A DNA stretch of 64,000 nucleotides, from contig JAVJTC010000038.1 of NCBI GenBank assembly GCA_040219085.1, forward strand, positions 16,199-80,198, written 5' to 3'. Below, piece after piece: positions 1-64,000 of the stretch. The notes below the pieces were generated by a model. The model was not told the origin of the DNA and ran no database searches. It saw only the letters and a program-made list of their open reading frames with translations. How positions within the stretch are numbered: the first letter of the stretch is position 1; each line of letters begins with the position of its first letter. This stretch comes from Acidimicrobiales bacterium (lineage in GTDB: Bacteria; Actinomycetota; Acidimicrobiia; Acidimicrobiales; JAVJTC01). The translations under genes and the position numbers were made by a program.

Positions 1-692
1 CGCTCGATCTCGTCGGTCTCGGTGGTTTCGACGACCGCATGCCCTCGACGTTGTCGGGTGGCCAGCAACAGCGCGTCGCGCTGGCGCGTGCTCTGGCTCC
101 GCGTCCGACGGCGCTCCTGCTCGACGAGCCGTTCTCCAACCTCGACACGACCTTGCGGGTGCAGGTCCGCACCGAGGTGCACCGGCTGCTGGCCGGTCTC
201 GACATCACCACTGTCTTCGTCACCCACGACCAGGAGGAGGCGTTCGTCCTGGGTGACCGGGTGGCGGTCATGACCGCGGGGCGCATCGTCCAGGAGGCGA
301 CGCCCGCCGAGATCTACGAGGAACCGGTGTCGCAGTGGGTGTCGGGCTTCGTCGGAGAGGCCAATCTCTTCGATGGGCACGGCGATGGTGAGGCCGCGCG
401 GACGCGTCTGGGCCGGGTGACGCTGCGGCGTCCCGTGGAGGGTGTCTGCGACGTGCTGTTCCGGCCCGAACAGCTCGCGGTGGCCCTGCGGTCGGGTGCA
501 GAGGAGCCGGGCTCGATCGCCGTCGTCGAGGCAGTCGAGTTCTACGGCCACGACCACATCGCCATCGTCCGCTTCGACGACGGTCAGGAGGCGCGGATCC
601 GTTCGACCGGGCCGCCCCGGGTCTCACGGGGTGATCAGGTCGCGGTGACGCCGTCGGCCGCGCCGACCGTCGCCTTCACCCGCGGGGGCTGA
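1..692 (+). CDS. ABC transporter ATP-binding protein, 5'-truncated by the window edge (Fe3+/polyamine importer type with a TOBE-like C-terminus)
   Basis: Frame 3 is open from the window start. Has the signature [15 protein letters not shown], Walker [12 protein letters not shown] and H-loop VTHDQ. Stop at 690-692. Confidence 0.9.
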
Positions 693-2398
693 GCCGGCCC
701 GGCTCCCTCGCCCTCGGCGGCCGATGCAGCTGACGGGCTGGTCCGGGAGCGCGTCGCCCCGCCGGCCTCGCGGCCCTCCCTGGCCACGATGAACGCCATC
801 GGCAGCGCCGACAGCGCCACGAGTGCGAGCGCCGGTGCCGCGGCCCGGGCGAAGAAGGCCTCCACGGTCGCGTTGTAGACCTGGGTGGACAACGTGTCGT
901 AGCCCGTCGGCGCGAGGAGCAGTGTCGCCGGGAGTTCCTTCATGGCGGTGAGGAAGACGAGTGCGCCGCCGGCGCTGACGCCGGGCCGGGTGAGCGGCAG
1001 CACGATGCGGCGGAAGGTCATGAACGGGCTCGCCCCCAGAAGGCGTGACGCCTCCTCCACCGAGGGGGTCACCTGCAGCATCGAGGAGCGGATCGCGCCG
1101 ATCGCCTGGGGCAGGAACAACACGACGTAGGCGAATGTCAGCAACGCCATCGTCTGGTAGAAGGGCGTCGCCACCCTGGCACCGAAGAACACGAGCGACA
1201 GGGCGACGACGACGCCGGGAAGGGCGTAGCCGGACCATGACATCCCTTCGACGAGCCGCGACAGGCGCCCCGGGTGTCGCACCGACAGGGCGGCCACCGG
1301 CCACGCGGCGATCACGGCGAACAGCGCACCGAGCAGTGACGCCCAGAGGCTGTTGACCACCAGGTCGGTGGTCAGCCTCAGTGGTTCCCCGGCGTCGATG
1401 CCGCGTTGGAGCCAGTAGACGATCACCGCGAGCGGTATCACGAGCGCGATGAGGACGAGGAAGCTGCACGCGGCGAACGCGGGCCAGCGCCACCGGCCGA
1501 GCGACACGACGTTCGCGGTGCGGCTACCCCCGGCGTGGAGCCGGTGGATCTGTTCGCGGCCGCGGGTGCGCTGCACCACCGCCAGTACCGCGAGGGTCAA
1601 CACGACGAGCATCAGGCCGTACACGGCGGCGGTGGAGCGGTCCAGCGAGGCCCGGTACTGCACGAAGATCACTCTCGTGAACGAGTCGAAGCGCAACAGC
1701 GAGACGGCGCCGAAGTCGCTCAGGGTGTACAGCGCGACGAGCAGGCCGCCGGCGGTGATCGACGGCCGCAGTTGTGGCAGCACGACCCGGATGAAGGTCT
1801 CGAGTCGGCCGCGCCCGAGCATCCGGCTCGCCTCCTCCAGGCTCGGGTCGATCCGGCGCATCGCCGCGCGTGTGGTCAGTAGCACGTACGGGTAGCTGAA
1901 GAGCGTGAGCACGAGGCAGGCGCCCCAGAAGCCGTAGATCGATGGGATCTCGTCGACGCCGAGCGGCTCCAACCAGCCCTGCGCGAAGCCGCGGGGTCCG
2001 ATCGCCGCGATGAAGGCGTAGCCGCCGACGTAGGTCGGGATTGTCAGTGGGAGCGCCGTGAGGACGACCCACGTCCTGCGTCCGGGCAGGTCGGTGCGCA
2101 CGGTCAGCCATGCGAGGGGGACCGCGAGCAGGATGGAGAACCCGGTCACGGCCACGGCGAGAAGCGTCGTGTCGACCAGCAGGTTCAGGGCCCGCTCGGA
2201 GGTGGCGATCTCGAGTGAACGGCCGAGTCCGATCTCTGAGGAGCGGATGACGAGGTACGTGAGGGGGAGGGCCGCGGCCGCCCCGACGACGAGCGCGAGC
2301 AGTGACAGCACGGGCGCGCCGCGGCGACGAGCGTTGACGGCGGCCCGCAGGCCGGGGCCGTCTCGTCCCGTCGGGACCGGTGTGGTGGTCGCGGCCAA
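635..2398 (-). CDS. ABC transporter permease, two fused permease halves (iron(III)/FbpB-like)
   Basis: 587-aa hydrophobic ORF with two tandem permease modules. Starts 7 nt after the stop of the binding-protein gene. Confidence 0.85.
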   Translation of the reverse strand: MAATTTPVPTGRDGPGLRAAVNARRRGAPVLSLLALVVGAAAALPLTYLVIRSSEIGLGRSLEIATSERALNLLVDTTLLAVAVTGFSILLAVPLAWLTVRTDLPGRRTWVVLTALPLTIPTYVGGYAFIAAIGPRGFAQGWLEPLGVDEIPSIYGFWGACLVLTLFSYPYVLLTTRAAMRRIDPSLEEASRMLGRGRLETFIRVVLPQLRPSITAGGLLVALYTLSDFGAVSLLRFDSFTRVIFVQYRASLDRSTAAVYGLMLVVLTLAVLAVVQRTRGREQIHRLHAGGSRTANVVSLGRWRWPAFAACSFLVLIALVIPLAVIVYWLQRGIDAGEPLRLTTDLVVNSLWASLLGALFAVIAAWPVAALSVRHPGRLSRLVEGMSWSGYALPGVVVALSLVFFGARVATPFYQTMALLTFAYVVLFLPQAIGAIRSSMLQVTPSVEEASRLLGASPFMTFRRIVLPLTRPGVSAGGALVFLTAMKELPATLLLAPTGYDTLSTQVYNATVEAFFARAAAPALALVALSALPMAFIVAREGREAGGATRSRTSPSAASAAEGEGAGPAQPPRVKATVGAADGVTAT

Positions 2399-2405
2399 CG
2401 GCTGG

Positions 2406-3512
2406 CTACAGGATCCCGAGGTCGAAGAGGAGCTCGAGCGTGCCGGCGAGGTCCTCGAGTTGTGCGAGGTCGATGTCGGGCACCGTGAGCGAGTTCACAT
2501 CGGGAAGTTCCTCGGCCGGTTCGACGCCTGCGGCGAGCGGGATCTCGAACGTCTCGGTGGCGAAGTAGGTCTGGGCCTCTTCGCCGAGAAGGAACGAGAT
2601 GAGCGTCTCGGCGAGTTCGGGTTCGTCAGAGGAGTCGACGATGCCTGCGCCGGCCACGTTGATGAGGGCTCCCGGGTCCCCGTCGGAGTAGAACTTGTTG
2701 GCGGCGGGGTAGTCGGGGTCCTCGGCGAGGAAGCGGTAGAGGTAGTAGTGGTTGACGAACCCGACGTCCACCTCGCCGGCTGCCACGGCTTCGACGACGG
2801 TGGTGTTGTTGGGGTACTCGGTGGCGCCGTTGTCACGGATCCCTTCCAGCCAGTCCCGGGCGCCGTCCTCGCCCTCGAGGACCCGCAGTGCCGTGACGAA
2901 GGCCTGGAACGAGCCGTTGGTGGGCGCCCAGCCGATCCGGCCGTCCCACTCGGGGTCGGTGAAGTCGAGGATCGAGTCGGGGAGATCGGACTCGTCGAGG
3001 AGGTCCGTGTTGTACACGACGACCCGGGCGCGTCCGGAGATGCCGACCCACTGTCCGTCGACCGACCGCAGCGCGACCGGTACCTCGTCGAGGATCTCGT
3101 CGGGAAGAGTCGTGAGGCGACCTTCGGCGGCGAGCGCTCCGAGCGCCCCGGCATCCTGGCCGAAGTAGACGTCTGCAGGGGAGTTGCCGCCCTCTTCGAG
3201 GATGGTGGCGGCCATCTCGGCGGTGTCGCCGTACCGGACGGCGACCTCGATGCCGGTCTCCTCCGTGAAGCGCTCGAGGATGGGGCCGACGAGTTCCTCG
3301 CTGCGTCCGGAGTACACGACGACGGTGCCTTCGGCCACGTCGGAGACGTCGTCGCCTCCGTTGCCGGTGGCCGTGCCGGTGGGTGAGGGATTCGCGACCG
3401 CCGTGCCGGTGGGCGTCGGGGTCGATGAGGCGCCGTCGTCGTCGTCACCGCAGGCCGCGGCGACGAGCGCGAGGAGCATCAGTGCTGACAGGACTTTGAT
3501 GAGGCGGGACAT
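2406..3512 (-). CDS. Periplasmic/lipoprotein substrate-binding protein of an iron(III)-type ABC importer
   Basis: Signal peptide plus lipobox LVAAAC followed by an acidic linker GDDDDG. The mature part resembles the FbpA/AfuA family. First gene of the SBP-permease pair. Confidence 0.8.
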   Translation of the reverse strand: MSRLIKVLSALMLLALVAAACGDDDDGASSTPTPTGTAVANPSPTGTATGNGGDDVSDVAEGTVVVYSGRSEELVGPILERFTEETGIEVAVRYGDTAEMAATILEEGGNSPADVYFGQDAGALGALAAEGRLTTLPDEILDEVPVALRSVDGQWVGISGRARVVVYNTDLLDESDLPDSILDFTDPEWDGRIGWAPTNGSFQAFVTALRVLEGEDGARDWLEGIRDNGATEYPNNTTVVEAVAAGEVDVGFVNHYYLYRFLAEDPDYPAANKFYSDGDPGALINVAGAGIVDSSDEPELAETLISFLLGEEAQTYFATETFEIPLAAGVEPAEELPDVNSLTVPDIDLAQLEDLAGTLELLFDLGIL

Positions 3513-3549
3513 TCAGGGCTTCCTTGACTCGGGTGACCTTCCGAACGGT

Positions 3550-3565
3550 GTTAGGTATACCTAAC
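3550..3565. promoter_or_regulatory. Perfect 16-bp palindrome GTTAGGTATACCTAAC, candidate metalloregulator operator
   Basis: AT-rich perfect palindrome 38 nt upstream of the iron SBP start (3512, -) and about 100 nt upstream of the divergent secreted-protein gene. The TTAGGT/ACCTAA arms recall DtxR/IdeR half sites. Confidence 0.5.
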
Positions 3566-3667
3566 TCTCCGCCGGGAGTGCAACATCGCAGTGATTCATT
3601 CCGAGTTCATTCGGAGTTTCCCTTCGGGTCCTAAGGTGCGGGTGTCCACGTCTCAGGAGGCCCCCTT

Positions 3668-5083
3668 GTGAAGAAGTGCGTGCTCGTCCTCGCGTCGCTG
3701 GCGATGTTCGCCAGCGTCCTTTTCGCCGCCACCGTGGCGCCCGCCGGCGCCCAGGGCATCTACGTCGTGACGAGTTCCGACGGCAGCGGCTCGGGCCCCG
3801 GCACGATCCGTGACGCCCTCGAAAGTGGTCAGACGACCATCGTCATCGACGACGCCGTAGGCACGATCTTCATCGACGCTCCCCTCGTCTACGACGGCAC
3901 GGAGGCGCTACGCGTCTACGGGAACGGCGTGACGATCGACGGCGATGGCCTCGAAGACACGTTGCTGGAGATCAGCGAAGGCGTCGACCTCGCTCTGTTC
4001 GGCATCACCTTCGACGACGGAGGCGGCTATTCGCTCGGCGCCGAGGTCGGGACGGCCGGTGTGCACGTGATCGTCCCGTCCGGCGTAACCGGCACCGTCG
4101 ACGTCACCCTGAACGGCGTGACTGTGCGCGGCGTCGGCGGCCACGGCATCTGGATCGACGACAACGACGGCTCCTCGGCGTCGGTCCACGTCTCCGCAAC
4201 AGGCGTGCTGGTCGAGGACGTGGGATTCGGTGAGTTCGATCGTGACGGCATCCGCGTCGACGAGACCGGTGACGGCGACATCACCTTCACCTCACGCTGG
4301 TCGAACTTCATCGGGGTCGGTGCCGATGGTGTGGAGCTCGACGAGCGGGGTGCCGGTTCGGTCTTCTTCGATGTTCTCGCCTCCAACTTCAACGACAACG
4401 GCGACTACTGCATCGGCGTCGATCCCGAGAACCCGAGCGGGTCCGAGGAAGCCGAGTGCGTCGAGGATGACGAGCTGGACCTCGACGACGGCTTCGACAT
4501 CGACGAGGCCGACGGCGGCGCCATCAGCGGCACGGTGAGATACTCCTCGGCTGACGACAACTACGACGAGGGCTTCGACTTCGACGAGGCCGGCAGCGAG
4601 GGCATCGACGTGTCCTTCACCGGCGTGACCGCGAACGGCAACATCGACGAGGGCATCAAGGCGAGCGAGGAGGACGGCGGTTCGCTGGTCGCCTCACTCA
4701 GGAACACCCAGGTGCTCAACGGTCAGGACAACGACGGGGTGGAGTTCGAGGAACTCGGCGACGGGGACCTCGACGTCGAGGCCCGGCGGCTCGTGTCGAC
4801 AGGTCACGACAGCTCCGGTCTGAAGCTGGTCGAGGAGGACCAGGGGACCCTGACCGCCGATGTCCGCTTCTCGACGCTCGCCGGCAACGGTGAGGACGGG
4901 CTCGAACTCGAAGAGGTAGACGACGGTGACCTCACCGCGAACGTCCGCTGGTCCAACCTCGCCGGCAACAGTGACTACGGAATCCAGGCGGAGGCCGGTG
5001 GTGCGTCCGGGACGGTGACGACCACTTTCGTCACCCTGGCCGGTAACGGCGCCGGCGCGACGGACTTCACCAACATCAGCTAG
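3668..5083 (+). CDS. Secreted, highly acidic Asp/Gly-rich repeat protein (beta-helix-like repeats), function unknown
   Basis: GTG start preceded by CAGGAGG. Signal peptide MKKCVLVLASLAMFASVLFAATVAPAGAQG. Has recurring units such as DGIRVDETGDGDITF, DGVELDERGAGSVFF, DGVEFEELGDGDLDV and DGLELEEVDDGDLTA. Confidence 0.75.
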   Translation: MKKCVLVLASLAMFASVLFAATVAPAGAQGIYVVTSSDGSGSGPGTIRDALESGQTTIVIDDAVGTIFIDAPLVYDGTEALRVYGNGVTIDGDGLEDTLLEISEGVDLALFGITFDDGGGYSLGAEVGTAGVHVIVPSGVTGTVDVTLNGVTVRGVGGHGIWIDDNDGSSASVHVSATGVLVEDVGFGEFDRDGIRVDETGDGDITFTSRWSNFIGVGADGVELDERGAGSVFFDVLASNFNDNGDYCIGVDPENPSGSEEAECVEDDELDLDDGFDIDEADGGAISGTVRYSSADDNYDEGFDFDEAGSEGIDVSFTGVTANGNIDEGIKASEEDGGSLVASLRNTQVLNGQDNDGVEFEELGDGDLDVEARRLVSTGHDSSGLKLVEEDQGTLTADVRFSTLAGNGEDGLELEEVDDGDLTANVRWSNLAGNSDYGIQAEAGGASGTVTTTFVTLAGNGAGATDFTNIS

Positions 5084-5122
5084 CCGCCGCGACGCCGAGG
5101 CGTCCATTCATCCATGAACGCG

Positions 5123-5155
5123 CAAGTGCCCGGCGCCACAGGCGCCGGGCACTTG
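5123..5155. terminator. Bidirectional intrinsic-terminator-like hairpin between convergent genes
   Basis: Perfect 15-bp stem CAAGTGCCCGGCGCC / GGCGCCGGGCACTTG with loop ACA. Lies between stops at 5083 (+) and 5185 (-). Confidence 0.7.
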
Positions 5156-5184
5156 TCGATTCTGAGGAATCTGCTGCGGCCGGG

Positions 5185-5955
5185 TCAGCCGAGGGTTCGT
5201 GCGAAGAACGCCATCACGTCGTCCCACAACTCGTGTGCAGGGGCCTCCCGCCAGTGGCCTTCGCGGTAGTCCGCGAGGAATGCGTGGCCGGCATCCGCGT
5301 AGATCTTCGTCTGGACGGTGTGGTTCGCCTCTGCGATGCGCCGGGTGACCTCGGCGAGGACTGCGGGTGAGGGGTTCTGATCCTCGGCCCCGCCGACGAG
5401 GAAGACGGGTGCGGTGATGTCGGCGACCAGGTCGATCACCTTGTCCGGCCGGTTCTCGGTCGTCTCGTCGTCGGGTCCCGCGCGATCGATGAACCCGCCC
5501 CAGCACGGGACGTAGGCGTCGGCGGCACCCGACGACGTCGCATGGAGCAGGGTCTGGCGACCGCCCGAGCAGAAGCCGATCATCGCGACCCGGCCGTTCG
5601 ATGTGTCGCCGGCCCTCACGGTGGTGCAACACGCGTCGAGGTCCGCCATCGCACGCGAGTCGGGCAGCGAGAGCATCGTGGCGAAGACCGACGCCATGTC
5701 GGCCATGTCCGGCGGGCCGACGCGCGAGTAGAGGTCGGGCGCGAGGGCGATGTAGCCGGCCTGCGCGAATCGGCGGGCGAGGTCCCGTTCGTGTTCCACC
5801 AGCCCGAAGGCTTCGTGCACGATGACGACACCGGGATGGGGCCCGGGGCCGTCGGGGCGCGCCATGTAGCCGCCGAGTCGGCCGTCGTCGGTGTCGACGG
5901 TCGTCGCACCTCCGTCGATCGAGTCGGGGTCGGTCACCGCTCCTGGAATGTTCAC
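5185..5955 (-). CDS. Dienelactone hydrolase family protein
   Basis: Only the C-terminal 256 codons of ORF 5185..6633 look protein-like: GVVIVHEAFGLVEHERDLARRFAQAGYIALAPDLY, nucleophile elbow GFCSGG, and C-terminal YADAGHAF. GTG at 5955 follows GAGGAG with a 5-nt spacer. Confidence 0.8.
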   Translation of the reverse strand: MNIPGAVTDPDSIDGGATTVDTDDGRLGGYMARPDGPGPHPGVVIVHEAFGLVEHERDLARRFAQAGYIALAPDLYSRVGPPDMADMASVFATMLSLPDSRAMADLDACCTTVRAGDTSNGRVAMIGFCSGGRQTLLHATSSGAADAYVPCWGGFIDRAGPDDETTENRPDKVIDLVADITAPVFLVGGAEDQNPSPAVLAEVTRRIAEANHTVQTKIYADAGHAFLADYREGHWREAPAHELWDDVMAFFARTLG

Positions 5956-5967
5956 CGTGGCTCCTCG

Positions 5968-6495
5968 ATGTCGCTCGACGCGGACCCTAGTGCCGCTAGC
6001 GTCCTCGGGGGAGTGGCCGATGAGGAGGTCCCGGTGACACAGCTCGACGGATCCGATGCCGAGAAGATCGCCGACGGCGTGATCGCCGCGATGGTCGAGG
6101 TCAGTGCCGTGCACGGCCCCGCGGTGGGCGAGGTCTGGGAATCCGAGTCCGCTCAGGACGTGCTGGAGACGTTCCAGCTCGCCGCCGAGAAGGGCAGCGC
6201 CCTGCGGACGGTCTTCGATCTGGCAATGGATCGCTGGCCCGGTGTCTTGTCGGTCCTTACGGGAGGGGGCGACCAGCTCGACCCGGCGCACGCCCGAGGC
6301 CACGTCGTGGCAGCGGTCGAGACGGCCCGCGAAATTCTGAGCCCGGAGGACCTCGAGACGTTCCGCCTCGCCGTCTTCAACGTCGGTGCCGCGACGGCCG
6401 CCGCAGTCGCCCGGCCGCGTCTGGGAGGCAGCCGGGACCGGGTGTCGGATGAGGAGCGCGCCGTCATCGACGAGATCGACGGATTGTTCGACTGA
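5968..6495 (+). CDS. Hypothetical acidic helical protein
   Basis: In-frame ATG at 5968 within ORF 5542..6495. The upstream part of that ORF overlaps the DLH gene on the opposite strand. I recognise no family. An alternative GTG start lies at 6013. Confidence 0.5.
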   Translation: MSLDADPSAASVLGGVADEEVPVTQLDGSDAEKIADGVIAAMVEVSAVHGPAVGEVWESESAQDVLETFQLAAEKGSALRTVFDLAMDRWPGVLSVLTGGGDQLDPAHARGHVVAAVETAREILSPEDLETFRLAVFNVGAATAAAVARPRLGGSRDRVSDEERAVIDEIDGLFD

Positions 6496-7739
6496 ACGCT
6501 CCGGCACGTCCGCCGATCGAGGGCGGTCGGCTCGAGTCGCTGCGGACTCCTGCGTACCGGCGCCTGTGGATCGGCGGTTCGTTCGCCTTCCTGTCGCTGC
6601 AGATGCAACTGGTCGCACGGGCCTGGCTGGCATTCGACCTGGTGGGGACCTCGACGGCGCTCGGTGGGGTGTTCATCGGGTTCGGGGTCTCGTCGCTGCT
6701 GGCCACGCCTTTCGGCGGCGCAGCCGCGGACAGGGTGCGCAAGCGCACGATCATCGCCATCACCCAGAGCGTCCAGGCTCTCACCGCCGCGGCGATAGGT
6801 GTCGCCGAGGTCACCGGCGTCCTCGACTACTGGATGCTCATCGTGGGTGGCGTGATCCAGGGCGTCGTACTCGCCTATCTCGGGCCCGCCCGTTTGGCCT
6901 TCACAGCCGAGCTCGTCGAGCCGGAGAAGCTCCCCAACGCCGTGTTCCTCGGTCAGATCAGCCTCAACTCGACCCGCATGGTGGGCCCTGCCGTGGCTGG
7001 CGTCCTCATCGGCGTGAATGCGGTCGGCGCTGGTGGCGTCTATCTCATCGCGTCGGCCTTCATGGTGTTCGGGGTCCTCGCGGCGTTCGGTCTTCCCGCC
7101 GGTGACCCCCGGCCGAATCGCGTGCAGCGGACGGCGCTCGGTGACGTGGCCGACGGGATCGCGTACGTGCGGCGCCGGCCTGCGGTGGGCGCGCTCGTCG
7201 TCGTGTCCTTCGTGGTCGTGATGGTGACGTTCCCCTACATCGTCTTCCTGCCGGTCATCGCGGAGGATCTGTTCGACGTCGGTGCCACCGGCTACGGCGT
7301 CCTGACCGCGGCGAGCGCTGTGGGCGCTCTCGCCGCGTCGTTCTCGCTGGCCAACGTCGCGCGTTCGCTGCTGTGGTCACGTCAGGCTGTCGCGGGGATC
7401 GCGCTGGCCGTCTCACTCGTGGGCCTCGCGCTCGCGCCGACCTACCCGGTAGCCCTGGCGGTGATCGTCGTGGTGGGTGCCGCGACGGCCGCGTTCCAGG
7501 CGCTGAACAGCTCCCTCGTGCTGACCATCGCCGATCTCGAGTACCACGGGCGGATGCAGTCGCTGCTGATGCTCAGCTTCAGCGGCTTCGGCCTCATCGC
7601 GCTGCCGATGGGGATCCTCGCGGATGCCGTCGGTATCCGTGAGACGATCGCGGGGATGGGAATCGTGGCGTTCGTCGCGATGGCCGCCTACACGGCGGTG
7701 ATACCGAAACTGCGGCGACCGGCGCTGAACGCGCCGTGA
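6492..7739 (+). CDS. MFS transporter (EntS/MFS_3-like); start codon unresolved
   Basis: Multi-TM ORF. The conserved N-terminal stretch LRTPAYRRLWIGGSFAFLSLQ lies upstream of the first ATG (6603), in an in-frame region that opens after the TGA at 6450 and contains no ATG, GTG or TTG. CTG at 6492 overlaps the upstream stop (CTGA). ATT at 6483 is an alternative. Confidence 0.7.
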   Translation: MNAPARPPIEGGRLESLRTPAYRRLWIGGSFAFLSLQMQLVARAWLAFDLVGTSTALGGVFIGFGVSSLLATPFGGAAADRVRKRTIIAITQSVQALTAAAIGVAEVTGVLDYWMLIVGGVIQGVVLAYLGPARLAFTAELVEPEKLPNAVFLGQISLNSTRMVGPAVAGVLIGVNAVGAGGVYLIASAFMVFGVLAAFGLPAGDPRPNRVQRTALGDVADGIAYVRRRPAVGALVVVSFVVVMVTFPYIVFLPVIAEDLFDVGATGYGVLTAASAVGALAASFSLANVARSLLWSRQAVAGIALAVSLVGLALAPTYPVALAVIVVVGAATAAFQALNSSLVLTIADLEYHGRMQSLLMLSFSGFGLIALPMGILADAVGIRETIAGMGIVAFVAMAAYTAVIPKLRRPALNAP

Positions 7740-7759
7740 CCGATGATGGAGGACAGCGC

Positions 7760-8152
7760 GTGAACCGTGATCCCGAGGACCTGGTCCGCACCTTCTGGGG
7801 GAGGGTGTGGTTGCGCGGCGAGGTGGATCTGGTCGACGAGCTCCTCGCCGACCCCTACATCCGCCACTGGGTCGAGGGCTCCCAGTCGCTGCCTCGCGCC
7901 CAGTACCGCGACCGCATCGCCGACGCGCTCGACCGGTCCAAGCCGGTCAGCGTCAACATCGACGCGCTCGACGTGGCCGGCGATCACGTCTGGACGCGCA
8001 TCTCCAGCACTCGGGTCGCGGTCGCGACGCACCAGACGATGGCGGTCACCTGGATGCAACAGCACCGCATCGCCGACGGGCTGATCGCCGAGACGTGGAC
8101 CCTCTATGAGACGGGCCTGCAGTGGGCGTCGTCGCAGTGGGGTGACCTCTAG
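7760..8152 (+). CDS. SnoaL-like / NTF2-fold (ester cyclase-like) protein
   Basis: N-terminus DLVRTFWGRVWLRGEVDLVDELLADPYIRH is typical of the SnoaL-like family. GTG at 7760 follows GGAGGA with a 6-nt spacer. Confidence 0.65.
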   Translation: MNRDPEDLVRTFWGRVWLRGEVDLVDELLADPYIRHWVEGSQSLPRAQYRDRIADALDRSKPVSVNIDALDVAGDHVWTRISSTRVAVATHQTMAVTWMQQHRIADGLIAETWTLYETGLQWASSQWGDL

Positions 8153-8174
8153 TCAGGGGACCTTGGCCCCTGAC
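8152..8174 (+). terminator. Hairpin overlapping the stop of the SnoaL-like gene
   Basis: 8-bp stem GTCAGGGG / CCCCTGAC with a 7-nt loop ACCTTGG. No U-tract. Confidence 0.4.
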
Positions 8175-8206
8175 CGCCCCCGGCGCGGTAGGGCCACCAT
8201 GGGCCC

Positions 8207-8458
8207 ATGGAACAACTCGAGCCGACGAAATGGATCCTCACACTCGAGTTCACCGAGGACACCGAGCACTGTGAGGTCAAGGCCCACCTGGACGCGGGCG
8301 ACCGTTCGATGGGTGGCTACGGTCGTTCGCGCCGCAACCCCGCCGATCCGACGGTTCCCCAGATCGGGGAGGAGCTCGCCGCGGCGCGCGCCCTGCACGA
8401 CCTGGCGAACCACCTCGCAGAGGACGCCTGGCGCGAGATCGAACAGCACGGGTCCTGA
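8207..8458 (+). CDS. DUF1876-like small protein
   Basis: 83 aa. The pattern W.L.LEF.E......A.L......GYGRSRRNPADP.VPQIGEELAAARAL.DLA matches my recollection of actinobacterial DUF1876 proteins. Confidence 0.6.
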   Translation: MEQLEPTKWILTLEFTEDTEHCEVKAHLDAGDRSMGGYGRSRRNPADPTVPQIGEELAAARALHDLANHLAEDAWREIEQHGS

Positions 8459-8494
8459 GCCAGCCTCGGCCGACGCGTCCGGGCGGGTGTTGAA

Positions 8495-9178
8495 TCAGCT
8501 GCCGCGGACGCGGGACAGGTGGGCCCGCACCGTGTCCAGATAGTCGGTGCGCAGGTCCCGGCGGCTCGCGGCCGTGGATGACGGGTGCACTCTTCGCCGC
8601 AGGACGATCTCGTCGATGTCGATCTCGGTCAGCCCGAACTCGCGTGCCCGGGTGAACCAGTCGACGAACTCGCCCGTTCGCAGAGACGGGTCGAACGGGC
8701 CGACCAGGTCGAAGTCGCCGCGTCGCAGAAGGATCCCGCCCGCGAGCAGACCGCGGGTGGGCGTGGGATCGAACTCGAGCGCATCGTGTTCGCCGAAGTG
8801 TTCGACGAGACCGACGGCCACGGACGGCCCGGGCACGCCGGTGAGCGCCCGGGCGAGTTGTTCCGTGCGGTCCGGCGGCCAGATGTCGTCGGCGTCGAGG
8901 AACGCGATCCATTCACGGTCACACGCGTCGAGTCCGGTGTTGCGGGCGGCGGCGATCCCCCCGTTCGATTCGCGTCGCAGGTACCGCACGCGTTGATCGT
9001 CGAGGGCGACGACGACGTCCGCTGTGTCGTCGTCGCCGGCGTCGTCGACCACGGTGACCCTCACGTCTGCGCCTCGCTGCGCGAGTGCCGATCGGAGTGC
9101 GGCGGTGATCGTGTCCGCACGGTTGTAGGCGGCCATCACGACGTCGAGAGTGACGGGTCCGGGTCGGGCGGTGGTCAC
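8495..9178 (-). CDS. Glycosyltransferase family 2
   Basis: GT-A motifs VVMAAYNRADTI, VVDDAGDDDT and DxD FLDADDIW. The GTG start overlaps the upstream stop (GTGA). Confidence 0.85.
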   Translation of the reverse strand: MTTARPGPVTLDVVMAAYNRADTITAALRSALAQRGADVRVTVVDDAGDDDTADVVVALDDQRVRYLRRESNGGIAAARNTGLDACDREWIAFLDADDIWPPDRTEQLARALTGVPGPSVAVGLVEHFGEHDALEFDPTPTRGLLAGGILLRRGDFDLVGPFDPSLRTGEFVDWFTRAREFGLTEIDIDEIVLRRRVHPSSTAASRRDLRTDYLDTVRAHLSRVRGS

Positions 9179-9903
9179 GGGTCGATCCTCTCTCCGAGGC
9201 CGCGTGCCGAGCGGGCGGCGGCCGCGGCCCTGATCACCTCGAGCAGTTCCGCGTTGTGTTGGCGGGTCATCGCCGAGAGGTTCTGGTCATGGACACGCCG
9301 GTGGAGAACGACCTCGTCGAGCACCACGATCTCCACGTCGGCCATCTTCACGCGCGCGAACCAGTCGACGTCGTCGCCACCGTTGCGCTTCGTCGCGTCG
9401 AACGTCCCGACCCGTTCGAAGACCCGGCGGCGGACGAGGGCCGCGCTGAGGAACCAGGCGGGGTGCGCTGACTCCCCCCAACGCTGCTGGAACCACGCGG
9501 GTACCTCGATCCCGGGCTCGACGAAGTGCTCGACGTGGCCGAGTACGAGGTCGCACCCGGTCTGCTCCAGCGCCGCGATCTGTAGGGCCAGCTTGTCCGG
9601 CGCCCACAGGTCGTCGTGATCACAGAATGCGATCAGGTCGTGGCGCGCTGCGGCGAGACCGGTGTTGCGCGCTGCGGCGACACCACGGTTCTCCGTGTGA
9701 CTCACGAGCTCCACGGGGGTGCCGCCGGCCTTCATCTCCCTCACGATGTCGGCGGACCCATCAGGGGAGGCGTCGTCGACGACGATGATCTGGAGGGTCA
9801 CGTGGGGTTGGGCCGCGATGCTGTCGATGGTCGCGGCGATATGGCGTGCCCCCGAGTAGGTCGGGATGACGACGCTCACTGCGTGGTCGATCGGAGCGTT
9901 CAC
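9175..9903 (-). CDS. Glycosyltransferase family 2
   Basis: Only the last 242 codons of the 704-aa ORF are protein-like: VSVVIPTYSGARHI, IVVDDASPDGS and DxD FCDHDDLW. GTG at 9903 overlaps the stop of the kinase-like gene (GTGA). Confidence 0.85.
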   Translation of the reverse strand: MNAPIDHAVSVVIPTYSGARHIAATIDSIAAQPHVTLQIIVVDDASPDGSADIVREMKAGGTPVELVSHTENRGVAAARNTGLAAARHDLIAFCDHDDLWAPDKLALQIAALEQTGCDLVLGHVEHFVEPGIEVPAWFQQRWGESAHPAWFLSAALVRRRVFERVGTFDATKRNGGDDVDWFARVKMADVEIVVLDEVVLHRRVHDQNLSAMTRQHNAELLEVIRAAAAARSARGLGERIDP

Positions 9904-10979
9904 GCTCTGGCTCCGTGGGTCGCCCGGGTCACTTCGTCGAGTAGGGCGTCGATCAGCGCGGCCGTGGCGGGGAGGTCGCGCGGCGGCCTGACCTCGTAAC
10001 AGGGGACGTTCTGTGCGAGCCGGGTGATGAAGCGCATCGAGGCGTCGTGTTCGTAGGGCGTCTGCGCGATCGTCGACGGCGCTGCGGCCATGACCGCGGC
10101 GATCGGAGACGTAGGGGCGTGGCCGGGAGGCTGCCCGGAGCGTGGGAGTGACACTACGGCGATGGCACGCACCGCCATCTCCGTGGCGAAGGCAGAGGAC
10201 CGCGCGGCGTGGAGTTCGTGGATTGCTGTGAGGTTGGACACAGTGGTGCGCCGGGGCGCGCCCTCGAGGAGAGCGTCGGCGCGCACCGCCGCGTCGAGTC
10301 GGGTCTTCACGACCCCGTAGATGGGGCGCGCGACGTGAGTTCCGTCCTCGTCGGGGGCGACGTGGGTGTAGTCGTCCCCGCATGTCGCCATCCCTGCGGC
10401 CACGCCGGCGAGCGTGGTTGTCGACTTGCCCGCCCCGGAGTTGCCGAGAAGCAGCACGGCGCCGCGCTCGTCGCCCACACAGCCGGCATGGACCATCGCG
10501 TGGCCGAGCGAGGTGGAGAGCCAGTGGATGTGCATCCGGAACGGTTGCGACGATTCCCATTCCGGTAGTTCGCCGGCGGCGGCGACGAACCCGCTGCGGC
10601 CGTCGAGCGACATCGCCGTGATCAGCCCGTGGTGGCCGTCCCACACGAGGCGGTGCCGGCTGGCCTGGATCGACTGGCGCAGGGACCGTCCGGGCTGCGC
10701 CCAGGCGGGGTCGGGCGGATCCACCAGAGACGCGAGATGCTCGACGGTGGTCGCGTGGACGGTCATGGAGACGTGTGCGCCCGCGCCGCTCGCCGGCAGT
10801 AGCGAACGTAGTGGAGGCCCCCAGGGCGACGCGTGGTGCACGAACATCGTCAGGTCGTAGGGGCCGGGGCGCCACGTCGCCTGGTTCCAGCCCCGTTCGG
10901 CTTCGAGGCGGGCCGTGGCGGCGTCGATCCACCCGCCGAGGGGGCCGCCGCCGGTCAGCTGCCGGGCGCCTTGGGCCAT
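9900..10979 (-). CDS. HPr kinase/phosphorylase-like P-loop protein (HprK-related kinase)
   Basis: VHAGCVGDERGAVLLLGNSGAGKSTTTLAG matches the HprK C-terminal-domain Walker A context. 359 aa. The ATG overlaps the PqqD-like gene end by 25 nt. Confidence 0.75.
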   Translation of the reverse strand: MAQGARQLTGGGPLGGWIDAATARLEAERGWNQATWRPGPYDLTMFVHHASPWGPPLRSLLPASGAGAHVSMTVHATTVEHLASLVDPPDPAWAQPGRSLRQSIQASRHRLVWDGHHGLITAMSLDGRSGFVAAAGELPEWESSQPFRMHIHWLSTSLGHAMVHAGCVGDERGAVLLLGNSGAGKSTTTLAGVAAGMATCGDDYTHVAPDEDGTHVARPIYGVVKTRLDAAVRADALLEGAPRRTTVSNLTAIHELHAARSSAFATEMAVRAIAVVSLPRSGQPPGHAPTSPIAAVMAAAPSTIAQTPYEHDASMRFITRLAQNVPCYEVRPPRDLPATAALIDALLDEVTRATHGARA

Positions 10980-11311
10980 CCGAACGTCTCATCGACGTCG
11001 TGGATCGGGTCGAGAGCGAGCAGGTCCTCCATGTCGGCGAACCGTTCGAAGCCGAGCTGTGTGCCGTCCCATGCTTCGACCTGTTCGGCCTCGGCCGGAC
11101 CGGAGCGCGTGCGCAGCAGACCCTCTTCGATGAGCGCGCCGACGAAGCGGTCGAGAGCGGCGGGGTCGCTGCCCTCGGCGAGGAGCGACCGGGGGGTCGC
11201 TCCGTCCAGGAGGCTCTGCCACACGGCGCCGGTCGCCCCGGTGAGCGAGTAGTAGATGCCCGAGTTGAGATCGATGGCGATGGCTTCACCGTCGACGAGG
11301 TCTGCGATCAC
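10955..11311 (-). CDS. PqqD-family (RRE-type) peptide-binding/chaperone protein
   Basis: VIADLVDGEAIAIDLNSGIYYSLTGATGAVWQSLLDG is a textbook PqqD/RRE core. The GTG at 11311 overlaps the stop of a 14-codon upstream ORF. The true N-terminus may be that ORF (see findings). Confidence 0.75.
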   Translation of the reverse strand: MIADLVDGEAIAIDLNSGIYYSLTGATGAVWQSLLDGATPRSLLAEGSDPAALDRFVGALIEEGLLRTRSGPAEAEQVEAWDGTQLGFERFADMEDLLALDPIHDVDETFGWPKAPGS

Positions 11312-11352
11312 CGGGGGTTGTTCAGTTCGTAGCGATCGTCGAGTTGCGACAT
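11308..11352 (-). other. 14-codon upstream ORF MSQLDDRYELNNPR, or the displaced N-terminus of the PqqD-like gene
   Basis: ATG at 11352 is preceded by GGGAGG with a 10-nt spacer. The TGA overlaps the GTG of the PqqD ORF (GTGA). The sequence ends in a C5 run where a 1-nt insertion would fuse the two frames. Confidence 0.5.
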
Positions 11353-11362
11353 CAGGTGGGGG

Positions 11363-11400
11363 CCTCCCTGCCGTCCTTGCCTGTCCTTGCTTGTCCCTGC
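11363..11400 (-). repeat. Four tandem purine-rich ~10-nt repeats in the GT1/upstream-ORF spacer
   Basis: The mRNA sense reads GCAGGGACAA GCAAGGACAG GCAAGGACGG CAGGGAGG. Each unit has an A(A/G)GGA core, and the last one doubles as the SD for the ATG at 11352. Confidence 0.7.
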
Positions 11401-11403
11401 GTG

Positions 11404-12537
11404 TCAGTTCCGCGCGCGGCATCTCTCCGTGGCCAGGTCCAGGAACCCGACCATGGCCTGAAGGTAGGCGTCGTCGCCGTACTGGTCGGTGATGGACGAG
11501 TGGGAAGCGGCCGAGAGCATCCGCCACGCGTCGTCGTCGGTGCAGAGGTGGGTCACGCCGGCTGCGAAGTCCTCGGCGTTGTCAGCCTCGATCACCCGGG
11601 GCCGCCCGTCGGAGGTGGTCACGTCGACGCCCTCGAGCCCGACCGAGGTCGACACGACGGGGATCCCACGGTGCATCGCCGCGACGACCTTGCGCTTCAC
11701 GCCTGCGCCCCATCGCACCGGTGCCACCGAGACGCGTACCTGCGACATGAGGGATTCGAGCGAGTCGTCGTCGAGCATCCCGGTGTAGGTCACCCCGTCC
11801 AGTTCATGGCGGCGGTGGGCCGGCCAGTCGCCGATGACCGTGAGGGTGGTGTCAGGGAGATCCCGGCGGATCAGCGGAAGGATGGTCGCACCGAACCAGG
11901 CGACGGCGTCGTCGTTGGGTGCGTGGGCCGCTGCGCCGACGAACGCGCAACCGCTGCGGCCCTCGGGCGACGGGGCGGGCCCCTCGCCGAGCCGGTAGAT
12001 GGGCACGGCGAGTGCACTTCCCGGGGCGCCCAGGATGCGGTCGACGTGGTCGGCCTCGTTCTGCGAGGGGTAGATGGAGACGTCGTAGTGGCGCCAACAG
12101 CGTCGTTCGACCGCGGTCATCGCGAGAATGGCCGGCCTCCCCATCGAGGATCCGAAGCTGACGCCCCGCTCCATGCGGGCGGCGTGGAGGTCGTGGCCGA
12201 ACAACACGCGCGCTGTTGCGGGGCTCGTCTCGAGCAGGTCCAGGTACAGGGCCCCGGTCCCGGGACGCGAGACGATCGCGAGGTCCGGTGGGTTCGCCTC
12301 GAACCATTCCGCAAGACCCTCGGGGCCTTCTCCGACGTGGCCGACGAGGCGCTCGACGACGGCGGGGTCCACATCGGGGACCATGGTGTCAGCGTCGAAT
12401 CCCTCCGGGAAGCGGTCGGGGTAGAAGGCGACGTCGTGTCCCAGGTCCACCAGGCCCGACACGAGGTCGCTGATCGCCCGGTCCCCGGCGTTGTGATGCG
12501 GGCGCGGTACGGACTGGTCGATGACGAGTACGTTCAT
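11404..12537 (-). CDS. Glycosyltransferase family 1 (GT-B, GT4-like)
   Basis: Starts MNVLVIDQSVPRPHHNAGDRAI, which is typical of a GT-B N-terminus. C-terminal VKRKVVAAMHRGIPVVSTSVGLEG. The internal ATG at 12537 was chosen over the longer ORF. Confidence 0.8.
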   Translation of the reverse strand: MNVLVIDQSVPRPHHNAGDRAISDLVSGLVDLGHDVAFYPDRFPEGFDADTMVPDVDPAVVERLVGHVGEGPEGLAEWFEANPPDLAIVSRPGTGALYLDLLETSPATARVLFGHDLHAARMERGVSFGSSMGRPAILAMTAVERRCWRHYDVSIYPSQNEADHVDRILGAPGSALAVPIYRLGEGPAPSPEGRSGCAFVGAAAHAPNDDAVAWFGATILPLIRRDLPDTTLTVIGDWPAHRRHELDGVTYTGMLDDDSLESLMSQVRVSVAPVRWGAGVKRKVVAAMHRGIPVVSTSVGLEGVDVTTSDGRPRVIEADNAEDFAAGVTHLCTDDDAWRMLSAASHSSITDQYGDDAYLQAMVGFLDLATERCRARN

Positions 12538-12680
12538 ACGCGTCGAGATGGAGTGCGTGGGCGGTGGGGCGACATCGCGGCAACCGTAGCTTGCGGCACC
12601 GTCCCGGCGGCATTGTCCGGCGGACACTGCACTTCGGGGCGGTACTGCCGATAGATGAGCTACCAGGAAGGTGGTGCCGC

Positions 12681-13595
12681 GTGGGTCTCACGGGCATGAA
12701 GGTCGACTCGGATGAGCTCGAGCCCTCGGCGTGGCGGTCCTTCGCGTTCGAGAACCTCCCCTCTCCGGCGGTCGTGTTGAACGGCGAGGGGACGATCGTC
12801 GCCGTCAACGAGGCGTGGACGGTGTTCTCGCTTCTGAACGGCGGTGATCCCGAGACGTCCGGCGTCGGCGCGAGCTATCTCGGCGTCTGTGACGTGGCCG
12901 CCTCCGATGTCGACGATGCGAGCGCGGTGGGCGTGGGGATCCGGCGACTTCTCGAAGGTGACATCGAGCGCTTCGAGCACGAGTACCCCTGTCACTCGCC
13001 CCACGAGGACCGGTGGTTCCTGCTGCAGGCCTCTGCGCTCCACGACGCCACCGGCGTCGTGTTGTTCCACGTCAACATCACAGGCCGCAAGATGCTCGAG
13101 GACCGGTTGGCCCGCGAGGTGGAGCTCGACACCCTGACAGGTCTCGCCAACCGCCGTGGTGTGATGTCCCACCTCAGCGATGTGCTGGGCCGGGACACCG
13201 ACCTCGACGGTGCGGTGACCGTGTTCTTCGCGGACCTCGACCGGTTCAAGCCCGTCAACGACCGCCTCGGCCACGCCTCCGGGGACGAGTTGTTGGCCGC
13301 CGTGGGTCGACGACTCCGCCGGATCGCCCGTGAGGGCGTCGATCTCGTCGGCCGCCTGGGTGGCGACGAGTTCGTGGTGATCCTCGCCGGCCTCGCCGAG
13401 GACGACGTCGACATGGTGGTCGAGCGGATGCGCATCTCGATCGAGTCGCCTTTCCAGTTGGGCGACCGCGCGGTCACCGTCGGGGTGTCGATCGGCGTGG
13501 TCCGCAGCTCGCCCACCGCGACGGCCGAGAGCCTGCTCGAGAAGGCCGACGCGGCGATGTACGCCGACAAGAAATCGCGCAACGCCGGTCGTTGA
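12681..13595 (+). CDS. PAS domain-containing diguanylate cyclase (GGDEF)
   Basis: PAS-like AVVLNGEGTIVAVNEAWTVF. GGDEF domain LTGLANRRG, FFADLDRFKPVNDRLGHASGDELL and RLGGDEFVVIL. GTG at 12681 follows AGGAAGG. Confidence 0.85.
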   Translation: MGLTGMKVDSDELEPSAWRSFAFENLPSPAVVLNGEGTIVAVNEAWTVFSLLNGGDPETSGVGASYLGVCDVAASDVDDASAVGVGIRRLLEGDIERFEHEYPCHSPHEDRWFLLQASALHDATGVVLFHVNITGRKMLEDRLAREVELDTLTGLANRRGVMSHLSDVLGRDTDLDGAVTVFFADLDRFKPVNDRLGHASGDELLAAVGRRLRRIAREGVDLVGRLGGDEFVVILAGLAEDDVDMVVERMRISIESPFQLGDRAVTVGVSIGVVRSSPTATAESLLEKADAAMYADKKSRNAGR

Positions 13596-13604
13596 CCGGA
13601 CGGT

Positions 13605-13973
13605 TCAGCCGTCGCGACCGCGGAGGCGGTCGATGCGCCGCCGGTCCCGCTTCGTCGGGCGCCCTGTCCCCGGGTCCCGCGTCAGCGCCGGCGCGGTGAG
13701 CTCACGGGGCGGTGGCGGGGGGCTGTGGTCGACGTAGCACTCGGCCGCGACGGGCGCCCCGACCCGCTTGTCGATCACCCGCGTGACCTCGGCGATCCGC
13801 AGCCGCGAGCCGACCCGGGCCTCGACGGTGTCACCGACCCGCACGGCCGAGGCGGGTTTCGCCGCAGAGCCGTTGAGCGTCACGTGGCCACCCCGGCACG
13901 CGGCTGACGCCGCTGAGCGGGTCTTGTACAGCCGGACGGACCACAGCCAGCGGTCGATGCGCGTCGAATCGAT
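13605..13973 (-). CDS. S4 domain RNA-binding protein (Hsp15-like); start codon unresolved
   Basis: RIDRWLWSVRLYKTRSAASAACRGGHVTLNGSAAKPASAVRVGDTV is the S4/Hsp15 signature. It extends upstream of the ORF-track GTG (13883). The frame is open to 14018 with no canonical start, so ATC at 13973 is used as a placeholder. Confidence 0.65.
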   Translation of the reverse strand: MDSTRIDRWLWSVRLYKTRSAASAACRGGHVTLNGSAAKPASAVRVGDTVEARVGSRLRIAEVTRVIDKRVGAPVAAECYVDHSPPPPPRELTAPALTRDPGTGRPTKRDRRRIDRLRGRDG

Positions 13974-14075
13974 GCTGTCATCGTAGAGAACGTGGTCTGT
14001 CGCGTGGGCGGCTGAAGGTCAGGGCGCCCCGGTGTGGTGGAATGATTCGGACGAATCGACCAGGGGGAACGCAGA

Positions 14076-14996
14076 GTGAAGATCGTGGACACGCAGTGGC
14101 ACGAGCCGGCCCCGGTGAGCGAGTGGCAGCCGGACGATGTCGAGACCCGCAGGGCGCTGCTCACCGAGTTGCTCTTCGCCAACATGAACGCGGTCGGCGT
14201 GGACGCGGTGCTCATCTTCCCACTCGAGGACCGGGGCTGGCCGATGTCGCTCGCCGCGGCACACCCGGACCGCTTCGCGTGGGTGCCGATGGTCACCGCC
14301 GCCGATGCGCCCGGTGACCCCGATCTGCCGATCAGGCCCGACGCGCCCGACCTCGAGGACCAGATCGCGGCTCTCGCAGAGGATCCGGGGTGTGCGGCGG
14401 TGCGGATCCTCGCGGCGTTCTTCGAGGAGGAGGTCGTCCGCCACAAGGCCGGTGGCAACGAGCGCGCGCTCGCCGCCTGCGAGAAGTACGGCCTACCCGT
14501 CTACTTCTTCTGCTCGGGGGAACCGGAACTCGCCGCGCCGGTGGCCGAGAAGTACCCGGACCTCACGATGGTCATCGACCATCTCGGGGTCCGCCAGCCT
14601 CCCCTCGAGGAGCCCGACGACCCCTGGTACGCGAAGTTCCCCGATGTCCTGGCCCTCGCGAAGTATCCGAAGGTGACTGTGAAGCTCGCCGGGTCGCCGG
14701 TGTTCTCCAAGACCGGGTGGCCCTACCGCGACACCTGGCCCCAGATCCGTGAGGTGGTCGACGCGTTCGGCGCCGACCGGGTCATGTGGGCCTCCGACGC
14801 GTCGCGGTTCTCGGGGCGGATCGGTTGGTCCATGCGCGTCGAGGAGGCGATGGTCCCGTACCCGGGCAAGCACAACTACGCAGAGTCGTTGTCGTTCGTG
14901 CGCGACACAGACCTGTTGAGTGACGAGGAGAAGGGCTGGGTTCTCGGGGGGTCGTCCACGAAGTGGCTGAACTGGCCCGCCGATGGCGGAGCCTGA
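14076..14996 (+). CDS. Amidohydrolase_2 family protein (shorter paralogue)
   Basis: GTG start follows GGGGGAA. Has MKIVDTQWHEP, VIDHLGV and MWASD, which are typical of PF04909-type metal hydrolases/decarboxylases. Confidence 0.7.
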   Translation: MKIVDTQWHEPAPVSEWQPDDVETRRALLTELLFANMNAVGVDAVLIFPLEDRGWPMSLAAAHPDRFAWVPMVTAADAPGDPDLPIRPDAPDLEDQIAALAEDPGCAAVRILAAFFEEEVVRHKAGGNERALAACEKYGLPVYFFCSGEPELAAPVAEKYPDLTMVIDHLGVRQPPLEEPDDPWYAKFPDVLALAKYPKVTVKLAGSPVFSKTGWPYRDTWPQIREVVDAFGADRVMWASDASRFSGRIGWSMRVEEAMVPYPGKHNYAESLSFVRDTDLLSDEEKGWVLGGSSTKWLNWPADGGA

Positions 14997-14999
14997 ACG

Positions 15000-15800
15000 G
15001 TGTCGCTCAATCCTTTCCTCGACGCCGTGCGGGCCGGGACCCATCCGATTCAGGCGTGGGTGTGGAACCCCTCTCCGCTGTCCACGGAGATCATCGCCCG
15101 GTCGGGGTTCGATTCGATCGGCTTCGACCTCCAACACGGCGCGGTCGACTTCTCGGACCTCTACTCGCTGTTCGCGATCGCCTCGGCCCACGGGGTCACG
15201 CCGATGGTGCGGATCCCTTCCAACGACCCGGGTTGGATCTCCCGGGTCCTCGACGCCGGGGCCTACGGGGTGATCTGCCCCGACGTCCGCTCGGCGGCCG
15301 AGGCCGAGGCGTTCGTGCGGGCCTGCCGTTATGCGCCCGAGGGGGAGCGGGGCTTCGGGCCGGTCCGTCCGGCGATGGGCGCGCCCGGTTCGCGGGCCGT
15401 CTCCACCGGCTACGACATGGCCGCCCAGAACGCCGCCGTGATGGTCATCGTCCAGATCGAGTCACCTGAGGGTCTCGCTGCGGTCGGCGAGATCGTCGCG
15501 GTGGCCGGGGTGGACGGCGTGTTCCCGGGGCCGGTCGACTACTCGGTGCTCACGACCGGTGAGGTCCTCTTCGACTACGGCGACGAGCGTCTCGGCCCAC
15601 CGATGAAGGCCATCGTCGACGCGTGCCACGATGCGGGGAAGTTCGTCGGTCTGCCTGCGATCGTGCCGGAGCACGTCGGGCTGTTCATGGAGATGGGTGT
15701 GGACTGGATCCAGATCGGTAACGACGTCGCGTGGATCACCGCGGCCGCCCGTCAGACGGTTGCGTCCGCCCGGGAGGCGATCGCCGCAGCCGGGAGTTGA
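15000..15800 (+). CDS. HpcH/HpaI family 2-keto-3-deoxy-acid aldolase
   Basis: STEIIARSGFDSIGFDLQHGAVD, MVRIPSNDPGWISRVLDAGAYGVICPDV and RYAPEGERGFGP match the HpcH/HpaI aldolase pattern. Confidence 0.8.
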   Translation: MSLNPFLDAVRAGTHPIQAWVWNPSPLSTEIIARSGFDSIGFDLQHGAVDFSDLYSLFAIASAHGVTPMVRIPSNDPGWISRVLDAGAYGVICPDVRSAAEAEAFVRACRYAPEGERGFGPVRPAMGAPGSRAVSTGYDMAAQNAAVMVIVQIESPEGLAAVGEIVAVAGVDGVFPGPVDYSVLTTGEVLFDYGDERLGPPMKAIVDACHDAGKFVGLPAIVPEHVGLFMEMGVDWIQIGNDVAWITAAARQTVASAREAIAAAGS

Positions 15801-15868
15801 GCGTGGTCCCGGGCGGTGATCGGGCCCGGGCGTAGCATCGCCTCGGCCCCGAACCGAGGAGAGACCCG

Positions 15869-16360
15869 ATGAACATGCTCCAGACGATGGCGGTCGCCCT
15901 GGTGGGAGCAGCGGTCTTCGAGCTGTTGAGGGTTCCCGCGGGCGCGCTCATCGGATCACTCGTCGGAGTCGCTGCGTACAACATCGCCGTCACGGCCGGG
16001 GCGGCGACGCTCCCGGGTTGGTCGCGGTTCGTCGCGTTTGCCGTGCTCGGTTGGTTGATCGGTCAGTCGATGACCCGCGAGACGCTCGTGAGCCTGCGAG
16101 CGGATCTGTGGAGCATCACCGTGATCGTCGGTTCGCTGATGGCTGTGAGTGCCGTTGTTGCGATCGTGTTGACGCGTACGGGTGTTCTCGACGGGACCAC
16201 CGCCTTTCTGGCGTCGTCTCCGGGTGGGTTGTCCCAGATGACGGCGCTCGGCAACGCGCTCGACGCCGATGTCGCCTATGTCGCCACCGTGCACCTGACC
16301 CGGGTCGTGCTGGTCCTGCTGTCGGCGCCGCTTGTCGCGCGTCTTGTCGACGCGGCCTAG
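15869..16360 (+). CDS. AbrB-family (PF05145-like) integral membrane protein, single-module size
   Basis: 163 aa, hydrophobic. Has LRVPAGALIGSLVG and SSPGGLSQMTALG, which are characteristic of the so-called AbrB / putative ammonia monooxygenase membrane family. Confidence 0.6.
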   Translation: MNMLQTMAVALVGAAVFELLRVPAGALIGSLVGVAAYNIAVTAGAATLPGWSRFVAFAVLGWLIGQSMTRETLVSLRADLWSITVIVGSLMAVSAVVAIVLTRTGVLDGTTAFLASSPGGLSQMTALGNALDADVAYVATVHLTRVVLVLLSAPLVARLVDAA

Positions 16361-16450
16361 TTGTGGCCTCCCCGCCCCGGTGTCCGGGGGTGGGTACGCT
16401 TTCGGCACCTCGGACGACACCCAGCTCCGGGTCCAGCACCAGGAGCACAC

Positions 16451-16861
16451 GTGAGACGATCGATCGCCGCCACATTGATCGCGGCCGCCCTCATCTTCGC
16501 CGTCGCCGCCTGCGGCTCGGACTCGCCGGAGGAGGTGCCGACCGGCCTGGATCTCGTGGGGACCTGGAGCCAGACGGGCGCGGGCTACGAGAACGGCGTT
16601 GCGGTCACCTGGGAGAACCAGACGGTGGTGATCGTGGAGGCCGAGGGTCAGGGCTTCACCGGCTTCAAGGAGTACACGCGCGAGGGTGAGCCGCCGACGA
16701 CGGAGGCCGTGAACGGTGTCGTCGGCGTGGACGGCGAGGTCCTCATCGTGGACGACGACGGCTGGTTCGAGGGTCGATTCGTCGACGGCACGTTGCAGGG
16801 CCAGTACGCGGAGAGCGGTGGGGACGCGTCGGCCATCAACGTGGTGCTCGCCCGGGAGTAG
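16451..16861 (+). CDS. Small lipoprotein, unknown function
   Basis: GTG at 16451 follows AGGAGC. Signal/lipobox LIAAALIFAVAAC|GSD. Confidence 0.6.
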   Translation: MRRSIAATLIAAALIFAVAACGSDSPEEVPTGLDLVGTWSQTGAGYENGVAVTWENQTVVIVEAEGQGFTGFKEYTREGEPPTTEAVNGVVGVDGEVLIVDDDGWFEGRFVDGTLQGQYAESGGDASAINVVLARE

Positions 16862-16880
16862 CGGCGGAAACCGCCCGTTC

Positions 16881-17783
16881 TCAGGCTCCGACCGGCGTGA
16901 GGCGTGAGCGGTAGACGGCGTGGGCGGTGAGGGCGCCGATGACGATCGCCATGCCCAGTGCCTGACCCGCGTTGATGGTCTGGTCGAGGAACCACCAGGC
17001 GAACAACGTGGAGAACACCGGTAGCAGCAACTGCAGCACGCCTATCACCAGGAACGGCACGAAGCGGTGGGCGTTGTTGATCAGCAGGTGCCCGCCGCCG
17101 GGGAGTGCTGCGACTGCGACCAGACGCAACCATTCCGTGCCGTCGCCGGGTGTGAGGTCCTGGCCTGCGATGAGTGCCATGGGTAGGAGCACGATCCCCG
17201 CCCAGAACATCAGCCCCATCATGAACGGGACCGTGTCGACGCTCTGGCGCGCCTTGCGGCTCATGACGAAGTAGCCGAGCGTGAAGGCGATCGACGACAC
17301 GGCTATGAGGTCGCCGGTGAAGTCGGCCGTGCCGCCGGAGTCGGCGACGAGGATCATGAACGTCCCGCCGCCGAGCGCGGTGAGTACCCATCCGGCGTCG
17401 CCGATTCCGACCCGCTCGCCGAAGACGAAACGTGCGGCGACGACCGTGGCGACGGGTTGCATGGCGGCGATGAGGGTCGCGTTGGCCACGCTGGTGCGTT
17501 GGGCGGCTTCGAAGAACAGTCCGGTGGCGATGCCGAAGGACAGGCCGGGAGCGGCGGTCAGGCGGAAGGCCTGCCAGCTGAGCTTGCCGAACGCGGCCGA
17601 GAGGAGCGCGAAGCCTGCGCAGGCGATTGCCGCGCGCCATACCCCGACTGCGAGGCCTTCGAGGTCCGACCCGGCCACCAGTGGGGCGCTCGTGGCGAAG
17701 CCGATGAATCCGATGAACACTCCGAGGACGCCGAGATGTCGGGCTCTGGTCTGCTCGGCGGTCTCGGCGGTGGGTGCGGCCAC
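16881..17783 (-). CDS. EamA/DMT family transporter
   Basis: 300 aa with about 10 TM segments in two EamA-like halves. Confidence 0.75.
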   Translation of the reverse strand: MAAPTAETAEQTRARHLGVLGVFIGFIGFATSAPLVAGSDLEGLAVGVWRAAIACAGFALLSAAFGKLSWQAFRLTAAPGLSFGIATGLFFEAAQRTSVANATLIAAMQPVATVVAARFVFGERVGIGDAGWVLTALGGGTFMILVADSGGTADFTGDLIAVSSIAFTLGYFVMSRKARQSVDTVPFMMGLMFWAGIVLLPMALIAGQDLTPGDGTEWLRLVAVAALPGGGHLLINNAHRFVPFLVIGVLQLLLPVFSTLFAWWFLDQTINAGQALGMAIVIGALTAHAVYRSRLTPVGA

Positions 17784-17796
17784 ACCCGAACACTAT

Positions 17797-17813
17797 CTGT
17801 CTTGGCAAGACAG
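17797..17813. promoter_or_regulatory. 17-bp palindrome CTGTCTTGGCAAGACAG upstream of the EamA transporter
   Basis: 7-bp arms with a 3-nt centre, 14 nt upstream of the ATG at 17783. The GT-N-AC architecture is compatible with GntR-type operators, and a GntR gene lies 1.3 kb away. Confidence 0.4.
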
Positions 17814-17924
17814 CTTCCGGCTTGCGCGCATCGATCGCAGATGGCCGGGGCGTGTCGTGACGGCTTCGGCGTCGTGAATGGACGGGGGGCGGTCCGGCGT
17901 TTGCCGTCGGTCGGTAGCCCGGTG

Positions 17925-19070
17925 TCAGAGGCCGAGGTCGCGAGCGATTATGAGGCGCATGACCTCGCTGCTCCCTCCGTAGAGGCGGGTGACCCGCGCA
18001 TCCGAGTACAGGCGTGCGATCGGGTACTCGGTGAGGTACCCGTACCCTCCGAACAGTTGGAGGCAACGATCGACGACCCGTCCCTGCATTTCGGTGATGA
18101 ACAGCTTGACCCGCGCGGCATCGGCGGGAGTGAGAGTCCCGGCGTCGAGCGCTTCGATCGCCTGATCGACGATGGCCTGGCCGGCGGCGACCTCAGTCGA
18201 GCAGGACGCGAGCTCGAAACGCGTGTTCTGGAACGCCGAGATGGGTCGCCCGAACGCCTCCCGGTTCTTCACGTGGTCGACGGTCATGGCGACCGCTGCA
18301 GACGCCGCAGCCTGTGACGCGATCGAGATGGAGAGACGCTCCTGGGGGAGGTTCGAGGTCAGGTAGGTGAACCCTGCGTTCTCCTCGCCGAGGATGCGGT
18401 CGACCGGTACGACGACGTCGTTGAAGAACAGCTCCGCGAGGTCCTGCGCCTGCAGGCCGATCTTGCGGAGGTTCCTACCCCGTTCTACGCCCTCTGTCGT
18501 CGCGTCGACCAGGAGGATGCTCAGCCCGTCGCGGCGGCTGTGGGGATCGGTGCGCACCACGAGCAGGAAGAGGTCGGCGAGAAGTCCACTCGAGATCATC
18601 GTCTTCGCGCCGTTGACAACGTAGTGGTCACCGTCGCGGCGGGCCGATGTCGAGATGCCGCCGAGATCAGAGCCTGCGTCGGGCTCGGTCATCGCCAGGG
18701 CGACAGCTAGATCGCCCGACACGAACTTCGGCAGGAGCTCCCGCTTCTGGTCCTCGGTGCAGTAGGCGAGAAGGTACGGGAGCGCCATGTCGACCTGCAC
18801 TCTCAGGCCGCCGAGTGCGTATCCGTGCGAACTCGCCTCCTCGGTGAACACGGCGTTGAACTTGAAGCTCTCGACGCCCGCACCGCCGTACTCCGTGGGG
18901 ACCATGATCCCGAGAAGACCTAGCTCCGCTGCCCAGTACCAGAGGTCGCGGTCGGGTCTCCCCGCGTCGATCCAGTCCTCGTAGACGGGCCCCACCCGCT
19001 GATCGAGGAAGGTCCGCACCGACCCGCGGAACCGCTCGTGGTCGTCGTCGTAGAGGTTGCGCTCGATCAT
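17925..19070 (-). CDS. Acyl-CoA dehydrogenase
   Basis: 381 aa. Has ALAMTEPDAGSDLGG and a C-terminal YGGSSEVMRLIIARDLGL, both typical of ACADs. Confidence 0.9.
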   Translation of the reverse strand: MIERNLYDDDHERFRGSVRTFLDQRVGPVYEDWIDAGRPDRDLWYWAAELGLLGIMVPTEYGGAGVESFKFNAVFTEEASSHGYALGGLRVQVDMALPYLLAYCTEDQKRELLPKFVSGDLAVALAMTEPDAGSDLGGISTSARRDGDHYVVNGAKTMISSGLLADLFLLVVRTDPHSRRDGLSILLVDATTEGVERGRNLRKIGLQAQDLAELFFNDVVVPVDRILGEENAGFTYLTSNLPQERLSISIASQAAASAAVAMTVDHVKNREAFGRPISAFQNTRFELASCSTEVAAGQAIVDQAIEALDAGTLTPADAARVKLFITEMQGRVVDRCLQLFGGYGYLTEYPIARLYSDARVTRLYGGSSEVMRLIIARDLGL

Positions 19071-19104
19071 GACACTCGTCTCTTGTCTGGGCGTTCTCGC
19101 CGGG

Positions 19105-19863
19105 TCAGTCGACGTGACGCCAGGGGAGTGGTACGTCCATGAGGTGTCGGTACTCCTCTTCGAGGAAGGCCCGGAAGTTGGCCACGTGGGTCCGCATCAG
19201 CTCGGCTGCCAAGTCCGGATCCGACGCCAGGATCGCGGTCGTGATCTGGTCGTGGATGTCGCAGGCCTGGGCGCGTTCGGCGAGGGGGTAGTGAACGCCG
19301 AGGGCGCTTCCATCTGTCATGCCGTGCAGAGATGAGACGAGGAATGCGAACAACATGTTCTGTGAGCTGGTCGCGACGAGTTCGTGCCAGCGTTCGTTCT
19401 CGGCGAGGAAGGCGCCCGGATCGGCGTGGACGTCGCGGATCGCTTCGACGGACTGCTGCAACTGGACCCGTTGCTCATCGGTTGCGTTGAGAGCGGCCAG
19501 TGCCGCGGAGTGTGGTTCGATCGCTTCGCGCACCTCGACGACTGCTCGAAACGGTGCATGATTCACGTGCAGCAGCAGCGTGATGGTGCTGCCGAGGTAC
19601 TGGCCGCCCGGCTCGGTCACGACCGGGCCGCCGCCGGGCCCGGGCTTGAGCCGAATGATCCCCTGGAGCTCGAGATAGCGCAGGGCTTCTCGCAGCGTGG
19701 GGCGTCCCACAGCGTAGGTCTCGATCATCTCCCGTTCCGGTGGGAGGTGATCACCGACGGAGTAGCCCCCGGACGTGATGAACTCTACGATCCGCTCCGC
19801 CACGAGGATCGCCGTCTTCTTCGGTCGTTCGAGGCCTTGGCGGGGTCCCGCCGTCTCGGTCAC
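19105..19863 (-). CDS. GntR family transcriptional regulator (FadR/FCD subfamily)
   Basis: wHTH LPPEREMIETYAVGRPTLREALRYLELQGIIRLKPG followed by a helical FCD-like domain. Confidence 0.85.
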   Translation of the reverse strand: MTETAGPRQGLERPKKTAILVAERIVEFITSGGYSVGDHLPPEREMIETYAVGRPTLREALRYLELQGIIRLKPGPGGGPVVTEPGGQYLGSTITLLLHVNHAPFRAVVEVREAIEPHSAALAALNATDEQRVQLQQSVEAIRDVHADPGAFLAENERWHELVATSSQNMLFAFLVSSLHGMTDGSALGVHYPLAERAQACDIHDQITTAILASDPDLAAELMRTHVANFRAFLEEEYRHLMDVPLPWRHVD

Positions 19864-19911
19864 AGGTGTCGGGTCCGTGCGCGCGGCGTTGTGGCCCCGC
19901 GTGTCCGACGA

Positions 19912-20970
19912 TCAGGGCATGTAGGCATCGGCGACGATGGTATGCAGTTCGTCGAGTGCGTCGGCACCTCGTGGTCGGTGTCCTCGCTCGATCTCGTGGA
20001 CGATCTCGACCACCTTCTCGTTGACGGGAACCGGGATCCCGTGGTGACGCGCCTTCTCGACGACGACCCCGTTGAGGTAGTCGATCTCGGTGCGCCGTTC
20101 CTTGCGGAGATCCTGAAGCAGCGAGGGGAGGTTCTCGCGTGCTCCGGCCCGGCTCTCTCCGAGAGCGTGAAGTGTCGTGGAGACCTCATCCCATGCGCCC
20201 GTCGTCGAATCGGCGGCGTCCATCAGCAGTCGGTGGCTGATGGACTTCAGTACCGGCGTCGGTGCTTGACCCTCGGCCTCGGCCACACGAGCGACCTCGT
20301 GGCCCAGAGCGACGATGCAGTCGACGGACCGAGGCTCCGTCCACAGGTGCAGCGTGGTCAGGTCGGCGAGGCCGCCGACGGCGTTGGACATCACGTTCAG
20401 GGTGAACTTTCCCCACAGCTCCGCCCAGATGTCGTCGGTCGCCTCAGTGGGCCCGAGCGGGTTGAACAGCTCGGCGAGTTGATCCGGGCGCTCGCGGGAC
20501 GAGCCGGGAGAGAGCTCTCCGAAGATGAGCGACGTCCACTCGTCGCCGCTGGTTCGGCGCGGTTTACCGGGATGGAACAGCTCCACAGCCATCGGGACCA
20601 CACAGCCGACCACCTGTGACCCGAACTGGTCGATCATCGCCGGTTCGTGGAGTCCGTTCTGGGCGGAGATGAGAATTCCACCGGGGCGCAGCCTGCTCGC
20701 GGCGAACGGGGCCGCCCAGACCGAGTCGTAGCCCTTGACGGCGACCACGGCGACGTCGAACTCTCCTGCCGGGGCATCGTCGAGGTGGCCGATGCGAGGT
20801 CGCACGTCGAAGCGCTCACTGACCGACTCCATGTGGAAGCCGTCGTCCTGGCTCTGCCAGATGTGTTGTGACCACCGGTCGACGCCGAGTATGTCGCGGT
20901 CTCCGCGTGTCATGTACCCCAGAATCGTGGAACCGATCGCTCCGCATCCCACTATGACGATCTTGGTCAT
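19912..20970 (-). CDS. Ketopantoate reductase (ApbA/PanE) family oxidoreductase
   Basis: N-terminal Rossmann MTKIVIVGCGAIGS. The C-terminal EIDYLNGVVVEKARHHGIPVPVNE is typical of the family. Confidence 0.75.
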   Translation of the reverse strand: MTKIVIVGCGAIGSTILGYMTRGDRDILGVDRWSQHIWQSQDDGFHMESVSERFDVRPRIGHLDDAPAGEFDVAVVAVKGYDSVWAAPFAASRLRPGGILISAQNGLHEPAMIDQFGSQVVGCVVPMAVELFHPGKPRRTSGDEWTSLIFGELSPGSSRERPDQLAELFNPLGPTEATDDIWAELWGKFTLNVMSNAVGGLADLTTLHLWTEPRSVDCIVALGHEVARVAEAEGQAPTPVLKSISHRLLMDAADSTTGAWDEVSTTLHALGESRAGARENLPSLLQDLRKERRTEIDYLNGVVVEKARHHGIPVPVNEKVVEIVHEIERGHRPRGADALDELHTIVADAYMP

Positions 20971-21007
20971 CGGGTCTTCCTCTCGTGGTCGGGGTGAACT
21001 GGTGGCA

Positions 21008-21039
21008 CGAGGTCCCGGGCCGAGCGGCCCGGGACCTCG
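21008..21039 (-). terminator. Terminator-like hairpin after the Liv-type SBP gene
   Basis: Perfect 14-bp stem CGAGGTCCCGGGCC / GGCCCGGGACCTCG with loop GAGC, 16 nt downstream of the stop at 21055. No U-tract. Confidence 0.6.
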
Positions 21040-21054
21040 CGACTCGACGGGGGA

Positions 21055-22302
21055 CTAGCCCACCGCGACGAACTGGCCGCCTTCGACCCGCACGACGACG
21101 AGCTCCGGCGTGGTGTTGTCCTGGCTGCCGCCGTAGGTGACGCTGCCGATCACGGTCTGTAGCCCGGCCGTCGCTGCGACCGCGTCCCGGACTGCGGCCC
21201 GGGTCAGCTCCGCGGCGTTGGCGATGGCGTTCAGCAGCACCTGGGTGCCGGCGTAGCCCTCGGCGGCGAAGACGTCGGGGGCTTCGCCCCAGCGCTCCTC
21301 GTACGCAGCGACGAAGTCTGCGACCTCCGGATTGGAAGCGAGGAACGGCACGAAGGTCGTCGAACCCTCGCCCGCATCGCCGGCCAGCTCGAAGATCTCC
21401 GCGTTGGTGAAGGGCGCAGCACCGATGAAGTCGGCCTCGATTCCCCGCTCCCGCGCCTGGATCATGAATGCTGACATCACGGCGATGTCGGCGTGGCTGA
21501 TCCAGATCGCGTCGGGGTTCTCGCCCGCCAGGTTCGAGACGACACCGGAGAGGTCCGTCTGGCCGGCTTCCGCGGTCTCAGTGCCGACTATCTCGTACCC
21601 GAGGGCTTCCGCGTTCGCGTTGAGGAGATCCACCTCGCCCTGCGATGAAGCGTTGGACGGGTCGTAGAAGATCCCGACGGTCTCGAAGCCGAGTAGATCC
21701 TTCATCTCGCCGACGGCGACAGGGAATGATGGTCCCGTGATGGGCGCGACCCGGAACATCCACTCGTTCAGAACGCCATCTTCGAGTGCTCCGGTCGACG
21801 TCGGAGCGAGAACCGTGAGCCCGATCTCCTCGGCGAGCGGGCTCGCGATCGGGATGGCTGTCGTCGCTGTCGGTCCGAGAACCGCCAGCACGCTGTCATC
21901 TCCTGCGAGCTGGCGCATCGATGGGCCAGCATTGGCCTGGTCGCTGGCGGTATCCTCCTCGACGGTCTCCACGATGATCGCGTCCTGGGATGCGTTGAAC
22001 TGCTCCACAGCGAGCACCGCGCCGTTCACGACCTTGCGGCCGAACGGCTCGATCGGGCCGCTGAGGTCCTCCATGAGACCGATCGTGACGGTCACCGTCT
22101 CGGCGGGCTCCTCGGTTCCGTCGTCAGAGTTGGTTCCGTCGTCTGTGGTTGTTCCGTCGTCAGAGTTGGTTCCGTCGTCTGTGGTTGCGCCGTCGTCACC
22201 GGCGGATGTGTCGTCGTCGTCACCGCATGCGGCGGCGAAGAGGCTCATGATCACAAGGAGCGACAACAGGAGTCGTGTCGGTCCGCGAAGTTGCTTCAGC
22301 AT
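21055..22302 (-). CDS. Liv-type (branched-chain amino acid/amide family) ABC substrate-binding lipoprotein
   Basis: Lipobox LFAAAC|GDDDD followed by an acidic repeat linker (DDGTNSDDGTTT)x2. The body resembles type I PBPs of the LivK family. Confidence 0.8.
   Translation of the reverse strand: MLKQLRGPTRLLLSLLVIMSLFAAACGDDDDTSAGDDGATTDDGTNSDDGTTTDDGTNSDDGTEEPAETVTVTIGLMEDLSGPIEPFGRKVVNGAVLAVEQFNASQDAIIVETVEEDTASDQANAGPSMRQLAGDDSVLAVLGPTATTAIPIASPLAEEIGLTVLAPTSTGALEDGVLNEWMFRVAPITGPSFPVAVGEMKDLLGFETVGIFYDPSNASSQGEVDLLNANAEALGYEIVGTETAEAGQTDLSGVVSNLAGENPDAIWISHADIAVMSAFMIQARERGIEADFIGAAPFTNAEIFELAGDAGEGSTTFVPFLASNPEVADFVAAYEERWGEAPDVFAAEGYAGTQVLLNAIANAAELTRAAVRDAVAATAGLQTVIGSVTYGGSQDNTTPELVVVRVEGGQFVAVG
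22115..22186. repeat. Perfect 36-nt tandem duplication inside the SBP linker
   Basis: GTTCCGTCGTCAGAGTTGGTTCCGTCGTCTGTGGTT occurs twice back to back and encodes the duplicated TTDDGTNSDDGT segment. Confidence 0.9.
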
Positions 22303-23243
22303 TCGCTTGTCCCTTCGGTTGTTTCTGAATGGTCGGTTGTTTCGATCGTGGTTGGGGCTGTCCCGTGGGCTCTGAGTCGGGGTCTTCGTCCTCGAGGTGG
22401 TCGCGGCCCGGTCGCCAGTGCTGCCATCCGCGCGACTGGGAGCCGTCGACGGGGGATGAGGCCGTCAGGTCTGACGAGCGTGACGACGAGCAGGACCAGT
22501 CCGAATAGCGTCGTCTTGCCTCCGAGGGGGAAGTCCCAGACCTCGGGGATGACGGTCAGAGCGGTCGCTCCGAGCAGCGGGCCATAGCCGGAGTAGACGC
22601 CGCCGACCACGGCGAAGACGAGGAAGTCGACCGACTGGGCGAAGGTGAGGTCTGGTGGCTGGATGACGCCGAAGAACCGACCGTAGAAATAGCCGGAGAG
22701 GCCGGCGAAGGCGGCGGACACCGTAAAGGAACCCGTGCGGACGAGCCAGGCCGGCACTCCGGCTGTCTCGACGAGTACCGGGTCGGCTCCGTAGGCGAGG
22801 ACGAAGAGTTCGGACCTCGTGCGGCGGATGAGCGCCAACTCGACGACCACGATGATCCCGGCGACGACCAGAACCGGCCAGATGCTGCTCAGCAGTGGAA
22901 TGCCAGCGAGTCCGGCCGCTCGTCCGAGTGGCTCCTGATCTGCGGCGATGATGCGGGAGATCTCGGCGAAGACGAGCGTAGCGAGGGCGAGGAAGAGGTG
23001 GTCGAGCCGCAACGTCAGCAGCGACAGGAGCAGGCCGGCACCCGCCGCCACGGCGATCGCGAGGAGGATGGCAACCGCGTCGCTGCCGCCGTCGCGGACG
23101 ATGAGAGCTGCGGAGTAGCCGCCGAAGCCCATCAGGGCGGCGTGGCCGACAGAGAGGCTTCCGGCGCGGATGGCGATCCCGAGGGACCACGCCGCGATCC
23201 CATTCACGAGGGCGAGAGCGAGGACTGCTTCCCAGTAGCCCAT
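22296..23243 (-). CDS. Liv-type ABC permease (LivM-like)
   Basis: Hydrophobic 315-aa ORF with SLSVGHAALMGFGGYSAALI. Starts immediately after the LivH-like stop. Confidence 0.8.
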   Translation of the reverse strand: MGYWEAVLALALVNGIAAWSLGIAIRAGSLSVGHAALMGFGGYSAALIVRDGGSDAVAILLAIAVAAGAGLLLSLLTLRLDHLFLALATLVFAEISRIIAADQEPLGRAAGLAGIPLLSSIWPVLVVAGIIVVVELALIRRTRSELFVLAYGADPVLVETAGVPAWLVRTGSFTVSAAFAGLSGYFYGRFFGVIQPPDLTFAQSVDFLVFAVVGGVYSGYGPLLGATALTVIPEVWDFPLGGKTTLFGLVLLVVTLVRPDGLIPRRRLPVARMAALATGPRPPRGRRPRLRAHGTAPTTIETTDHSETTEGTSEC

Positions 23244-24095
23244 CTACCGTTCCTTCAGGAGGCCGCTGGGGCGCACGATCATGACGACGAGCAGGAGCCC
23301 GAAGCTCACGGCTGTCTTCATGGCGCTGGATACGTACAGCTCGGCGACGGACTCGAGAATGCCGATGAGTAGTCCTCCGGCGACGGCTCCGGTCATGTTT
23401 CCGGCGCCGCCGACGAGCATCGCGATCACGCCTTTGAGGCCCGCGTTGGCTCCGATGAAGGGGCTGACGGAGCCGACGAGTACGGCTGTGAGGACGCCGG
23501 AGAGGCCGATGGCGAGGCCGGCGGCGACAACGGATCCGAGCTGAACGAGAGGCGTCGCAACGCCGTAGGCCGATCCGAGTTCCGGTGCCCATGACGTGGC
23601 TCGGAACGCGAGACCGATCATCGTGTAGCGGAAGATGACGAGCGTGATCGCAACGAAAACGAGGACAACCGCGACGACCGCGATCCCGGTCTTTCGGATG
23701 AAGATCCCGTTGATCTCGAAGACGCCGGTGGGGAAGAGGTTGGGCATGATCCGGAGCTGACTCCCCGCGATGTCCGAGAGGATCCCCTGCAGCAGGAGAC
23801 CGGCGCCGATCGACGCGACGATCGGCGCCATACGCGCCTTCTTGAGCATCGGCTGAACGGCGACGAGGTGGGTCACGAGGGTCAGCCCGGCTGTTGCGAG
23901 GACCGCGAAGATGATCGCCGGCGCGGCGCCGAAGTCCGCTGAGGCCCACCCGATGATCGCTGCGAAGGCGATGAGTTGGAGAAAGGCGAGGTTGACCGTC
24001 CGCATCGTCGCCCACACGAGGCTGAAGGCGAGCGCGACCAGAGCGTAGAGAGAGCCGGTCATTCCGCCGTCGATGACGGCCTGCAACTGCCTCAT
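23244..24095 (-). CDS. Liv-type ABC permease (LivH-like)
   Basis: Internal ATG at 24095 (MRQLQAVIDGGMTGSLYALVALAFSLVW) overlaps the upstream stop as ATGA. The rest of the 439-aa ORF upstream is Arg/Pro-rich shadow sequence. Confidence 0.8.
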   Translation of the reverse strand: MRQLQAVIDGGMTGSLYALVALAFSLVWATMRTVNLAFLQLIAFAAIIGWASADFGAAPAIIFAVLATAGLTLVTHLVAVQPMLKKARMAPIVASIGAGLLLQGILSDIAGSQLRIMPNLFPTGVFEINGIFIRKTGIAVVAVVLVFVAITLVIFRYTMIGLAFRATSWAPELGSAYGVATPLVQLGSVVAAGLAIGLSGVLTAVLVGSVSPFIGANAGLKGVIAMLVGGAGNMTGAVAGGLLIGILESVAELYVSSAMKTAVSFGLLLVVMIVRPSGLLKER

Positions 24096-24799
24096 GGCGG
24101 TGTCTCCTCGACCCCGAGGTACGACTCGAAGGACACTTCGGCCATTCGAACGTCGCCCATGGGTATGTCGCGTACCCGGCCGTCGTTCATCAGCGCTGCG
24201 TGGTCGGCGATCGACAGAACACCATGTGCCCGCTGCTCGACGAGGAGCATCGCGGCCCCGGTCTCGCGGAGTTTCCCGAGGGCTTCGATGATCTGATCCA
24301 CGATGACCGGTGCTAATCCGAGGGATGGCTCGTCGACGAGCAGCAGCTTCGGTGCGGTTTCCCATGCGCGGGCGAGAGCGAGCATCTGCTGCTCCCCGCC
24401 GCTGAGGGATCCGGCCGGACGGCGTAGTGCATGTCGCAGGATCGGAAAGCTCTCGAGAGAACGGTCCCGGTGGAGACGCGCCCACCGTCCGCTGAATCGG
24501 GCAAGGTCGAGGTTCTCCTCGACGGTGAGTTCTGGGACGATTCCACGTCCTTCGGGGATCCACGTCACGCCGAGCTTGTGGCGGGTGTGCGGGCTCATGT
24601 GCAGGAGTCCATGACCTTCGAGCTCAGCGGTGCCCTCGACCTGCCGGTGGACGCCCATCAGTGACTTCAGCAGCGTCGACTTTCCGGCACCGTTGGGTCC
24701 GACGATGACGAGTACCTCGCCCGCTGCGACCGAGAGGTCGATGCCGCGTATCGCCGTGACCGCTCCGTACCCCGCCGTCAGGTTCCGGACCTCAAGCAC
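24092..24799 (-). CDS. Liv-type ABC ATP-binding protein (LivF-like)
   Basis: GTG at 24799 gives VLEVRNLTAGYG. Walker A GPNGAGKST, signature LSGGEQQML and Walker B LLLVDEPS. Overlaps the upstream gene by 8 nt. Confidence 0.85.
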   Translation of the reverse strand: MLEVRNLTAGYGAVTAIRGIDLSVAAGEVLVIVGPNGAGKSTLLKSLMGVHRQVEGTAELEGHGLLHMSPHTRHKLGVTWIPEGRGIVPELTVEENLDLARFSGRWARLHRDRSLESFPILRHALRRPAGSLSGGEQQMLALARAWETAPKLLLVDEPSLGLAPVIVDQIIEALGKLRETGAAMLLVEQRAHGVLSIADHAALMNDGRVRDIPMGDVRMAEVSFESYLGVEETPP

Positions 24800-25541
24800 C
24801 GCTGACCCCCAGGTAGGCGTCCTTGACGGCGTCGTTCGCAAGCACATCTGCGGGAGATCCGCTGGCGATGAGCCGGCCGAGGTCGAGGACATGCAGTGTG
24901 GACGCGACCTCGCGCACGAAGGGGACGTTGTGCTCGATCAGCAGGACGGCGACCCCACCGGCAGCGACCCGTCGGAGCTGCCCGGCGAGGGTCACGACGT
25001 CCTCCGAGCTCATTCCCGACGCGGGCTCGTCCACGAGGAGGATGGCCGGTTCCCTCATCAGCGCTCGGGCGACTTCGAAGCGCCGGATCTCGCCAAGGGT
25101 CAGTTCGGTTGGATACCTATCGAGGAGTGCCGCAAGGTCGAGGTCTGCGACGACGCGCTGCACCAGTGCCTGCCAGTGTTCGCGCCTCTCGCGACTACCG
25201 AATCGTCGGAATGAGGCGAGAGGGATCAGGAGTTGTTCGCCGACTGTCAGGTTCGCGACGGATCTCGGGACCTGGAAGGTCATTGCCAGGCCGGCCCGCG
25301 CCCGCCGCGCGATCCCGCTGCGGGTGACGTCGACCCCGCGCAGGCTGACACTTCCCTGGTCCGGCCGCACCAGGCCCGCCATGACCTTGAGGAGCGTGGT
25401 CTTTCCCGCACCGTTGGGCCCGATGAGGCCCACGATGGCTCCTTCGGGTACCGCCATCGACACGCCATCGACAGCGCGGGACCCGCCGAAGGTGACACAG
25501 ATGTCACGGACCTCGAGGACGGTGCTGAGGTCGCCGGTCAT
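24792..25541 (-). CDS. Liv-type ABC ATP-binding protein (LivG-like)
   Basis: LEVRDICVTFGG, GPNGAGKTT and ILLVDEPASGM. Confidence 0.85.
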   Translation of the reverse strand: MTGDLSTVLEVRDICVTFGGSRAVDGVSMAVPEGAIVGLIGPNGAGKTTLLKVMAGLVRPDQGSVSLRGVDVTRSGIARRARAGLAMTFQVPRSVANLTVGEQLLIPLASFRRFGSRERREHWQALVQRVVADLDLAALLDRYPTELTLGEIRRFEVARALMREPAILLVDEPASGMSSEDVVTLAGQLRRVAAGGVAVLLIEHNVPFVREVASTLHVLDLGRLIASGSPADVLANDAVKDAYLGVSGA

Positions 25542-25571
25542 GGGTTCGTGTGTGGTGATCGGTTCCTCCGG

Positions 25572-26822
25572 TCAGGACGCCGCGGCGACAGGGGTTTCCA
25601 TCCAAGCCGGGTCGACGGGGTGGCGGAACAGACGGCTGGCGTTGCCGTGTGTCATGAGGGCGATCTCCTCGTGGGTCGCGTCGCCCATCTGGCGGTGGAG
25701 GATCTCCTGGGTGTCGGGCCAGGTGCCGTCGCCGTGGGGATAGTCGGATTCGACCAGGATGTGGTCGACGCCGATGTAGTTGCGCAGTGCGAACCCGGCG
25801 GGGTCGTCGAGTGCGCAGAAATAGAAGTTGCGCTTGAGTACTTCGACGGGCTGGACGTCTTCGCCCACCCACGTGCCGAAGAACTCGTGGTACTTGAACG
25901 AGTGCTTCATCCGATCGATGAGGCCGGGCACCCAGGAGATCCCGCCCTCGGTGAGGACGATCTTGATCTCGGGGAACTTCAACGGGACCTTCGAGTAGAC
26001 CCAGTCCACCGCGGCGTGCCACGCGCTCATCGGGAAGAGCGCGGCGGCGACGTCGGGTGGGGCGTCGGGGGAGGTGACCGGTGTCGTCGAGGACGAACCG
26101 ACGTGAAGGCAGACCACCGTGTCGGTCTCCTCGCATGCCGCGAGTAGTGGATCCCAGTGACCCGAGTAGAGGCTCGGGTAGCCGAGCTTGTGTGGCGACT
26201 CGGTGAACGACAGCGCCTTGAAACCGCGTTCAGCGTTGCGGCGCACCTCTTCGGCGGAGACCTCGGGATCGTTGAACCACGTGATCTGGCAGGGAATCAT
26301 CCGGTCGGGGTAGGCGCCGCACCAGTCTTCGAGGTGCCAGTCGTTCCACGCGCGCATGGTCGCGAGGCCGAGTTCGTGATCCTCGAGCTCCGAGAAGCGT
26401 TGCCCCGCGAATCCGGCGAGCATCGACGGAAAACAGATCGACGCGTACACGCCGTTGATGTCCATGTCCCGGATCCGGGCATCGATCTGCCAACACCCGC
26501 GGCGCATGTCCTCGGTGCGTGTCGGCTCCACCGTGTATTCCGCCGGGGGTCGACCGGCGACGGCGTTGAGCCCGATGTTGGGAAGCTCCATCCCCTCCAT
26601 CTGCCAGACCTGGCGGCCGTCGGCCTGCTCGACCATCTTCGGTGCCCTGTCGGCGAACTTGGCAGGGAGGCGGCCCTCGAACATGTCGGGGGGTTCGACG
26701 AGGTGATCGTCCACCGAGATGATCGGGAAGTGGCGGGGTCGTGGGTCCGGCTCGGGTAGGAAGGTGACACTGTCGGTCCCCTCCGTCCGGAATGCGTCGG
26801 CGATGGATTTCTCTGCTGTCAC
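25572..26822 (-). CDS. Amidohydrolase_2 family protein (long paralogue)
   Basis: The GTG start overlaps the E2 catalytic ORF stop (GTGA). Has FPIISVDDHLVEPPDMF, ASICFPS and ILVESDYPHGDGTWPDT, all shared with the other long paralogues. Confidence 0.8.
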   Translation of the reverse strand: MTAEKSIADAFRTEGTDSVTFLPEPDPRPRHFPIISVDDHLVEPPDMFEGRLPAKFADRAPKMVEQADGRQVWQMEGMELPNIGLNAVAGRPPAEYTVEPTRTEDMRRGCWQIDARIRDMDINGVYASICFPSMLAGFAGQRFSELEDHELGLATMRAWNDWHLEDWCGAYPDRMIPCQITWFNDPEVSAEEVRRNAERGFKALSFTESPHKLGYPSLYSGHWDPLLAACEETDTVVCLHVGSSSTTPVTSPDAPPDVAAALFPMSAWHAAVDWVYSKVPLKFPEIKIVLTEGGISWVPGLIDRMKHSFKYHEFFGTWVGEDVQPVEVLKRNFYFCALDDPAGFALRNYIGVDHILVESDYPHGDGTWPDTQEILHRQMGDATHEEIALMTHGNASRLFRHPVDPAWMETPVAAAS

Positions 26823-27541
26823 TGGTCCTTCTCCTTACCATCATGTGCGGTCCCGACGCCTTCGGCGTCGAGGGACTCGATGCGGTCTCTCGAGGCGACG
26901 AGCATTCCTGCGAGTGACATGCCGTCGACCCAGCGGTGATCGAGGGTCCCCGTGAGGACCGTGGTCTCTCGGATTGCGAGTTCCCCGTCGACGACGACGG
27001 GCCGAGGCTTCACTGACGAGAAGCCGCAGATCGCGAGTTCCCCGGGGCGCATGAGCGGCAGGCCCCCGTCGATGCCGAGCCCGCCGATGCTCGTCACCGC
27101 GAGGCTGCCGACTCGGCGGTCGTCGGTATCGAGCTTGCCGTCGCGGGCACGCTGCACGGTTTCTCGAAGTGCTGCCGCCGTCGTCGACAGGTCGGGTTGG
27201 TCGCTGAACCAGATCGTCGGGACGACGAGACCCCTATCCGTGGCGACGGCCATGGCCACGCCGAGACGGTCTCGGCGGCGCCGCTTCAGCGTCGCCAGGT
27301 CGTACTCGTACCAGAGGGCGTCGACATCCCAGGCCGAGGCGGCGGCGGCCCACAGGAAGACACTGCCCAGCGTGAGTTCGGTCTCGTCGCCGGCGAGCAG
27401 TCGCCGGGCACCGCTGACGTCCACGTCGATCCACTGCGCGGCGATCGGCGTGTCGGCGGCCGCGCCCATGACCTTGGCCATGTGCGCGGCGGCCGGCCGA
27501 AGTCGCGACCAGTCGTCGCCGGTCTCGGCGGGGTCGCTCAC
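26819..27541 (-). CDS. 2-oxoacid dehydrogenase E2 acyltransferase, catalytic domain only
   Basis: TLDHRWVDGMSLAGML (DHRxxDG active-site motif) and the SLAVTSIGGLG region. GTG at 27541 overlaps the lipoyl-ORF stop (GTGA). No subunit-binding domain is present. Confidence 0.75.
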   Translation of the reverse strand: MSDPAETGDDWSRLRPAAAHMAKVMGAAADTPIAAQWIDVDVSGARRLLAGDETELTLGSVFLWAAAASAWDVDALWYEYDLATLKRRRRDRLGVAMAVATDRGLVVPTIWFSDQPDLSTTAAALRETVQRARDGKLDTDDRRVGSLAVTSIGGLGIDGGLPLMRPGELAICGFSSVKPRPVVVDGELAIRETTVLTGTLDHRWVDGMSLAGMLVASRDRIESLDAEGVGTAHDGKEKDQ

Positions 27542-27792
27542 GAGGTCACCGTGAGGCTGACGAGGTCCTCGCCCACCTCGACCCACTGGTCGACCTCGAC
27601 GTGGACCTCCGAGACGGTTCCGGCCCACTTGGAGGTGACATCGGCGACTGACTTCTCGGTCTCGACGACCATGACCGGCTGCAACATGTCGACCGTGTCT
27701 CCCGGCGAGACGAGTAGCTCGACGACGACGGCTTCGGTGAGGCCCTCGCCGAGATCGGGGAGCTTGACGGTCTTCGTGTCGTCACTTGGCAT
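27538..27792 (-). CDS. Stand-alone lipoyl-attachment domain protein (E2 N-terminal module)
   Basis: 84 aa. LPDLGEGLTEAVVVELLVSPGDTVDMLQPVMVVETEKSVADVTSKWAGTV carries the lipoyl-Lys context E-T-E-K-S. Confidence 0.8.
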   Translation of the reverse strand: MPSDDTKTVKLPDLGEGLTEAVVVELLVSPGDTVDMLQPVMVVETEKSVADVTSKWAGTVSEVHVEVDQWVEVGEDLVSLTVTS

Positions 27793-28780
27793 CGATCTGT
27801 CTCCTCACGGCGTCGCAGACGGCGTCGGTGGATGGGAAGTAGGCCGCTTCGCGGATCGGCGGAGGCGGCGGGTGGTTGGGCGACGAAACCACGGCGGGCG
27901 GCGCCTTCAGGTCGGCGAACGCGTGCTCCGCGATCTGGGAAACGACCTCCGACGCGATCGAACAGCGCCGGACTGCTTCGCTGATCACGGTCACCCGTCC
28001 GGTGGACGCGACGAGGTCGAAGATGCGCTCGGTGTCGAGCGGGGCGAGCGAGACGAGGTCGACGACCTGGCACGAGATGCCGTCCTCGGCGAGTTGGTCC
28101 GCGGCCTCGGTGGCCAGCGAGACCGTGGGCCCGTAGGCGACCAGCGTGACGTCTGTGCCGTCGCGCACGACAGCGCACCGACGGTGGTCGACGTCGGTGA
28201 CGACGGCGTCGGTTTCGATGCGCCGGCGCCGGTACTCGCGCTTGGGTTCCAGGAAGATGGCCGGCTCGCGGGCCTCGACGACGCTGCGGAGCAGTCCGCT
28301 GACGGTCTCGGCCCGGGACGCGGCCACGACGGCCAGGTCCGGGCTGTGCGCGAACAGGGCTTCGGGGCTCTCGGAATGGAATTCGGCGGCGTGGATCCGC
28401 CCCCCGAAGGGCACCCGCACAGTGACCGGCAGGGTGCCCTGGCCGTCCAGACGGGCGGGCATCTTCGCGAGGTGACCGATGATCTGGTTCAGGGCGGGGA
28501 GAACGAAGCCGTCGAACTGGATCTCGACGATGGGGTGGGCGCCGGCGAGGGCGCGGCCGATGGCGACTCCGACCAGACCGGCTTCCGAGAGCGGCGAGTC
28601 GATGACGCGGTCGGCGCCGTAGCGGTCCAGGAGACCGGCCGTGATCCGGAACACGCCACCGACGCGGCCGATGTCCTCGCCCATCAACACGACGCGCTCG
28701 TCCTCTTCGAGCAGATCCGCGAGCGTCGCCTTGATCCCATCGGCGAGGGTGAGGCCCGGTCGCCTGGTTCGGCTACTCAT
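27782..28780 (-). CDS. TPP-dependent 2-oxoacid dehydrogenase E1 beta subunit
   Basis: ATG at 28780 gives MSSRTRRPGLTLADGIKATLADLLEEDERVVLMGEDIG, typical of the E1-beta/transketolase-like pyrimidine-binding module. Overlaps E1 alpha by 8 nt. Confidence 0.85.
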   Translation of the reverse strand: MSSRTRRPGLTLADGIKATLADLLEEDERVVLMGEDIGRVGGVFRITAGLLDRYGADRVIDSPLSEAGLVGVAIGRALAGAHPIVEIQFDGFVLPALNQIIGHLAKMPARLDGQGTLPVTVRVPFGGRIHAAEFHSESPEALFAHSPDLAVVAASRAETVSGLLRSVVEAREPAIFLEPKREYRRRRIETDAVVTDVDHRRCAVVRDGTDVTLVAYGPTVSLATEAADQLAEDGISCQVVDLVSLAPLDTERIFDLVASTGRVTVISEAVRRCSIASEVVSQIAEHAFADLKAPPAVVSSPNHPPPPPIREAAYFPSTDAVCDAVRRQIDAK

Positions 28781-29684
28781 CACCGACCTCCTGTAGGTAC
28801 TCGGCGGCGGCGACGCGCAACTCGGCTTCGACCGAATTCTCGATCTCGTCGACCTCGTCGTCGGCGAGCCCGACGTCGGTGACGAGGCGGCGTCGTTCGG
28901 CGACGACGGGGTCACGGAGCCGGCGCCCCTCGACGGTGGCCTCGGAGCGGTACAGACCCGGGTCGTCAGACGTCGTGTGTGGTCCCAGTCGGTACGTCTC
29001 GAGCTCCAACAGCGTGGGACCGAACCCTGCCCGGGCCCGCGCGATCGCCCCGGAGACCGCTGTCTGCACGGCGCTCACGTCGTTGCCGTCGACGCGTTGG
29101 CCGGCGAACCCGTAGCCGAGGGCCCGCACATACAGCGACGACGCTGCGGTCTGGCGGGCCGTTGGCAGGGAGATCGCCCAGCCGTTGTTCTCACAGACGA
29201 ACACTGTCGGGGCACTGAAGACGCCGGCCATGTTCATGGCCTCGTGGACCTCGCCCTGCGACGAGGCTCCGTCGCCGAAGAAGACGACCGAGACGGTTTC
29301 AGCGCCGCGATGACGCTGTTCGATCGCCCAGCCGACGGCGTGGGCGAGTTGGCTGCCGACGGGGATCGTGTAGGTGAAGAATCGACGCTGTCGCCAGTCC
29401 CACGGTGTGTAGGAGTAGCGGCCGTGGAACCGCCACAGCTCCTGGGGGGTGACGCCCATGACGAGCCCCGCTCCGGGCTGCCGATAGGACGGGAACAACA
29501 TGTCCTCGGGTCCGAGTTGAGAAGCGACACCGACGTGGGACGCTTCCTGGCCCCGCGCTGGCGCGTAACCGGCGACGGCGCCCTGGCGTTGCAGCGCGAT
29601 GGTGACGTCGTCGAATTCCCGTGCCGTATACATGGCACGGTAGGTGTCGACGGCCGACGTCGAGGTGGCAACGTCGGAGCTCAC
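28773..29684 (-). CDS. TPP-dependent 2-oxoacid dehydrogenase E1 alpha subunit
   Basis: VVFFGDGASSQGEVHEAMNMAGVFSAPTVFVCENNGWAIS is the TPP-binding GDG...NN motif region. Confidence 0.85.
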   Translation of the reverse strand: MSSDVATSTSAVDTYRAMYTAREFDDVTIALQRQGAVAGYAPARGQEASHVGVASQLGPEDMLFPSYRQPGAGLVMGVTPQELWRFHGRYSYTPWDWRQRRFFTYTIPVGSQLAHAVGWAIEQRHRGAETVSVVFFGDGASSQGEVHEAMNMAGVFSAPTVFVCENNGWAISLPTARQTAASSLYVRALGYGFAGQRVDGNDVSAVQTAVSGAIARARAGFGPTLLELETYRLGPHTTSDDPGLYRSEATVEGRRLRDPVVAERRRLVTDVGLADDEVDEIENSVEAELRVAAAEYLQEVGDE

Positions 29685-30646
29685 GACACTGACGCCGATC
29701 CGGGGGCGAGAAACCGGTTCGCGATCCGTCCGATCCCGCTGATCCAGATCTCGACCGTGCTGCCGAAGTCCGGGTAGCGGCCCTGCTCGAGTCCGCAGCC
29801 CGTCGGGAACGTGCCGAGCCCGACGACATCTCCAGGGCGGACGTACTGGCTCTCCGAGAGGTGACAGAGGATGTGAGCGGGACTCCAGGCGATCTCGCCG
29901 GCCGGGCCCGACGCCCAGACGTCGTCGTCCACGCGGACCTCGAAGGTGAGCGCCGAGAGGTCGAGGTCGGGGTCGATGAGGATGGCGGGGCCCAGGACAT
30001 TGCCGGTCTCGAAATCCTTGCCCTTGCCGGGCCCGATCCCGGACTTCATCTCCTCCATCTGCCGGGTGCGCGCAGAGACGTCGTTGAACACGACCCAGCC
30101 GCCGATCGCGTGCTTCGCCGCTTCCTCGTCGAGGTCCCTCGCCTCTGCCCCGACGACGATCGCCAGCTCGGCCTCGAAGTCGAGCGTGTCGGCGTAGGTG
30201 GGGGCGATGACGTCGTCGGTGGGGCCGATGCAGGTGTGCGGGTCGCCCCGGTAGTAGGCGGGAAGACTCGACAGGTCGTCCTCGGTCTTGTCCATGCCGA
30301 TCGCCTTCATGCCGTCGAGGACGTGGGCGCGGTAGGCGGGAACGTCCCGCAGCGACGTCGGCTCGAGGGGTAACTCCAGGCGGACTTCGGCGCGGGGGAT
30401 CATGGCATCGGGAGCGTCGGACCCGCCGACCACCCGCTCCTCGATCGTGCGGAGTCCGTCCAGCAGGTCGTTTCGCCGGACGACGGCCTCCAGCGGGGAT
30501 GCCGGCGCGGACGTCGCAGCGTCGAACCCGACGGCCCAGGCCGCAGCGAGATCGACGACGATTCCGTCGTCGTCGCCGGAGAGGATCCCGACGCGGATTC
30601 CGGCGTCGTCCGGACGGCTGTAGCGGCAGATTCGAACGCCTGTCAT
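29681..30646 (-). CDS. Fumarylacetoacetate hydrolase (FAH) family protein
   Basis: The C-terminal FAH fold has FEAELAIVVG, GWVVFNDVSAR and GKGKDFETG. The ATGA overlap links it to the upstream gene. Confidence 0.8.
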   Translation of the reverse strand: MTGVRICRYSRPDDAGIRVGILSGDDDGIVVDLAAAWAVGFDAATSAPASPLEAVVRRNDLLDGLRTIEERVVGGSDAPDAMIPRAEVRLELPLEPTSLRDVPAYRAHVLDGMKAIGMDKTEDDLSSLPAYYRGDPHTCIGPTDDVIAPTYADTLDFEAELAIVVGAEARDLDEEAAKHAIGGWVVFNDVSARTRQMEEMKSGIGPGKGKDFETGNVLGPAILIDPDLDLSALTFEVRVDDDVWASGPAGEIAWSPAHILCHLSESQYVRPGDVVGLGTFPTGCGLEQGRYPDFGSTVEIWISGIGRIANRFLAPGSASVS

Positions 30647-31413
30647 GCGTGGTCCCCCGTGAGATTCGTAGCGATCGAGATCGGAAGGTCGAGGTGGCCG
30701 AGGACCGGGTGGGTCAAGCGGGCGGCGGTGGCCGTGTCACCCAGTCGGATGGGCGTTTCGGTTCCGAGCTGCACGAAGGGCGTGGCCGTCGCGGGCGGCG
30801 GGAGCGTTCCCGCCATGATTGCGTCCTTGACGAGCGCCAGGTACTCGGCGGCGGTGTCCGGGTGGGGTGCGGGCATCGGGTGTTCTTCCTGTGTGTCCCG
30901 GCCCGTGACGACGAGTACCCCGTCGCTGTCCGTGGTGTCGACGTCGACGGGTGGGCCGACCATCACATCGCCGAGGAGGCATGCATCGGCGACCAGTTGG
31001 CCTGCGGACAGCGTCCCCCAGTCGTCGGTGATCCGTGAGCGCGGTAAGTCCAATGAGAGATGCCAGGTTCGGATCAGCGCCGGGGTGGAGGGTTCGTCGA
31101 TGCGGAAGTCGACGGTGACCGCGAACTCCGCCTCGACGATCCGGGGTGCGACGGCGGGGGTCGCGTCCGGTGCGGTCAGGGCCTTCTCCACGACGACACC
31201 GACGACCGGTCCGTCGATCCCGAGCCTCCCACGGGCACGTTCGCTGCTCGCGACGATGCGATATCCGACCACCGGCGAGTCGAGGGCACCGATCACGGCC
31301 GCCTGTATGGCGAAGCCGTCCGCGAGCGAGAGTTCTGGAACGACGACGGATGCAGTCTCGTCAGCCCATGCCGCAGCGAGTGCGCGTCCAACGGCGTCGA
31401 GATCCGGCCTCAT
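30643..31413 (-). CDS. 2-keto-4-pentenoate hydratase-like (MhpD/HpcG-type) FAH-superfamily protein
   Basis: LSLADGFAIQAAVIGALDSPVVGYRIV resembles the hydratase/decarboxylase family N-terminus. The start is uncertain: ATG at 31413, 31458 or 31464. Confidence 0.6.
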   Translation of the reverse strand: MRPDLDAVGRALAAAWADETASVVVPELSLADGFAIQAAVIGALDSPVVGYRIVASSERARGRLGIDGPVVGVVVEKALTAPDATPAVAPRIVEAEFAVTVDFRIDEPSTPALIRTWHLSLDLPRSRITDDWGTLSAGQLVADACLLGDVMVGPPVDVDTTDSDGVLVVTGRDTQEEHPMPAPHPDTAAEYLALVKDAIMAGTLPPPATATPFVQLGTETPIRLGDTATAARLTHPVLGHLDLPISIATNLTGDHA

Positions 31414-31573
31414 GTCGTCGCCCCCCCGGGCCTCCCCTGTGACACTGGTGAAAACCATATACATGGATTCGGGGAGGGGCAAGGGGGTCTCGCCGATCTG
31501 ACCCGATTGCGCCGCATGCCGTCCTCGTCTCTGATGCGTCGGGGTTTCCGTCGTCCCGTCGGAGCGAGCAGTG

Positions 31574-31613
31574 CGGCCCGCCTCGGATCGATCGAGTCGT
31601 CCGAGGCGGGCCG
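31574..31613 (-). terminator. Strong GC hairpin in the 270-nt spacer between the SDR genes and the hydratase operon (terminator or leader attenuator)
   Basis: The arms CGGCCCGCCTCGGA / TCCGAGGCGGGCCG form a 14-bp perfect stem. The 12-nt loop contains TCGATCGA. Confidence 0.55.
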
Positions 31614-31705
31614 TGGTCGCCGTGTCAGGGGGATGACCGTCGACGACCCGCTCGACGAGCGCTACTCGGTGAGTCACGCTACCGGTACCGGGTGACCCCG
31701 TCAAG

Positions 31706-31726
31706 ATCTTACGTAAGACGTAAGAT
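31706..31726. promoter_or_regulatory. Operator-like inverted repeat, site A: ATCTTACG-TAAGA-CGTAAGAT
   Basis: Perfect 8+5+8 AT-rich palindrome in GC-rich DNA. Related sites occur at 37876, 43442 and 52791. Confidence 0.6.
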
Positions 31727-31736
31727 TAGGACCACA

Positions 31737-32570
31737 TCAGACGCCGGCTGTCGCACCCATGTCGATCGGCAATGCGATCCCCGTCACGTACCGCGCCTCG
31801 TCGGAGGCGAGGAAGAGCACGGCGTTGGATATGTCGACCGACTCGACCCATGGAAGCGGCATGGCGTTGATGGACGCGAAGACCTCAGTGGCGTCTTCGA
31901 GAGTGGGGTTCTCCAGGTCGGGCCGCATCCGGCGGAACGTGGCCTCGTTGTTGATCATCGGCGTCAGCACGTTCGTCGGGTGGACGCTGTTCACCCTGAT
32001 CATCTCTGGCGCAAGCTCGACGGCTAGTGACTTCATGAGGCCGACGACTGCATGTTTCGTGGTCACGTAGTGCGAACAGCCCGGGTAGCCGCGGAGGCCG
32101 CCGACGGAACTGGTGATGACGATCGAACCGCCCTCGCCCTGCTTCCGGAGGATGGGGAGCGCTGCGGAGGCGGTGTTCCACACCCCATCGATGTTGATCT
32201 CCATCATCTCCGACCACTGTGTCGGCGTGATCTCGCCGGCTTCTCCGATGGCGGCGATCCCCGCGTTCGCCGAGACGATGTCGAGCCGTCCGAGTTGCGC
32301 TGCACCGTCTGCAGCGGCTTCGGCGAGTCCGTCGCGGTCCCGCACGTCGACCACGTGGGACACCATTCGACGACCCAGCTCGGTCACGAGCCGTTCGGTC
32401 TCTTCGAGGTCGGCGACGGTCGGTCCGGGATAGGTGATGGTCGGAATGTCGGCGCAGACGTCGACGCCGATGATGTCAGCGCCCTCCTGCGCGAGGCGGA
32501 TGGCGTGTGAGCGCCCCTGCCCCCGCGCTGCCCCTGTGATCAGAGCGACCTTTCCTTCGACCCGTCCCAT
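31737..32570 (-). CDS. SDR family oxidoreductase of the mycofactocin-associated (carveol dehydrogenase-like) subtype
   Basis: MGRVEGKVALITGAARGQGRSHAIRLAQEGADIIGVDVCADIPTITYPGPTVADLEETERLV shows the GAARGQGRSHA plus insertion signature of that subfamily. Catalytic YxxxK (HYVTTK). SD GAAGGGAG. Confidence 0.8.
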   Translation of the reverse strand: MGRVEGKVALITGAARGQGRSHAIRLAQEGADIIGVDVCADIPTITYPGPTVADLEETERLVTELGRRMVSHVVDVRDRDGLAEAAADGAAQLGRLDIVSANAGIAAIGEAGEITPTQWSEMMEINIDGVWNTASAALPILRKQGEGGSIVITSSVGGLRGYPGCSHYVTTKHAVVGLMKSLAVELAPEMIRVNSVHPTNVLTPMINNEATFRRMRPDLENPTLEDATEVFASINAMPLPWVESVDISNAVLFLASDEARYVTGIALPIDMGATAGV

Positions 32571-32740
32571 TCGAACACTCCCTTCGTGTGGCGCGTGAGC
32601 CGCGCAGCTCTCTATGCCGTGACTGGGCGGTTGCGACGAGGTTCCTCGACCAGCCCGCTTGCGACCTCGGGTCGTGCACGCTACTCGCTGCGGTCGAGCG
32701 GGGTTGAGGAGGGGCTGGCGAGCGTTCTGGGTGGGAGCGG

Positions 32741-33514
32741 TCAGCCCGCGGCGCCGCCCCCGTCGACGAGATGTGCGCTGCCCGTCATGTAGGACGCCTC
32801 GTCCGAGCACAGGAAAGCGACGAGGGCAGCGATCTCCTCCACGTCCGCGTAACGGCCCAGCGGCACGATCTCGTTGACCATTTCCCTGAATGTGTTCGGC
32901 TCGTCGGGTCTCATGCCGGCCTCGATCCTGTCCATCATCTTGGTGTTGACGCACCCGGGGCATACGGCATTGACGCGGATTCCTGCAGGTGCGAGCTCGA
33001 GTGCCGCCGTCTTGGTCATGCCGATCACGGCGTGCTTGCTTGCGCAGTAGGCGATCATCGACGGTGCGGCCTGGACGCCTGCGCCTGAGGCCGTGTTGAG
33101 GATCGCGCCACCGCCCCGTGAGCTCATCGGGCCTGCCACGTGTCGCATGCCGAGCCAGACCCCCTTCACGTTGACGTCGAGGACGTCGTCGAAGGTCTCC
33201 TCGGGGTAGTTCTCGAGGCTGGCGATCACGCCCTCGATCCCCGCGTTGTTGAAGAGCACGTCGACCCCGCCGAACGTCCGGACGGCCGCATCGACATAGT
33301 TTGCGACGTCGCTGGACTTCGTCACGTCGGCCGTCACGGCCACAGCGGCGCCGCCTGCGGTCTCGATGTGAGCCGCCGTTTCCTCTGCGCCCGCGCCGCT
33401 CGAGTCGACGGCGACGACCGAGGCACCTTCCTCTGCGAAACGAAGGCAGGCTGCCCTCCCGATTCCGCCTGCAGCCCCGGTCACGATGACGACCTTGTCC
33501 TCGAATCTGTTCAA
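32741..33514 (-). CDS. SDR family oxidoreductase (classical)
   Basis: TTG at 33514 follows GAGGAG and gives MNRFEDKVVIVTGAAGGIGRA. Has NNAG and YCASKHAV. Confidence 0.8.
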   Translation of the reverse strand: MNRFEDKVVIVTGAAGGIGRAACLRFAEEGASVVAVDSSGAGAEETAAHIETAGGAAVAVTADVTKSSDVANYVDAAVRTFGGVDVLFNNAGIEGVIASLENYPEETFDDVLDVNVKGVWLGMRHVAGPMSSRGGGAILNTASGAGVQAAPSMIAYCASKHAVIGMTKTAALELAPAGIRVNAVCPGCVNTKMMDRIEAGMRPDEPNTFREMVNEIVPLGRYADVEEIAALVAFLCSDEASYMTGSAHLVDGGGAAG

Positions 33515-33732
33515 CTCACGACTCCTCGCTCGAATTGGCTGCCGCCCGACGCTGGGCGTCAGACTCCACCGGGAGTTCATCATCCAAAGTCGTCCCGGTC
33601 GCGCACCCACCGGTGCGGAGCCGATCACCCCGCTCGGTGGTGACACCGATCGGATGGCCACCAGTCACTTCTGAAGCCCTGGCCCGTCGAGCCCTACTGT
33701 CTGGGGGGCAGTTGTCGATCGGAAGGCGCCCA

Positions 33733-35031
33733 ATGACGACGAAGCCCGCCGTGGCCAAGGAACACCCGCTGCTCGAGGGGAACGACCCCTTCGGTGGCAA
33801 CCATCGCCGCGAACGCCACACGTTGCTGCCCGACCCGGAGCCGTTGCCGATCGCTCTACCCCTCGTATCGGTCGATGATCACCTGGTCGAGCCTCCCGAC
33901 GTGTATCTGAGTCGGGTTCCCACCAAGCTGCGAGATCGCGCACCGCAGATAGTGGAGGCGGATGGGATCGAGTACTGGCAGTTCGAAGATGTCAGGGAGC
34001 CCAACCGCACGGCCCAGATCTCCGTCGTCGGTCGTCCCCCTTCGGAGTGGACGCTCGAGCCCGTCCTCTTCGAGGAGATGCGCCGCGGTTCCTACGATGC
34101 CCGAGCTCGACTCCTCGACATGGACATCGCAGGCGTTGCAGCGTCACTCTGTTTTCCGTCAGTGCTCGTCGGATTCGCCGGCCAGCGCTTCTACCGCATG
34201 AAGGACGCGGAACTCGGGCTCGCCTCGATGCGCGCCTACAACGACTGGGTCATCGACGAGTGGGTCGCAACCAACCCGGAGCGCTTCATCGCCCAGCAGG
34301 TCACCTGGCTCCCTGACCCGCAGATCGCCGCGGACGAGGTGAGAAAGAACGCCGCTCGGGGGTTCAAGGCCGTCGCCTTCTCCGAGAATCCCGAGCGACT
34401 GGGATTTCCGTCTCTGTACACCAACCATTGGGATCCGTTCTTCAGGGCGTGCGAGGAGACCGAGACCGTCGTCAATCTCCACGTGGGTTCGTCGTCCGCC
34501 GTCCCGCGTCCGTCCTCCGATTCGCCGGGTGACGTCTCGGCGACATTGTTCCCCGTGAACGGGATCAACGCGAGCGTGGACTGGGTGTACTCGCGCGTTC
34601 CCGTCCGATTCCCGGCCCTCAAGATCGCCCTCTCGGAGGCCGGCGTCAGCTGGGTCCCGATGATCCAGGAGCGCCTGAAGCGCATCGAGAGCTTCCTGTC
34701 CTCTTCGCTCACGTGGCGAGGCGTCGACCGAACGCCTGTCGAGGTGTTCAAGTCCTGCTTCTGGTTCACGTCGATCGAAGATCACTGCGGTATCCGGGAG
34801 CGCCACACGGTCGGAATCGACCGGATCATGCTCGAGATGGACTACCCGCATCCGGACACTTCCTGGCCGGTGACGCAGGACACCATCGGCGTCGAGGTCG
34901 GCGGTCTGCCCGAGCACGAGCAGCGCATGTTGGCGTATCGGAACGCGTGTGCGCTCTACCGGCACTCCGAGTCCGCAGTCGAGGACTTCGAGCGCCGCAT
35001 CAGGGCATCCGAGACCGTGCCCGCTCAGTAG
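33733..35031 (+). CDS. Amidohydrolase_2 family protein (long paralogue)
   Basis: ATG follows GGAAGG. Has LPLVSVDDHLVEPPDVY, ASLCFPS and IMLEMDYPHPDTSWPVT. Confidence 0.8.
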   Translation: MTTKPAVAKEHPLLEGNDPFGGNHRRERHTLLPDPEPLPIALPLVSVDDHLVEPPDVYLSRVPTKLRDRAPQIVEADGIEYWQFEDVREPNRTAQISVVGRPPSEWTLEPVLFEEMRRGSYDARARLLDMDIAGVAASLCFPSVLVGFAGQRFYRMKDAELGLASMRAYNDWVIDEWVATNPERFIAQQVTWLPDPQIAADEVRKNAARGFKAVAFSENPERLGFPSLYTNHWDPFFRACEETETVVNLHVGSSSAVPRPSSDSPGDVSATLFPVNGINASVDWVYSRVPVRFPALKIALSEAGVSWVPMIQERLKRIESFLSSSLTWRGVDRTPVEVFKSCFWFTSIEDHCGIRERHTVGIDRIMLEMDYPHPDTSWPVTQDTIGVEVGGLPEHEQRMLAYRNACALYRHSESAVEDFERRIRASETVPAQ

Positions 35032-35735
35032 GTGGCCCGACCGCCGCTGAGGTCGTAGACGCAGGCGGTCGAGAAGCTGCACTTGTCCGACGCGAGCCAC
35101 GAGACCAACTCGGCAACCTCCTCGACCTCGCCGAACCGGCCCATGGGGATCTTCGAGAGCAGGTGCTCGATCAACTCGGGCGCGGCATCGGCGTTCATCG
35201 GGGTGGAAATGAGCGCCGGAGCGATGGCATTGACCAGGACGCCGTCGGTGGCGACCTCTTTCCCGACTGACTTGGTCAGTCCGATTACGGCGGCCTTGCT
35301 GGCGGCGTAGGGACTCACGTTCGGGTTGCCCTCCTTGCCGGCGATGCTCGAGAGGTTCACGATGCGGCCCCACCCGCGTTCGCGCATGCCGGGCAGCACC
35401 GCCCGGATCGTGTTGAACGTGCCGGTCAGGTTCACGTCGATGGTCCGGGCCCAGTCCTCGTCGGACACCTCCCAGCTCGGCATGATCGGGCCGACGACAC
35501 CAGCGCAGTTGACGAGTACGTCCACGCCGCCCAGCCCGGTGACCAGTCTCGTGACGGCGGCCGAGTCCGTCACGTCGAGAACGTGGGTCGAGTCCACCGA
35601 GTCGGCTGCCGCCGCGAGGTCGTCGGACTCCAGATCGCAGATCGCGACCGTCAGGCCGTCGGAGCGGAGGCGCTGCGCGCAGGCCAGCCCGATCCCGCGT
35701 GCCCCGCCGGTCACCAATGCGACCCGATCCCTCAC
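35025..35735 (-). CDS. SDR family oxidoreductase (FabG-like)
   Basis: GTG at 35735 follows GAAGGG and gives MRDRVALVTGGARGIGLA. Has NCAG and YAASKAAV. Confidence 0.8.
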   Translation of the reverse strand: MRDRVALVTGGARGIGLACAQRLRSDGLTVAICDLESDDLAAAADSVDSTHVLDVTDSAAVTRLVTGLGGVDVLVNCAGVVGPIMPSWEVSDEDWARTIDVNLTGTFNTIRAVLPGMRERGWGRIVNLSSIAGKEGNPNVSPYAASKAAVIGLTKSVGKEVATDGVLVNAIAPALISTPMNADAAPELIEHLLSKIPMGRFGEVEEVAELVSWLASDKCSFSTACVYDLSGGRATY

Positions 35736-35739
35736 GACG

Positions 35740-36282
35740 TCACCCTTCGTCGACGAGCGCTCGAACCAGCTCGTCGAGCGCCGCGTCGGCGATCTCGACC
35801 ATCTCGACGTCGGTACGGTCCTGGATCGGGTGCCTGACGATGACGCGGGCGGGATCGACCCCGAGCGCCGCACACTGGTGGCGGGCCGCTTCGACGAACT
35901 CGGCGGACGCAACGAAGACCCCCGGGATGCCTCGGGACTCGAGGTCGGCGATGTCGTGCACACTGCACGACGTACACGATCCTCAGTCGGCGAGGGCCTC
36001 TATGACTGCGTCGCAGGTGGTCGAGATCTCGTGGCGCAGGTCGACCGGGGCGGGCTTGGTGAAGGTGGGCTTCGCAAACCGGCGGACCGTCGCTCCACGC
36101 GCGGTCAAGCCGCTGGCGATCCCGTCGAGGAAGATGTCGCCGCGCGGCTTGGTGATGTCGAGGAGCGCAATGGTCGCGCCTTCGATACGCGCGAGTCGCC
36201 GGGCGCGGGGCCGGTGGACCGGCTCGCGTTCGGAGGTCGGGTCGACGAGCAGCGTCGGGTTTCTGCGGGGCGTGTCTGTCAT
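35740..36282 (-). CDS. UGSC-motif (seleno)protein candidate, in-frame UGA at 35985..35983 read as Sec
   Basis: ORFs 35983..36282 and 35740..35961 share one frame. The junction reads EALAD-TGA-GSCTSCSVHDIADL. A SECIS-like hairpin lies 11 nt downstream. The ATG at 36282 overlaps the upstream stop (ATGA). Confidence 0.75.
35953..35971 (-). promoter_or_regulatory. SECIS-like stem-loop (Sec recoding signal)
   Basis: mRNA GUCGUGCA-GUG-UGCACGAC forms a perfect 8-bp stem with G first in the apical loop. The stem starts 11 nt after the UGA. Confidence 0.65.
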
Positions 36283-37730
36283 GGGCGGATCTCCTTCGTG
36301 ACGAACTGGGTGCCGCCGGGACCCGAACCCCAGCTGGGGATCAGGGCGGAAAACAGCCCCGCCGTGCCCCCGGCGTGGGTGATCAGCAGGCCGCCGGGGC
36401 GGAGCTTCGGAACGGGCTGGCCGGCGAAGGTATCAGCCATTCCCTCGGCGATACCTCCGGCTCCGCGGATCATGTCGTCACCGTCCATGACGAGCAGTGT
36501 CGTGAGCTCGTGGGTGAGCCGTTGGCGGGACCATCCGGCGGCGGCGAAGCGGGCGGCGTGTTCGGGTGAAACGACGAGCAGCGCGTCGAGGACGAGGCCG
36601 ACCTTGGGATGGACTGCGGCCTTGATGCAGGCGGCGAGGGACCGGGTTAGCGATTCAGCGTCGCGGGACAACTGGTCAGCGATCACCCGGGGCGCTTCGC
36701 CGCCGAAGGCGGTCACCGTCGAGACACCCGACTCGAAGCCGCGGTCGACCGAAAGCGGCTCCCACGGCGAGGTGGCCTCCGCCTCGGCGAAGCAGAGGCC
36801 GTACTTTGCCGGGCTGCCGTGGGTCGACATGTCGATCTCGCCGGGACGACCACCTCCGACGTTGCGGATCACGAGTTGGACCGCCCGGCCGATCGTAGAG
36901 TTCGCTCGGTTGCCGGGGCCGAGAACGCCTGCGCCGGAGTTCATGCCGATGCGCTCTGCCAGGGGGCCATTGACGACGAACACGGGCCCGTTCGGCATCG
37001 TCGTGGCGAGGAGGCCGTGCATGTTGAACTCCTCGGTGCAGACGGCCTCGAGCGCGGTCAGCACGACGGGCAGGTACTCGGGGCGACACCCCGCCATCAC
37101 GGCATTCACGGCGACCTTTTCCACGGAGCACTCCACGAGGTCCGGGGGCACGACGGCGACCACCTCGTCCGCGGCACGGGTGGTCCCTGCGAGCATCGCG
37201 GCCACGCGTTCGGCGGTCGGGACCACGACGGGGAGACCGTCGGTCCACCCACGTTCGAAGGCGGCCTCGACGGGGTCCTCGGCAGCACCGATCTCGATGC
37301 GGCGCGAGGTGATCCGGTTGCCGAAGCGGGCCTCGAGCCCCGCGACCCTCGTGGGATCGACCGACAGTGATCCACAGCCCGGACGGTGGCCGACGATCCC
37401 GTCACCGAGCCCGTCGAGACCGACGGCGGCCTCCCAGGCAGTGCGCTCCCAACCGACGACCCGTGCGCTCTCGGCTCCGTTCTCGACGACGACGAGGGTC
37501 GGTACGGCCTCGATCTCCGCCAGGAACGACAGCCGTAGGTCTCGGTCCTCTACGACCTCGACGGCCCCGTCGCGATAGGGGCCGTCCTGGGACACGTAGC
37601 GGACCGGGACTCCGTCCGCCTCGAGGCGTCGGGCGATCTCATCGACCACCGGCCCGATGGTCTCACAGGTCGGACAGGCCATCTGCACGAACACCGAGAT
37701 GCCGTCGGCGAGAGGCGTCATGGCGTCCAT
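36279..37730 (-). CDS. Thioredoxin-fold (CPTC) domain fused to a large uncharacterised domain
   Basis: The N-terminus VFVQMACPTCETIGPVVDEIARRL is a Trx-like CxxC. The remaining ~380 aa belong to no family I recognise. Confidence 0.7.
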   Translation of the reverse strand: MDAMTPLADGISVFVQMACPTCETIGPVVDEIARRLEADGVPVRYVSQDGPYRDGAVEVVEDRDLRLSFLAEIEAVPTLVVVENGAESARVVGWERTAWEAAVGLDGLGDGIVGHRPGCGSLSVDPTRVAGLEARFGNRITSRRIEIGAAEDPVEAAFERGWTDGLPVVVPTAERVAAMLAGTTRAADEVVAVVPPDLVECSVEKVAVNAVMAGCRPEYLPVVLTALEAVCTEEFNMHGLLATTMPNGPVFVVNGPLAERIGMNSGAGVLGPGNRANSTIGRAVQLVIRNVGGGRPGEIDMSTHGSPAKYGLCFAEAEATSPWEPLSVDRGFESGVSTVTAFGGEAPRVIADQLSRDAESLTRSLAACIKAAVHPKVGLVLDALLVVSPEHAARFAAAGWSRQRLTHELTTLLVMDGDDMIRGAGGIAEGMADTFAGQPVPKLRPGGLLITHAGGTAGLFSALIPSWGSGPGGTQFVTKEIRP

Positions 37731-37875
37731 CGTCTCACAGTGCGTGCCTCGCTCTTCATGGCTCTCGACTCTAGGCTGCCCTCCGGAGACGCGCTGAGAG
37801 AGTTGACGTCGGACGACAGGTATCGAACTGGCTGTGGCCCGCGTGTCCCTTGACAGTCCAAGGTTGCGTAGGCCA

Positions 37876-37897
37876 ATCTTGACGTGCTGCGTTAGAT
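37876..37897. promoter_or_regulatory. Operator-like inverted repeat, site B: ATCTTGACG-TGCTG-CGTTAGAT
   Basis: Sits exactly mid-way in the divergent intergenic region, 146 nt from the start at 37730 (-) and 146 nt from the start at 38043 (+). Confidence 0.55.
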
Positions 37898-38042
37898 CTT
37901 GGGGAAATCATCACTGCGCTCGCTCAGTGCGGTCCCTGGCTCCGGCACTGCAATGCAGGGGGCGGGTGTGCGAAGCGGTTGCCGTGCGGTGGGTCTCGCG
38001 GGTGTTTCGGAGCAACTGGTAGCGCGACCAAGGGGGATTCGG

Positions 38043-39761
38043 ATGGACCTGGCACTGCGGAACGGGCTGATCGTGGACGGTTCGGGGGCGCCGGGCCGCG
38101 TCGGCGATGTCGGCATCGCCGACGGGCGGATCGCGCTGATGGGCGACGAGGTTCCCTCGGCTGCCCGGGAGATAGACGTCACCGGCCAGGTCGTTGCACC
38201 CGGTTTCGTCGACGTCCACACCCATTTCGACGCTCAGGTCTTCTGGGACGGAACGTTGAGCCCGTCGCCGCTGCACGGGGTGACGACGGTCGTGTCGGGC
38301 AACTGCGGGTTCACGCTGGCTCCGACCAGTGACGAGGATTCGGACTACCTGGCGCGGATGTTGTCTCGCGTCGAGGGGATGCCCTTCGAGGTGGTGAGTG
38401 CCGCCGTTCCCTTCTCGTGGTCGTCGACTGCCGAGTACCTCGACGCGATCGAGGGGACGTTGATGCCCAATGCCGGATTCCTCGTGGGCCACTCGGCGTT
38501 GCGGCGGGTCGTCATGCATGACGCTGCGACGGAGCGGACCGCGACCGACGAGGAGATCGCGCAGATGTGCGAACTGCTCCGGGCCGGTCTGACCGCGGGG
38601 GGCCTCGGCTTCTCGTCGACGTGGTCGCAGAGCCACTCGGACCACCGTGGTGTTCCGGTCCCGTCTCGGTGGGCGGACAAGCGCGAGTTGGTGGCTCTGT
38701 GCGGCGTCACGGGTGAGTTCGACGGTACGAGCCTCGAGTTCATTCCCGGGACGATGCCGTTCGATCCCGAGGTCGTCGAGCTGATGGCGGACATGTCGGC
38801 CGCCGCACAGAGGCCTCTCAACTGGAACGTGCTGGTCGTGTACGACGAGACGCTTCCACAGATACCGGACCTGTTGGCCGTGAGTGATCTCGCGGCCGAG
38901 CGGGGTGGTCGGGTCGTGGCGCTCACCGCTCCCGACGCGATCCGTGCGCGGCTCTCCTTCCTCTCCTGCTTCATCCTCGACATGCTTCCTGACTGGCAAC
39001 GGTTCGTGGCCCAACCCGTCGAGCAGCGTCTCGCCGATCTGCGCGATCCCGTGCGTCGCGCGGAGCTCGGTGAATCGGCGAGCCGATGCGAGAGCCCGGC
39101 GCGCATCGCCGCGAACTGGGGGGGCTACCGCCTCGAGACCCATTCGGCGGAAACCGCGCGCTACGACGGTTGGACCGTCGACGAGATCGCCGCCGACCGG
39201 GGGATCACGGCGTGGGATGCGCTCTGTGACGTCGTCGTCGCCGACGAATTGAAGACCACGCTGATCCTGCCGGCTCTGGGAACCGACGAGGGGTCGTGGG
39301 CTGCCAAGTCCGCGCTGTGGACGGATCCGCGGGTCGTCGTCGGGGCATCGGACGCCGGGGCGCACCTCGACATGCTCGACACGTTCTCCTACACCACAGT
39401 CGTCCTGGGCGAAGGCGTGCGCGAACGCGGCCTTGTTTCGTTGGAGCAGGCCGTGCACCTTCTCACGGGTCGCCCGGCGGGGCTCTATGGCCTGCGCGAC
39501 CGCGGGATCCTCGCGCAGGGCGCACACGCGGACGTCGTCGTCTTCGACCCGGACCGCATCGGACCCGGCCGGACACGGACAGAATTCGACCTCCCCGGCG
39601 GCGCCGGCCGCCTCTACGGCGAGCCGAACGGCATCTCACATGTCGTCGTGAACGGTGTCCCCGTCGTCGAGAAGGGCGAGTTCCGTGACGCCCGGCCCGG
39701 TCGTGTGATCCGTTCGGGACGCGACACGGCAACCTCCCTGCAGAGCATGGAGATCGGGTGA
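38043..39761 (+). CDS. N-acyl-D-amino-acid deacylase (D-aminoacylase) family amidohydrolase
   Basis: ATG follows AGGGGG. MDLALRNGLIVDGSGAPGRVGDVGIADGRIALMG...VAPGFVDVHTHFD is the family N-terminus. Confidence 0.8.
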   Translation: MDLALRNGLIVDGSGAPGRVGDVGIADGRIALMGDEVPSAAREIDVTGQVVAPGFVDVHTHFDAQVFWDGTLSPSPLHGVTTVVSGNCGFTLAPTSDEDSDYLARMLSRVEGMPFEVVSAAVPFSWSSTAEYLDAIEGTLMPNAGFLVGHSALRRVVMHDAATERTATDEEIAQMCELLRAGLTAGGLGFSSTWSQSHSDHRGVPVPSRWADKRELVALCGVTGEFDGTSLEFIPGTMPFDPEVVELMADMSAAAQRPLNWNVLVVYDETLPQIPDLLAVSDLAAERGGRVVALTAPDAIRARLSFLSCFILDMLPDWQRFVAQPVEQRLADLRDPVRRAELGESASRCESPARIAANWGGYRLETHSAETARYDGWTVDEIAADRGITAWDALCDVVVADELKTTLILPALGTDEGSWAAKSALWTDPRVVVGASDAGAHLDMLDTFSYTTVVLGEGVRERGLVSLEQAVHLLTGRPAGLYGLRDRGILAQGAHADVVVFDPDRIGPGRTRTEFDLPGGAGRLYGEPNGISHVVVNGVPVVEKGEFRDARPGRVIRSGRDTATSLQSMEIG

Positions 39762-39771
39762 AGGAGCAATC

Positions 39772-40962
39772 ATGCCGGCCGAGTTGAGTGACAGGCTCAC
39801 CGATCTGTACGTCATCGACACCGATTCGCACTGGACAGAGCCCTTCGACCTGTGGACGAGCCGAGCCCCCGCTCGCTACGCCGACGACGTCCCCCGGACT
39901 CGTATCAACGCCAAAGGTGACCCGGAGTTCGTGTTCGCCGGTGAACCGACCTTCGGCGCTGCGTTCTCGTACGTGCGCAAGGACGGCTCCAAGACCCGAA
40001 TGGCTGACATCGGCCTGGCGATGCCGATGGACGAGATGCATCCCGCATCATTCGATCCGATCGCCCGACTCGCGCTCATGGACGAGATGGGAATCTACGC
40101 CCAGCTCATCTACCCGAACGTGCTCGGTTTCCTCGCGCCGGTCCTGTGTCAGCGGGTCGAGCGCGATCTCGCCTATGCGGTGGTCGCCATCTACAACGAC
40201 GCGTGTGCCGAGATGCAGGAGGAGAGCCGCGGTCGGCTCTTCCCCCAGGCCGTTCTGCCCTTTTGGAACATTACTGACGCCATCAAGGAGGCGGAACGTG
40301 TCAAAGGCCTGGGCCTTCGGGGCGTGACGATGCCGGGCTCACCCGACATGGGTGGACTGCCGGATCTGGGAACCCCGCACTGGGATCCGCTCTTCGCCGT
40401 GCTCTCCGACCTGGGGCTGCCGATCAACATCCACGTGGGCTCGGCGAATCACGATGCCACCGAGGAGTGGACCCAGGCCTGGCCGTCACTGCCACGACGC
40501 GAAGCGGACAGCGTCAACACCGTGGCCCCGGAGTTGGCGAACTCCCGCTTCATCACCAACCTGATCATGAGCGACATCGTGCAGCGGTGGCCCGACCTGA
40601 AATGGGTGTCCGTCGAGAGCGGCATCGGTTGGATCCCCTACGTCCTGGAGCGCGTCGACTACTCCTACCGCGAGGAGCTTCCTGGCGTGGAGCCACCCGA
40701 CCGTCTTCCAGCGCTGGACCAGTTCCGCCGCAACGTCTACGCCACATTCTGGTTCGAGAACACAGCGCGCTTCGCCATCGACTATCTGGGAACGGACAAC
40801 GTCATGTGGGAGACGGATTTTCCCCACCCGACATGCCTCTACCCGTCGCCCGTCGAGCGGACGCTCGACGCCCTGGAGGGTCTCTCCGAGGAGGCGATCC
40901 GCAAGGTCATGCAGGACAACGCGGCTGATCTCTATTCGATCCCGCTTCCGGCGACCTCATAG
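39772..40962 (+). CDS. Amidohydrolase_2 family protein (long paralogue)
   Basis: YVIDTDSHWTEP, IYPNV and VMWETDFPHPTCLYP. Confidence 0.75.
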   Translation: MPAELSDRLTDLYVIDTDSHWTEPFDLWTSRAPARYADDVPRTRINAKGDPEFVFAGEPTFGAAFSYVRKDGSKTRMADIGLAMPMDEMHPASFDPIARLALMDEMGIYAQLIYPNVLGFLAPVLCQRVERDLAYAVVAIYNDACAEMQEESRGRLFPQAVLPFWNITDAIKEAERVKGLGLRGVTMPGSPDMGGLPDLGTPHWDPLFAVLSDLGLPINIHVGSANHDATEEWTQAWPSLPRREADSVNTVAPELANSRFITNLIMSDIVQRWPDLKWVSVESGIGWIPYVLERVDYSYREELPGVEPPDRLPALDQFRRNVYATFWFENTARFAIDYLGTDNVMWETDFPHPTCLYPSPVERTLDALEGLSEEAIRKVMQDNAADLYSIPLPATS

Positions 40963-40997
40963 GGGACCGGCCCAGCGCTGCCCGAGGGAGGGCCTTT

Positions 40998-42185
40998 GTG
41001 ACCGACGCTCCGACGATCATCAGTGCGGACGATCACGTCATCGAACCGCCGGACCTCTGGCAGTCACGGCTGCCGCAGCGCCTCCGGGCGGAGGGGCCCC
41101 GCGTGGTCGAACATCCCCGTGACGCCGCCAGCTACGACAAGGGTGCGAACTCCTGGCGGCTGCACGGCGACGGGACGGCACCGCCCGCGGCCTTCTGGCA
41201 CTACGAGGACAAGATCAAGCCGATGCAGCGGAACGAGGCCTCAGCGGGCTTCGAGGCGTCATCCATCGACATGACCCCCGTGAGCTTCGAGGAGATCCGA
41301 CCCGGCTGCTGGCAACCCGCCGCCCGACTCGAGGACATGACCATCAACGGCATCGCCGCGTCGATGTGCTTTCCGAACTATCCGCGATTCTCCGGACAGC
41401 TCTTCTCGGAGGGGCGCGACCGGGAACTCGGGCTTGCGTGCATTCGTGCCTACAACGACTGGATGGTGGAGGAGTGGTGTGGCGACAGCGGAGGACGGCT
41501 CATCCCGCTGTGCATCATCCCTCTGTGGGACGCGGAGCTGGCGGCAGCCGAGGTTCGTCGCAATGCCGAACGCGGAGTGCGGGCCGTGTCCTTCAGCGAG
41601 ATCCCTGCCTGGCTGGGCGTCCCGAGTATCCACTCCGGATTCTGGGACCCCTTCTTTAGGGCGTGTGACGAGACGCAGACCGTGGTCGCCATGCACATAG
41701 GGTCGGGCAGTCGCATCATCACCTCATCCGACGACGCGCCCTTCGCTGTGCAGGCCGTCATGATCTTCAACAACAGCGCGACATCGATGGTGGACTTCTT
41801 GTGTTCCGGCGTTCTCGCGCGATTTCCCGACCTGAAGCTCTTCTACGCCGAGGCACAGATCGGGTGGATCCCCTATGTCCTCGAACGCGCCGACGACACG
41901 TTCCACCGCCAACGATGGCTGTTTCCGGACAACGTCGATCAGCCACCGAGCTCCTACTACCACCACAGGGTCTTCTCCTGCTTCTTCAGTGACCCGGTGG
42001 GCATCGCTCTGTTGGACCGGGTCGGTGTCGATCAGGTGCTCTTCGAGACGGACTATCCGCACGAGACCGGGACCTGGCCGTCGTCTGAGAGCGTGGCCCG
42101 AGCCGAACTCGGACACCTGGACCCGGTCGACCGGGACAAGATCCTGCGTGCGAACGCGGTGGGGCTCTTCGGTCTCTCGGTTTGA
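40998..42185 (+). CDS. Amidohydrolase_2 family protein (long paralogue)
   Basis: GTG start. IISADDHVIEPPDLW, ASMCFPN and VLFETDYPHETGTWPSS. Confidence 0.8.
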   Translation: MTDAPTIISADDHVIEPPDLWQSRLPQRLRAEGPRVVEHPRDAASYDKGANSWRLHGDGTAPPAAFWHYEDKIKPMQRNEASAGFEASSIDMTPVSFEEIRPGCWQPAARLEDMTINGIAASMCFPNYPRFSGQLFSEGRDRELGLACIRAYNDWMVEEWCGDSGGRLIPLCIIPLWDAELAAAEVRRNAERGVRAVSFSEIPAWLGVPSIHSGFWDPFFRACDETQTVVAMHIGSGSRIITSSDDAPFAVQAVMIFNNSATSMVDFLCSGVLARFPDLKLFYAEAQIGWIPYVLERADDTFHRQRWLFPDNVDQPPSSYYHHRVFSCFFSDPVGIALLDRVGVDQVLFETDYPHETGTWPSSESVARAELGHLDPVDRDKILRANAVGLFGLSV

Positions 42186-42284
42186 GGGCCCGCGTCCGGG
42201 GGCGGCGTCAGTGAGCTCCGGTCCGCTACCGGAGATCGGGTCCTTCCGGCCGATCCCGGATGGGTGCCTCGTGCCCGCGTCCCG

Positions 42285-42310
42285 CCGACGCGGTGACCGA
42301 CTCGCGTCGG
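42285..42310 (+). terminator. Hairpin between the amidohydrolase and cyclase genes
   Basis: 8-bp stem CCGACGCG / CGCGTCGG with a 10-nt loop. No U-tract. Confidence 0.3.
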
Positions 42311-42380
42311 GGAGCAGCGCTCCGGGCCACGACAGTTCAACCGTTGTCGAACACCAAGCTCATAGACAGAAGGAGTCATC

Positions 42381-43400
42381 ATGGGACGGACGCAACCGGG
42401 GGACTACGCAGCCGGCTGGACGCCGCCGAGCTACACCGTCGACGAGCACGGGAAGGTCCGGGGCGGCTACGAGCCGCACGAGCCGAACAACTGGGGCCGG
42501 TGGGGTGACGACGACCAGATCGGCACCCAGAACCTCATCGGACCCGAACAGATCGTCGCGGCGGCCAGGTTGGTGACCGAGGGCAAGGTGTTCTCGCTCG
42601 CCCTCGAGATCGACGCGGCCGGGCCGCGTTCTCCTCATCGCCCTGCTCCGCTGCACTGGTTCATCATGGCCGGGTCGGACCTGATCGTCGGCTCCCCCGC
42701 CCAGGCCGAGGTGCCCGGGATCCAGTTCAACGACGACATGTTGCAGATGCCGTTGCAGGGGTCCACGCAATGGGACGGCTTCGGGCACTTCTGCGCCGAG
42801 GACTCGATGTACAACGGCTACTGGGGAGGCGATATCACCGCTGCGGGTGGAGCCCGGAACCTCGGGATGGAACACATGCGCAAGGCCTTCGTCGGCCGCT
42901 GCGTCCTGTTGGACCTCGCCCGGACCCAGGGGGTGGATTGCCTCCCCGACGCGACCGGGATCGGCCGCGCGGAGCTCGAGGCGTGCGTGGAGGCCCAGGG
43001 CTGCGAGATCCACTCGGGTGACATCGTCCTGTTGCGCACCGGGTATCTCGACAAGTGGTGGGGCATCGAGGGCGAGGCCGCGAAGTTGGAGTACTTCTAC
43101 GCAACGCCGGGCCTTACCGAGGCCAGCGTCGGCTGGTTCCACGACAACGGGATCTCCGCAGTTGCTGCAGACACCATCGCCGTGGAAGTCGGCAGGCCGA
43201 CCGCCGAACCGAGCCGGCTCATGCCCGTGCACCATGCATGTCTGGTCGACCTCGGCCTCCCGCTCGGCGAGTTCTGGGTCCTCGACGAACTGGCCGAGGA
43301 CTGCGCGGCCGACGGCCGCTACGAGTTCATGTTGGCATCGCAGCCCCTCGTGATCCCCGGTGCCGTCGGATCGCCGATCAACCCGATCGCTCTGAAGTAG
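42381..43400 (+). CDS. Putative cyclase family protein (kynurenine formamidase-like fold)
   Basis: SD GAAGGAG. NNWGRWGDDDQIGTQNLI, FSLALEID and TQWDGFGH are typical of the PF04199 cyclase family. Confidence 0.75.
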   Translation: MGRTQPGDYAAGWTPPSYTVDEHGKVRGGYEPHEPNNWGRWGDDDQIGTQNLIGPEQIVAAARLVTEGKVFSLALEIDAAGPRSPHRPAPLHWFIMAGSDLIVGSPAQAEVPGIQFNDDMLQMPLQGSTQWDGFGHFCAEDSMYNGYWGGDITAAGGARNLGMEHMRKAFVGRCVLLDLARTQGVDCLPDATGIGRAELEACVEAQGCEIHSGDIVLLRTGYLDKWWGIEGEAAKLEYFYATPGLTEASVGWFHDNGISAVAADTIAVEVGRPTAEPSRLMPVHHACLVDLGLPLGEFWVLDELAEDCAADGRYEFMLASQPLVIPGAVGSPINPIALK

Positions 43401-43441
43401 CCGCCCGCCGCCCGCTTGTCCGACCCGCATGTGGATGATTA

Positions 43442-43463
43442 CTCTTGACGTCAAGCGTCAGGT
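43442..43463. promoter_or_regulatory. Operator-like inverted repeat, site C: CTCTTGACG-TCAAG-CGTCAGGT (contains the 12-bp palindrome CTTGACGTCAAG)
   Basis: About 95 nt upstream of the E1 alpha start at 43559. Confidence 0.5.
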
Positions 43464-43558
43464 TGGTGCACCCGGGGGTTCGGGTGCCGGCGCAGGGGGT
43501 CCGGCGGTTTCCGGCCAGCTCGCACGTCGACGAGTTGCAGGACTACTGGGAAGACGAC

Positions 43559-44572
43559 ATGACTGCTGATCTCGAGACGTCGGAGCGCACGCCGAGGTCG
43601 CCGCTGGACTACTACCGGGGCGTGCTCGGTGCCCGCCTGGCGGAGGCGCGCATCACCGAGCTCTCCGAGTCGGGCGAGCTCAGCGGCCATCACTCGGCCC
43701 TCGGGCACGAGGCGATCGGTTTCGGTATCGGCTCGGCCGTCGAGTTCGATGACGTCGTCCAGCCGAGCTATCGCAGCGGCGCCTCGATCATGCACGCCCG
43801 GGGGCTGACCGTGCGCGAACTGGTCCTCCAGGGTTTCGGCCTGATCCCCGGCATTCGGGACCAGCACCCCGGTCGCGCGCGGATCCTCCGGAGTTCGGGC
43901 ATCGTCGGTGGCCAGGTCCCCTCAGCGGTCGGCGTGGCCATGTCCTTCAAGCTCCGACAGCAGCCCAACGTGGTCGTCTCGGTCTTCGGCGACGGCACGG
44001 CGAGCTCTGGCGCGATTCACGAGGCCATGAACGTCTCGGGAGTGAAGTCACTGCCGATCGTGTTCGTGATCGAGAACAACGGGATCGCGCTCAGCAACCC
44101 TTTCTCGAGCACCACCCGGGTGGCGAGCCTGGCGGATCGGGGGGCAGGCTACGGAATCTCGGCATCCCAGGCGGATGGCTACGACGTGGCCGCAGTCCAG
44201 CAGGCGACGTCCGTGGCAGTCGAACGTGCCCGCAGCGAACAGCGCCCGGGGCTCCTCGAGTTGACGATGCTGCGGCCGGGGCCCCACGCCGTCGGTTTCG
44301 AAGACCCCCGGACCCCGGAGCAGATTGCCGAGGCGAACAGACGCGACTGCGTCGCGGAGGCCAGGGAGCGCGCGATCGCAGCGGGCGAACTCGACCCCGC
44401 GATGAACGACGCGATGCTCGCTGACATGACAGCCCTGGTCGATGAAGCCGTCGATGAGGCGCGGGCCGCCCGGGCCGCACAGGTGGTCGAAGACGGCGCG
44501 CCTCGCTACAGCGCGGCCGAAGCCTGGGGGTTGGCTCACGCCACGCCTCCGCCGGCATGGATGGGTGCGTGA
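43559..44572 (+). CDS. TPP-dependent dehydrogenase E1 alpha subunit (second copy)
   Basis: ATG follows GGGAAG. VSVFGDGTASSGAIHEAMNVSGVKSLPIVFVIENNGIALS is the TPP motif region. Confidence 0.8.
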   Translation: MTADLETSERTPRSPLDYYRGVLGARLAEARITELSESGELSGHHSALGHEAIGFGIGSAVEFDDVVQPSYRSGASIMHARGLTVRELVLQGFGLIPGIRDQHPGRARILRSSGIVGGQVPSAVGVAMSFKLRQQPNVVVSVFGDGTASSGAIHEAMNVSGVKSLPIVFVIENNGIALSNPFSSTTRVASLADRGAGYGISASQADGYDVAAVQQATSVAVERARSEQRPGLLELTMLRPGPHAVGFEDPRTPEQIAEANRRDCVAEARERAIAAGELDPAMNDAMLADMTALVDEAVDEARAARAAQVVEDGAPRYSAAEAWGLAHATPPPAWMGA

Positions 44573-44577
44573 GGCCG

Positions 44578-45618
44578 ATGGCCAAGTTGACCTACCAGGA
44601 AGCGATCCGCGAAGCCCACCTCCAGGAGATGGAGCGCGACGAAGACGTCCTCCTCCTCGGAATCGACATCGGTGCCTTCGGAGGTCTGTTCGGCACGACC
44701 CGTGGCCTGCTCGACCGCTTCGGTCCCGAGCGGGTCATCGAGTTCCCCATCTCGGAGGTCTGCTACGTCGGCACCGGCATCGGATTGGCCCGTGAGGGGT
44801 TCCGCCCGATCATCGAGATCCAGATGGCCGACTTCGTCACCGTTGCGTTGGACCAGATCATGACGACGATGTCGAAGGAGTACGCGGTCACGAAGGGTCA
44901 GTTCCGGCTCCCCCTCGTCGTCCGGCTCCCCTTCGGTGCGAACTTCAGTGGCCAGGGCTACATGGGCGGTGGTGGCCCGGCGCACTCCCAGAGCCACGAG
45001 GCCTGGTTCTGTCACTCTCCCGGCCTGATCGTTGTGATGCCGTCGTCGCCTGCCGACGCCCTCGGGCTGTTGAAGGCAGCGGTGCGCTGTGATGACCCCG
45101 TCATCTTCATGGAGCAGAAGGGCATGTACTACGGGGAGCCCGAGGAGGTACCGGATGGGGACCACCTCGTCGAGATCGGGTTGGCGAATGTCGTCAGAGA
45201 GGGAAGCGATGTCACGGTCGTCGCCCTGGGCGCCATGGTCCCGGTCGCCACGACTGTCGCTGACGAATTAGCTCGCGACGGTATCTCCGTCGAGGTGGTG
45301 GATCCCCGTTCGCTCGTGCCGCTCGACGAACCGACCATCCTCTCGTCGGTCGCCAAGACCGGCCGTGTGGTGATCACCCACGAGGCACATCGGACGGGGG
45401 GTTTCGGGGCGGAGATCGCTGCGTTGATCGCGGAGAAGGCATTTCCCTCCCTGCGTGCGCCCGTGGTCCGTTGTGCAGCAGCTGACCTGCCGATCCCATT
45501 GGGTGCGGAGGCCCAGCGCGTGCTGCCAGGTGCAGCGGAGCTCTCCCGGTTGGTTCGTGGCCAACTGGAGGGTCGGTCTCCGAAGGTCGAATCGGACAGG
45601 CAGCGGCGAAGTCGATGA
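44578..45618 (+). CDS. TPP-dependent dehydrogenase E1 beta subunit (second copy)
   Basis: MAKLTYQEAIREAHLQEMERDEDVLLLGIDIG, with a transketolase-like C-terminal domain. Confidence 0.85.
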   Translation: MAKLTYQEAIREAHLQEMERDEDVLLLGIDIGAFGGLFGTTRGLLDRFGPERVIEFPISEVCYVGTGIGLAREGFRPIIEIQMADFVTVALDQIMTTMSKEYAVTKGQFRLPLVVRLPFGANFSGQGYMGGGGPAHSQSHEAWFCHSPGLIVVMPSSPADALGLLKAAVRCDDPVIFMEQKGMYYGEPEEVPDGDHLVEIGLANVVREGSDVTVVALGAMVPVATTVADELARDGISVEVVDPRSLVPLDEPTILSSVAKTGRVVITHEAHRTGGFGAEIAALIAEKAFPSLRAPVVRCAAADLPIPLGAEAQRVLPGAAELSRLVRGQLEGRSPKVESDRQRRSR

Positions 45619-46412
45619 AGAAGCTCGCTGGGAAGGTGGCGATCGTCACCGGTGCAGCCCGGGGGTTGGGGCGGGCATATGCACTGAAACTCGCATCATT
45701 GGGTGCCAAGGTCGCCTGTTGTGACCTCGACCTCCGCTCGTATGCCGAGTTCGAGGCGGAACGGCAGGCGATGAGGGCCGAAACTGTTGTCGATGAGATC
45801 ATCGAAGGTGGGGTGGACGCACTCGGCTTCGAGTTCGATGTTTCGGACCGCGACGCAACCTTCGCGATGGTCGAGGATGTGGCCCGGTCGTGGGGTCGCG
45901 CCGATGTTCTCGTCGCGAACGCAGGTGGCGGTCGTGGCACGCCGGCCGAGACGACTGCGACGCTGGTTTCCAGTGACCTGCTCGAGCAGGTCACTGGGAT
46001 GAACCTCTACGGCACCGTGTACAGCTGTAGTGGTGTCGCGCCGCTCATGAAGGAGCAGCGGTCCGGGAAGATCATCACCGTTGCGTCATATGCCGCCCTC
46101 GAGACGAGCCGGGACGGTGGCTACGCCCACTACGGAGCGAACAAGGCGGCGATTGCGCACTACACGCGCTATCTCGCGCAGGAACTCGGGCCCTACAACG
46201 TGACCGCAAACTGCATCGCGCCCGGACTGATCCAGACGGCGAGGATCGCAGAGATGACGCGATCGAACCAGGAACTCGGGGATTTCGCACTACGTCGTGC
46301 GGGTACGCCCGAGGACTGCGCCAGGGTGATCGAGTTCTTCGCCACCGAGCTGTCCGACTACGTCACCGGAACGGTTCTGCCGGTCGATGGGGGTTGGAAG
46401 CCTAGGAACTAG
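45615..46412 (+). CDS. SDR family oxidoreductase
   Basis: ATGA overlap with the upstream gene. KVAIVTGAARGLGRAYA and YGANKAAI. Confidence 0.8.
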   Translation: MKKLAGKVAIVTGAARGLGRAYALKLASLGAKVACCDLDLRSYAEFEAERQAMRAETVVDEIIEGGVDALGFEFDVSDRDATFAMVEDVARSWGRADVLVANAGGGRGTPAETTATLVSSDLLEQVTGMNLYGTVYSCSGVAPLMKEQRSGKIITVASYAALETSRDGGYAHYGANKAAIAHYTRYLAQELGPYNVTANCIAPGLIQTARIAEMTRSNQELGDFALRRAGTPEDCARVIEFFATELSDYVTGTVLPVDGGWKPRN

Positions 46413-47448
46413 GGGTTGGTGCGACGACCACCTTCACGGACAGCTCAGCGTCTCGCTGGAAGTCGAGCGCGTCGCTGATGGACTCCAGCGGCACCACGTG
46501 AGTGACCAGACCTGACAGGTCGACTCGGCGTTGTGTGAGCAGATCCGCCGCGACCCGGATGTCATCGTCGTCGTAGGCGTAGCTGCCCCGTAGGACGACT
46601 TCCTTGCGCACGATGGGGTTGGCATCGAAGGAGACATCCGTCTCGAACAGGGCCACCATCACGATCGTGCCGGAAGGGCGGACGTAGGTCGTTGCGATCT
46701 CGCGCATCACAGGGAGCGCGCCGGAACACTCGAAGACGAAGTCGACATCCGCGTACTCGTAGCCCCGGTGACTGCCGGAACCGGCGAGGTCGCGAAGCGC
46801 CTCGGCTGTGTCCACCGAAGAAGCGTCGACTACGTGGTTCGCTCCCGATCGGCGTGCCAGATCCAACCGCGGCTTGGAGATGTCGATCCCGATGATCTCG
46901 TGAACGTCGCCCGCTCGCAGCGCCTGAACGACGCACTGCCCGATCGCGCCGAGGCCGACGACTGCGCAGCGGGCTTCGGGCCCCGGGGAAGCCATTCGGA
47001 CAGCTCGGACCGCCACCGACAGCGGTTCGAGGATCGAGCCTTCCTCGAAGGTGACGTTGTCGGGCAGGCGAACGACGAAGGATCCCGCCGGAACCACTAT
47101 CTGCTCCGCGTACGCCCCGTTCGTGGGTGCCTTCCGGTCGGTGCAGAGGTTGCGCGCCCCTTCTTCGCAGTACCGGCATTCGCCGCAGGCCGCAGATGCG
47201 ACCACAGCGACCCGGTCCCCGGGCCCGACATGGTCGACCCCGCGCCCGACCGCCGTGACGACGCCGGCGGGCTCATGGCCCATCACCGAGCCCGGCTGCG
47301 GCCAGCCCGCCGAGATCGCGTGGAGGTCGGATCCGCACATGCCGCACGCGTGAACCTCGATGAGGATTTCGCCGGGTCCAGGCTGGGGGTCTGGATATTC
47401 CCCTACCTCGATCCAGTCTGGTCCCCGGTATATGGCAGCTCGCATCAA
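46402..47448 (-). CDS. Zinc-dependent alcohol dehydrogenase (MDR family)
   Basis: VHACGMCGSDLH, GHEPAGVV, the structural-Zn cysteines CGECRYCEEG, and GLGAIG. Confidence 0.85.
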   Translation of the reverse strand: MMRAAIYRGPDWIEVGEYPDPQPGPGEILIEVHACGMCGSDLHAISAGWPQPGSVMGHEPAGVVTAVGRGVDHVGPGDRVAVVASAACGECRYCEEGARNLCTDRKAPTNGAYAEQIVVPAGSFVVRLPDNVTFEEGSILEPLSVAVRAVRMASPGPEARCAVVGLGAIGQCVVQALRAGDVHEIIGIDISKPRLDLARRSGANHVVDASSVDTAEALRDLAGSGSHRGYEYADVDFVFECSGALPVMREIATTYVRPSGTIVMVALFETDVSFDANPIVRKEVVLRGSYAYDDDDIRVAADLLTQRRVDLSGLVTHVVPLESISDALDFQRDAELSVKVVVAPTPSS

Positions 47449-47484
47449 TGGCTCCTGTCGTGCCGGCTGGGCGCGCCTCTTGGT

Positions 47485-48636
47485 TCAGGCCCCGCCCACT
47501 CCGTACAGCGACATGGCATTGAGGCCGGCGTACAGGGCCATCTCGGACTTGGAGAGCCCCTCGTTCTCGGCGATGAACAGGTTCCGGACCATTCCGGGGT
47601 ATGCCGAATCCATGACCGGGAACTTGCTCGACCAGAGGATCCTGTCCGAGCCAAGATAGTCGACCGTCGCCCGCAGACTGGGTTCGGTCGGTTCGACGTT
47701 TATCCACCCCTGACGACGAAAGTAGGCGCTCGGCAGTTCATCGAGGTCGGCAGCCTCGCTGTGGCGCTCGCCTTCGTCGATCCGGTCGAGGAACTCGAAG
47801 GTCTGATCGAGGCGGTCGAGCCAATAGGGAAGCCAGCCCGCGCCCGTCTCGCAGATCGAGACTCTCAGACCTGGGTGTCGGTGCAGGATTCCACCGGCCG
47901 TAAGTGCGTACATGGCGCCCATCTGATCGACCGTATGAGAGAAGACGTGACGGGCGAGACGAGACGGATGGGAGGATCCGTACTGGGGAAGGTAGCCGCC
48001 AGTGATGTCGTGAAGTGCCAACGGCACACCCAGAGCCGCGACGGTTCCGAAGAAGTCATCGAGTTCTGGTGAATCGAGTCGGCGTCCATTCACGGTATTG
48101 GGCGAGATGACGACTGCCTTGAGGCCGATGTGATTAACGACGTATTCGACGTCGGATATCGCATTTGCCGGGTCGTGGAGGGAGACAGGTGCGTTTGCGA
48201 TCAGTCGGTCCGGGGCGGCTGAGCAGAAGTCCGCGACCCACCGGGAGTAGGCTCGGTTGATGGCGGAGGCCAACCGTGGGTCCATATCGTCGACCGCCGT
48301 CGCGTACAGCCCGTTCGTCGGGTTCAGGACCATGGCGTCGATGTTCTCCTGAGCCAACGCGTCCAGGTAGAAGTCCGCGGACCAGTCCCGCTCGATGCCC
48401 TCCGACAGAGTCTCGCGCCATCTCTCTTCGAGCCTCAGCTCGAACTCGGTGGCCTCACCATCGGTCCCCACGTAGCCGGCGGGCATGTAGCGTCCGTCGA
48501 CGGTGACACCGACGATCCTGTTCGGGTTGAGGACCGGACGTCGATCATGGAACTCCGCATCGATGTAGGTGTCCCACAGGTCTCGCGGTTCGATGACGTG
48601 CGCATCAGAATCGACGACAGTGCATCCTTCGTACAT
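47485..48636 (-). CDS. Amidohydrolase_2 family protein
   Basis: VVDSDAHVIEPRDLW and ILWSSKFP. Confidence 0.75.
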   Translation of the reverse strand: MYEGCTVVDSDAHVIEPRDLWDTYIDAEFHDRRPVLNPNRIVGVTVDGRYMPAGYVGTDGEATEFELRLEERWRETLSEGIERDWSADFYLDALAQENIDAMVLNPTNGLYATAVDDMDPRLASAINRAYSRWVADFCSAAPDRLIANAPVSLHDPANAISDVEYVVNHIGLKAVVISPNTVNGRRLDSPELDDFFGTVAALGVPLALHDITGGYLPQYGSSHPSRLARHVFSHTVDQMGAMYALTAGGILHRHPGLRVSICETGAGWLPYWLDRLDQTFEFLDRIDEGERHSEAADLDELPSAYFRRQGWINVEPTEPSLRATVDYLGSDRILWSSKFPVMDSAYPGMVRNLFIAENEGLSKSEMALYAGLNAMSLYGVGGA

Positions 48637-48669
48637 GGTTCCCCCCCCGTTCAGCTGAGGCCGACGCGC

Positions 48670-49137
48670 TTATGCTGTGCCGACGGCCTCATTGCTGGTC
48701 TGCGTTGATCCAGCGGCTCTGAGCAGTACGTTTATGGTCGTCGTGTCGGCGACGGCTGATCCGTCGACGAGCTTTGCCAGGATTCGGAGTATGTCGATCT
48801 TGCTCTCGAGGTCGGCGATTCGTTCCTCGATGAGAGATGCTGCCGTTGCGCGTGCATCGCCATCGAGCTCCCGCCCACGTCCAACTGGGGCGAGGATCCG
48901 TACCTCTTCGAGCGGGAAATCCAGCTGCTTGAGGGTCAGGGCCCATCGGAGATACGTCACGTATTCGAGGGGGTACTTCCGGGTGCCCTTCTCCGACCTC
49001 GGAGGCTCGGGCAGGATCCCGAGTTCCTCGTAGTACCGGATCGTCCGGCTGCTGACGCCTGCGCGACGGGCTACTTCGCCAATGTTGAGGAGTTCGCCCT
49101 CGAGGTCCTGGTCGGCAGCGGTACGAGCACTAGACAT
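48670..49137 (-). CDS. MerR family transcriptional regulator
   Basis: LNIGEVARRAGVSSRTIRYYEELGILPEP is the MerR HTH, followed by a coiled-coil. Confidence 0.85.
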   Translation of the reverse strand: MSSARTAADQDLEGELLNIGEVARRAGVSSRTIRYYEELGILPEPPRSEKGTRKYPLEYVTYLRWALTLKQLDFPLEEVRILAPVGRGRELDGDARATAASLIEERIADLESKIDILRILAKLVDGSAVADTTTINVLLRAAGSTQTSNEAVGTA

Positions 49138-49312
49138 CGGCTTTCCTTCTCGTCACCACTGACCAACCCTCGTTCATGCTAGCGGGGCCCCCGGTGCGCC
49201 GGCGACTGAGAAGCCTCGAGCGGCCAGAGCCAGTATGGCCTTCGCGTGCCGAGGCCGTCGCCATGATGTCGCAGTTTGCGAGTCGAGTGGGAGGTCCCGT
49301 CCTGACCCCCGG

Positions 49313-50419
49313 TCACGTCTCGTCCAACGTCGAGGCGAGGGTCGATGCAGCGGCGATGTACTCCTCCACCATCTCGAACACGACCTGACGGGCAGCTTTC
49401 ACCTGCGTGAGTGAGCCCACGACCTGGCCGACGGGGTAGGTGATCAGCTCGCCGGCTCCGGGCTGAGTAGCAGCCGAGCGTTCGATCTGCTCGTAGGCCT
49501 CGTGGATGAGGATCCACTGCAACGGCATGGGCAGCGTGTCGAGTGCGGACGGGTCGTCCCACGCCTCGGTCCAGGCCGACTTGATGTGCCGGGCCGGCTT
49601 CCCGGTGATCGACCGCGTGCGCACCGTGTCGCTGGAAGTCGCGGCGAGGAACTTCTGCTTCACGACGGGATGAGTCTCGGCCTCCTGGGTGGTCAGCCAC
49701 ACCGAACCGGTCCATACCCCCTGGGCGCCGAGTGCCATCGCGGCTGCCATCTGGCGGCCGCTCGCGATACCGCCGGCGGCGAGGACAGGCAGCGGAGCAA
49801 CAGCGTCGACGACTTCAGGGACGAGAACCATCGACGCGATCTGGCCGGTGTGACCACCTGCCTCATAACCCTGGGCGACGATGATGTCGACGCCGGCGGC
49901 CTGCTGTCGCTCGGCATGGGTCGTCGTGCCGACGAGGGCCGCAACGTGTGCGCCGTTCGCGTGGGCCGCCTCGATGAGGCGGGGAGGCGGCGGGCCGAGG
50001 GCGCTCGCGACGAGCCTGGGTTTGTGCGCGAGTGCCTGCTCGATGAGTCCCACCGACCTGTCCTCGCCGACAGCCGTCTGAACTTCTCTGGCAGCGTCCT
50101 TCAGCGGAGGGACGCCGTACCGCTCGAGCAGATCCTCGACGAAGTGTCGGTGCGCGTCGGGGATCTGCTTCCTGACGTCGTCAGCGTCGTCGGCGTCCGA
50201 CGCACCTGTGGGCAGGAGGATGTCGACGCCGTAGGGGGCGTCGCCCACAGCGTCATCGAGCCAGTCGAGTTCGATTTCGAGCTGGTCGGGCGTGTGGGTG
50301 GCGATCCCGAGGACGCCCAGGCCGCCCGCCCTGCTCACCGCCGCGGCGACGTCGCGGCAGTGGGTGAACGCGAAGATCGGGAACTCGATGCCGAGCTGTT
50401 CGCACAGCTGGTTCTTCAT
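49313..50419 (-). CDS. Nitronate monooxygenase (NMO / 2-nitropropane dioxygenase-like) family protein
   Basis: ATG at 50419 follows GGAGGG. MKNQLCEQLGIEFPIFAFTH, VAQGYEAGGHTG and AAGGIASG. Confidence 0.8.
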   Translation of the reverse strand: MKNQLCEQLGIEFPIFAFTHCRDVAAAVSRAGGLGVLGIATHTPDQLEIELDWLDDAVGDAPYGVDILLPTGASDADDADDVRKQIPDAHRHFVEDLLERYGVPPLKDAAREVQTAVGEDRSVGLIEQALAHKPRLVASALGPPPPRLIEAAHANGAHVAALVGTTTHAERQQAAGVDIIVAQGYEAGGHTGQIASMVLVPEVVDAVAPLPVLAAGGIASGRQMAAAMALGAQGVWTGSVWLTTQEAETHPVVKQKFLAATSSDTVRTRSITGKPARHIKSAWTEAWDDPSALDTLPMPLQWILIHEAYEQIERSAATQPGAGELITYPVGQVVGSLTQVKAARQVVFEMVEEYIAAASTLASTLDET

Positions 50420-52617
50420 TGGTTTCCCTCCGTTTTCGCTGATGAGACAGGGCTCGTTCCATCGGGTCTCGTGATGGTCACGAGCGCATCGAGCGCTTCG
50501 ATCCGGCCACCGTCGACGGCCAACGGGTTGACCTCCAGGGCCTCCAGGTCGTCGCCGAGGGCGAGCGCGGCGTCTGCCAGCGAGAGGACCACTTCGATGA
50601 GGCGCTGTCGGTCGGCGGCCGGTCGACCGCGGACACCTTCGAGAACCGTCGCATTGGTGAGTTCGGCGAGCATCTCGTCGACATCGGCGGCGCCGACGGG
50701 AAGCCTTCGCAGTGAGGTGTCCGCCTGGATCTCGGTCAGCACCCCTCCGAAACCGACGGCGAGGATCGGTCCCCACGCTTCTGTGCGGGCAACGCCGACG
50801 ATCAGTTCCACGGCCGGCGGTCGAAAGGGTGCGACCAGGAAGCCATCGGGCGACAGATGGCGCACGCCGTGAGCAATGCGCTCGCACGCGTTTCGCACGT
50901 CGTCTTCGGTCCTGAGGTCGAGCTCCACGGCTCCGAGTTCCGTTTTGTGGGCCAGCGCTGCGCCGTTCGCCTTCACGACGACGGGGAAACCCATGGAGCT
51001 AGCTGCCGCGACTGCAGCATCGGCGTCGAGTGCGTGTGCCGCAGGCACGACGGGAACGCCGAATGACGCGACGTGGTCCCTGGCACGGGCCTCGCTCCAG
51101 GAGCCGACGGGCTTGCTGACCTGGTCGTCCGGCTGAGCACTGCTCGGCGTGGCCTCCGTGCCGTGGTCGAGGCGCGCCGACCACCAAGCGGCCCGTCCGA
51201 TCGCTGCGATCACCTGTTCCATCCCGCCGGGATGGCAGCAATCTCCGCCGTCTCCGAGGTGGTCACGTCCCGACGGCAGCTCGGAGCTGAGGTTGCCGAT
51301 GAGGAGCGCAGGCTTGGGGAGCGAACTGATGGTGGAGACGATTTGCCGGAAGCCTTCGGTGACTCCTGCCTCGCTGGTCGGGACGTCGTACTGGACGATG
51401 ATGACGTCGGCATCCTCCAGCCCACCCAGGGTGGTGATCACCTGGGTGAAGATCGACGGGTCCGACACGGCGGCCCCGGTGACGTCGAGAGGGTTGTTGA
51501 CTGCCCCGAAGTCGGCGAGCACTGAGCGAAGAGATGCTTCAGTGCCTTCCGTGAAGGGGTGCAGATCGAGTCCGGCGTCTGTCGCCCTGTCGGCGATGAT
51601 GTCGCAGCCTCCGCCGGAGATGCCCGCAACGACGAGTCGGTTGCCGCCCAGGGCGCCCGTGCGGATCATGACGTCGGCTGTGTTGACGAGCTCCTCGAGC
51701 GAGTTCACCCGGATGGCGCCGTACTGGCGGAGCACCGCGTCGATCACCCGATCGTCGCCGACGAAGGCCCCGGTGTGTGCGGCGGCGACGCGGGCGGTGA
51801 CTTCGTGCCGCCCAGCCTTGAGCACGATCACCGGTTTCGATCGGGCCCGAGCCGCCTCCAGTGCCTCCACGAACTCGCTCGGTCGGCGGATCGCCTCGAG
51901 AAATACGCCGATCGCCCGGGTGTCCTCGTCCTCCGCGAGATAGGTGAGTACGTCAGCGGCGTCGAGGACCGCCTCGTTCCCGACGCTGATGACCTTGCTG
52001 ATGCCGATTCCGTGGTTCTGGCAGTAGCCCAACATGGAGCCGTTGAGTGCCCCACTCTGGGAGACGAGGCTGAGGTGGCCCTGCCGGGGTGGCTCGGACA
52101 GAGTGCTCGGATGGACGTTGATCCCGCCGTACGTGTTGAGGAAGCCGAGGGTGTTCGGTCCGAGGATCGCGAGGTCGTTGTCGATGGCGAGGCGGGCGAC
52201 GGCGTCCTGGGCCGATCTCCCTTCGGCCCCCGTCTCGGCGAATCCGGCGCTGAAAACGACGGCATTGCGCACGCCGGCGGCGATTGCGTCTTCGATGGTC
52301 GACAGGACGGCCGCGCCCGGCACGGAGACCACTGCCAGGTCCACGGGCGAATCCAGGTCCGTGAGCCGAGGCTTCGCCATCTTGCCGAACACCTCGCCGC
52401 CCCGGCCATTGACGAGCTCGACGTTGCCCCCGAACTGTCCGATCTCGATCGCGTGGAGGATGATGCCGGTCCAGGCCGACCGCTCGGACGCGCCGACCAG
52501 TGCGATCGACGCCGGGCTGAACATCTCCTGTAGCCGTTGCGGAGACCAGCGGCCGTGCGCGGTGTGGGCTGCTCGCCTGACCGAGTTCGGATCTGCCGCC
52601 GGTGTGTACTGTGGCAC
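50416..52617 (-). CDS. ADP-forming acyl-CoA synthetase (CoA-binding plus ATP-grasp fusion, acetate--CoA ligase family)
   Basis: GTG at 52617 follows GAAAGGG. IALVGASERS and ILGPNTLGF. The C-terminal ATP-grasp has FPVVVKA. The stop overlaps the NMO start (ATGA). Confidence 0.8.
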   Translation of the reverse strand: MPQYTPAADPNSVRRAAHTAHGRWSPQRLQEMFSPASIALVGASERSAWTGIILHAIEIGQFGGNVELVNGRGGEVFGKMAKPRLTDLDSPVDLAVVSVPGAAVLSTIEDAIAAGVRNAVVFSAGFAETGAEGRSAQDAVARLAIDNDLAILGPNTLGFLNTYGGINVHPSTLSEPPRQGHLSLVSQSGALNGSMLGYCQNHGIGISKVISVGNEAVLDAADVLTYLAEDEDTRAIGVFLEAIRRPSEFVEALEAARARSKPVIVLKAGRHEVTARVAAAHTGAFVGDDRVIDAVLRQYGAIRVNSLEELVNTADVMIRTGALGGNRLVVAGISGGGCDIIADRATDAGLDLHPFTEGTEASLRSVLADFGAVNNPLDVTGAAVSDPSIFTQVITTLGGLEDADVIIVQYDVPTSEAGVTEGFRQIVSTISSLPKPALLIGNLSSELPSGRDHLGDGGDCCHPGGMEQVIAAIGRAAWWSARLDHGTEATPSSAQPDDQVSKPVGSWSEARARDHVASFGVPVVPAAHALDADAAVAAASSMGFPVVVKANGAALAHKTELGAVELDLRTEDDVRNACERIAHGVRHLSPDGFLVAPFRPPAVELIVGVARTEAWGPILAVGFGGVLTEIQADTSLRRLPVGAADVDEMLAELTNATVLEGVRGRPAADRQRLIEVVLSLADAALALGDDLEALEVNPLAVDGGRIEALDALVTITRPDGTSPVSSAKTEGNQ

Positions 52618-52790
52618 CAAGGCGCCCTTTCGCTCGAGGCCTACTCGACGTGAGTACTTACTCTTTAACGTTAGATCCAGCCCCTTAGCACTACCAGAGG
52701 GGCGGTTCCCAGGCAACCGTCCGCAGCCGGACAGTTGCAGATCGCGGTTGTCCTGGGCCGGACGGCGAGCCGCCGGGCGCGTGCTTGCAT

Positions 52791-52813
52791 AGATTGAACG
52801 TCCAACGTAAGAT
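52791..52813. promoter_or_regulatory. Operator-like inverted repeat, site D: AGATTGAACG-TCCAA-CGTAAGAT, overlapping a putative promoter
   Basis: TTGCAT (52785-52790), then 17 nt, then TAAGAT (52808-52813). The repeat fills the spacer and the -10. About 95 nt upstream of the BVMO start. A weaker related site lies at 52656-52676. Confidence 0.55.
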
Positions 52814-52909
52814 CGTGTAGGTTGAGCTGAACGAGCCGCAGTGGCTTCGTCGCCGAGGGGGAAGTGCCGGCGACCAGCGTCGCCGGCAACGAAACGAGGG
52901 GGTTCGAGA

Positions 52910-54535
52910 ATGTCGCAGGGCAGTTCTGACACTGACGTCGACGCGGTCGTGATCGGCGCCGGCTTCGGAGGCCTGTACATGCTGTACAAGCTCCGCGAGC
53001 TCGGGCTGTCGACCCAGGTGTTCGAGGCGGGTGATGGTGTCGGGGGGACCTGGTACTGGAATCGCTACCCGGGGGCACGCTGCGACGTAGAGAGTCTGGC
53101 GTACTCGTATTCGTTCGACCCCGAGCTCGAGCAGGACTGGGAGTGGTCGGAGCGCTACCCGGCCCAGCCCGAGATCGAGAAGTACCTCAACCATGTGGCG
53201 GATCGCTACGACCTGCGTCGTGACATAGCTCTCGAGACGAGGGTGACGGCCGCGACCTTCGACGAGGACACGACCTCGTGGACCATCGAGACCGACACCG
53301 GTCGGTCCGTGACGTGTCGCTGGTTGATCACGGCGGTGGGCTGTCTGTCCAAGCCGAAGGAAATCGACATCGAGGGCAAGGGGTCGTTCGCGGGGCCGAC
53401 CTATCACACGCCGTCATGGCCGAAGGACGGGGTGGACTTCTCGGGCAAGCGGGTGGCTGTCATCGGAACGGGATCGACCGGTATCCAGGTGATCCCGGAG
53501 ATCGCGAAGCAGGCGGAACACCTCACCGTGTTCCAGCGGACGCCAAACTTCTCGCTCCCGGCGCAGAATCGAGACCTCACCGGCGACGAGATCGAGGAGT
53601 TCAAGGCGGACTACCGCCACTTCCGCGAAGAACAGCGTGCGTCGGCCTACGGCGTGCCGGCGCCGCCACCGGAACCATCCGCGCTGGCGGTGGCCGCCGA
53701 GGAACGCAACCGCAAGTATCAACAGGCCTGGGACAAGGGGGGATTCGCCGAGTTCTTCCCGTACGCCGACCTGCTCACAGACATTGAGGCGAACGAGACG
53801 GTGGCGCAGTTCGTCCGAGACAAGATCGCCGGGATCGTCGATGACCCGGAACTGGCCGCCAAGCTGGCGCCAACCGACTACGCGTTCGGTACGAAGCGAC
53901 CGTGCCTGGACACCAGGTACTTCGAGACGTACAACCGCGACAACGTCACGCTCGTGGACCTGCGGGAGACTCCTCTCGAGCGCATAACCGGGAAGGGCAT
54001 CGAGACCTCTGACCGGTCGTACGAGGTCGACGCGATCGTCTTCGCCACGGGCTTCGACGCCATGGTCGGAGCGCTGAACGCGATCGACATCCGTGGCCGC
54101 GGCGGTGCGTTGTTGCGCGACGAGTGGAAGAACGGTCCCGTCACCTATCTCGGGTTGTCCGTCGCCGGCTTCCCGAACATGTTCACGATCACCGGCCCAC
54201 TGAGTCCTTCAGTGTTCTCGAACATGATCGTGTCCATCGAGCAGCACGTCGAGTGGATCGCCGACTGTGTCGCCTACGTCGACAAGGCCGGCGAGGCGGG
54301 CATCGAGGCCACCTCCACTGCTCAGGACGACTGGGTCAGCCACGTGTCCGAACTGGCCGACATGACTCTGTTCCCACAGACAGATTCGTGGTACGTGGGA
54401 GCCAACGTCCCCGGCAAGCCTCGAGTGTTCATGCCCTATGTGGGAGGCGTCGGCTTCTACCGGGAGACGTGCGACGAGATCGTTCGAGACGACTACCGGG
54501 GTTTCGACCTGATCAGCGCGCCGCAGGAAGCATGA
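52910..54535 (+). CDS. Baeyer-Villiger monooxygenase (cyclohexanone monooxygenase type, class B flavoprotein)
   Basis: SD GAGGGGG. DAVVIGAGFGGLYMLYKL, GGTWYWNRYPGARCDVES and the second Rossmann VAVIGTGSTG. Confidence 0.9.
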   Translation: MSQGSSDTDVDAVVIGAGFGGLYMLYKLRELGLSTQVFEAGDGVGGTWYWNRYPGARCDVESLAYSYSFDPELEQDWEWSERYPAQPEIEKYLNHVADRYDLRRDIALETRVTAATFDEDTTSWTIETDTGRSVTCRWLITAVGCLSKPKEIDIEGKGSFAGPTYHTPSWPKDGVDFSGKRVAVIGTGSTGIQVIPEIAKQAEHLTVFQRTPNFSLPAQNRDLTGDEIEEFKADYRHFREEQRASAYGVPAPPPEPSALAVAAEERNRKYQQAWDKGGFAEFFPYADLLTDIEANETVAQFVRDKIAGIVDDPELAAKLAPTDYAFGTKRPCLDTRYFETYNRDNVTLVDLRETPLERITGKGIETSDRSYEVDAIVFATGFDAMVGALNAIDIRGRGGALLRDEWKNGPVTYLGLSVAGFPNMFTITGPLSPSVFSNMIVSIEQHVEWIADCVAYVDKAGEAGIEATSTAQDDWVSHVSELADMTLFPQTDSWYVGANVPGKPRVFMPYVGGVGFYRETCDEIVRDDYRGFDLISAPQEA

Positions 54536-54569
54536 TGGCGCAGCCGACGAAGACGAAAGCGCCCGTGCG

Positions 54570-57332
54570 ATGAGGGATCTCCTCCAGTTCGCCCTTCTCG
54601 GCCTCGGTCTCGGCTCGCTCTATTCGCTCGCGTCCCAAGGCCTGATGGTCATCTACCGGGGTTCGGGTGTGCTGAACTTCGCACACGGAGCGATTGGGAT
54701 GTTCGGTGCCTACGCGGCATGGGAGGTCCGAACGGAGAACAACTACACCTGGTCTCCTTTTCCGGGCGAGCACCCGTTCCTGTTGTCCCTCGTAGTAGGG
54801 GTCGGCGTCTCGGCGGCGCTCGGGGCGCTGTCCCACCTGCTCGTGATGCGTCAGCTCAGCAGGGCGGCGCCGCTCGCACGTGTGGTGGCGACTCTCGGGA
54901 TACTCGTCACGCTCCAGGCCGCCGCCGTCATCCGGTACTCGTCCACTGTCGAGTTCCCGCGGGTGGAGCTGCCGACCAACCCCGTGTCGTTCTGGGACAT
55001 CTCGATCTCCGTGGACCGGTTCATCCTCGTGGGTATCGCAATCGTGTTGACGCTCGGCCTGTGGGCCTTGTACCGCTTCACGATTTTCGGTCTGGCGACC
55101 TCGGCGGTAGCGGAGAACCAGCGGGCGGCTTCGTCGATCGGGCTCTCCTCGGACAAGGTCGCGACGATCAACTGGGCTCTCGGCTCGGCGCTCGCCGGGT
55201 TGGCAGCCGTTCTGGTCTCGCCGATCATCACGTTGTCGGTCTCGGGCATGACCAACGTGGTCCTCGCAGCCCTCGCGGCGGCGCTGGTGGCCGAGTTCCG
55301 CTCGTTCCCGATCGCGCTCGGAGCCGGCATGGCGATCGGGGTCGGCGAGAGCTGGCTGATTCGCTACGTGGATCAACCTGGTGTCCCGAAATCCCTGCCG
55401 TTCGCCGTGATCGTGCTCGTCCTTCTCGTCCGTGGCCGGGCACTCCCGGTGCGGGGACACTTTCTGCAGCGACTCCCCCGTGTAGGTACCGGGCGGGTCA
55501 ACTGGGTCGGCCTGCTGATCGGAGTGGGCGGTGCGGTGGCGCTGACGATCACGGTCCCGCTCGTCTGGCAGGACTCGCTCGTGGTCACCTTCGCCACGGC
55601 CATCGTGCTGTTGTCGATCGTGGTGCTCACCGGTTTCGCGGGCCAGCTCTCGCTCGGGCAGTTCGCCATAGCCGGTTTCGGCGCATGGGTCGCCGGGCGG
55701 CTCGTCGACACTCAGGGATGGCCGTTCCTTCTTGCGCTCCTTGTGGGTGTCCTCGCCGCCGTTCCACTCGGTGCGCTCTTCGCTCTCCCGGCGGTACGTG
55801 CCCGGGGCATCAACCTGGCAGTGTTGACGCTGGGTCTCGGCGCTGCGCTCGAGCTCATGCTGTTCAAGAACGCGAGCTACACGGGCGGTTTCCTGGGGAC
55901 CGTCGTCGGTCGGCCGTCCTTCTTCGGCTGGGATATCACGGCTACCACCCACCCCGGTCGGTACGCGCTCGTGTGTCTCGGGCTCCTGGTCGTCCTGACA
56001 CTGGGTGTGGCGAACATGCGGCGCGGCCGTTCCGGCCGTCGCCTCATCGCGGTACGGACGAACGAGCGGGCTGCGGCTGCACTCGGCATCAATGTCGTCG
56101 GGGCCAAGCTCTACGCCTTCAGCCTGTCGGCGGGGATCGCTGCGGTCGGGGGGGTCATGTTGGCCTTCCGCAAGGACACGATCACCTTCGGCAGCGAGTT
56201 CGCCAATCTCACGTCCATCACCTTCGTTGGATGGGCTTTCGTCGGCGGTATCGGATTCCTATTCGGCCCGGTTCTCGGCTCGACGTTGACCGCGGGGGGG
56301 ATCGGAACGCGGATATCGGACGCGTTGTTCTCCTCGATATCGGGGTATGTGCAGCTCATCGGCGGTGTCACTGTCATCTTCCTGGTGCTCTTCCACCAGA
56401 ATGGATTGGCGAGCGACTTCGGTGAGCTGGTCAATGCGGTGGGCAGAAGGCTTCGCAGGGCCATCCGTGGTCGTTCCGGTCCCGAGGTCAGGTCTCCGGC
56501 TATCGACCTGTCCGACGCCCGCCGTGAGCCGGTCGAGCCGAAGACGCTGGTCGTGCGGGATCTCACGGTCCGCTATGGCGCGGTCGTGGCGGTCGACAAC
56601 GTCTCTTTCAGCGTCGAGCCGGGACAGGTCGTCGGCCTGATCGGCCCGAACGGTGCTGGCAAGACGTCGGCGATCGACGCGATCACCGGGTTCACCAAGG
56701 CGACCGGGGACGTATTGCTCGGCGACGAGGACGTCCGACGCCTCGGCGCAGCGCGACGGTCGCGGGTGGGCCTGTCGCGGTCGTTCCAATCACTCGAGTT
56801 GTTCGAGGACTCCACGGTGTTGGACAACCTCCGAGCGGCTTCGGATCCCCGCGACGGACTGTCCTACCTGCGGGATCTCGTGTATCCGGTCAACCCCCCG
56901 CTCCCCGGGCAGGTCCTGGCGGCCATCACCGAGTTCGAGCTCGGCGACGACCTGAATCGCAACGTCGAAGATCTCAGCTATGGCCAGCGACGCCTGCTCG
57001 CCGTCGCGCGAGCTGTGGCGACGAATCCGAGCGTGTTGCTCCTCGATGAGCCAACCGCCGGGCTGGGTGAGGCCCAGACGGCTGAGTTCGCCCACCTCCT
57101 GCGCCGACTCGTGAACGAATGGGGGATCGGCGTGCTGCTCGTGGAGCACGACATGAGTTTCGTCATGGATGTCTGCGACTACATCCATGTCCTCGACTTC
57201 GGACGCAAGATCGCCGAGGGGACCCCGACTGAGGTCCAACAGGATCCCCGTGTGATCTCTGCGTATCTCGGTGAGCCCGAAGAGGACGCCGAGTCGACCG
57301 ATATCACGACAGCGTCGGCGGTCAGGTCATGA
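54570..57332 (+). CDS. Fused Liv-type ABC permease-permease-ATPase (LivH-LivM-LivG in one 920-aa polypeptide)
   Basis: N-terminal LivH-like (SLASQGLMVIYRGSGVLNFAHG), central LivM-like (LTGFAGQLSLGQFAIAGFGAW), and C-terminal NBD (GPNGAGKTS, LSYGQRRLLAVARA, LLLDEPTAG). Confidence 0.8.
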   Translation: MRDLLQFALLGLGLGSLYSLASQGLMVIYRGSGVLNFAHGAIGMFGAYAAWEVRTENNYTWSPFPGEHPFLLSLVVGVGVSAALGALSHLLVMRQLSRAAPLARVVATLGILVTLQAAAVIRYSSTVEFPRVELPTNPVSFWDISISVDRFILVGIAIVLTLGLWALYRFTIFGLATSAVAENQRAASSIGLSSDKVATINWALGSALAGLAAVLVSPIITLSVSGMTNVVLAALAAALVAEFRSFPIALGAGMAIGVGESWLIRYVDQPGVPKSLPFAVIVLVLLVRGRALPVRGHFLQRLPRVGTGRVNWVGLLIGVGGAVALTITVPLVWQDSLVVTFATAIVLLSIVVLTGFAGQLSLGQFAIAGFGAWVAGRLVDTQGWPFLLALLVGVLAAVPLGALFALPAVRARGINLAVLTLGLGAALELMLFKNASYTGGFLGTVVGRPSFFGWDITATTHPGRYALVCLGLLVVLTLGVANMRRGRSGRRLIAVRTNERAAAALGINVVGAKLYAFSLSAGIAAVGGVMLAFRKDTITFGSEFANLTSITFVGWAFVGGIGFLFGPVLGSTLTAGGIGTRISDALFSSISGYVQLIGGVTVIFLVLFHQNGLASDFGELVNAVGRRLRRAIRGRSGPEVRSPAIDLSDARREPVEPKTLVVRDLTVRYGAVVAVDNVSFSVEPGQVVGLIGPNGAGKTSAIDAITGFTKATGDVLLGDEDVRRLGAARRSRVGLSRSFQSLELFEDSTVLDNLRAASDPRDGLSYLRDLVYPVNPPLPGQVLAAITEFELGDDLNRNVEDLSYGQRRLLAVARAVATNPSVLLLDEPTAGLGEAQTAEFAHLLRRLVNEWGIGVLLVEHDMSFVMDVCDYIHVLDFGRKIAEGTPTEVQQDPRVISAYLGEPEEDAESTDITTASAVRS

Positions 57333-58117
57333 CTACGACAGCGAGCGCTGCGAACACCCAAGATTCACCCGGACCGGGTCAAGCGAGGCCCGTCCTGGAT
57401 GCACGCGGAATCACTGCTGGGTACGGCTCCGAGCCGGTCATCCATGAGATCAGTCTCGAGGTCCGTCCGGGTGAGGTGGTCGCCCTTCTCGGCGCCAATG
57501 GCGCCGGCAAGACCACGACGCTCTTGGCCCTGTCCGGGGAGCTACCCACGATGGCGGGCGAGGTACGTCTCCACGACGAGGTCACCTCTGCGCCACTGTT
57601 CCAACGTGCCCGCGCCGGGATGGCTTACGTGACCGAAGAGAAGTCGGTCTTCATGAGTCTCACCACCCGCCAGAATCTCAAGATCGCGGACGTGGACCTC
57701 GACACCGCCATGGAGTTGTTTCCCGAGCTCGAAAAGCGTATCGACCTCAAAGGCGGGCAGCTTTCGGGCGGTGAGCAACAGATGCTCAGCGTCGCAAGGG
57801 CGCTGTGTCGCAACCCGAAGGTGTTGTTGGCCGACGAGCTGTCGTTGGGCCTCGCGCCGCTGATCGTCAAGCGGCTCCTCGAGGCCGTACGCGCCGCGGC
57901 GGACAACCACGCCACCGGCGTCTTGTTGGTCGAGCAGCACGTCCAGCAGGCCTTGAAGTACGCGGATCGGGCTTACATCCTGCGCCAGGGGCGCGTCGTG
58001 CTGGAAGGAACCGCCATCGAGTTGCGCGGCCGCATCAAGGAGATCGAGTCCAGCTATCTCGCTTCGGGAGCACGGCAGTCAGATGAAGTCGTGAACAGCG
58101 AGGAGACGGGCCAGTGA
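57329..58117 (+). CDS. Liv-type ABC ATP-binding protein (LivF-like)
   Basis: ATGA overlap with the upstream gene. GANGAGKTT, LSGGEQQML and LLADELSLGL. Confidence 0.85.
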   Translation: MTTTASAANTQDSPGPGQARPVLDARGITAGYGSEPVIHEISLEVRPGEVVALLGANGAGKTTTLLALSGELPTMAGEVRLHDEVTSAPLFQRARAGMAYVTEEKSVFMSLTTRQNLKIADVDLDTAMELFPELEKRIDLKGGQLSGGEQQMLSVARALCRNPKVLLADELSLGLAPLIVKRLLEAVRAAADNHATGVLLVEQHVQQALKYADRAYILRQGRVVLEGTAIELRGRIKEIESSYLASGARQSDEVVNSEETGQ

Positions 58118-60501
58118 GCGCGACACCAAACGGCGCGAGCGGATCCGACACGACGATCCCGTCCGGGTCGACGCCGGTGATCGTCGGTGTCGGCCAGGTC
58201 TCCGAGCGCATCGGCGAGGAGAACTACGGCTCTCGATCGCCTGCCGACCTCGGTGGAGATGCGGCTCGCGAGGCGTTGACCGACGCCGGTGTTCCTGCCA
58301 GCTCGGTAGCCGTGATCGCCGCGACGCGGCAGTTCGAGAATTCCAACCCGATGGCCGTGGCCCCGCTTGGTCGGGCGGACAACTACCCACGGGCTGTCGC
58401 AGGTCGAATCGGTGCCGAGCCGGCCCACGCGATCCAAGAGATCGCCGGTGGCCAGTCGCCGCAACACCTCGTCAGCGAGCTCGCCGCCCGTATCGCGGCC
58501 GGCGAGTGCTCTACCGCTCTGGTTGTTGGTGCCGAGGCCATCTCGACGGCCGCGCATCTGAAGAGCCTCGATGATCCGCCGAGCTGGGCCGAGACGGTCG
58601 GCGGTCAGCTGGAGGATCGGGGGTTCGGCATCGCCGGGATGCTGTCCCGGCTGGAGACGATGCACGGTCTCAACACAGCTCCAGCCATGTACGCGGTGTG
58701 CGAGAACGCACGCCGTCGGGCGAAGGGAATGTCGTCTCAGGAACTCGCTCGTGAGATGGGCGAGCTGTTCGCCCGTTTCAGCGAGATCGCCGCTGCGAAT
58801 CCCCACTCTGCGGCGCCGACCCGCCGATCGGCGGACGAGCTCGTCACCGCGACTGACAAGAATCGGATGGTTGCGCATCCCTACACCCGTTACCTCATCG
58901 CGAGGGACAAGGTGAACCAGGGGGCGGCGGTGCTGATGATGTCTGCGGACAGGGCGCGCGAACTCGGCGTTCCGCCCGACCGATGGACCTTTCTGCACGG
59001 CCACGCGGACCTGGTCTCCCCTCCGCTGCTCGAGCGTCCCGACCTCGGCGCGTACCCCGCTGGCGTGGCTGCCGTGCGGCACGCTCTCGAGGTAGCCGGC
59101 ATCGGGCTCGATGACGTCGGGGCCTTCGACTTCTACAGCTGTTTCCCGGCCCCCGTCCTCGCCCTCTGCGACGGTCTGGGCCTCGCGATCGACGATCCGC
59201 GCGGCTTGACGCTCACGGGTGGCTTGCCGTTCTTCGGGGGTCCGGGAAACAACTATTCGCTCCACGGCATCGCCGAGGCGGTGGCCTTCGTCCGCGAACA
59301 CGAGGGCGCCAGGGCAGTGGTCGCCGCTAACGGTGGCGTGCTTTCGAAATGCAGCGTCGGCGTCTACTCCGCTCAGCCGCGTCCATGGCACGCGAATCGC
59401 AGCGCCGACGTGCAGGCCCGACTCGACACCGTCGAGAAGGAGAAGCTCGTACGTCACCCCGATGGCGAGGCACTGGTCGAGACCTTCACCGTCGTGCACT
59501 CCCGGGACACGGCAAAGGGAATCGTCGTCGGTCGCCTCGCCGGCAGCGGCGGCCGATTCCTCTCGACGACGTTGCGCGACGACGAGACGATGGTCGAGCT
59601 GCTCACCTCGGAGTCCGTCTTCGACACGCCGATCCACGTCCGGTCGTTCGGCCGGGGAAACCGGGTCACCACGACTTCGGAGCGGATGGATCACGAGTAT
59701 CCGCCCGAGCCGCTCAGGCTGCGCGACGACTACGAGAACGTCCAGGTGCGCCGCGACGGCCACCTTCTCGAAGTGACGATCGACCGACCTGAGGCCCGCA
59801 ACGCCCTCACACCACAGGCGCACGAGGAGTTGGGGCAGATCTTCGACACGTTCTTCGCGGACGATGATCTCTGGGTGGCGATCCTCACGGGAGCGGGCGA
59901 CCGGGCGTTCTCCGCCGGCGCAGATCTCAAGTACGGCGCATCCGGCAAGCCAGTCTGGGTCCCCAAGGGCGGCTTCGGGGGTCTGACCAGCCGTCGGTCG
60001 ATGTCGAAACCGGTCATCGCCGCCGTGAACGGCTTCGCGTTCGGCGGCGGGTTCGAGATGGCCCTCGCGTGTCATCTGGTGGTCGCCGACGAGACTGCCA
60101 CCTTCGCCCTGTCCGAGGTCAAGGTCGGGCTCTTCGCCGCCGCCGGCGGCGTCGTGCGGCTCCCGAGGGCCATACCGCGCCACCTTGCGAACGAGTTGAT
60201 CCTCACCGGACGCCCGGCCAGCGCCGAGGAGCTGCACAGGCACGGACTCGTCGCGAGGGTCGCTCCCGAAGGCAAAGCGCTCGAGACCGCACGTGAGCTG
60301 GCGGAGGAGATCCTGGCGGTCTCGCCGACGTCGGTACGCGTCTCGCTTCAGGCCATGAAGGCGGGAGACACGACCGTCGACGCGATCGACGCGATTGACG
60401 CCGGCGACGATGCGATCGACAACCTCTTGTTGTCGGCGGACATGGTCGAGGGGATGAAGGCGTTTGCGGAGAAGCGACCCCCCGAATGGCAGAACCGGTA
60501 A
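58114..60501 (+). CDS. Thiolase-like domain / OB-like middle segment / enoyl-CoA hydratase (crotonase) fusion protein
   Basis: GTGA overlap with the upstream gene. The N-terminal ~400 aa are a thiolase fold (ALVVGAEAIS, FDFYSCFP, LTGGLPFFGGPG). The C-terminal ~260 aa are crotonase (LLEVTIDRPEARNAL, ILTGAGDRAFSAGADL, NGFAFGGGFEMALAC). Confidence 0.8.
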   Translation: MSATPNGASGSDTTIPSGSTPVIVGVGQVSERIGEENYGSRSPADLGGDAAREALTDAGVPASSVAVIAATRQFENSNPMAVAPLGRADNYPRAVAGRIGAEPAHAIQEIAGGQSPQHLVSELAARIAAGECSTALVVGAEAISTAAHLKSLDDPPSWAETVGGQLEDRGFGIAGMLSRLETMHGLNTAPAMYAVCENARRRAKGMSSQELAREMGELFARFSEIAAANPHSAAPTRRSADELVTATDKNRMVAHPYTRYLIARDKVNQGAAVLMMSADRARELGVPPDRWTFLHGHADLVSPPLLERPDLGAYPAGVAAVRHALEVAGIGLDDVGAFDFYSCFPAPVLALCDGLGLAIDDPRGLTLTGGLPFFGGPGNNYSLHGIAEAVAFVREHEGARAVVAANGGVLSKCSVGVYSAQPRPWHANRSADVQARLDTVEKEKLVRHPDGEALVETFTVVHSRDTAKGIVVGRLAGSGGRFLSTTLRDDETMVELLTSESVFDTPIHVRSFGRGNRVTTTSERMDHEYPPEPLRLRDDYENVQVRRDGHLLEVTIDRPEARNALTPQAHEELGQIFDTFFADDDLWVAILTGAGDRAFSAGADLKYGASGKPVWVPKGGFGGLTSRRSMSKPVIAAVNGFAFGGGFEMALACHLVVADETATFALSEVKVGLFAAAGGVVRLPRAIPRHLANELILTGRPASAEELHRHGLVARVAPEGKALETARELAEEILAVSPTSVRVSLQAMKAGDTTVDAIDAIDAGDDAIDNLLLSADMVEGMKAFAEKRPPEWQNR

Positions 60502-60617
60502 GGGGCGCCGGCGAAACGAACAGAACGGGACGCGGGGCTCATGCCCGATCCGGAGCGCATACAGCAGTCCAGCAGTCGAACGAACAATATGGAACCGAAC
60601 CAGAGGGGAAATTCATA

Positions 60618-62015
60618 GTGAAGACCAAACGAGGATGGATGATGCTCATCGCGGTGCTCGCCGCGCTGTCGCTGATTGCGGCGGCATGCGGGGACGACGA
60701 TGACGACACCAGTGCGGGTGGCGATGACGGAGCTGCTGCCGATGACGGTGGCGATGACGGAGCTGCTGGCGACGACGGTGGCGATGACGGAGCTGCTGCC
60801 GATGACGGGGCTGCTGCCGATGACGGGGCTGCTGGCGACGACGGGGCTGCTGCCGATGACGGGGCTGCTGGCGACGACGGGGCTGCTGGCGACGACGGTG
60901 GTGAGCCCTCCGGTGAGCCGATCAAGGTGATGTCGATCACCCCGGTCGAGACGACCCTCGGCCCGTCTCCTGAGATCTTCGCCTATGCGGGGGTCTACGA
61001 GCAGTACATCAACGACCGCGGCGGAGTCGCCGGTCGCCCGCTCGAGGTCATCACCTGTGACGGCAGGGGTGACCCGAACGAGGCCGCCGCGTGCGCTCGC
61101 GAGGCTGTGAACGAAGGTGTCGTGGCCATCGTGAGCCACTTCGAATACGACATGTCCGTGGCCATCCCGATCCTCGAAGAGGCGGGCATCGCCCTGATCG
61201 GCAGCTGCTGCCCGGTTACGCCCGCGGAGTTCTCGAGCCCCAACAACTTCATCTTCGGTTCCACGAACACCATGCAGCACGCCGCAATCAAGAGGATGGC
61301 CGATGACGGGTGTGAGAGCCCGGCCATCGTCTACCTGGAGCTCTTCACCGACTACCTCACCGGACTCGCCAATCAGGCGACGAGTTACTACGGCGTCTTC
61401 GAGGACAACCTGATCATCACCTCCGTCCCCGGGGATCCCGGTGACTTCAGCGCGCAGGCGGCTGTTGCAAGCGACGGCACCGATTGCATCTGGGTCTCGT
61501 TGGGTAAGGACCCGTTCGCGGCGTTCCTCGCCGGTCTCCGGACCGTCGGCGGCGACCAGCGCATCTACGGATCGCAGGGCAACCTCGACCCCTCGATCGT
61601 CGAGGAGTACCCAGACCTCACCGAGGGTGCCGTAGTGCTCAACGCGTACCCGAACCTCGTCGATGGGGTCTGGGACGAAACCAGGGCTGCGATCGACGAG
61701 TACGGCGTGCCCGAGGACACCCGGCTCAACAGCCTCGCCGGTCTGTCGACCTGGGCCGCGTATGTGGCCTTCACCGACATCGTCGAGATGATCGACGGTG
61801 AGATCACCGCAGACTCCTTCCTCGAGACGCTCCGTCAGCAGGATGCCTACCAGAGCATGTGGGGGCCCGTGATCGACTTTTCGGTCGCGGAGGGTCCAAT
61901 GCCCGGGTTCCCCCGCGTGCTGGTCCTCGAGGTCACTTTCGATCTGATCGAAGACGGTGAGTTCGTGCCGACCGGGGAGTTCCTCGACAGCACCGAGGCA
62001 GTGCAGGCCGGCTGA
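60618..62015 (+). CDS. Liv-type ABC substrate-binding lipoprotein with a long acidic repeat linker
   Basis: GTG follows GAGGGGAA. Lipobox LIAAAC|GDDDDD, then the (DDG[GA]...AA) repeat, then a type I PBP body. Confidence 0.8.
   Translation: MKTKRGWMMLIAVLAALSLIAAACGDDDDDTSAGGDDGAAADDGGDDGAAGDDGGDDGAAADDGAAADDGAAGDDGAAADDGAAGDDGAAGDDGGEPSGEPIKVMSITPVETTLGPSPEIFAYAGVYEQYINDRGGVAGRPLEVITCDGRGDPNEAAACAREAVNEGVVAIVSHFEYDMSVAIPILEEAGIALIGSCCPVTPAEFSSPNNFIFGSTNTMQHAAIKRMADDGCESPAIVYLELFTDYLTGLANQATSYYGVFEDNLIITSVPGDPGDFSAQAAVASDGTDCIWVSLGKDPFAAFLAGLRTVGGDQRIYGSQGNLDPSIVEEYPDLTEGAVVLNAYPNLVDGVWDETRAAIDEYGVPEDTRLNSLAGLSTWAAYVAFTDIVEMIDGEITADSFLETLRQQDAYQSMWGPVIDFSVAEGPMPGFPRVLVLEVTFDLIEDGEFVPTGEFLDSTEAVQAG
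60717..60896. repeat. Coding tandem repeat: 3 x 30 nt followed by 5 x 18 nt
   Basis: GGTGGCGATGACGGAGCTGCTG[C/G]CGA[T/C]GAC occurs 3 times, then GGGGCTGCTG[C/G]CGA[T/C]GAC occurs 5 times. Together they encode GGDDGAA[AG]DD / GAA[AG]DD units. Confidence 0.9.
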
Positions 62016-62059
62016 TCACCCCATGATCCCCCGGGGAGGACCCCCTCCGCCCCGGACGT

Positions 62060-62093
62060 CGACGTGGGGTGGGCGCCTGCCCGCCCCACGTCG
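62060..62093 (+). terminator. Terminator-like hairpin after the SBP gene
   Basis: CGACGTGGGG ... CCCCACGTCG forms a 10-bp stem, with inner GGGC/GCCC pairing. Lies 45 nt after the stop. Confidence 0.55.
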
Positions 62094-62147
62094 GTCACAC
62101 CGAGGCTCGGTAGCGCCATGCCTCAACGCGAGTAGAGGACGGTCTAC

Positions 62148-63248
62148 ATGAGCACACAGCTCTGCCGGGAACTAGGCATGGAGGTACCTGTCTTCGCCTT
62201 CGCGCACAGCCGCGATGTCGTCGCTGCCGTGAGTCGTGCGGGAGGATGCGGCGTCCTGGGCATCGCCGGGCTCACAGCGGAGCAGATCGAAGCCGACCTG
62301 TCGTGGATCGATGGCGAACTCGACGGTGCCCCATATGGCGTGGACGTCCTGTTTCCCTCCATCACGGTCGAAGAGAGCGCCGAACGCCCCCTGGAAGGCC
62401 TCATCTCCACCGAGCACCGCCGGTTCGTCGAGGATCTGCTCGAGAGCCACGGCGTGCCGCAGCTGTCAGATGTGGGTCCTCTCCTGACGCGGCCACCCGG
62501 CCGGGAACACGCGGTGTCTCAGGTCCAGCAGGCCCTCGAGCATCCCGTGCGGATCGTGGCGAGTGCGATGGGTGCCCCGCCCGCTGAACTCGTCGACATG
62601 GTTCATGAGCGGGGAGCTGTCGTTGCCGGTGTCGCCGGGTCTACGCGCCATGCGGAGCGCCAGCGTGACGCAGGTGTCGACGTCATCGTCGCTCAGGGGC
62701 ACGAAGCCGGGGGCCACACGGGCGAAGTCACCACGATGGTGCTGGTTCCGGAGGTTGTCGATGCGGTTGCGCCCCTGCCGGTACTGGCTGCCGGTGGGAT
62801 CGCATGTGGCCGACAACTTGCAGCGGCGTTGACGCTGGGCGCACAGGGCGCCTGGACCGGCTCGGTCTGGTTGACGACCGACGAAGCGAACACAGAACCG
62901 GTCCTGACGCAGAAGTTCCTCGCCGCGACGTCTCGCGACACGGTGCGATCACGCTCGACATCGGGCAAGCCCGCTCGCCAGCTGCGTTCGGCATGGACGG
63001 AGGCATGGGACGGCGACGATTCCCCCGGGGCGCTCCCCATGCCCCTTCAGGGGACCCTTGCCGCGGAGGCGCGCGAACGGATACGACGAGCTGCTCCGAA
63101 CCACCCGGGCGCTGCCGACCTGATCACCTACTACGTCGGGCAGGTCGTGGGCTCCATGAATGAGCTCAAGTCCGTGAGTCAGGTGATGTCCGAGATGATC
63201 GAAGAGTGCGCTGACGTCCTCGCCCGGACCTCTTCGTCGCTGCGATGA
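62148..63248 (+). CDS. Nitronate monooxygenase family protein (paralogue of 49313..50419)
   Basis: MSTQLCRELGMEVPVFAFAH, VAQGHEAGGHTG and AAGGIACG. Confidence 0.8.
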   Translation: MSTQLCRELGMEVPVFAFAHSRDVVAAVSRAGGCGVLGIAGLTAEQIEADLSWIDGELDGAPYGVDVLFPSITVEESAERPLEGLISTEHRRFVEDLLESHGVPQLSDVGPLLTRPPGREHAVSQVQQALEHPVRIVASAMGAPPAELVDMVHERGAVVAGVAGSTRHAERQRDAGVDVIVAQGHEAGGHTGEVTTMVLVPEVVDAVAPLPVLAAGGIACGRQLAAALTLGAQGAWTGSVWLTTDEANTEPVLTQKFLAATSRDTVRSRSTSGKPARQLRSAWTEAWDGDDSPGALPMPLQGTLAAEARERIRRAAPNHPGAADLITYYVGQVVGSMNELKSVSQVMSEMIEECADVLARTSSSLR

Positions 63249-63333
63249 GAGGTCCCATGTCCGTGCCGCGTCACATCGTCGATCGTGGTTGTTCATCCAG
63301 CCCGCTAACGAAAGGACACTGACATGCCGCTCG

Positions 63334-64000
63334 ACGAGGCGACGACCGAGTTGATCGACCAGATGGCCGAGGCCGGGGCACCCCCACTTCACGAGCTCGC
63401 CCCGGCGGAGGCACGGGAGATGGCAGGCGCCATGACCGAGATGCTCGGACCGGGGCCCGATGTGGCCCGCTCTGAGGACCACACCGTCACCTCCTCGGAC
63501 GGCGTTGAATTCGGCGTCACTCTGCTCGTCCCGGACGTGCCGGTCCGTGGGGTCCTGGTCTTCTACCACGGGGGCGGCTGGGTGATCGGCAGTGCCGCGG
63601 ATTACGACCACCTCTGTCGCATCATGGCGAACCGCACCGGATGTGCCGTCGTCAACGTCGACTACCGACTCGCACCCGAGAACCCGTACCCGGCTGCAGT
63701 CGACGACTGCTACGCCGCGCTGGAGTGGGCCGCAGCGAACATCGATTCGGTCGCGGGCGCCGACGTTCCGTTGATGGTGTGCGGTGACAGCGCAGGGGCC
63801 AACCTGGCTGCCGCCGTAACCCTCCGGGCTCGGGATCGCAACGGACCGCGGATCGCCTGGCAGGGCCTCATCTATCCCGTGGCCGATTCCGGCCTCGACA
63901 CCGCCTCATACACCGCCGAGGAGAATCAGTTGATGTTGAACCGCGAGGGGATGGAGTGGTTCTGGGACCTGTATTGCCCGGATGTCTCACGTCGGGCCGA
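63334..64000 (+). CDS. Alpha/beta hydrolase fold-3 esterase (HSL family), 3'-truncated by the window edge
   Basis: ATG follows AAAGGA. Oxyanion-hole HGGGW and nucleophile elbow GDSAGANLA. The frame is open to the window end. This ORF is not in the ORF track because no stop is reached. Confidence 0.85.

Follow-up and report, generated by a model that had tools for sequence, protein, structure and literature searches.

How does a gene begin when the ribosome-binding site in front of it serves an ATG in another reading frame? The question is raised by a small PqqD-like gene on the minus strand of a 64,000-nucleotide stretch of an Acidimicrobiales contig (the window, to which all coordinates refer; G+C content 67%). 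In GenBank the gene is called from a GTG at 11311–11309 as an ORF of 118 codons ending at 10955 (RIE08_15835; MEQ8719080.1), with the product name 'MAG: hypothetical protein RIE08_15835 [Acidimicrobiales bacterium]'. No Shine-Dalgarno (SD) sequence is found upstream of this GTG. A ribosome-binding candidate, GGGAGG, can be read directly at 11368–11363, where it aligns with the AGGAGG/GAGGAGG of orthologous loci; it is followed by a 10-nt spacer, CCCCCACCTG, and by an ATG at 11352–11350. The frame opened by this ATG continues with TCG CAA CTC GAC GAT CGC TAC GAA CTG and closes with AAC AAC CCC CGG TGA, so that its 14 codons read MSQLDDRYELNNPR before a TGA at 11310–11308. This stop overlaps the GTG of the PqqD-like ORF, the two sharing a GTGA at 11308–11311, and a run of five Cs lies just ahead of it (11317–11313; G5 on the plus strand). 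The distance from ATG to GTG is 41 nt (3×13+2), and the GTG frame is therefore −1 relative to the ATG frame: the two can be joined by one inserted base or by a −1 slip. Other possible starts for the 118-aa frame, an ATG at 11422 and a GTG at 11527, were rejected, as they lie inside the 3′ end of the upstream GT4 gene, have no SD at a usable distance and would extend the protein by residues without homology.

All of these elements, from the GGGAGG-N10-ATG and its different frame to the overlapping TGA and the C5 run, had been described in a first-pass annotation and are confirmed in the sequence. That annotation offered three accounts of them, namely an assembly error in the homopolymer, a genuine frame break (either a pseudogene or a programmed frameshift), and a real micro-ORF, coupled to the PqqD-like gene and encoding a leader or substrate peptide.

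The relatives of the gene allow these accounts to be told apart. A search with the frame-repaired protein, to which one C had been restored, found 63 relatives, and in five close ones the protein is a single contiguous chain of 132–135 aa with an N-terminus of the form MSQLDDRYELNNPPVIADL or MSLLDDHYELNNPPVIADL. P0002 and P0003, both of 132 aa, are 81% and 82% identical to the repaired protein with 100% query coverage, and P0004 (135 aa) is 63% identical. The nearest contiguous orthologue, P0064, has 132 aa, belongs to the window protein's own 90%-identity cluster and begins MSQLDDRYELNNPPVIADLVDGEAIAIDL. Adding one C to the C5 run gives a translation whose first 58 residues are identical to the N-terminus of P0064, and over the whole length only 5 of 132 residues differ. 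The N-terminal extension is present in every family member of the protein alignment, and the agreement between the ATG-frame peptide and the orthologue N-terminus is, as a sequence match, far beyond chance.

At the DNA level the difference can be located to a single base. Loci L001–L003, from three independent runs, and L006 read AAC AAC CCC CCG GTG, i.e., six Cs in frame, while L004 has CCT CCG and L005 has CCG CCT at the same site, both also in frame. The SD and ATG of L001–L006 align with those of the window, which has exactly one C fewer in the run. Over 2.6 kb, L006 shares 91.4% identity with the window, and the alignment contains only three gaps: a 20-nt difference in an intergenic repeat, one base in the SD–ATG spacer, and the C-run deletion, which is the sole indel within coding sequence. 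Whether encoded by C6, CCTCCG or CCGCCT, the orthologous proteins read ...YELNNPPVIADLVDGEAIAIDL... across the break, which bears out the earlier proposal that one extra base in the run would yield a typical PqqD N-terminus. With that base restored the gene extends from 11352 to 10955 on the minus strand and has 132 codons plus a stop; the ancestral C6 encodes Pro13-Pro14 (CCC CCG), and the GTGA at the break corresponds to the native codons GTG-ATC for Val15-Ile16. What is left in the first frame (11308–11352) is then the native start, residues 1–13, one out-of-frame codon and a stop.

The same continuity holds far beyond the close relatives. A scan of one genome per species gave at least 545 loci, in which the closest relatives are at most 49% identical, and 80 of them (L008–L087) were kept for analysis. 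In each of the 80, which come from many phyla, there is a single in-frame tblastn segment that starts at query residue 1–11, upstream of the break. Taken with the five close loci, 85 of 85 read through the break position in one frame, and contiguity of the N-terminus in orthologous loci, which the first-pass annotation had suggested looking for, is thus the rule. The severed piece also holds a family motif, [YF]8-x-[ILV]10-N11-x-P13, with an aromatic residue at position 8 in 64/72, an aliphatic one at position 10 in 70/77, Asn11 in 61/80 and Pro13 in 76/80. Family members differ at residue 14, the second proline, whose codon completes the C6 run, and so the homopolymer is best seen as a clade-specific accident of Pro-Pro coding.

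Could the 14 codons nevertheless be a separately evolved upstream ORF, coupled by its GTGA and supplying the cluster with a leader or substrate peptide? The strong SD and ATG would suit such an ORF, the annotated protein does start at the GTG, and the overlap resembles two native junctions of the same operon, where GTGA stop/start overlaps join the HprK-like gene to the first of two GT2 genes (9903–9900, minus strand) and the first GT2 gene to the second (9178–9175, minus strand). However, its codons are colinear with residues 1–13 of the contiguous orthologues and identical or near-identical to them, its motif is conserved within the PqqD-like protein across all 80 genome loci and coincides with a predicted strand of the fold, and no related locus has a separate micro-ORF. 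Nor does any of the 85 related loci start at the GTG; orthologues that consistently did so, with no ATG upstream, had been named in advance as grounds for refutation. Because the orthologues are contiguous and the severed piece carries the family motif, the 14-codon ORF is, on these sequence comparisons, the PqqD-like gene's own N-terminus, conserved as such in 85/85 loci. The orthologue alignments rule out the leader or substrate peptide, and we regard a separately evolved ORF as barely credible. The in-frame orthologues L001–L004 and L006 already have a GTGAT at this position, so the GTGA at the break is a by-product of the deletion rather than an evolved signal. Its resemblance to the two native junctions explains both why the gene caller chose the GTG and why a coupled ORF was suspected.

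How firmly the protein can be called PqqD-like depends on the level of comparison. On a single sequence the assignment is weak: against Pfam PF05402 the window protein, repaired or truncated, scores 13.5–13.7 bits with a cutoff of 23.4, and no specific NCBIfam model matches it. Most relatives do have a precomputed PF05402 match (L055 at 49.5 bits), and a profile of the family finds the solved RRE proteins of lasso-peptide pathways, TbiB1 with E=5.7e-17, 9X90_B with 2.9e-11 and TfuB1 with 8e-7. The TfuB1 profile alignment reaches into the severed N-terminal segment, pairing 'Yevn-kp' with 'FRL-RPE'. The AF2 model of the repaired protein (mean pLDDT 83) places an N-terminal beta-strand at residues 8–10, with pLDDT about 89–90 for residues 1–20, followed by a core of strands 15–20, 23–28 and 34–37 and helices 40–49, 54–57 and 64–76. 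This is the three-stranded sheet followed by three helices of a winged-helix-like fold, and the only Foldseek matches with probability of at least 0.99 are TbiB1 (PDB 5V1V/5V1U) and TfuB1 (6JX3), which have the same three strands and then three helices; the target-normalised TM is 0.64–0.69 over 82–89 columns for targets of 83–88 residues. The PqqD/RRE-like label is thus solid at the level of profile and predicted fold, in agreement with what had first been read from the sequence. Unlike the lasso RREs, the family has an additional C-terminal region of about 45 residues with an invariant tail, and its partners are HprK-like proteins and GT2 glycosyltransferases, whereas those in lasso systems are a cyclase and a protease. 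According to the model, the 118-aa remainder would keep the three core RRE strands, the helices and the invariant tail, and would be without the conserved N-terminal strand.

For the frame break itself, the main alternatives are a real deletion and an artefact of the assembly. Looking up the neighbouring HprK-like protein by exact match led to a Logan contig, SRR26147846_14098 (38 kb), which over 7,080 bp shows 100.000% identity with the window, C5 included; the contig runs uninterrupted through the C run and receives the same 118-aa gene call, although the GenBank MAG and the Logan assembly may share reads, in which case a low-coverage or systematic error would show in both. In the window, 121 G/C runs have 5 bases or more and 22 of these have 6 or more, and no broken gene was found at any of the other 120 in its 64 kb. 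The remaining same-strand ORF junctions among its approximately 55 genes all have normal stop/start arrangements, and hence the data are not prone to homopolymer errors. The second read-based assembly with C5 and the lack of other broken G/C runs make a real deletion likelier than an error.

The competing possibility is that the organism's 132-codon gene is intact, with C6, and that the consensus lost one C, whether by low coverage, by systematic homopolymer error or by collapse of a mixed C5/C6 population. It is true that the break falls in a homopolymer of a MAG, that the sequence is supported by one sample only, and that the repaired gene is perfect, with its first 58 residues those of P0064 and with no sign of decay. 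Against this stand the identical C5 obtained by the independent Logan pipeline in an uninterrupted 38-kb contig, the unbroken genes at the other 120 runs, and the fact that a C6 variant of the strain's protein is missing from the protein collection, where the 90%-identity cluster has just two members. The strain is carried by one sample only (SRR26147846). Exact look-ups of P0001, the 118-aa product, and of the GT4 protein returned no further same-strain samples from an index that is incomplete, since both genes are listed on Logan contig L007, and a DNA pattern tolerant of C5 or C6 together with a protein-guided scan found no close relatives in JGI metagenomes. Weighing these points, we think it probable that the sequenced DNA contains a genuine and recent one-base deletion, which is the major or only allele of the population, and we leave a modest share of the probability to the artefact. 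Of the accounts given initially, then, the genuine frame break is the most probable, the coupled leader falls, the programmed frameshift finds no support, and the assembly error is disfavoured by the C5 of the second assembly.

The state of the rest of the gene bears on the age of the lesion. No further lesions were found in the PqqD-like gene, the 14 N-terminal codons differ from those of L006 by one synonymous and no non-synonymous change, and dN/dS against L006, taken over the entire gene, is 0.27, a value based on 11 differences, which are too few to discriminate as a test of pseudogene age and fit an artefact equally well. With no other damage, this dN/dS and intact N-terminal codons, the lesion, if real, is probably recent. 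It is an ordinary kind of lesion: in slipped-strand homopolymer indels and the pseudogenes they create, one C or G unit is likewise lost from a coding run and truncation is immediate in a gene that is otherwise intact. Compared with known homopolymer frameshift alleles, the tract is short, going only from 6 to 5 bases, and it is not conserved among relatives.

A further question is whether the two frames could be joined, or switched, by design. Homopolymer phase variation is classically associated with glycosyltransferase clusters, and Actinobacteria are known to have reversible poly-C frameshifts, for example in the 7C tract of M. tuberculosis glpK. A slippery motif does lie exactly at the frame junction, a C_CC.C at 11317–11314, which is a tetramer and not a heptamer; tRNA-Pro can re-pair perfectly on it one base back, and the shifted frame would yield exactly the wild-type protein, Pro-Pro included. 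A slip of +1 on CCC-C can be dismissed, since it leads into the third frame (GDRRPRRR, then a stop) and not into the PqqD frame. In E. coli, C_CC.C is among six tetramers that respond to a stimulator, and it does so only upon addition of a pseudoknot; unstimulated tetramers of this kind shift at approximately 0.15% compared with a background of 0.11% (PMC4066793).

No such stimulator, whether a hairpin, a pseudoknot or an upstream SD-like element, was found around the C5 run. Downstream structure is absent (fold z=−0.77; 44 of 200 shuffles fold as well), there is no internal SD upstream, and no Rfam family was found around the junction, so that a shift at this site would be expected to stay near the unstimulated 0.15% against 0.11% (PMC4066793). 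The −1 sites of dnaX and IS3/IS911 (Z_ZZ.N, X_XX.Z_ZZ.N; PMC4066793) share with this one a slippery motif exactly at the frame junction and differ from it in having the heptamer, the hairpin or pseudoknot, the SD-like stimulator and the conservation that are lacking here. In addition, none of the 85 loci needs a shift, and the homopolymer is missing altogether from two close relatives (CCTCCG, CCGCCT). Programmed −1 frameshifting is thus unlikely.

A related possibility is a phase-variable C tract controlling the PqqD–HprK–GT2 cassette. A contingency locus would be expected to maintain a long tract, but the run is C5 here, C6 in two lineages (L001–L003 and L006) and interrupted in two more, i.e., short and not conserved, and C5 is the only state on record for this strain. 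Taken together, we consider functional recoding or switching at this site improbable. Equally little probability goes to the idea that C5 is both real and used, either as one side of a C6/C5 toggle that would reversibly switch the cassette on and off or attenuate it, or as the source of a working 118-aa RRE made by reinitiation at the GTGA, with the 14-mer possibly supplying its strand in trans.

For the preferred reading, a recent deletion, the following course can be proposed. A clade-specific C6 tract, coding for Pro13-Pro14 of the PqqD/RRE gene (10955–11352, minus strand), would have lost one C. Initiation would still take place at the native GGGAGG-N10-ATG, and ribosomes would translate residues 1–13 correctly; after residue 13 they would be out of frame and meet at once the TGA hidden in GTG ATC (Val15-Ile16). 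This embedded TGA would come into frame only through the deletion and would then mimic a GTGA-coupled micro-ORF. The lesion would leave the gene null or hypomorphic. Three further consequences are drawn from general knowledge of translation: termination and reinitiation at the GTGA, as at the native GTGA junctions, may yield a 118-aa protein without its N-terminal strand; unstimulated −1 slippage of tRNA-Pro on C_CCC may yield a trace (about 0.1%) of full-length protein; and translation of the overlapping HprK-like gene may drop.

In terms of annotation, MEQ8719080.1, the 118-aa hypothetical protein with a GTG start, should be a frameshifted 132-codon gene of the PqqD family, and RiPP mining of this MAG should not take the 14-codon ORF for a precursor or leader peptide. 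More generally, a one-base deletion beside an out-of-frame TGA can mimic a GTGA-coupled junction and mislead gene callers. If the lesion is real, a chaperone-like component of the conserved glycosyltransferase cassette is broken or hypomorphic in this population, which would be nothing unusual as recent gene inactivations go. The widespread and uncharacterised cassette itself, with its invariant C-terminal motif, is more interesting than the frameshift.

GC3 frame analysis and Pfam delineate a minus-strand operon of a GT4 gene, the PqqD-like gene, an HprK-related gene and two GT2 genes. The first encodes a GT4-family glycosyltransferase of 377 aa (11404–12537; Pfam Glyco_trans_1_4, E=4e-19; gene call on L007), and no promoter or terminator was found between it and the PqqD-like gene. 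Downstream follow the HprK-related protein of 359 aa (9900–10979; weak NCBIfam match to HprK_rel_A, E=3e-5) and the pair of GT2 glycosyltransferases (9175–9903 and 8495–9178; Pfam Glycos_transf_2, E=1e-33 and E=3e-29). The HprK-like gene starts before the PqqD-like ORF has ended: its ATG falls within GGA-TGG-CCC, which encodes the invariant GWP motif, and the two genes overlap by 25 nt (10955–10979, minus strand). L001–L004 show this 25-nt overlap too, and in L005 the genes overlap by a GTGA. The arrangement suggests tight translational coupling of the two proteins, and judging from the gene layout the HprK-like gene is probably translationally coupled to the PqqD-like gene.

The HprK_rel_A and HprK_rel_B families are known to accompany a PqqD-family partner, and in their bioinformatically defined neighbourhoods (TIGR04352 and TIGR04355) a small PqqD-like gene lies directly upstream of the HprK-like one, as it does here. 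However, the HprK-like protein of the window matches the TIGR04352 and TIGR04355 models weakly, with 23 bits against a cutoff of 200. These weak scores, together with the lack of an NCBIfam match for the PqqD-like protein, indicate a related but distinct, uncharacterised cassette. In most of the 80 loci the HprK-like gene comes after the PqqD-like one, and the order PqqD-like, HprK-like, one to three GT2 genes is kept in at least 545 species-level genomes from Actinomycetota, Chloroflexota, Cyanobacteria, Proteobacteria, Bacteroidota and others. The cassette of Planktothrix PCC 11201 (L055:3514–9791) has, in addition, an SDR and a PF14907 nucleotidyltransferase, and a nucleotidyltransferase is likewise part of the HprK-related neighbourhoods just mentioned. 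Neither in the window operon nor in L055 was a gene for a precursor peptide, a protease or a cyclase recognised, and from gene content a RiPP cluster is unproven. Nothing specific to a PqqD-like/HprK-like/GT2 cassette was found in the literature searched.

The most conserved part of the PqqD-like protein lies outside the RRE fold, in a C-terminal tail of the form DM..LL.LDPIH[DE]V...GWP (10955–11050, minus strand; residues ~100–127 of the repaired protein). Residues D107, M108, L114, D115, P116 and H118 are identical in 80/80 genome loci, and G125, W126 and P127 in 79/79. The tail has low pLDDT in the AF2 model, and no published description of it was found. It may serve to dock the HprK-like or GT2 partners, or might even be a substrate segment.

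On the other side of the GT4 gene, and divergent from the glycosyltransferase operon, lies a gene for a PAS-GGDEF diguanylate cyclase (12564–13595, plus strand), which adjoins the GT4 gene on L006 and L007 too. Its position may point to a regulatory link between c-di-GMP and the cassette.

The short region between the GT4 gene and the start site has also changed in length. From the GT4 stop to the SD, the spacer is occupied by a tandem repeat with a 10-nt unit of approximately GCAAGGACRG (minus strand; 4.2 copies, 84% matches, 11365–11405), and in the 91%-identical L006 it is 20 nt, or two units, shorter. A second C run, at 11358–11362 in the SD–ATG spacer, is C5 in the window and C4 in L006, and L001–L003 have three bases fewer in this stretch. 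These spacer differences suggest that variation in homopolymer length is common around the start site between lineages.

Follow-up and report, generated by a model that had tools for sequence, protein, structure and literature searches.

A probable 2-oxoacid dehydrogenase whose E2 is divided between a stand-alone lipoyl protein and a catalytic protein without a subunit-binding domain

The operon and its split E2 gene pair

The window, by which we mean the whole 64-kb stretch of DNA that was analysed, carries on its minus strand a series of genes in which the parts of an E2 acyltransferase are found on two adjacent reading frames, one for a stand-alone lipoyl carrier protein (LP) and one for a stand-alone catalytic-domain protein (E2cat). 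In the order in which they would be transcribed, the features are as follows.

30643..31704, minus strand: ORF without assigned function, 353 aa; stop codon shares 4 nt with the FAH start
29681..30646, minus strand: fumarylacetoacetate-hydrolase-family protein (FAH); Pfam FAA_hydrolase, 1.2e-43
28773..29684, minus strand: E1 alpha subunit (ThDP-binding), 303 aa; Pfam E1_dh, 1.5e-69
27782..28783, minus strand: E1 beta subunit, 333 aa if started at ATG 28783 (start picked by eye); Pfam Transket_pyr and Transketolase_C
27538..27792, minus strand: LP, stand-alone lipoyl carrier protein, 84 aa; NCBI MEQ8719099.1, 'biotin/lipoyl-containing protein'
27538..27541, minus strand: GTGA junction of LP and E2cat, read directly from the sequence
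26819..27541, minus strand: E2cat, stand-alone E2 catalytic-domain acyltransferase, 240 aa, GTG start; NCBI MEQ8719098.1
25572..26822, minus strand: Amidohydrolase_2-family protein, 416 aa; Pfam Amidohydro_2, 1.4e-24
21055..25541, minus strand: branched-chain-amino-acid-type ABC transporter; Pfam ABC_tran/BCA_ABC_TP_C, BPD_transp_2 and Peripla_BP_6

An earlier note on this DNA had described an 84-aa lipoyl ORF ending in a TGA that overlaps the GTG (27541) of a 240-aa ORF, and this is what the minus strand contains: the LP stop (TGA, 27540-27538) and the E2cat start (GTG, 27541-27539) share 4 nt as a GTGA junction, an overlap that suggests translational coupling of the two genes. The longest in-frame ORF for E2cat would run to 269 aa from 27628; the extra part is only Arg/Gly-rich and has an off-frame look, and the 240-aa form is the one annotated by NCBI.

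The neighbouring genes are packed in the same manner. E1beta overlaps both LP and E1alpha by 11 nt, while 4 nt are shared by the FAH stop with the E1alpha start and another 4 nt by the E2cat stop with the start of the Amidohydro_2 gene; judged by this layout, the split-E2 genes are within a tightly overlapping catabolic operon. The 353-aa ORF probably belongs to the same operon as FAH, because its stop overlaps the FAH start. It gave no Pfam or NCBIfam match and no significant PDB sequence match, and its assignment as an MhpD-type hydratase, a by-eye likeness without support, was dropped. Directly downstream of the operon lies the ABC transporter, made up of two ATPases, two permeases and a binding protein. 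An Amidohydro_2 gene also follows E2cat at a related locus, L001 (dN/dS 0.07 between the two copies), where two ABC ATPases are likewise found downstream.

The structures nearest to E1beta are the E1beta subunits of the Thermus thermophilus 2-oxoacid dehydrogenase (1um9, 2.4e-74) and of the Geobacillus stearothermophilus pyruvate dehydrogenase (PDH; 1w85, 3.6e-68). Elsewhere in the window, at 43445-45618, there is an orphan E1alpha/E1beta pair without a lipoyl or E2 gene of its own, and no second lipoyl or E2 gene able to serve this pair was found in the window.

The two proteins and the parts that are missing

The textbook E2 is a single multi-domain chain, in which the core forms the scaffold, a peripheral subunit-binding domain (PSBD) recruits E1 and E3, and tethered lipoyl arms channel the intermediates. 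The division of these parts in the operon is best seen by taking the two proteins in turn.

LP matches Pfam Biotin_lipoyl (PF00364, E=4.6e-17) over residues 7-79. Its predicted lipoyl lysine is K47 (codon 27654-27652), in the VETEKS context to which the earlier note had drawn attention, and this lysine is invariant in 10 aligned LPs. The top NCBIfam matches are E2p lipoyl domains, and the C-terminus falls within a few residues of where conservation in the lipoyl-domain alignment stops, with no linker or tail. With its predicted Biotin_lipoyl fold, its target lysine and an E2-type context free of the biotinyl MKM, LP qualifies as a lipoyl domain; a biotin carrier was ruled out because the MKM motif is absent and the best matches are E2 lipoyl domains. 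Two further assignments were rejected by score, namely a glycine cleavage H-protein (Pfam GCV_H, PF01597, 19.5 bits, below the cutoff of 22.2; NCBIfam GcvH, 20 bits versus a cutoff of 117) and an AcoC-type E2 (NF011457) of the acetoin dehydrogenase AcoABC (35.7 bits versus a cutoff of 307).

E2cat matches Pfam 2-oxoacid_dh (PF00198, E=4.6e-35) over profile positions 9-226 of 232. In the 240-aa protein the match begins at residue 14, equivalent to residue 43 of the 269-aa ORF, so the protein does start shortly before the catalytic core, as had been claimed. The His and Asp of the DHRxxDG motif are retained in DHRWVDG (residues 201-207; 26941-26921), also present as claimed, together with a hydroxyl residue, the Thr of AVTSIG. 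A PDB profile match to 1b5s (1e-44), an AlphaFold2 model with a pLDDT of 91.2, and top Foldseek matches of that model to the Mycobacterium tuberculosis E2b core (3l60/6zzn, TM 0.81-0.86) all point the same way, and by this modelling E2cat is a complete and confidently modelled E2 catalytic fold.

Compared with what defines an E2, E2cat thus has the catalytic domain with DHRxxDG and a CAT-like fold; the lipoyl domain, which should be joined to it in the same polypeptide through flexible linkers, is on the separate LP, and the PSBD (PF02817) that would recruit E1 and E3 is missing. The earlier note had reported neither a PSBD nor a linker between the two ORFs, and the searches bear this out. The ORFs overlap by 4 nt, LP ends without a linker, and Pfam gave no PF02817 match in any operon protein. 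A custom PSBD HMM, built from 63 canonical E2s and able to detect control loci at 3e-17 to 3e-6, found no PSBD in any frame of the 64-kb window (best E=0.13) and was also negative in the split loci described below. The operon also lacks an E3 gene, again in agreement with the note: no E3, LplA/LipB or LipA was found among the window ORFs scanned with Pfam, and a scan of all ORFs of at least 70 aa revealed no E3 redox motif in the window. At the level of loci, this motif occurred in 0 of 16 split loci versus 14 of 33 canonical ones (Fisher p=0.0017, with some loci being near-duplicates).

The C-terminus of E2cat bears on its likely assembly state. The C-terminal 3_10 helix of E2 mediates trimer-trimer contacts (10.1101/2020.07.24.212647), and the corresponding knob, which reads PxR[ILM]LL in canonical E2s, reads LDAEGV in the window protein and is followed by about 12 disordered residues. 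Because of this non-hydrophobic knob and disordered tail, E2cat is probably a trimer or some other oligomer of low order, and a 24- or 60-mer scaffold is not expected. In the wider comparison the difference is weak and heterogeneous within the clade, with at least two hydrophobic residues at the three knob positions in 208 of 241 canonical E2s versus 10 of 20 clade proteins.

Relatives with the same arrangement

Most database relatives are 380-430 aa long and combine a lipoyl domain, a PSBD and a catalytic domain. A profile search separated from these a set of 16 proteins scoring at least 265 bits, all of them 229-242 aa long and matching PF00198 only, with the next matches, canonical E2s, beginning at 192 bits. 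A neighbour-joining tree, computed without support values, contained a nine-member clade made up solely of stand-alone proteins. When 88 loci were scored with an HMM of the clade, 14 reached at least 241 bits and all 14 were PSBD-less, while the canonical loci in the same set were fused and had a PSBD; these locus counts come from collection scans with a single narrow peptide pattern and are therefore not unbiased. A separate LP lies immediately upstream in 11 of the 14 loci, two others are truncated at a contig end, and one is an orphan E2cat without LP. The protein P0121 (49% identity) is also cut by a contig end and was left unclassed as split or fused.

The earlier note had asked whether orthologues are split or fused and whether they carry a PSBD. 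The closest family members are split and have none, and all 16 proteins from the profile search stand alone, so that the natural split, one of the two alternatives offered by the note, gains a discrete family of stand-alone catalytic proteins. By these comparisons the split, PSBD-less E2 is a family trait. Since the gene structure is a deterministic observation, the question of chance is settled by this conservation in relatives.

No description of a split arrangement, with a stand-alone lipoyl protein beside a catalytic-only E2, was found in the literature searched. Single-domain lipoyl proteins appear as a class in an archaeal survey, where the part consulted draws no tie to a catalytic-only E2. 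The Pelobacter 'lipoyl carrier protein LarG' was considered as a precedent and set aside as GcvH-like and unrelated.

LP as a proposed carrier in trans, and the alternatives

Our preferred reading, to which we assign a probability of about 0.7, is that the operon encodes the naturally split, PSBD-less E2 of a 2-oxoacid dehydrogenase of the heterotetrameric-E1 type, with LP serving as the carrier in trans. A 2-oxoacid arising in the pathway would be decarboxylated by the E1alpha2beta2 enzyme, with reductive acylation of the lipoyl group of the free 9-kDa LP. Acyl-dihydrolipoyl-LP would then diffuse to E2cat, which would move the acyl group to CoA, and the resulting dihydrolipoyl-LP would be re-oxidised by a lipoamide dehydrogenase, whose gene (lpd), like lplA or lipB, is assumed to lie outside the window at another place in the genome. 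Overlap of the LP stop with the E2cat start would hold the two proteins at a ratio of about 1:1. We infer that LP acts in trans because it has no covalent link to E2cat, because there is no PSBD, and because no E3 gene is found at any of the 16 split loci; in line with a free LP, an excised lipoyl domain is a substrate of E1 (PMC6270654). That LP is lipoylated is likewise inferred, as are its E3 partner, the acyl acceptor and the substrate.

LP would thereby resemble the glycine cleavage H-protein, which is also a small, free, lipoylated carrier that visits separate enzymes, including E3 (the L-protein), without a scaffold, and would differ from a swinging arm tethered to a core. The likeness would be one of function: LP is an E2-type lipoyl domain, and its presumed partners are E1alphabeta and an E2 acyltransferase, not the P- and T-proteins. 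Also among the closest known systems are the canonical E2s of alpha2beta2-E1 complexes, such as the G. stearothermophilus PDH E2p and the branched-chain (BCKDH) E2b of M. tuberculosis and T. thermophilus. These share with LP the LPDLGEG...VETxK lipoyl context and with E2cat the catalytic fold and DHRxxDG motif (nearest structures 1b5s and 3l60/6zzn), and they work with E1alpha/E1beta partners of the same type. Unlike them, the present E2 consists of two polypeptides with no PSBD, no Ala/Pro linker and no linked E3 gene, and the trimer-trimer knob is not conserved in the window protein.

Within the Actinomycetota, the OdhA/Kgd system of Corynebacterium and Mycobacterium, which works with a trimeric E2p, offers a precedent both for an E2 catalytic domain without its own lipoyl domain and for E2 cores that C-terminal changes have reduced to trimers (10.1101/2020.07.24.212647). 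The lipoyl domains that OdhA uses reach it in trans (same source); they belong to a full-length E2p with a PSBD, and the E2 domain of OdhA forms one chain with E1o, whereas here E2cat is a free 240-aa protein, LP is a free single domain, and E1 is divided into alpha and beta subunits, so that the operon does not encode an E1o-E2o fusion of this kind, with the E2 domain joined N-terminally to a homodimeric E1o.

A stronger version of the in-trans reading, which we offer tentatively and consider rather doubtful, is a fully dissociated 2-oxoacid dehydrogenase, in which, without scaffold or active-site coupling, LP diffuses among E1alphabeta, a trimeric E2cat and a housekeeping E3 and may be shared by more than one E1. 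If true, LP as a shared carrier could serve the orphan E1alpha/E1beta pair mentioned above, and the system would speak, as an example from nature, against the view that a multi-domain E2 core is needed.

Alternatively, the genes may be split while their products still form a stable complex, held by some interface that is not a PSBD, so that LP does not diffuse freely; we regard this as unlikely. Candidate interfaces are the N-terminal segment of E2cat, docking of LP on E2cat or E1, and an unrecognised adaptor. The N-terminal segment contains a Trp, about 10 residues from the N-terminus and within a conserved motif just before the catalytic core, in all 18 clade members listed, and this Trp could be a docking element that still holds the complex together. 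The tight translational coupling of E1beta, LP and E2cat would favour co-assembly, and half of the clade retains a partly hydrophobic knob. There is also a parallel in the eukaryotic 2-oxoglutarate dehydrogenase complex, where E2o likewise has no PSBD and recruits E3 through the adaptor MRPS36/KGD4 (PMC9974300); the E2o chain still includes the lipoyl domain and forms a 24-mer core. No adaptor candidate was seen here, and the module shows no conserved additional small ORF or gene resembling an adaptor. The absence of any tail on LP beyond the domain and of a linked E3 gene at every split locus also speaks against a stable complex.

It is very unlikely that the system is something other than a CoA-forming 2-oxoacid dehydrogenase, with either a non-2-oxoacid E1 substrate (acetoin or a diketone) or an acceptor other than CoA, as in QncN/QncL/QncM. 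PDH-like systems of unusual domain arrangement that load an acyl carrier protein (ACP) are known (PMC6335953), and E1alpha scores below the PDH equivalog cutoff (NCBIfam PDH_E1_alph_x, 328 bits versus 411). In a second split lineage (L028), moreover, the LP finds its best match in the AcoC lipoyl domain of acetoin dehydrogenase (74 bits, under cutoff). The Qnc proteins and SclQ1-4 are PDH-derived natural-product modules with rearranged domains, described without a PSBD and with E3 outside the cluster (PMC6335953); their lipoyl and acyltransferase domains are fused (in QncL also with E1beta) and pass the acyl group to ACP, whereas here the two domains are split. Pfam gave no ACP/PP-binding match among the window proteins scanned, and no ACP or NRPS/PKS gene appeared among the scanned window ORFs or in the gene lists of related loci. 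Genes near those loci encode enoyl-CoA hydratases, MaoC dehydratases, acyl-CoA dehydrogenases and a CoA-transferase, neighbours that fit an acyl-CoA product, and the motif and fold of E2cat are those of CoA-dependent E2s.

The earlier note had also allowed for a recent frameshift, with a pseudogenised E2 or an assembly error obscuring a contiguous lipoyl-PSBD-catalytic chain. The single-chain, three-domain form of canonical E2s and of most database relatives would favour this, and yet no sequence lies between the overlapping ORFs that could encode a PSBD. L001 has the same LP/E2cat split and the same GTGA junction, at about 78% (E2cat) and 82% (LP) BLASTP identity and with different flanking residues. 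GTGA is found in L008 as well, and seven loci (L004, L006, L007, L008, L034, L036 and L039) carry the four-gene module at 32-38% identity. Across this range, from 78% down to about 32%, the usual order is E1alpha-E1beta-lipoyl-E2cat, and both the junction sequences and the overlap lengths differ among the independent assemblies. The dN/dS values of 0.20 for LP and 0.21 for E2cat, at dS 0.66-0.80, indicate that both genes are under purifying selection. Together with the uniformly stand-alone family, these conservation data refute the frameshift reading, which we now hold to be extremely improbable: a small family of relatives retains this split, which makes it a genuine variant and no product of error. 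Fusion of LP and E2cat into one chain by programmed ribosomal frameshifting at GTGA is suggested only by the 4-nt overlap and is rejected because overlaps of 1, 4 or 8 nt in relatives place E2cat in differing frames with respect to LP; there is no conserved slippery sequence, and the fused product would still lack a linker and a PSBD.

A conserved family with a free LP, no PSBD and no linked E3 would show that this chemistry runs in nature without a scaffold, and would thereby bear on the old question of what purpose the giant 2-oxoacid dehydrogenase assemblies serve. It would also provide a minimal four-protein cassette (E1alpha, E1beta, LP and E2cat) for engineering conversions of 2-oxoacids to acyl-CoA. 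Current annotation gives the two genes generic names only, that of E2cat being '2-oxo acid dehydrogenase subunit E2'. The arrangement is experimentally testable, since the second split lineage (L028) is carried by cultured organisms, Sphingomonas zeae DSM 100049 and Microbacterium ureisolvens CFH S00084.

Two overlapping genes for a divided E2

The canonical E2 acyltransferase is a single chain of lipoyl domain, peripheral subunit-binding domain (PSBD) and catalytic domain. In the operon listed here, the lipoyl and catalytic domains are carried instead by a stand-alone lipoyl protein (LP) and a stand-alone catalytic-domain protein (E2cat), and this split architecture is real, conserved and rare. 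The operon genes overlap one another in the order shown, with the transporter following.

Operon and adjoining genes
30643-31704, minus: ORF at the 5' end, start uncertain, its translation coupled to that of the FAH gene; comparison with Pfam, NCBIfam and PDB sequences gave no match
29681-30646: FAH-family gene
28773-29684: E1alpha
27782-28783: E1beta, an ordinary alpha2beta2-type subunit
27792->27538, minus: LP, lipoyl domain, 84 aa; Pfam Biotin_lipoyl E=4.6e-17, residues 7-79
27541->26819, minus: E2cat, 240 aa, GTG start; Pfam 2-oxoacid_dh E=4.6e-35
25572-26822: Amidohydro_2, downstream of E2cat
21055-25541: branched-chain-type ABC transporter

The earlier note had described an 84-aa lipoyl frame running into a 240-aa catalytic frame, and direct reading together with the Pfam matches bore this out. 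The TGA of LP (27540-27538) shares nucleotides with the GTG of E2cat (27541-27539), the target lysine of LP is K47 within VETEKS (codon 27654-27652), and DHRWVDG occupies E2cat residues 201-207. The Pfam match of E2cat starts at residue 14 and covers positions 9-226 of 232; the catalytic His and Asp are kept, and the hydroxyl residue is provided by the Thr of AVTSIG, which lines up with the canonical TITN/TLSN motif. The top NCBIfam matches of LP are E2p/E2o lipoyl domains, and the nearest solved relatives of E1beta are the E1beta subunits of Thermus thermophilus 2-oxoacid dehydrogenase (1um9, 2.4e-74) and G. stearothermophilus PDH (3.6e-68). Two NCBI products of the Acidimicrobiales MAG coincide exactly with these ORFs under generic names (MEQ8719099.1, 'biotin/lipoyl-containing protein'; MEQ8719098.1, '2-oxo acid dehydrogenase subunit E2'). 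Each protein is ordinary for its family, LP among lipoyl domains and E2cat among E2 catalytic domains; what the pair lacks of the defining features of an E2 chain is the covalent lipoyl-core linkage and the PSBD.

The reported absence of a PSBD or linker between the two also held. PF02817 matched no operon protein. A PSBD HMM made from 63 canonical E2s gave E=3e-17 to 3e-6 for the PSBDs of canonical control loci; run on all frames of the 64-kb window it detected none, its best value there being E=0.13, in off-frame ORFs. LP stops within a few residues of where conservation ends in the lipoyl-domain alignment, and therefore has no Ala/Pro linker. The operon was correctly said to lack a lipoamide dehydrogenase (E3) gene; Pfam analysis of plausible genes and a redox-motif scan found no E3, LplA/LipB or LipA across the window, and phmmer against all six-frame ORFs found no second lipoyl or E2 gene there.

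Conservation of the split among relatives

The earlier note had weighed a recent frameshift or assembly error against a natural, PSBD-less split, and asked whether orthologues are split or fused; the split, PSBD-less arrangement recurs in relatives from 78% down to about 32% identity, which together with the substitution rates rules out a frameshift or assembly error and supports the natural split. A word-indexed search returned one close relative, P0002 (78% identity, 237 aa), all others being at most 42% identical and mostly full-length lipoyl-PSBD-catalytic E2s. Two independent Logan contigs carry P0002; an 84-aa lipoyl gene precedes it, the two genes meet in another GTGA, and Amidohydro_2 and ABC genes follow as in the window, while the junction flanks differ (...QVDE* / MNDDADW and ...TVTS* / MSDPAETGDDW). 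Between the two loci, dN/dS is 0.20 for LP (dS 0.66), 0.21 for E2cat (dS 0.80) and 0.07 for the amidohydrolase, so that selection maintains both LP and E2cat. Of 1.84 billion representatives searched exhaustively with HMMER, only two matched below 1e-30; the top matches included several complete catalytic-only proteins 225-260 aa long.

More distant relatives of E2cat (identity; gene order, lengths in aa)
P0122 (locus L004): 38%; E1alpha-E1beta-LP(85)-E2cat(237)-HpcH aldolase-ACAD
P0278 (L034): 35%; ECH-E1alpha-E1beta-LP(85)-E2cat(240)-CoA-transferase
P0275 (L036): 35%; ACAD-E1alpha-E1beta-LP(83)-E2cat(237)-MaoC pair
P0128: 33%; LP-E2cat-CMD-ABC-SDR
P0127: 33%; C-terminal end of a lipoyl ORF directly upstream
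P0172 (L006): 32%; E1alpha-E1beta-LP(83)-E2cat(235)-MaoC...
Conexibacter MAG (L007) and Acidimicrobiia MAG (L008): 33-36%; E1alpha-E1beta-LP-E2cat module

A conserved programmed frameshift is excluded, since the overlaps in relatives are of 1, 4 or 8 nt and the E2cat frame relative to LP varies. The overlapping junctions fit translational coupling.

The family containing E2cat is small and appears to be centred on Actinomycetota. A neighbor-joining tree of 224 catalytic domains, constructed without support values, placed E2cat in a 9-member clade of stand-alone proteins only. The clade profile, run against 5.8 billion proteins, gave 16 matches of at least 265 bits, all 229-242 aa with PF00198 only, and the next scores (192 bits) were of canonical E2s. 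When 88 fetched loci were classed with clade, LP and PSBD HMMs, 14 reached at least 241 bits with the clade HMM and all 14 lacked a PSBD; a separate LP ORF lay immediately upstream in 11, two were cut by a contig end, and one was an orphan. Canonical loci scored at most 158 bits and were nearly all fused, with the PSBD in the same ORF. The orphan, P0279 (235 aa; L037, 2158-2865), has SDR, ECH, Rieske and Amidohydro_2 neighbours and no adjacent lipoyl gene, and no E1beta was detected in its 8.6-kb contig.

A second, unrelated split lineage occurs in the cultured strains Sphingomonas zeae DSM 100049 (L020, 5499-6408) and Microbacterium ureisolvens CFH S00084 (L028, 5591-6531), where E1alpha-E1beta accompany a 79-aa LP and a 221-233-aa catalytic-only E2 without PSBD. 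Its LP (..PQWGMG..) is closest to the AcoC lipoyl domain, and the Microbacterium locus has a LysR regulator upstream and two SDRs after. Since metagenomic contigs L051, L058, L065 and L070 also carry split cases outside the clade, the architecture occurs in more than one E2 lineage. Further non-canonical E2s (P0281, P0283, P0369/P0374) are among the nearest canonical matches of the clade profile: one, of 372 aa, has a PSBD and a catalytic domain but lacks the lipoyl domain, and the others (Dactylosporangium, Microbacterium lushaniae; ~406-421 aa) are lipoyl-plus-catalytic, without a precomputed PSBD match.

A lipoyl carrier proposed to act in trans

It is plausible that LP shuttles between enzymes: free lipoyl-LP would be reductively acylated by E1alphabeta, the acyl group would be passed to CoA by E2cat, and LP would be re-oxidised by a lipoamide dehydrogenase encoded away from the module. 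This mechanism gains plausibility because E1 accepts an excised lipoyl domain, though not free lipoate, as substrate (PMC6270654), because actinobacterial OdhA operates with lipoyl domains provided in trans (10.1101/2020.07.24.212647), and because acyl-CoA enzymes (ECH, MaoC, ACAD, a CoA-transferase) neighbour the module in various loci. The E3 redox-centre motif occurred in 0/16 split loci versus 14/33 canonical loci with at least 1.5 kb downstream (Fisher p=0.0017, some loci being near-duplicates). The module has the look of a portable '2-oxoacid to acyl-CoA' cassette placed in different catabolic islands.

The main rival is that the complex is still held together by a non-PSBD interface, for which the conserved N-terminal Trp segment of E2cat is the obvious candidate. 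The motif [ED]W..[LF]..V[ED]RAMARRM is common to all 18 listed clade members with its Trp invariant (W11 in E2cat, ~27511-27509), the canonical E2 consensus has no Trp at that position, and W11 might serve in docking or as part of a trimer arm. A precedent for other recruitment is eukaryotic E2o, which is PSBD-less and uses the adaptor MRPS36 (PMC9974300); the LP/E2cat system differs from it.

The AlphaFold2 model of E2cat is confident (pLDDT 91.2, pTM 0.86) and disordered only at residues 1-10 and 229-240. Among PDB structures it most resembles the E2b core of M. tuberculosis BCKDH (3l60/6zzn, TM 0.81-0.86) and other E2 cores, and its best sequence-profile match is G. stearothermophilus E2p (1b5s, 1e-44). 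Canonical E2s end in PxR[ILM]LL plus ~2 residues, with at least two hydrophobic residues at the three C-terminal knob positions in 208/241, versus 10/20 clade proteins; two clade members stop before the C-terminal helix. E2cat has LDAEGV and a 12-residue hydrophilic disordered tail in place of the knob, which hints at a trimer or low-order oligomer for this protein.

In its proposed free-carrier working, the shuttle would resemble the H-protein system, although LP is no GcvH. OdhA, unlike free E2cat and LP, has its E2 domain on the E1 chain and takes its lipoyl domains from a full E2p; QncL/SclQ4 also differ, having lipoyl and acyltransferase fused and an ACP as acceptor (PMC6335953). No account of a split lipoyl/catalytic E2 turned up in full-text literature searches. 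The architecture is a natural test of the need for an E2 scaffold.

The surrounding catabolic island

A second E1alpha/E1beta pair (43445-45618, plus), 40-41% identical to the operon E1 and followed by an SDR (45615-46412, plus), is an orphan: no lipoyl, E2 or E3 gene adjoins it, and none besides LP and E2cat was found elsewhere in the window. It might borrow free LP and E2cat. Six Amidohydro_2 paralogues (14076-14996, 25572-26822, 33535-35031, 39772-40962, 40998-42185, 47485-48636), several SDRs, two nitronate-monooxygenase-like genes, a cyclase and a Baeyer-Villiger/FMO-like monooxygenase (52841-54535) are found in the 64 kb and together make this a dense catabolic island. A single 920-aa ORF (54570-57332, plus) with two BPD_transp_2 permease regions, an ABC ATPase and a branched-chain ABC C-terminal motif is apparently a Liv-type transporter with permease and ATPase fused. 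A 795-aa ORF (58114-60501, plus) unites a TLP1_add_C domain (thiolase-like protein type 1, C-terminal) and an enoyl-CoA hydratase domain in one chain.

Follow-up and report, generated by a model that had tools for sequence, protein, structure and literature searches.

An AT-rich palindrome at the 3' end of a short-chain dehydrogenase (SDR) gene, together with similar sequences in its neighborhood, raises the question of whether a set of catabolic operons in an Acidimicrobiales genome answers to one regulator, and which protein that regulator might be. Acidimicrobiia are abundant and mostly uncultured, and to our knowledge almost nothing is known about gene regulation in this class. We analyzed a 64,000-nt stretch of the genome, called the window below. 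A sequence-only reading of this DNA had claimed that one palindromic motif marks several operons of a catabolic island and points to a dimeric regulator, and our results support this view.

A recurrent palindrome in a catabolic island

The window has a G+C content of 67%, and 8% of it is non-coding. Pfam annotation outlines a catabolic island (Table 1) that encodes seven amidohydrolase_2 proteins, two sets of TPP-dependent E1 alpha/beta subunits plus one E2, several SDRs, a fumarylacetoacetate-hydrolase-family protein, a cyclase, a Baeyer-Villiger-type monooxygenase, an ADP-forming acyl-CoA synthetase, a thiolase-like/enoyl-CoA hydratase fusion, two nitronate monooxygenases and Liv-type ABC transporters. 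The substrates of the island pathway are probably alicyclic or branched compounds. Only two regulators are visible in the window, a GntR/FCD protein and a MerR-family protein. We also observed a perfect 16-bp AT-rich palindrome, GTTAGGTATACCTAAC, at 3550-3565, between the divergent genes of a solute-binding protein and an unknown 471-aa protein. It is followed by a direct repeat, TTCATTCCGAG/TTCATTCGGAG (3597-3618), and is a candidate operator unrelated to the island motif.

The island motif is a 21-bp AT-rich palindrome, TTgACGT-N3-ACGTcAA, that recurs before five or six operons of the island. The consensus refined on the window and the Acidimicrobiia loci described below reads a-y-y-T-k-ACGT-t-n-a-ACGT-m-A-r-r-t. 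Sites A, B, C and D, which the sequence-only reading had listed, were all found in the sequence as described there, and site B2 is an additional one, absent from that list. Two weak sites had also been proposed. The one at 33548-33564 scored 4.2-4.6 bits, which is background, and the one at 52656-52676 (site E) is borderline, with a single good half-site and a score of 9.8 bits, against 4.6 bits or less for intergenic background. The statement that all sites lie upstream of operons is overstated, since the island intergenic regions at 32551-32740, 33501-33699, 35801-35982, 42186-42380 and 49138-49312 carry no site.

Table 1. Positions of the island, the motif sites and neighboring features in the window, and of motif sites near MerR genes in related loci (numbered within each locus)
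Feature	Position	Strand	Description
Catabolic island	~25.5 kb to 63 kb		Pfam annotation
GntR/FCD protein	19105-19863	-	Pfam
Proximal promoter-like element	31454-31482	-	TTGCCC (31477-31482), 17 nt, TATGGT (31454-31459); AT-rich patch CCATGTATATGGTTT
GC-rich hairpin	31575-31612	-	stem ~17 bp, no T tract; ends a 147-nt structured stretch
Site A	31706-31726	-	perfect 8+5+8 palindrome ATCTTACGTAAGACGTAAGAT; 35.0 bits; best consensus match
Site B2	37800-37822	-	GAGTTGACGTCGGACGACAGGTA; 12.4 bits (independent matrix)
Site B	37876-37898	+	25.5 bits; upstream of amidohydrolase_3 operon
Site C	43442-43464	+	24.0 bits; upstream of E1-alpha/E1-beta/SDR operon (ATG 43560)
MerR-family regulator	48670-49137	-	155 aa, no cysteine; Pfam MerR/MerR_1/MerR-DNA-bind
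Site E	52655-52677	-	9.8 bits (independent matrix); borderline, single good half-site; upstream of acyl-CoA synthetase - nitronate monooxygenase - MerR operon
Site D	about 52791-52814	+	29.5 bits; operon ATG at 52911
L001 site	64		upstream of 62%-identical MerR orthologue
L039 site	2183		then MerR at 2265
L049 site	1597		then CoA-transferase A/B + MerR operon
L063 site	7688		then MerR at 7775; second MerR at 9989
L089 site	232		upstream of MerR
L129 site	7889		upstream of MerR
L170 site	2241		upstream of second MerR
L176 site	707		upstream of MerR

The divergent regions B2/B and E/D hold two sites each, one per promoter. Site B2 faces the divergent gene for a 483-aa unknown protein, which is followed by UGSC and SDR genes. 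Site B has a promoter-like context made up of TTGACA (37850-37855), an 18/19-nt spacer and CAATCT/AATCTT abutting its left arm, and site C a similar one with TTGTCC (43416-43421), 18 nt and TACTCT (43440-43445), again abutting the left arm. Site D overlaps a promoter-like TTGCAT (52785-52790)-N17-TAAGAT (52808-52813) and precedes an operon for the Baeyer-Villiger monooxygenase, an ABC transporter and the thiolase-like/enoyl-CoA hydratase. Site E lies about 130 nt upstream of a minus-strand operon that encodes the ADP-forming acyl-CoA synthetase, a nitronate monooxygenase, the MerR-family protein, an amidohydrolase_2 and an alcohol dehydrogenase.

Perfect 8+5+8 palindromes are not rare as such, with seven in the window against a mean of 2.5 in shuffles, but one with AT-rich arms is present where 0.03 is expected. 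The bare core ACG-N5-CGT was not enriched in the window (36 copies, 5 of them non-coding, with 8% of the window being non-coding). The extended form TNACG-N5-CGTNA gave five matches against 1.1 expected, and none of 100 shuffles reached five. A symmetric 23-nt matrix was built from sites A to D. With leave-one-out matrices made from any three of these, the omitted site ranked 2nd to 5th of 63,978 positions. The six best matches of the A-D matrix in the window were A, D, B, C and then 37800 and 52655, all of them non-coding; a comparison of intergenic with coding matches, proposed in the sequence-only reading, thus came out in favor of the motif. Best scores in the 23 intergenic regions were bimodal: four regions reached 20 bits or more, and none of the remaining 19 exceeded 4.8 bits. 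The single coding-region match of the refined matrix (20387-20409, 16.3 bits, GACATCACGTTCAGGGTGAACTT) falls within the gene of a ketopantoate-reductase-like protein, located upstream of the GntR gene, and is probably spurious.

The motif in other genomes and the genes beside it

A scan of a genome collection with an alignment of the MerR protein yielded 80 loci, 1.34 Mb in total. When the matrix made from window sites A-D only was run over this DNA, the top five matches all fell in L039, L049 and L063, which are the sole Acidimicrobiia loci among the 80 and cover 32 kb together, and all five were intergenic. The G+C content of these three loci equals that of the Streptosporangiaceae-type loci (72%), in which no such matches occurred. 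With the refined matrix, 17 sites of at least 18 bits were found in 100 kb of Acidimicrobiia loci (training sites counted in), whereas 1.36 Mb of control loci held no site that reached 18 bits and three that reached 15 bits. A metagenome scan and exact-protein look-ups added further site-bearing loci, namely L089, L129, L176 and the L170-L174 family. The ACGT-N3-ACGT dyad symmetry is kept in the independent loci found, and an enumeration of spaced word pairs that left the window out returned CGT-N3-ACG and ACG-N4-ACG as the top pairs, in a set of loci some of which were not chosen blind to the motif. Recurrence in related genomes, the other check put forward at the outset, was thereby confirmed.

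The related loci resemble the window in layout. Two sites per divergent region also occur in L039 (319/371 and 6132/6184) and L063 (7620/7688). L001, a 3.8-kb contig, carries an orthologue of the island MerR (62% identity, the one close relative) beside an amidohydrolase_2 orthologue (77% identity), together with two intergenic matches to the motif. The genes behind sites in related loci further include enoyl-CoA hydratases, luciferase-like monooxygenases, hydantoinase/acetone-carboxylase-like genes, a MaoC dehydratase and a Liv-type binding protein. The amidohydrolase_2 next to the MerR gene was also tried as an anchor for orthologous islands and was rejected, its homologues L003-L008 being neither syntenic nor equipped with sites. 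Loci L170-L174 have two MerR paralogues (144 and 201 aa) in a cluster with AtuA, AtuA-ferredoxin, MaoC, acyl-CoA dehydrogenase and Liv-type ABC transporter genes, and one motif site there lies 8 nt before the MaoC start codon, overlapping its ribosome-binding site.

The MerR-family protein of the island matches PF00376 (5e-16), PF13411 and PF09278, and its solved relatives are MerR, CueR and CadR, the best being MerR 4ua1 (E = 5e-14). Its DNA-binding segment is GVSSRTIRYYEELGILPEPPRSEKGTRKY, and only about 30 residues follow its coiled coil. In at least seven independent loci the motif lies directly upstream of a MerR homologue or of an operon that contains one (Table 1), and MerR is the only regulator family that recurs in more than one motif locus. 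The earlier view that no regulator in the window matches the motif is not supported, because the motif adjoins homologues of the island MerR in those loci. The window scan found no site near the GntR gene, the closest being 12 kb away. The remaining 43 kb of the window carry no site, and neither do L007/L008, two Acidimicrobiales loci that lack this MerR. The 175 nt immediately before the window's own MerR gene are likewise free of sites. Since MerR homology served to retrieve the loci, some of the proximity to MerR follows from the selection itself; the case for MerR comes from the sites directly upstream of MerR genes and from their absence in that other DNA.

The motif is real, intergenic, conserved across Acidimicrobiia loci and situated next to MerR homologues. 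The product of the island's own MerR gene is most likely its binder, being the best candidate by gene neighborhood, and we consider it fairly probable that the motif is the binding site of this MerR dimer acting as repressor of a local regulon.

More distant homologues carry other boxes. Weaker metagenome matches, retrieved via the segment RTIRYYE[ED], gave 36 low-GC loci (L133-L168) with MerR proteins 31-50% identical. In 22 of the 36, the 170 nt before the MerR gene contain a TTACGT half-site, which is a 23-fold enrichment over the rest of the loci. The box resembles TTACGTAAAGGTCA and typically lies 5-12 nt downstream of a complete sigma-70-like promoter. Most of these boxes are ACGT-N2-AGGT, one base shorter between the half-sites than the island motif; the pattern ACGT-N3-A[CG]GT was rejected for this clade, as it matched only 3 of the 36 loci, the usual spacing being N2. 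Pfam annotation of four such loci placed acyl-CoA dehydrogenase, thiolase, thioesterase and membrane HdrD-like Fe-S oxidoreductase genes near the MerR gene. In loci of this group (e.g. L136, L137, L141, L155, L167), one or two TTACGTAAAGGT(C/G)A boxes stand just after TTGACA-N17-TAnnnT promoters, and some boxes overlap the ribosome-binding site. A full-text literature search for the distant-clade box TTACGTAAAGGT returned nothing relevant.

The motif is absent, except in L089, L091 and L129, from 44 soil-metagenome homologues (47-77% identical to the L039 MerR, with the RTIRYYE segment) and 77 Streptosporangiaceae-type loci, which share a different upstream box, CTACTATCCGTGAT. Identity of the recognition segment failed as a predictor of the motif for these two groups; since they have the same segment and lack the motif, similarity of the DNA-binding segment alone does not predict it. 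In many of the loci L013-L032, L069 and L093-L132, the box CTACTATCCGTGAT sits inside a palindrome GTAATCGCTA-N11-TAGCGATTAC. In soil actinobacteria (L113, L122, L124, L125, L086, L060), TGACGT-N3-CCGTCA-like palindromes recur about 170-260 nt upstream of some MerR homologues. A conserved divergent gene may include them in the coding portion for its N terminus, and their conservation may then reflect coding sequence.

Promoter geometry, mode of action and the position of site A

Each of 20 sites was oriented to the nearest downstream gene; transcription starts are predicted ones. A TAnnnT hexamer begins 11-13 nt upstream of the site center in 8 of the 20 and on the mirror side in none (Fisher p = 0.0016); the other 12 sites have no recognizable adjoining -10. 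At B, C, L001b, L049 and L039c, TTGnnn lies about 37 nt upstream of the center, that is, 17-19 nt beyond the TAnnnT position. The dyad thus spans about -7 to +14 relative to the predicted start, a position that matches the layout in the distant MerR clade. A -10 that abuts the upstream arm places the site over the transcription start, suggesting repression and not the classical activation from within the promoter spacer. A sigma-70 promoter inside a single site was also considered and rejected, because TTGACG and TAAGAT are merely 7-9 nt apart there and cannot form one promoter.

We infer MerR as the binder, repression as its mode and the nature of the ligand. The island MerR dimer would bind the dyad of about 21 bp immediately downstream of, or overlapping, the -10 hexamer of its targets, and the bound dimer would cover the transcription start and so repress. 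A pathway intermediate, plausibly a CoA thioester or a ketone/lactone, would release it. Five or six transcription units would be the likely targets, those after B2, B, C, E, D and possibly A, and the unit controlled by E would include the regulator gene itself.

Several other accounts of the sites have to be weighed against a MerR repressor. They could be bound by no protein at all and reflect a chance likeness of AT-rich intergenic patches, promoter or initial-transcribed elements, or weak RNA hairpins. Intergenic DNA is indeed relatively AT-rich in a 67% G+C genome, the outer arms look like -10 hexamers (TAAGAT) and the bare core is not enriched. This account is nevertheless very hard to credit, given the leave-one-out ranks of 2nd to 5th, the gap down to 4.8 bits or less in the 19 other intergenic regions, the transfer to independent genomes with the ACGT-N3-ACGT symmetry conserved, and the recovery of CGT-N3-ACG and ACG-N4-ACG by word-pair enumeration without the window; besides, a stem of 8 bp that is rich in AT is too weak to terminate transcription, and no terminator was called. 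If the operator is real, its binder could still be the GntR/FCD protein or a regulator outside the window, with the MerR genes as targets. The generic operator pattern of the GntR family has a GT-N3-AC center, which the motif shares along with palindromic flanks. Moreover, close MerR homologues of other actinobacteria carry a different upstream box, the window's MerR gene has no site directly upstream, and the window shows 64 kb of a 99-kb source contig. We regard such a binder as unlikely. No GntR or other shared regulator family appears among the annotated genes of L039, L049, L063 (reading frames partly covered) and L170-L177, and the 12 kb between the GntR gene and the nearest site also speaks against it. 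Sites directly precede MerR genes in at least six loci, for which autoregulation is the simpler account, and the distant MerR clade likewise has TTACGT boxes before its own gene.

MerR might also bind as a classical activator that sits in an over-long -35/-10 spacer and twists the DNA on ligand binding. MerR-family proteins typically work in this way, and the closest solved relatives are MerR, CueR and CadR; the left arm is often TTGACG, which is -35-like, and D and L063c would accommodate a promoter whose -35 is the left arm, followed by an 18-nt spacer and TAGGTT. However, only 2 of the 20 sites allow this arrangement, with a spacer of 18 nt rather than 19-20, and inspection of the sequences at B, C, L049 and L001b revealed no -10 at 17-21 nt downstream of the TTGACG arm. 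The eight sites with a -10 against the upstream arm, the distant-clade boxes downstream of complete promoters with 17-nt spacers, and a protein that has no cysteine and a short tail after the coiled coil are likewise at odds with activation, which we judge quite improbable.

Site A differs from the other sites in its surroundings. The sequence-only reading had called its placement odd, and it does lie about 11 nt after the SDR stop codon (31737-31739); the next gene begins at 31413, as annotated in the NCBI record, or at 31464. On the minus strand a -10-like TAATCT (31723-31728) with a poor -35 precedes the site. Downstream of it, a 147-nt stretch (31570-31716, minus strand) with three hairpins is unusually structured (z = -3.56), and the leaders downstream of B, B2, C, D and E showed no unusually strong folding. 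A consensus scan called neither a terminator nor a promoter at A, and codon-position G+C did not point to a coding region between site A and the gene that follows. In Rfam, the site A region matched nothing at E <= 1 other than a chance miRNA, and the hairpin that ends the structured stretch is neither a dispersed repeat nor present a second time in the window. It may be the SDR terminator, part of a leader, or the end of a small RNA.

A single upstream region orthologous to that of the gene after A was found, in L169 (55% protein identity), and it keeps neither site A nor the hairpin. Across sites A to D, it was the only orthologous promoter found. What L169 does keep is CCCCCTTGCCC-N17/18-TATGGT, which corresponds to the proximal promoter-like element and is the only conserved part of the intergenic region 31413-31736. 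The element probably serves as the actual proximal promoter of the operon whose first genes encode a hypothetical protein and the fumarylacetoacetate-hydrolase-family protein, and it lies about 230 nt beyond site A. The -10-like hexamer next to A suggests that a promoter situated where the SDR gene ends reads into a structured leader. Site A may be the operator of such an extra distal promoter, the operator of a short structured RNA, or a site within the 3' untranslated part of the SDR transcript, ahead of that gene's terminator.

Two wider readings strike us as possible but doubtful. In one, an uncharacterized clade of MerR proteins with the RTIRYYE[ED] segment, extending from Acidimicrobiia to low-GC anaerobes, may use TTACGT-type half-sites to repress CoA-ester catabolism at the transcription start. 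In the other, site A may gate the promoter, at the 3' end of the SDR gene, of a highly structured RNA of about 140 nt, which ends at the 31575-31612 hairpin and serves as a small RNA or attenuating leader under the same regulator.

Significance and relation to known systems

The motif is enriched in intergenic over coding DNA and conserved in related genomes, as is expected of a transcription-factor regulon. It is a conserved operator motif of a conventional local regulon, newly described here, in a poorly studied lineage, and the regulon is most likely repressed by a MerR-family protein, judging from site positions and gene neighbors. An operator with a candidate regulator gives a handle on which genes form one catabolic pathway, and the pair of regulator and DNA site could be used for biosensor work. 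The island protein is also a further example of a MerR-family member whose probable mode is repression at the transcription start.

Classical regulators such as MerR, CueR and SoxR share the fold family of the island protein (Pfam, 4ua1) and, like it, would act as a dimer on a dyad of about 20 bp. They differ in that the dyad of a classical activator is centered in a 19-20 bp spacer, which is not the case in the predicted promoters of the island, and in that the island protein has no metal-binding cysteines and a short C-terminal region. The lack of cysteine, as seen in an alignment, and the short C-terminal region indicate that the island MerR is not a metal sensor. Its NCBIfam scores are likewise below the cut-offs for CueR (63 bits vs 147) and MerR (60 vs 151).

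The closest system in Actinobacteria is HspR-HAIR, in which a MerR-family repressor binds an inverted repeat at promoters. HAIR is CTTGAGT-N7-ACTCAAG, and its outer CTTGA...TCAAG arms are common to CTTGACGT-N3-ACGTCAAG. The inner half-sites differ, the island dyad is 2 bp shorter, and the island targets are catabolic operons and not chaperone genes. The island MerR is not a member of HspR, since it scores 25.6 bits with NF047375 (NCBIfam) against a cut-off of 105.

In function, the closest system is LiuR, a regulator of branched-chain amino acid/acyl-CoA catabolism in Proteobacteria. The resemblance is functional only; the sequence of the LiuR box was not found in the accessible literature. 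LiuR belongs to another phylum, and the island has the Baeyer-Villiger monooxygenase, amidohydrolase_2 proteins, E1/E2 and an ADP-forming CoA ligase instead of liu/ivd genes. Both regulators are encoded within or next to the catabolic operons that they control, or would control, and the LiuR targets (acyl-CoA dehydrogenase, enoyl-CoA hydratase, thiolase and CoA transferase) are of the classes that adjoin the relatives of the island MerR. The LiuR regulon was defined by comparative genomics through a palindromic 'ILV box' (PMC7238569). LiuR itself has been described as a MerR-family protein that acts as a repressor and not as an activator (PMC3223726), and the repressor position of the island dyad matches that published description (PMC3223726).
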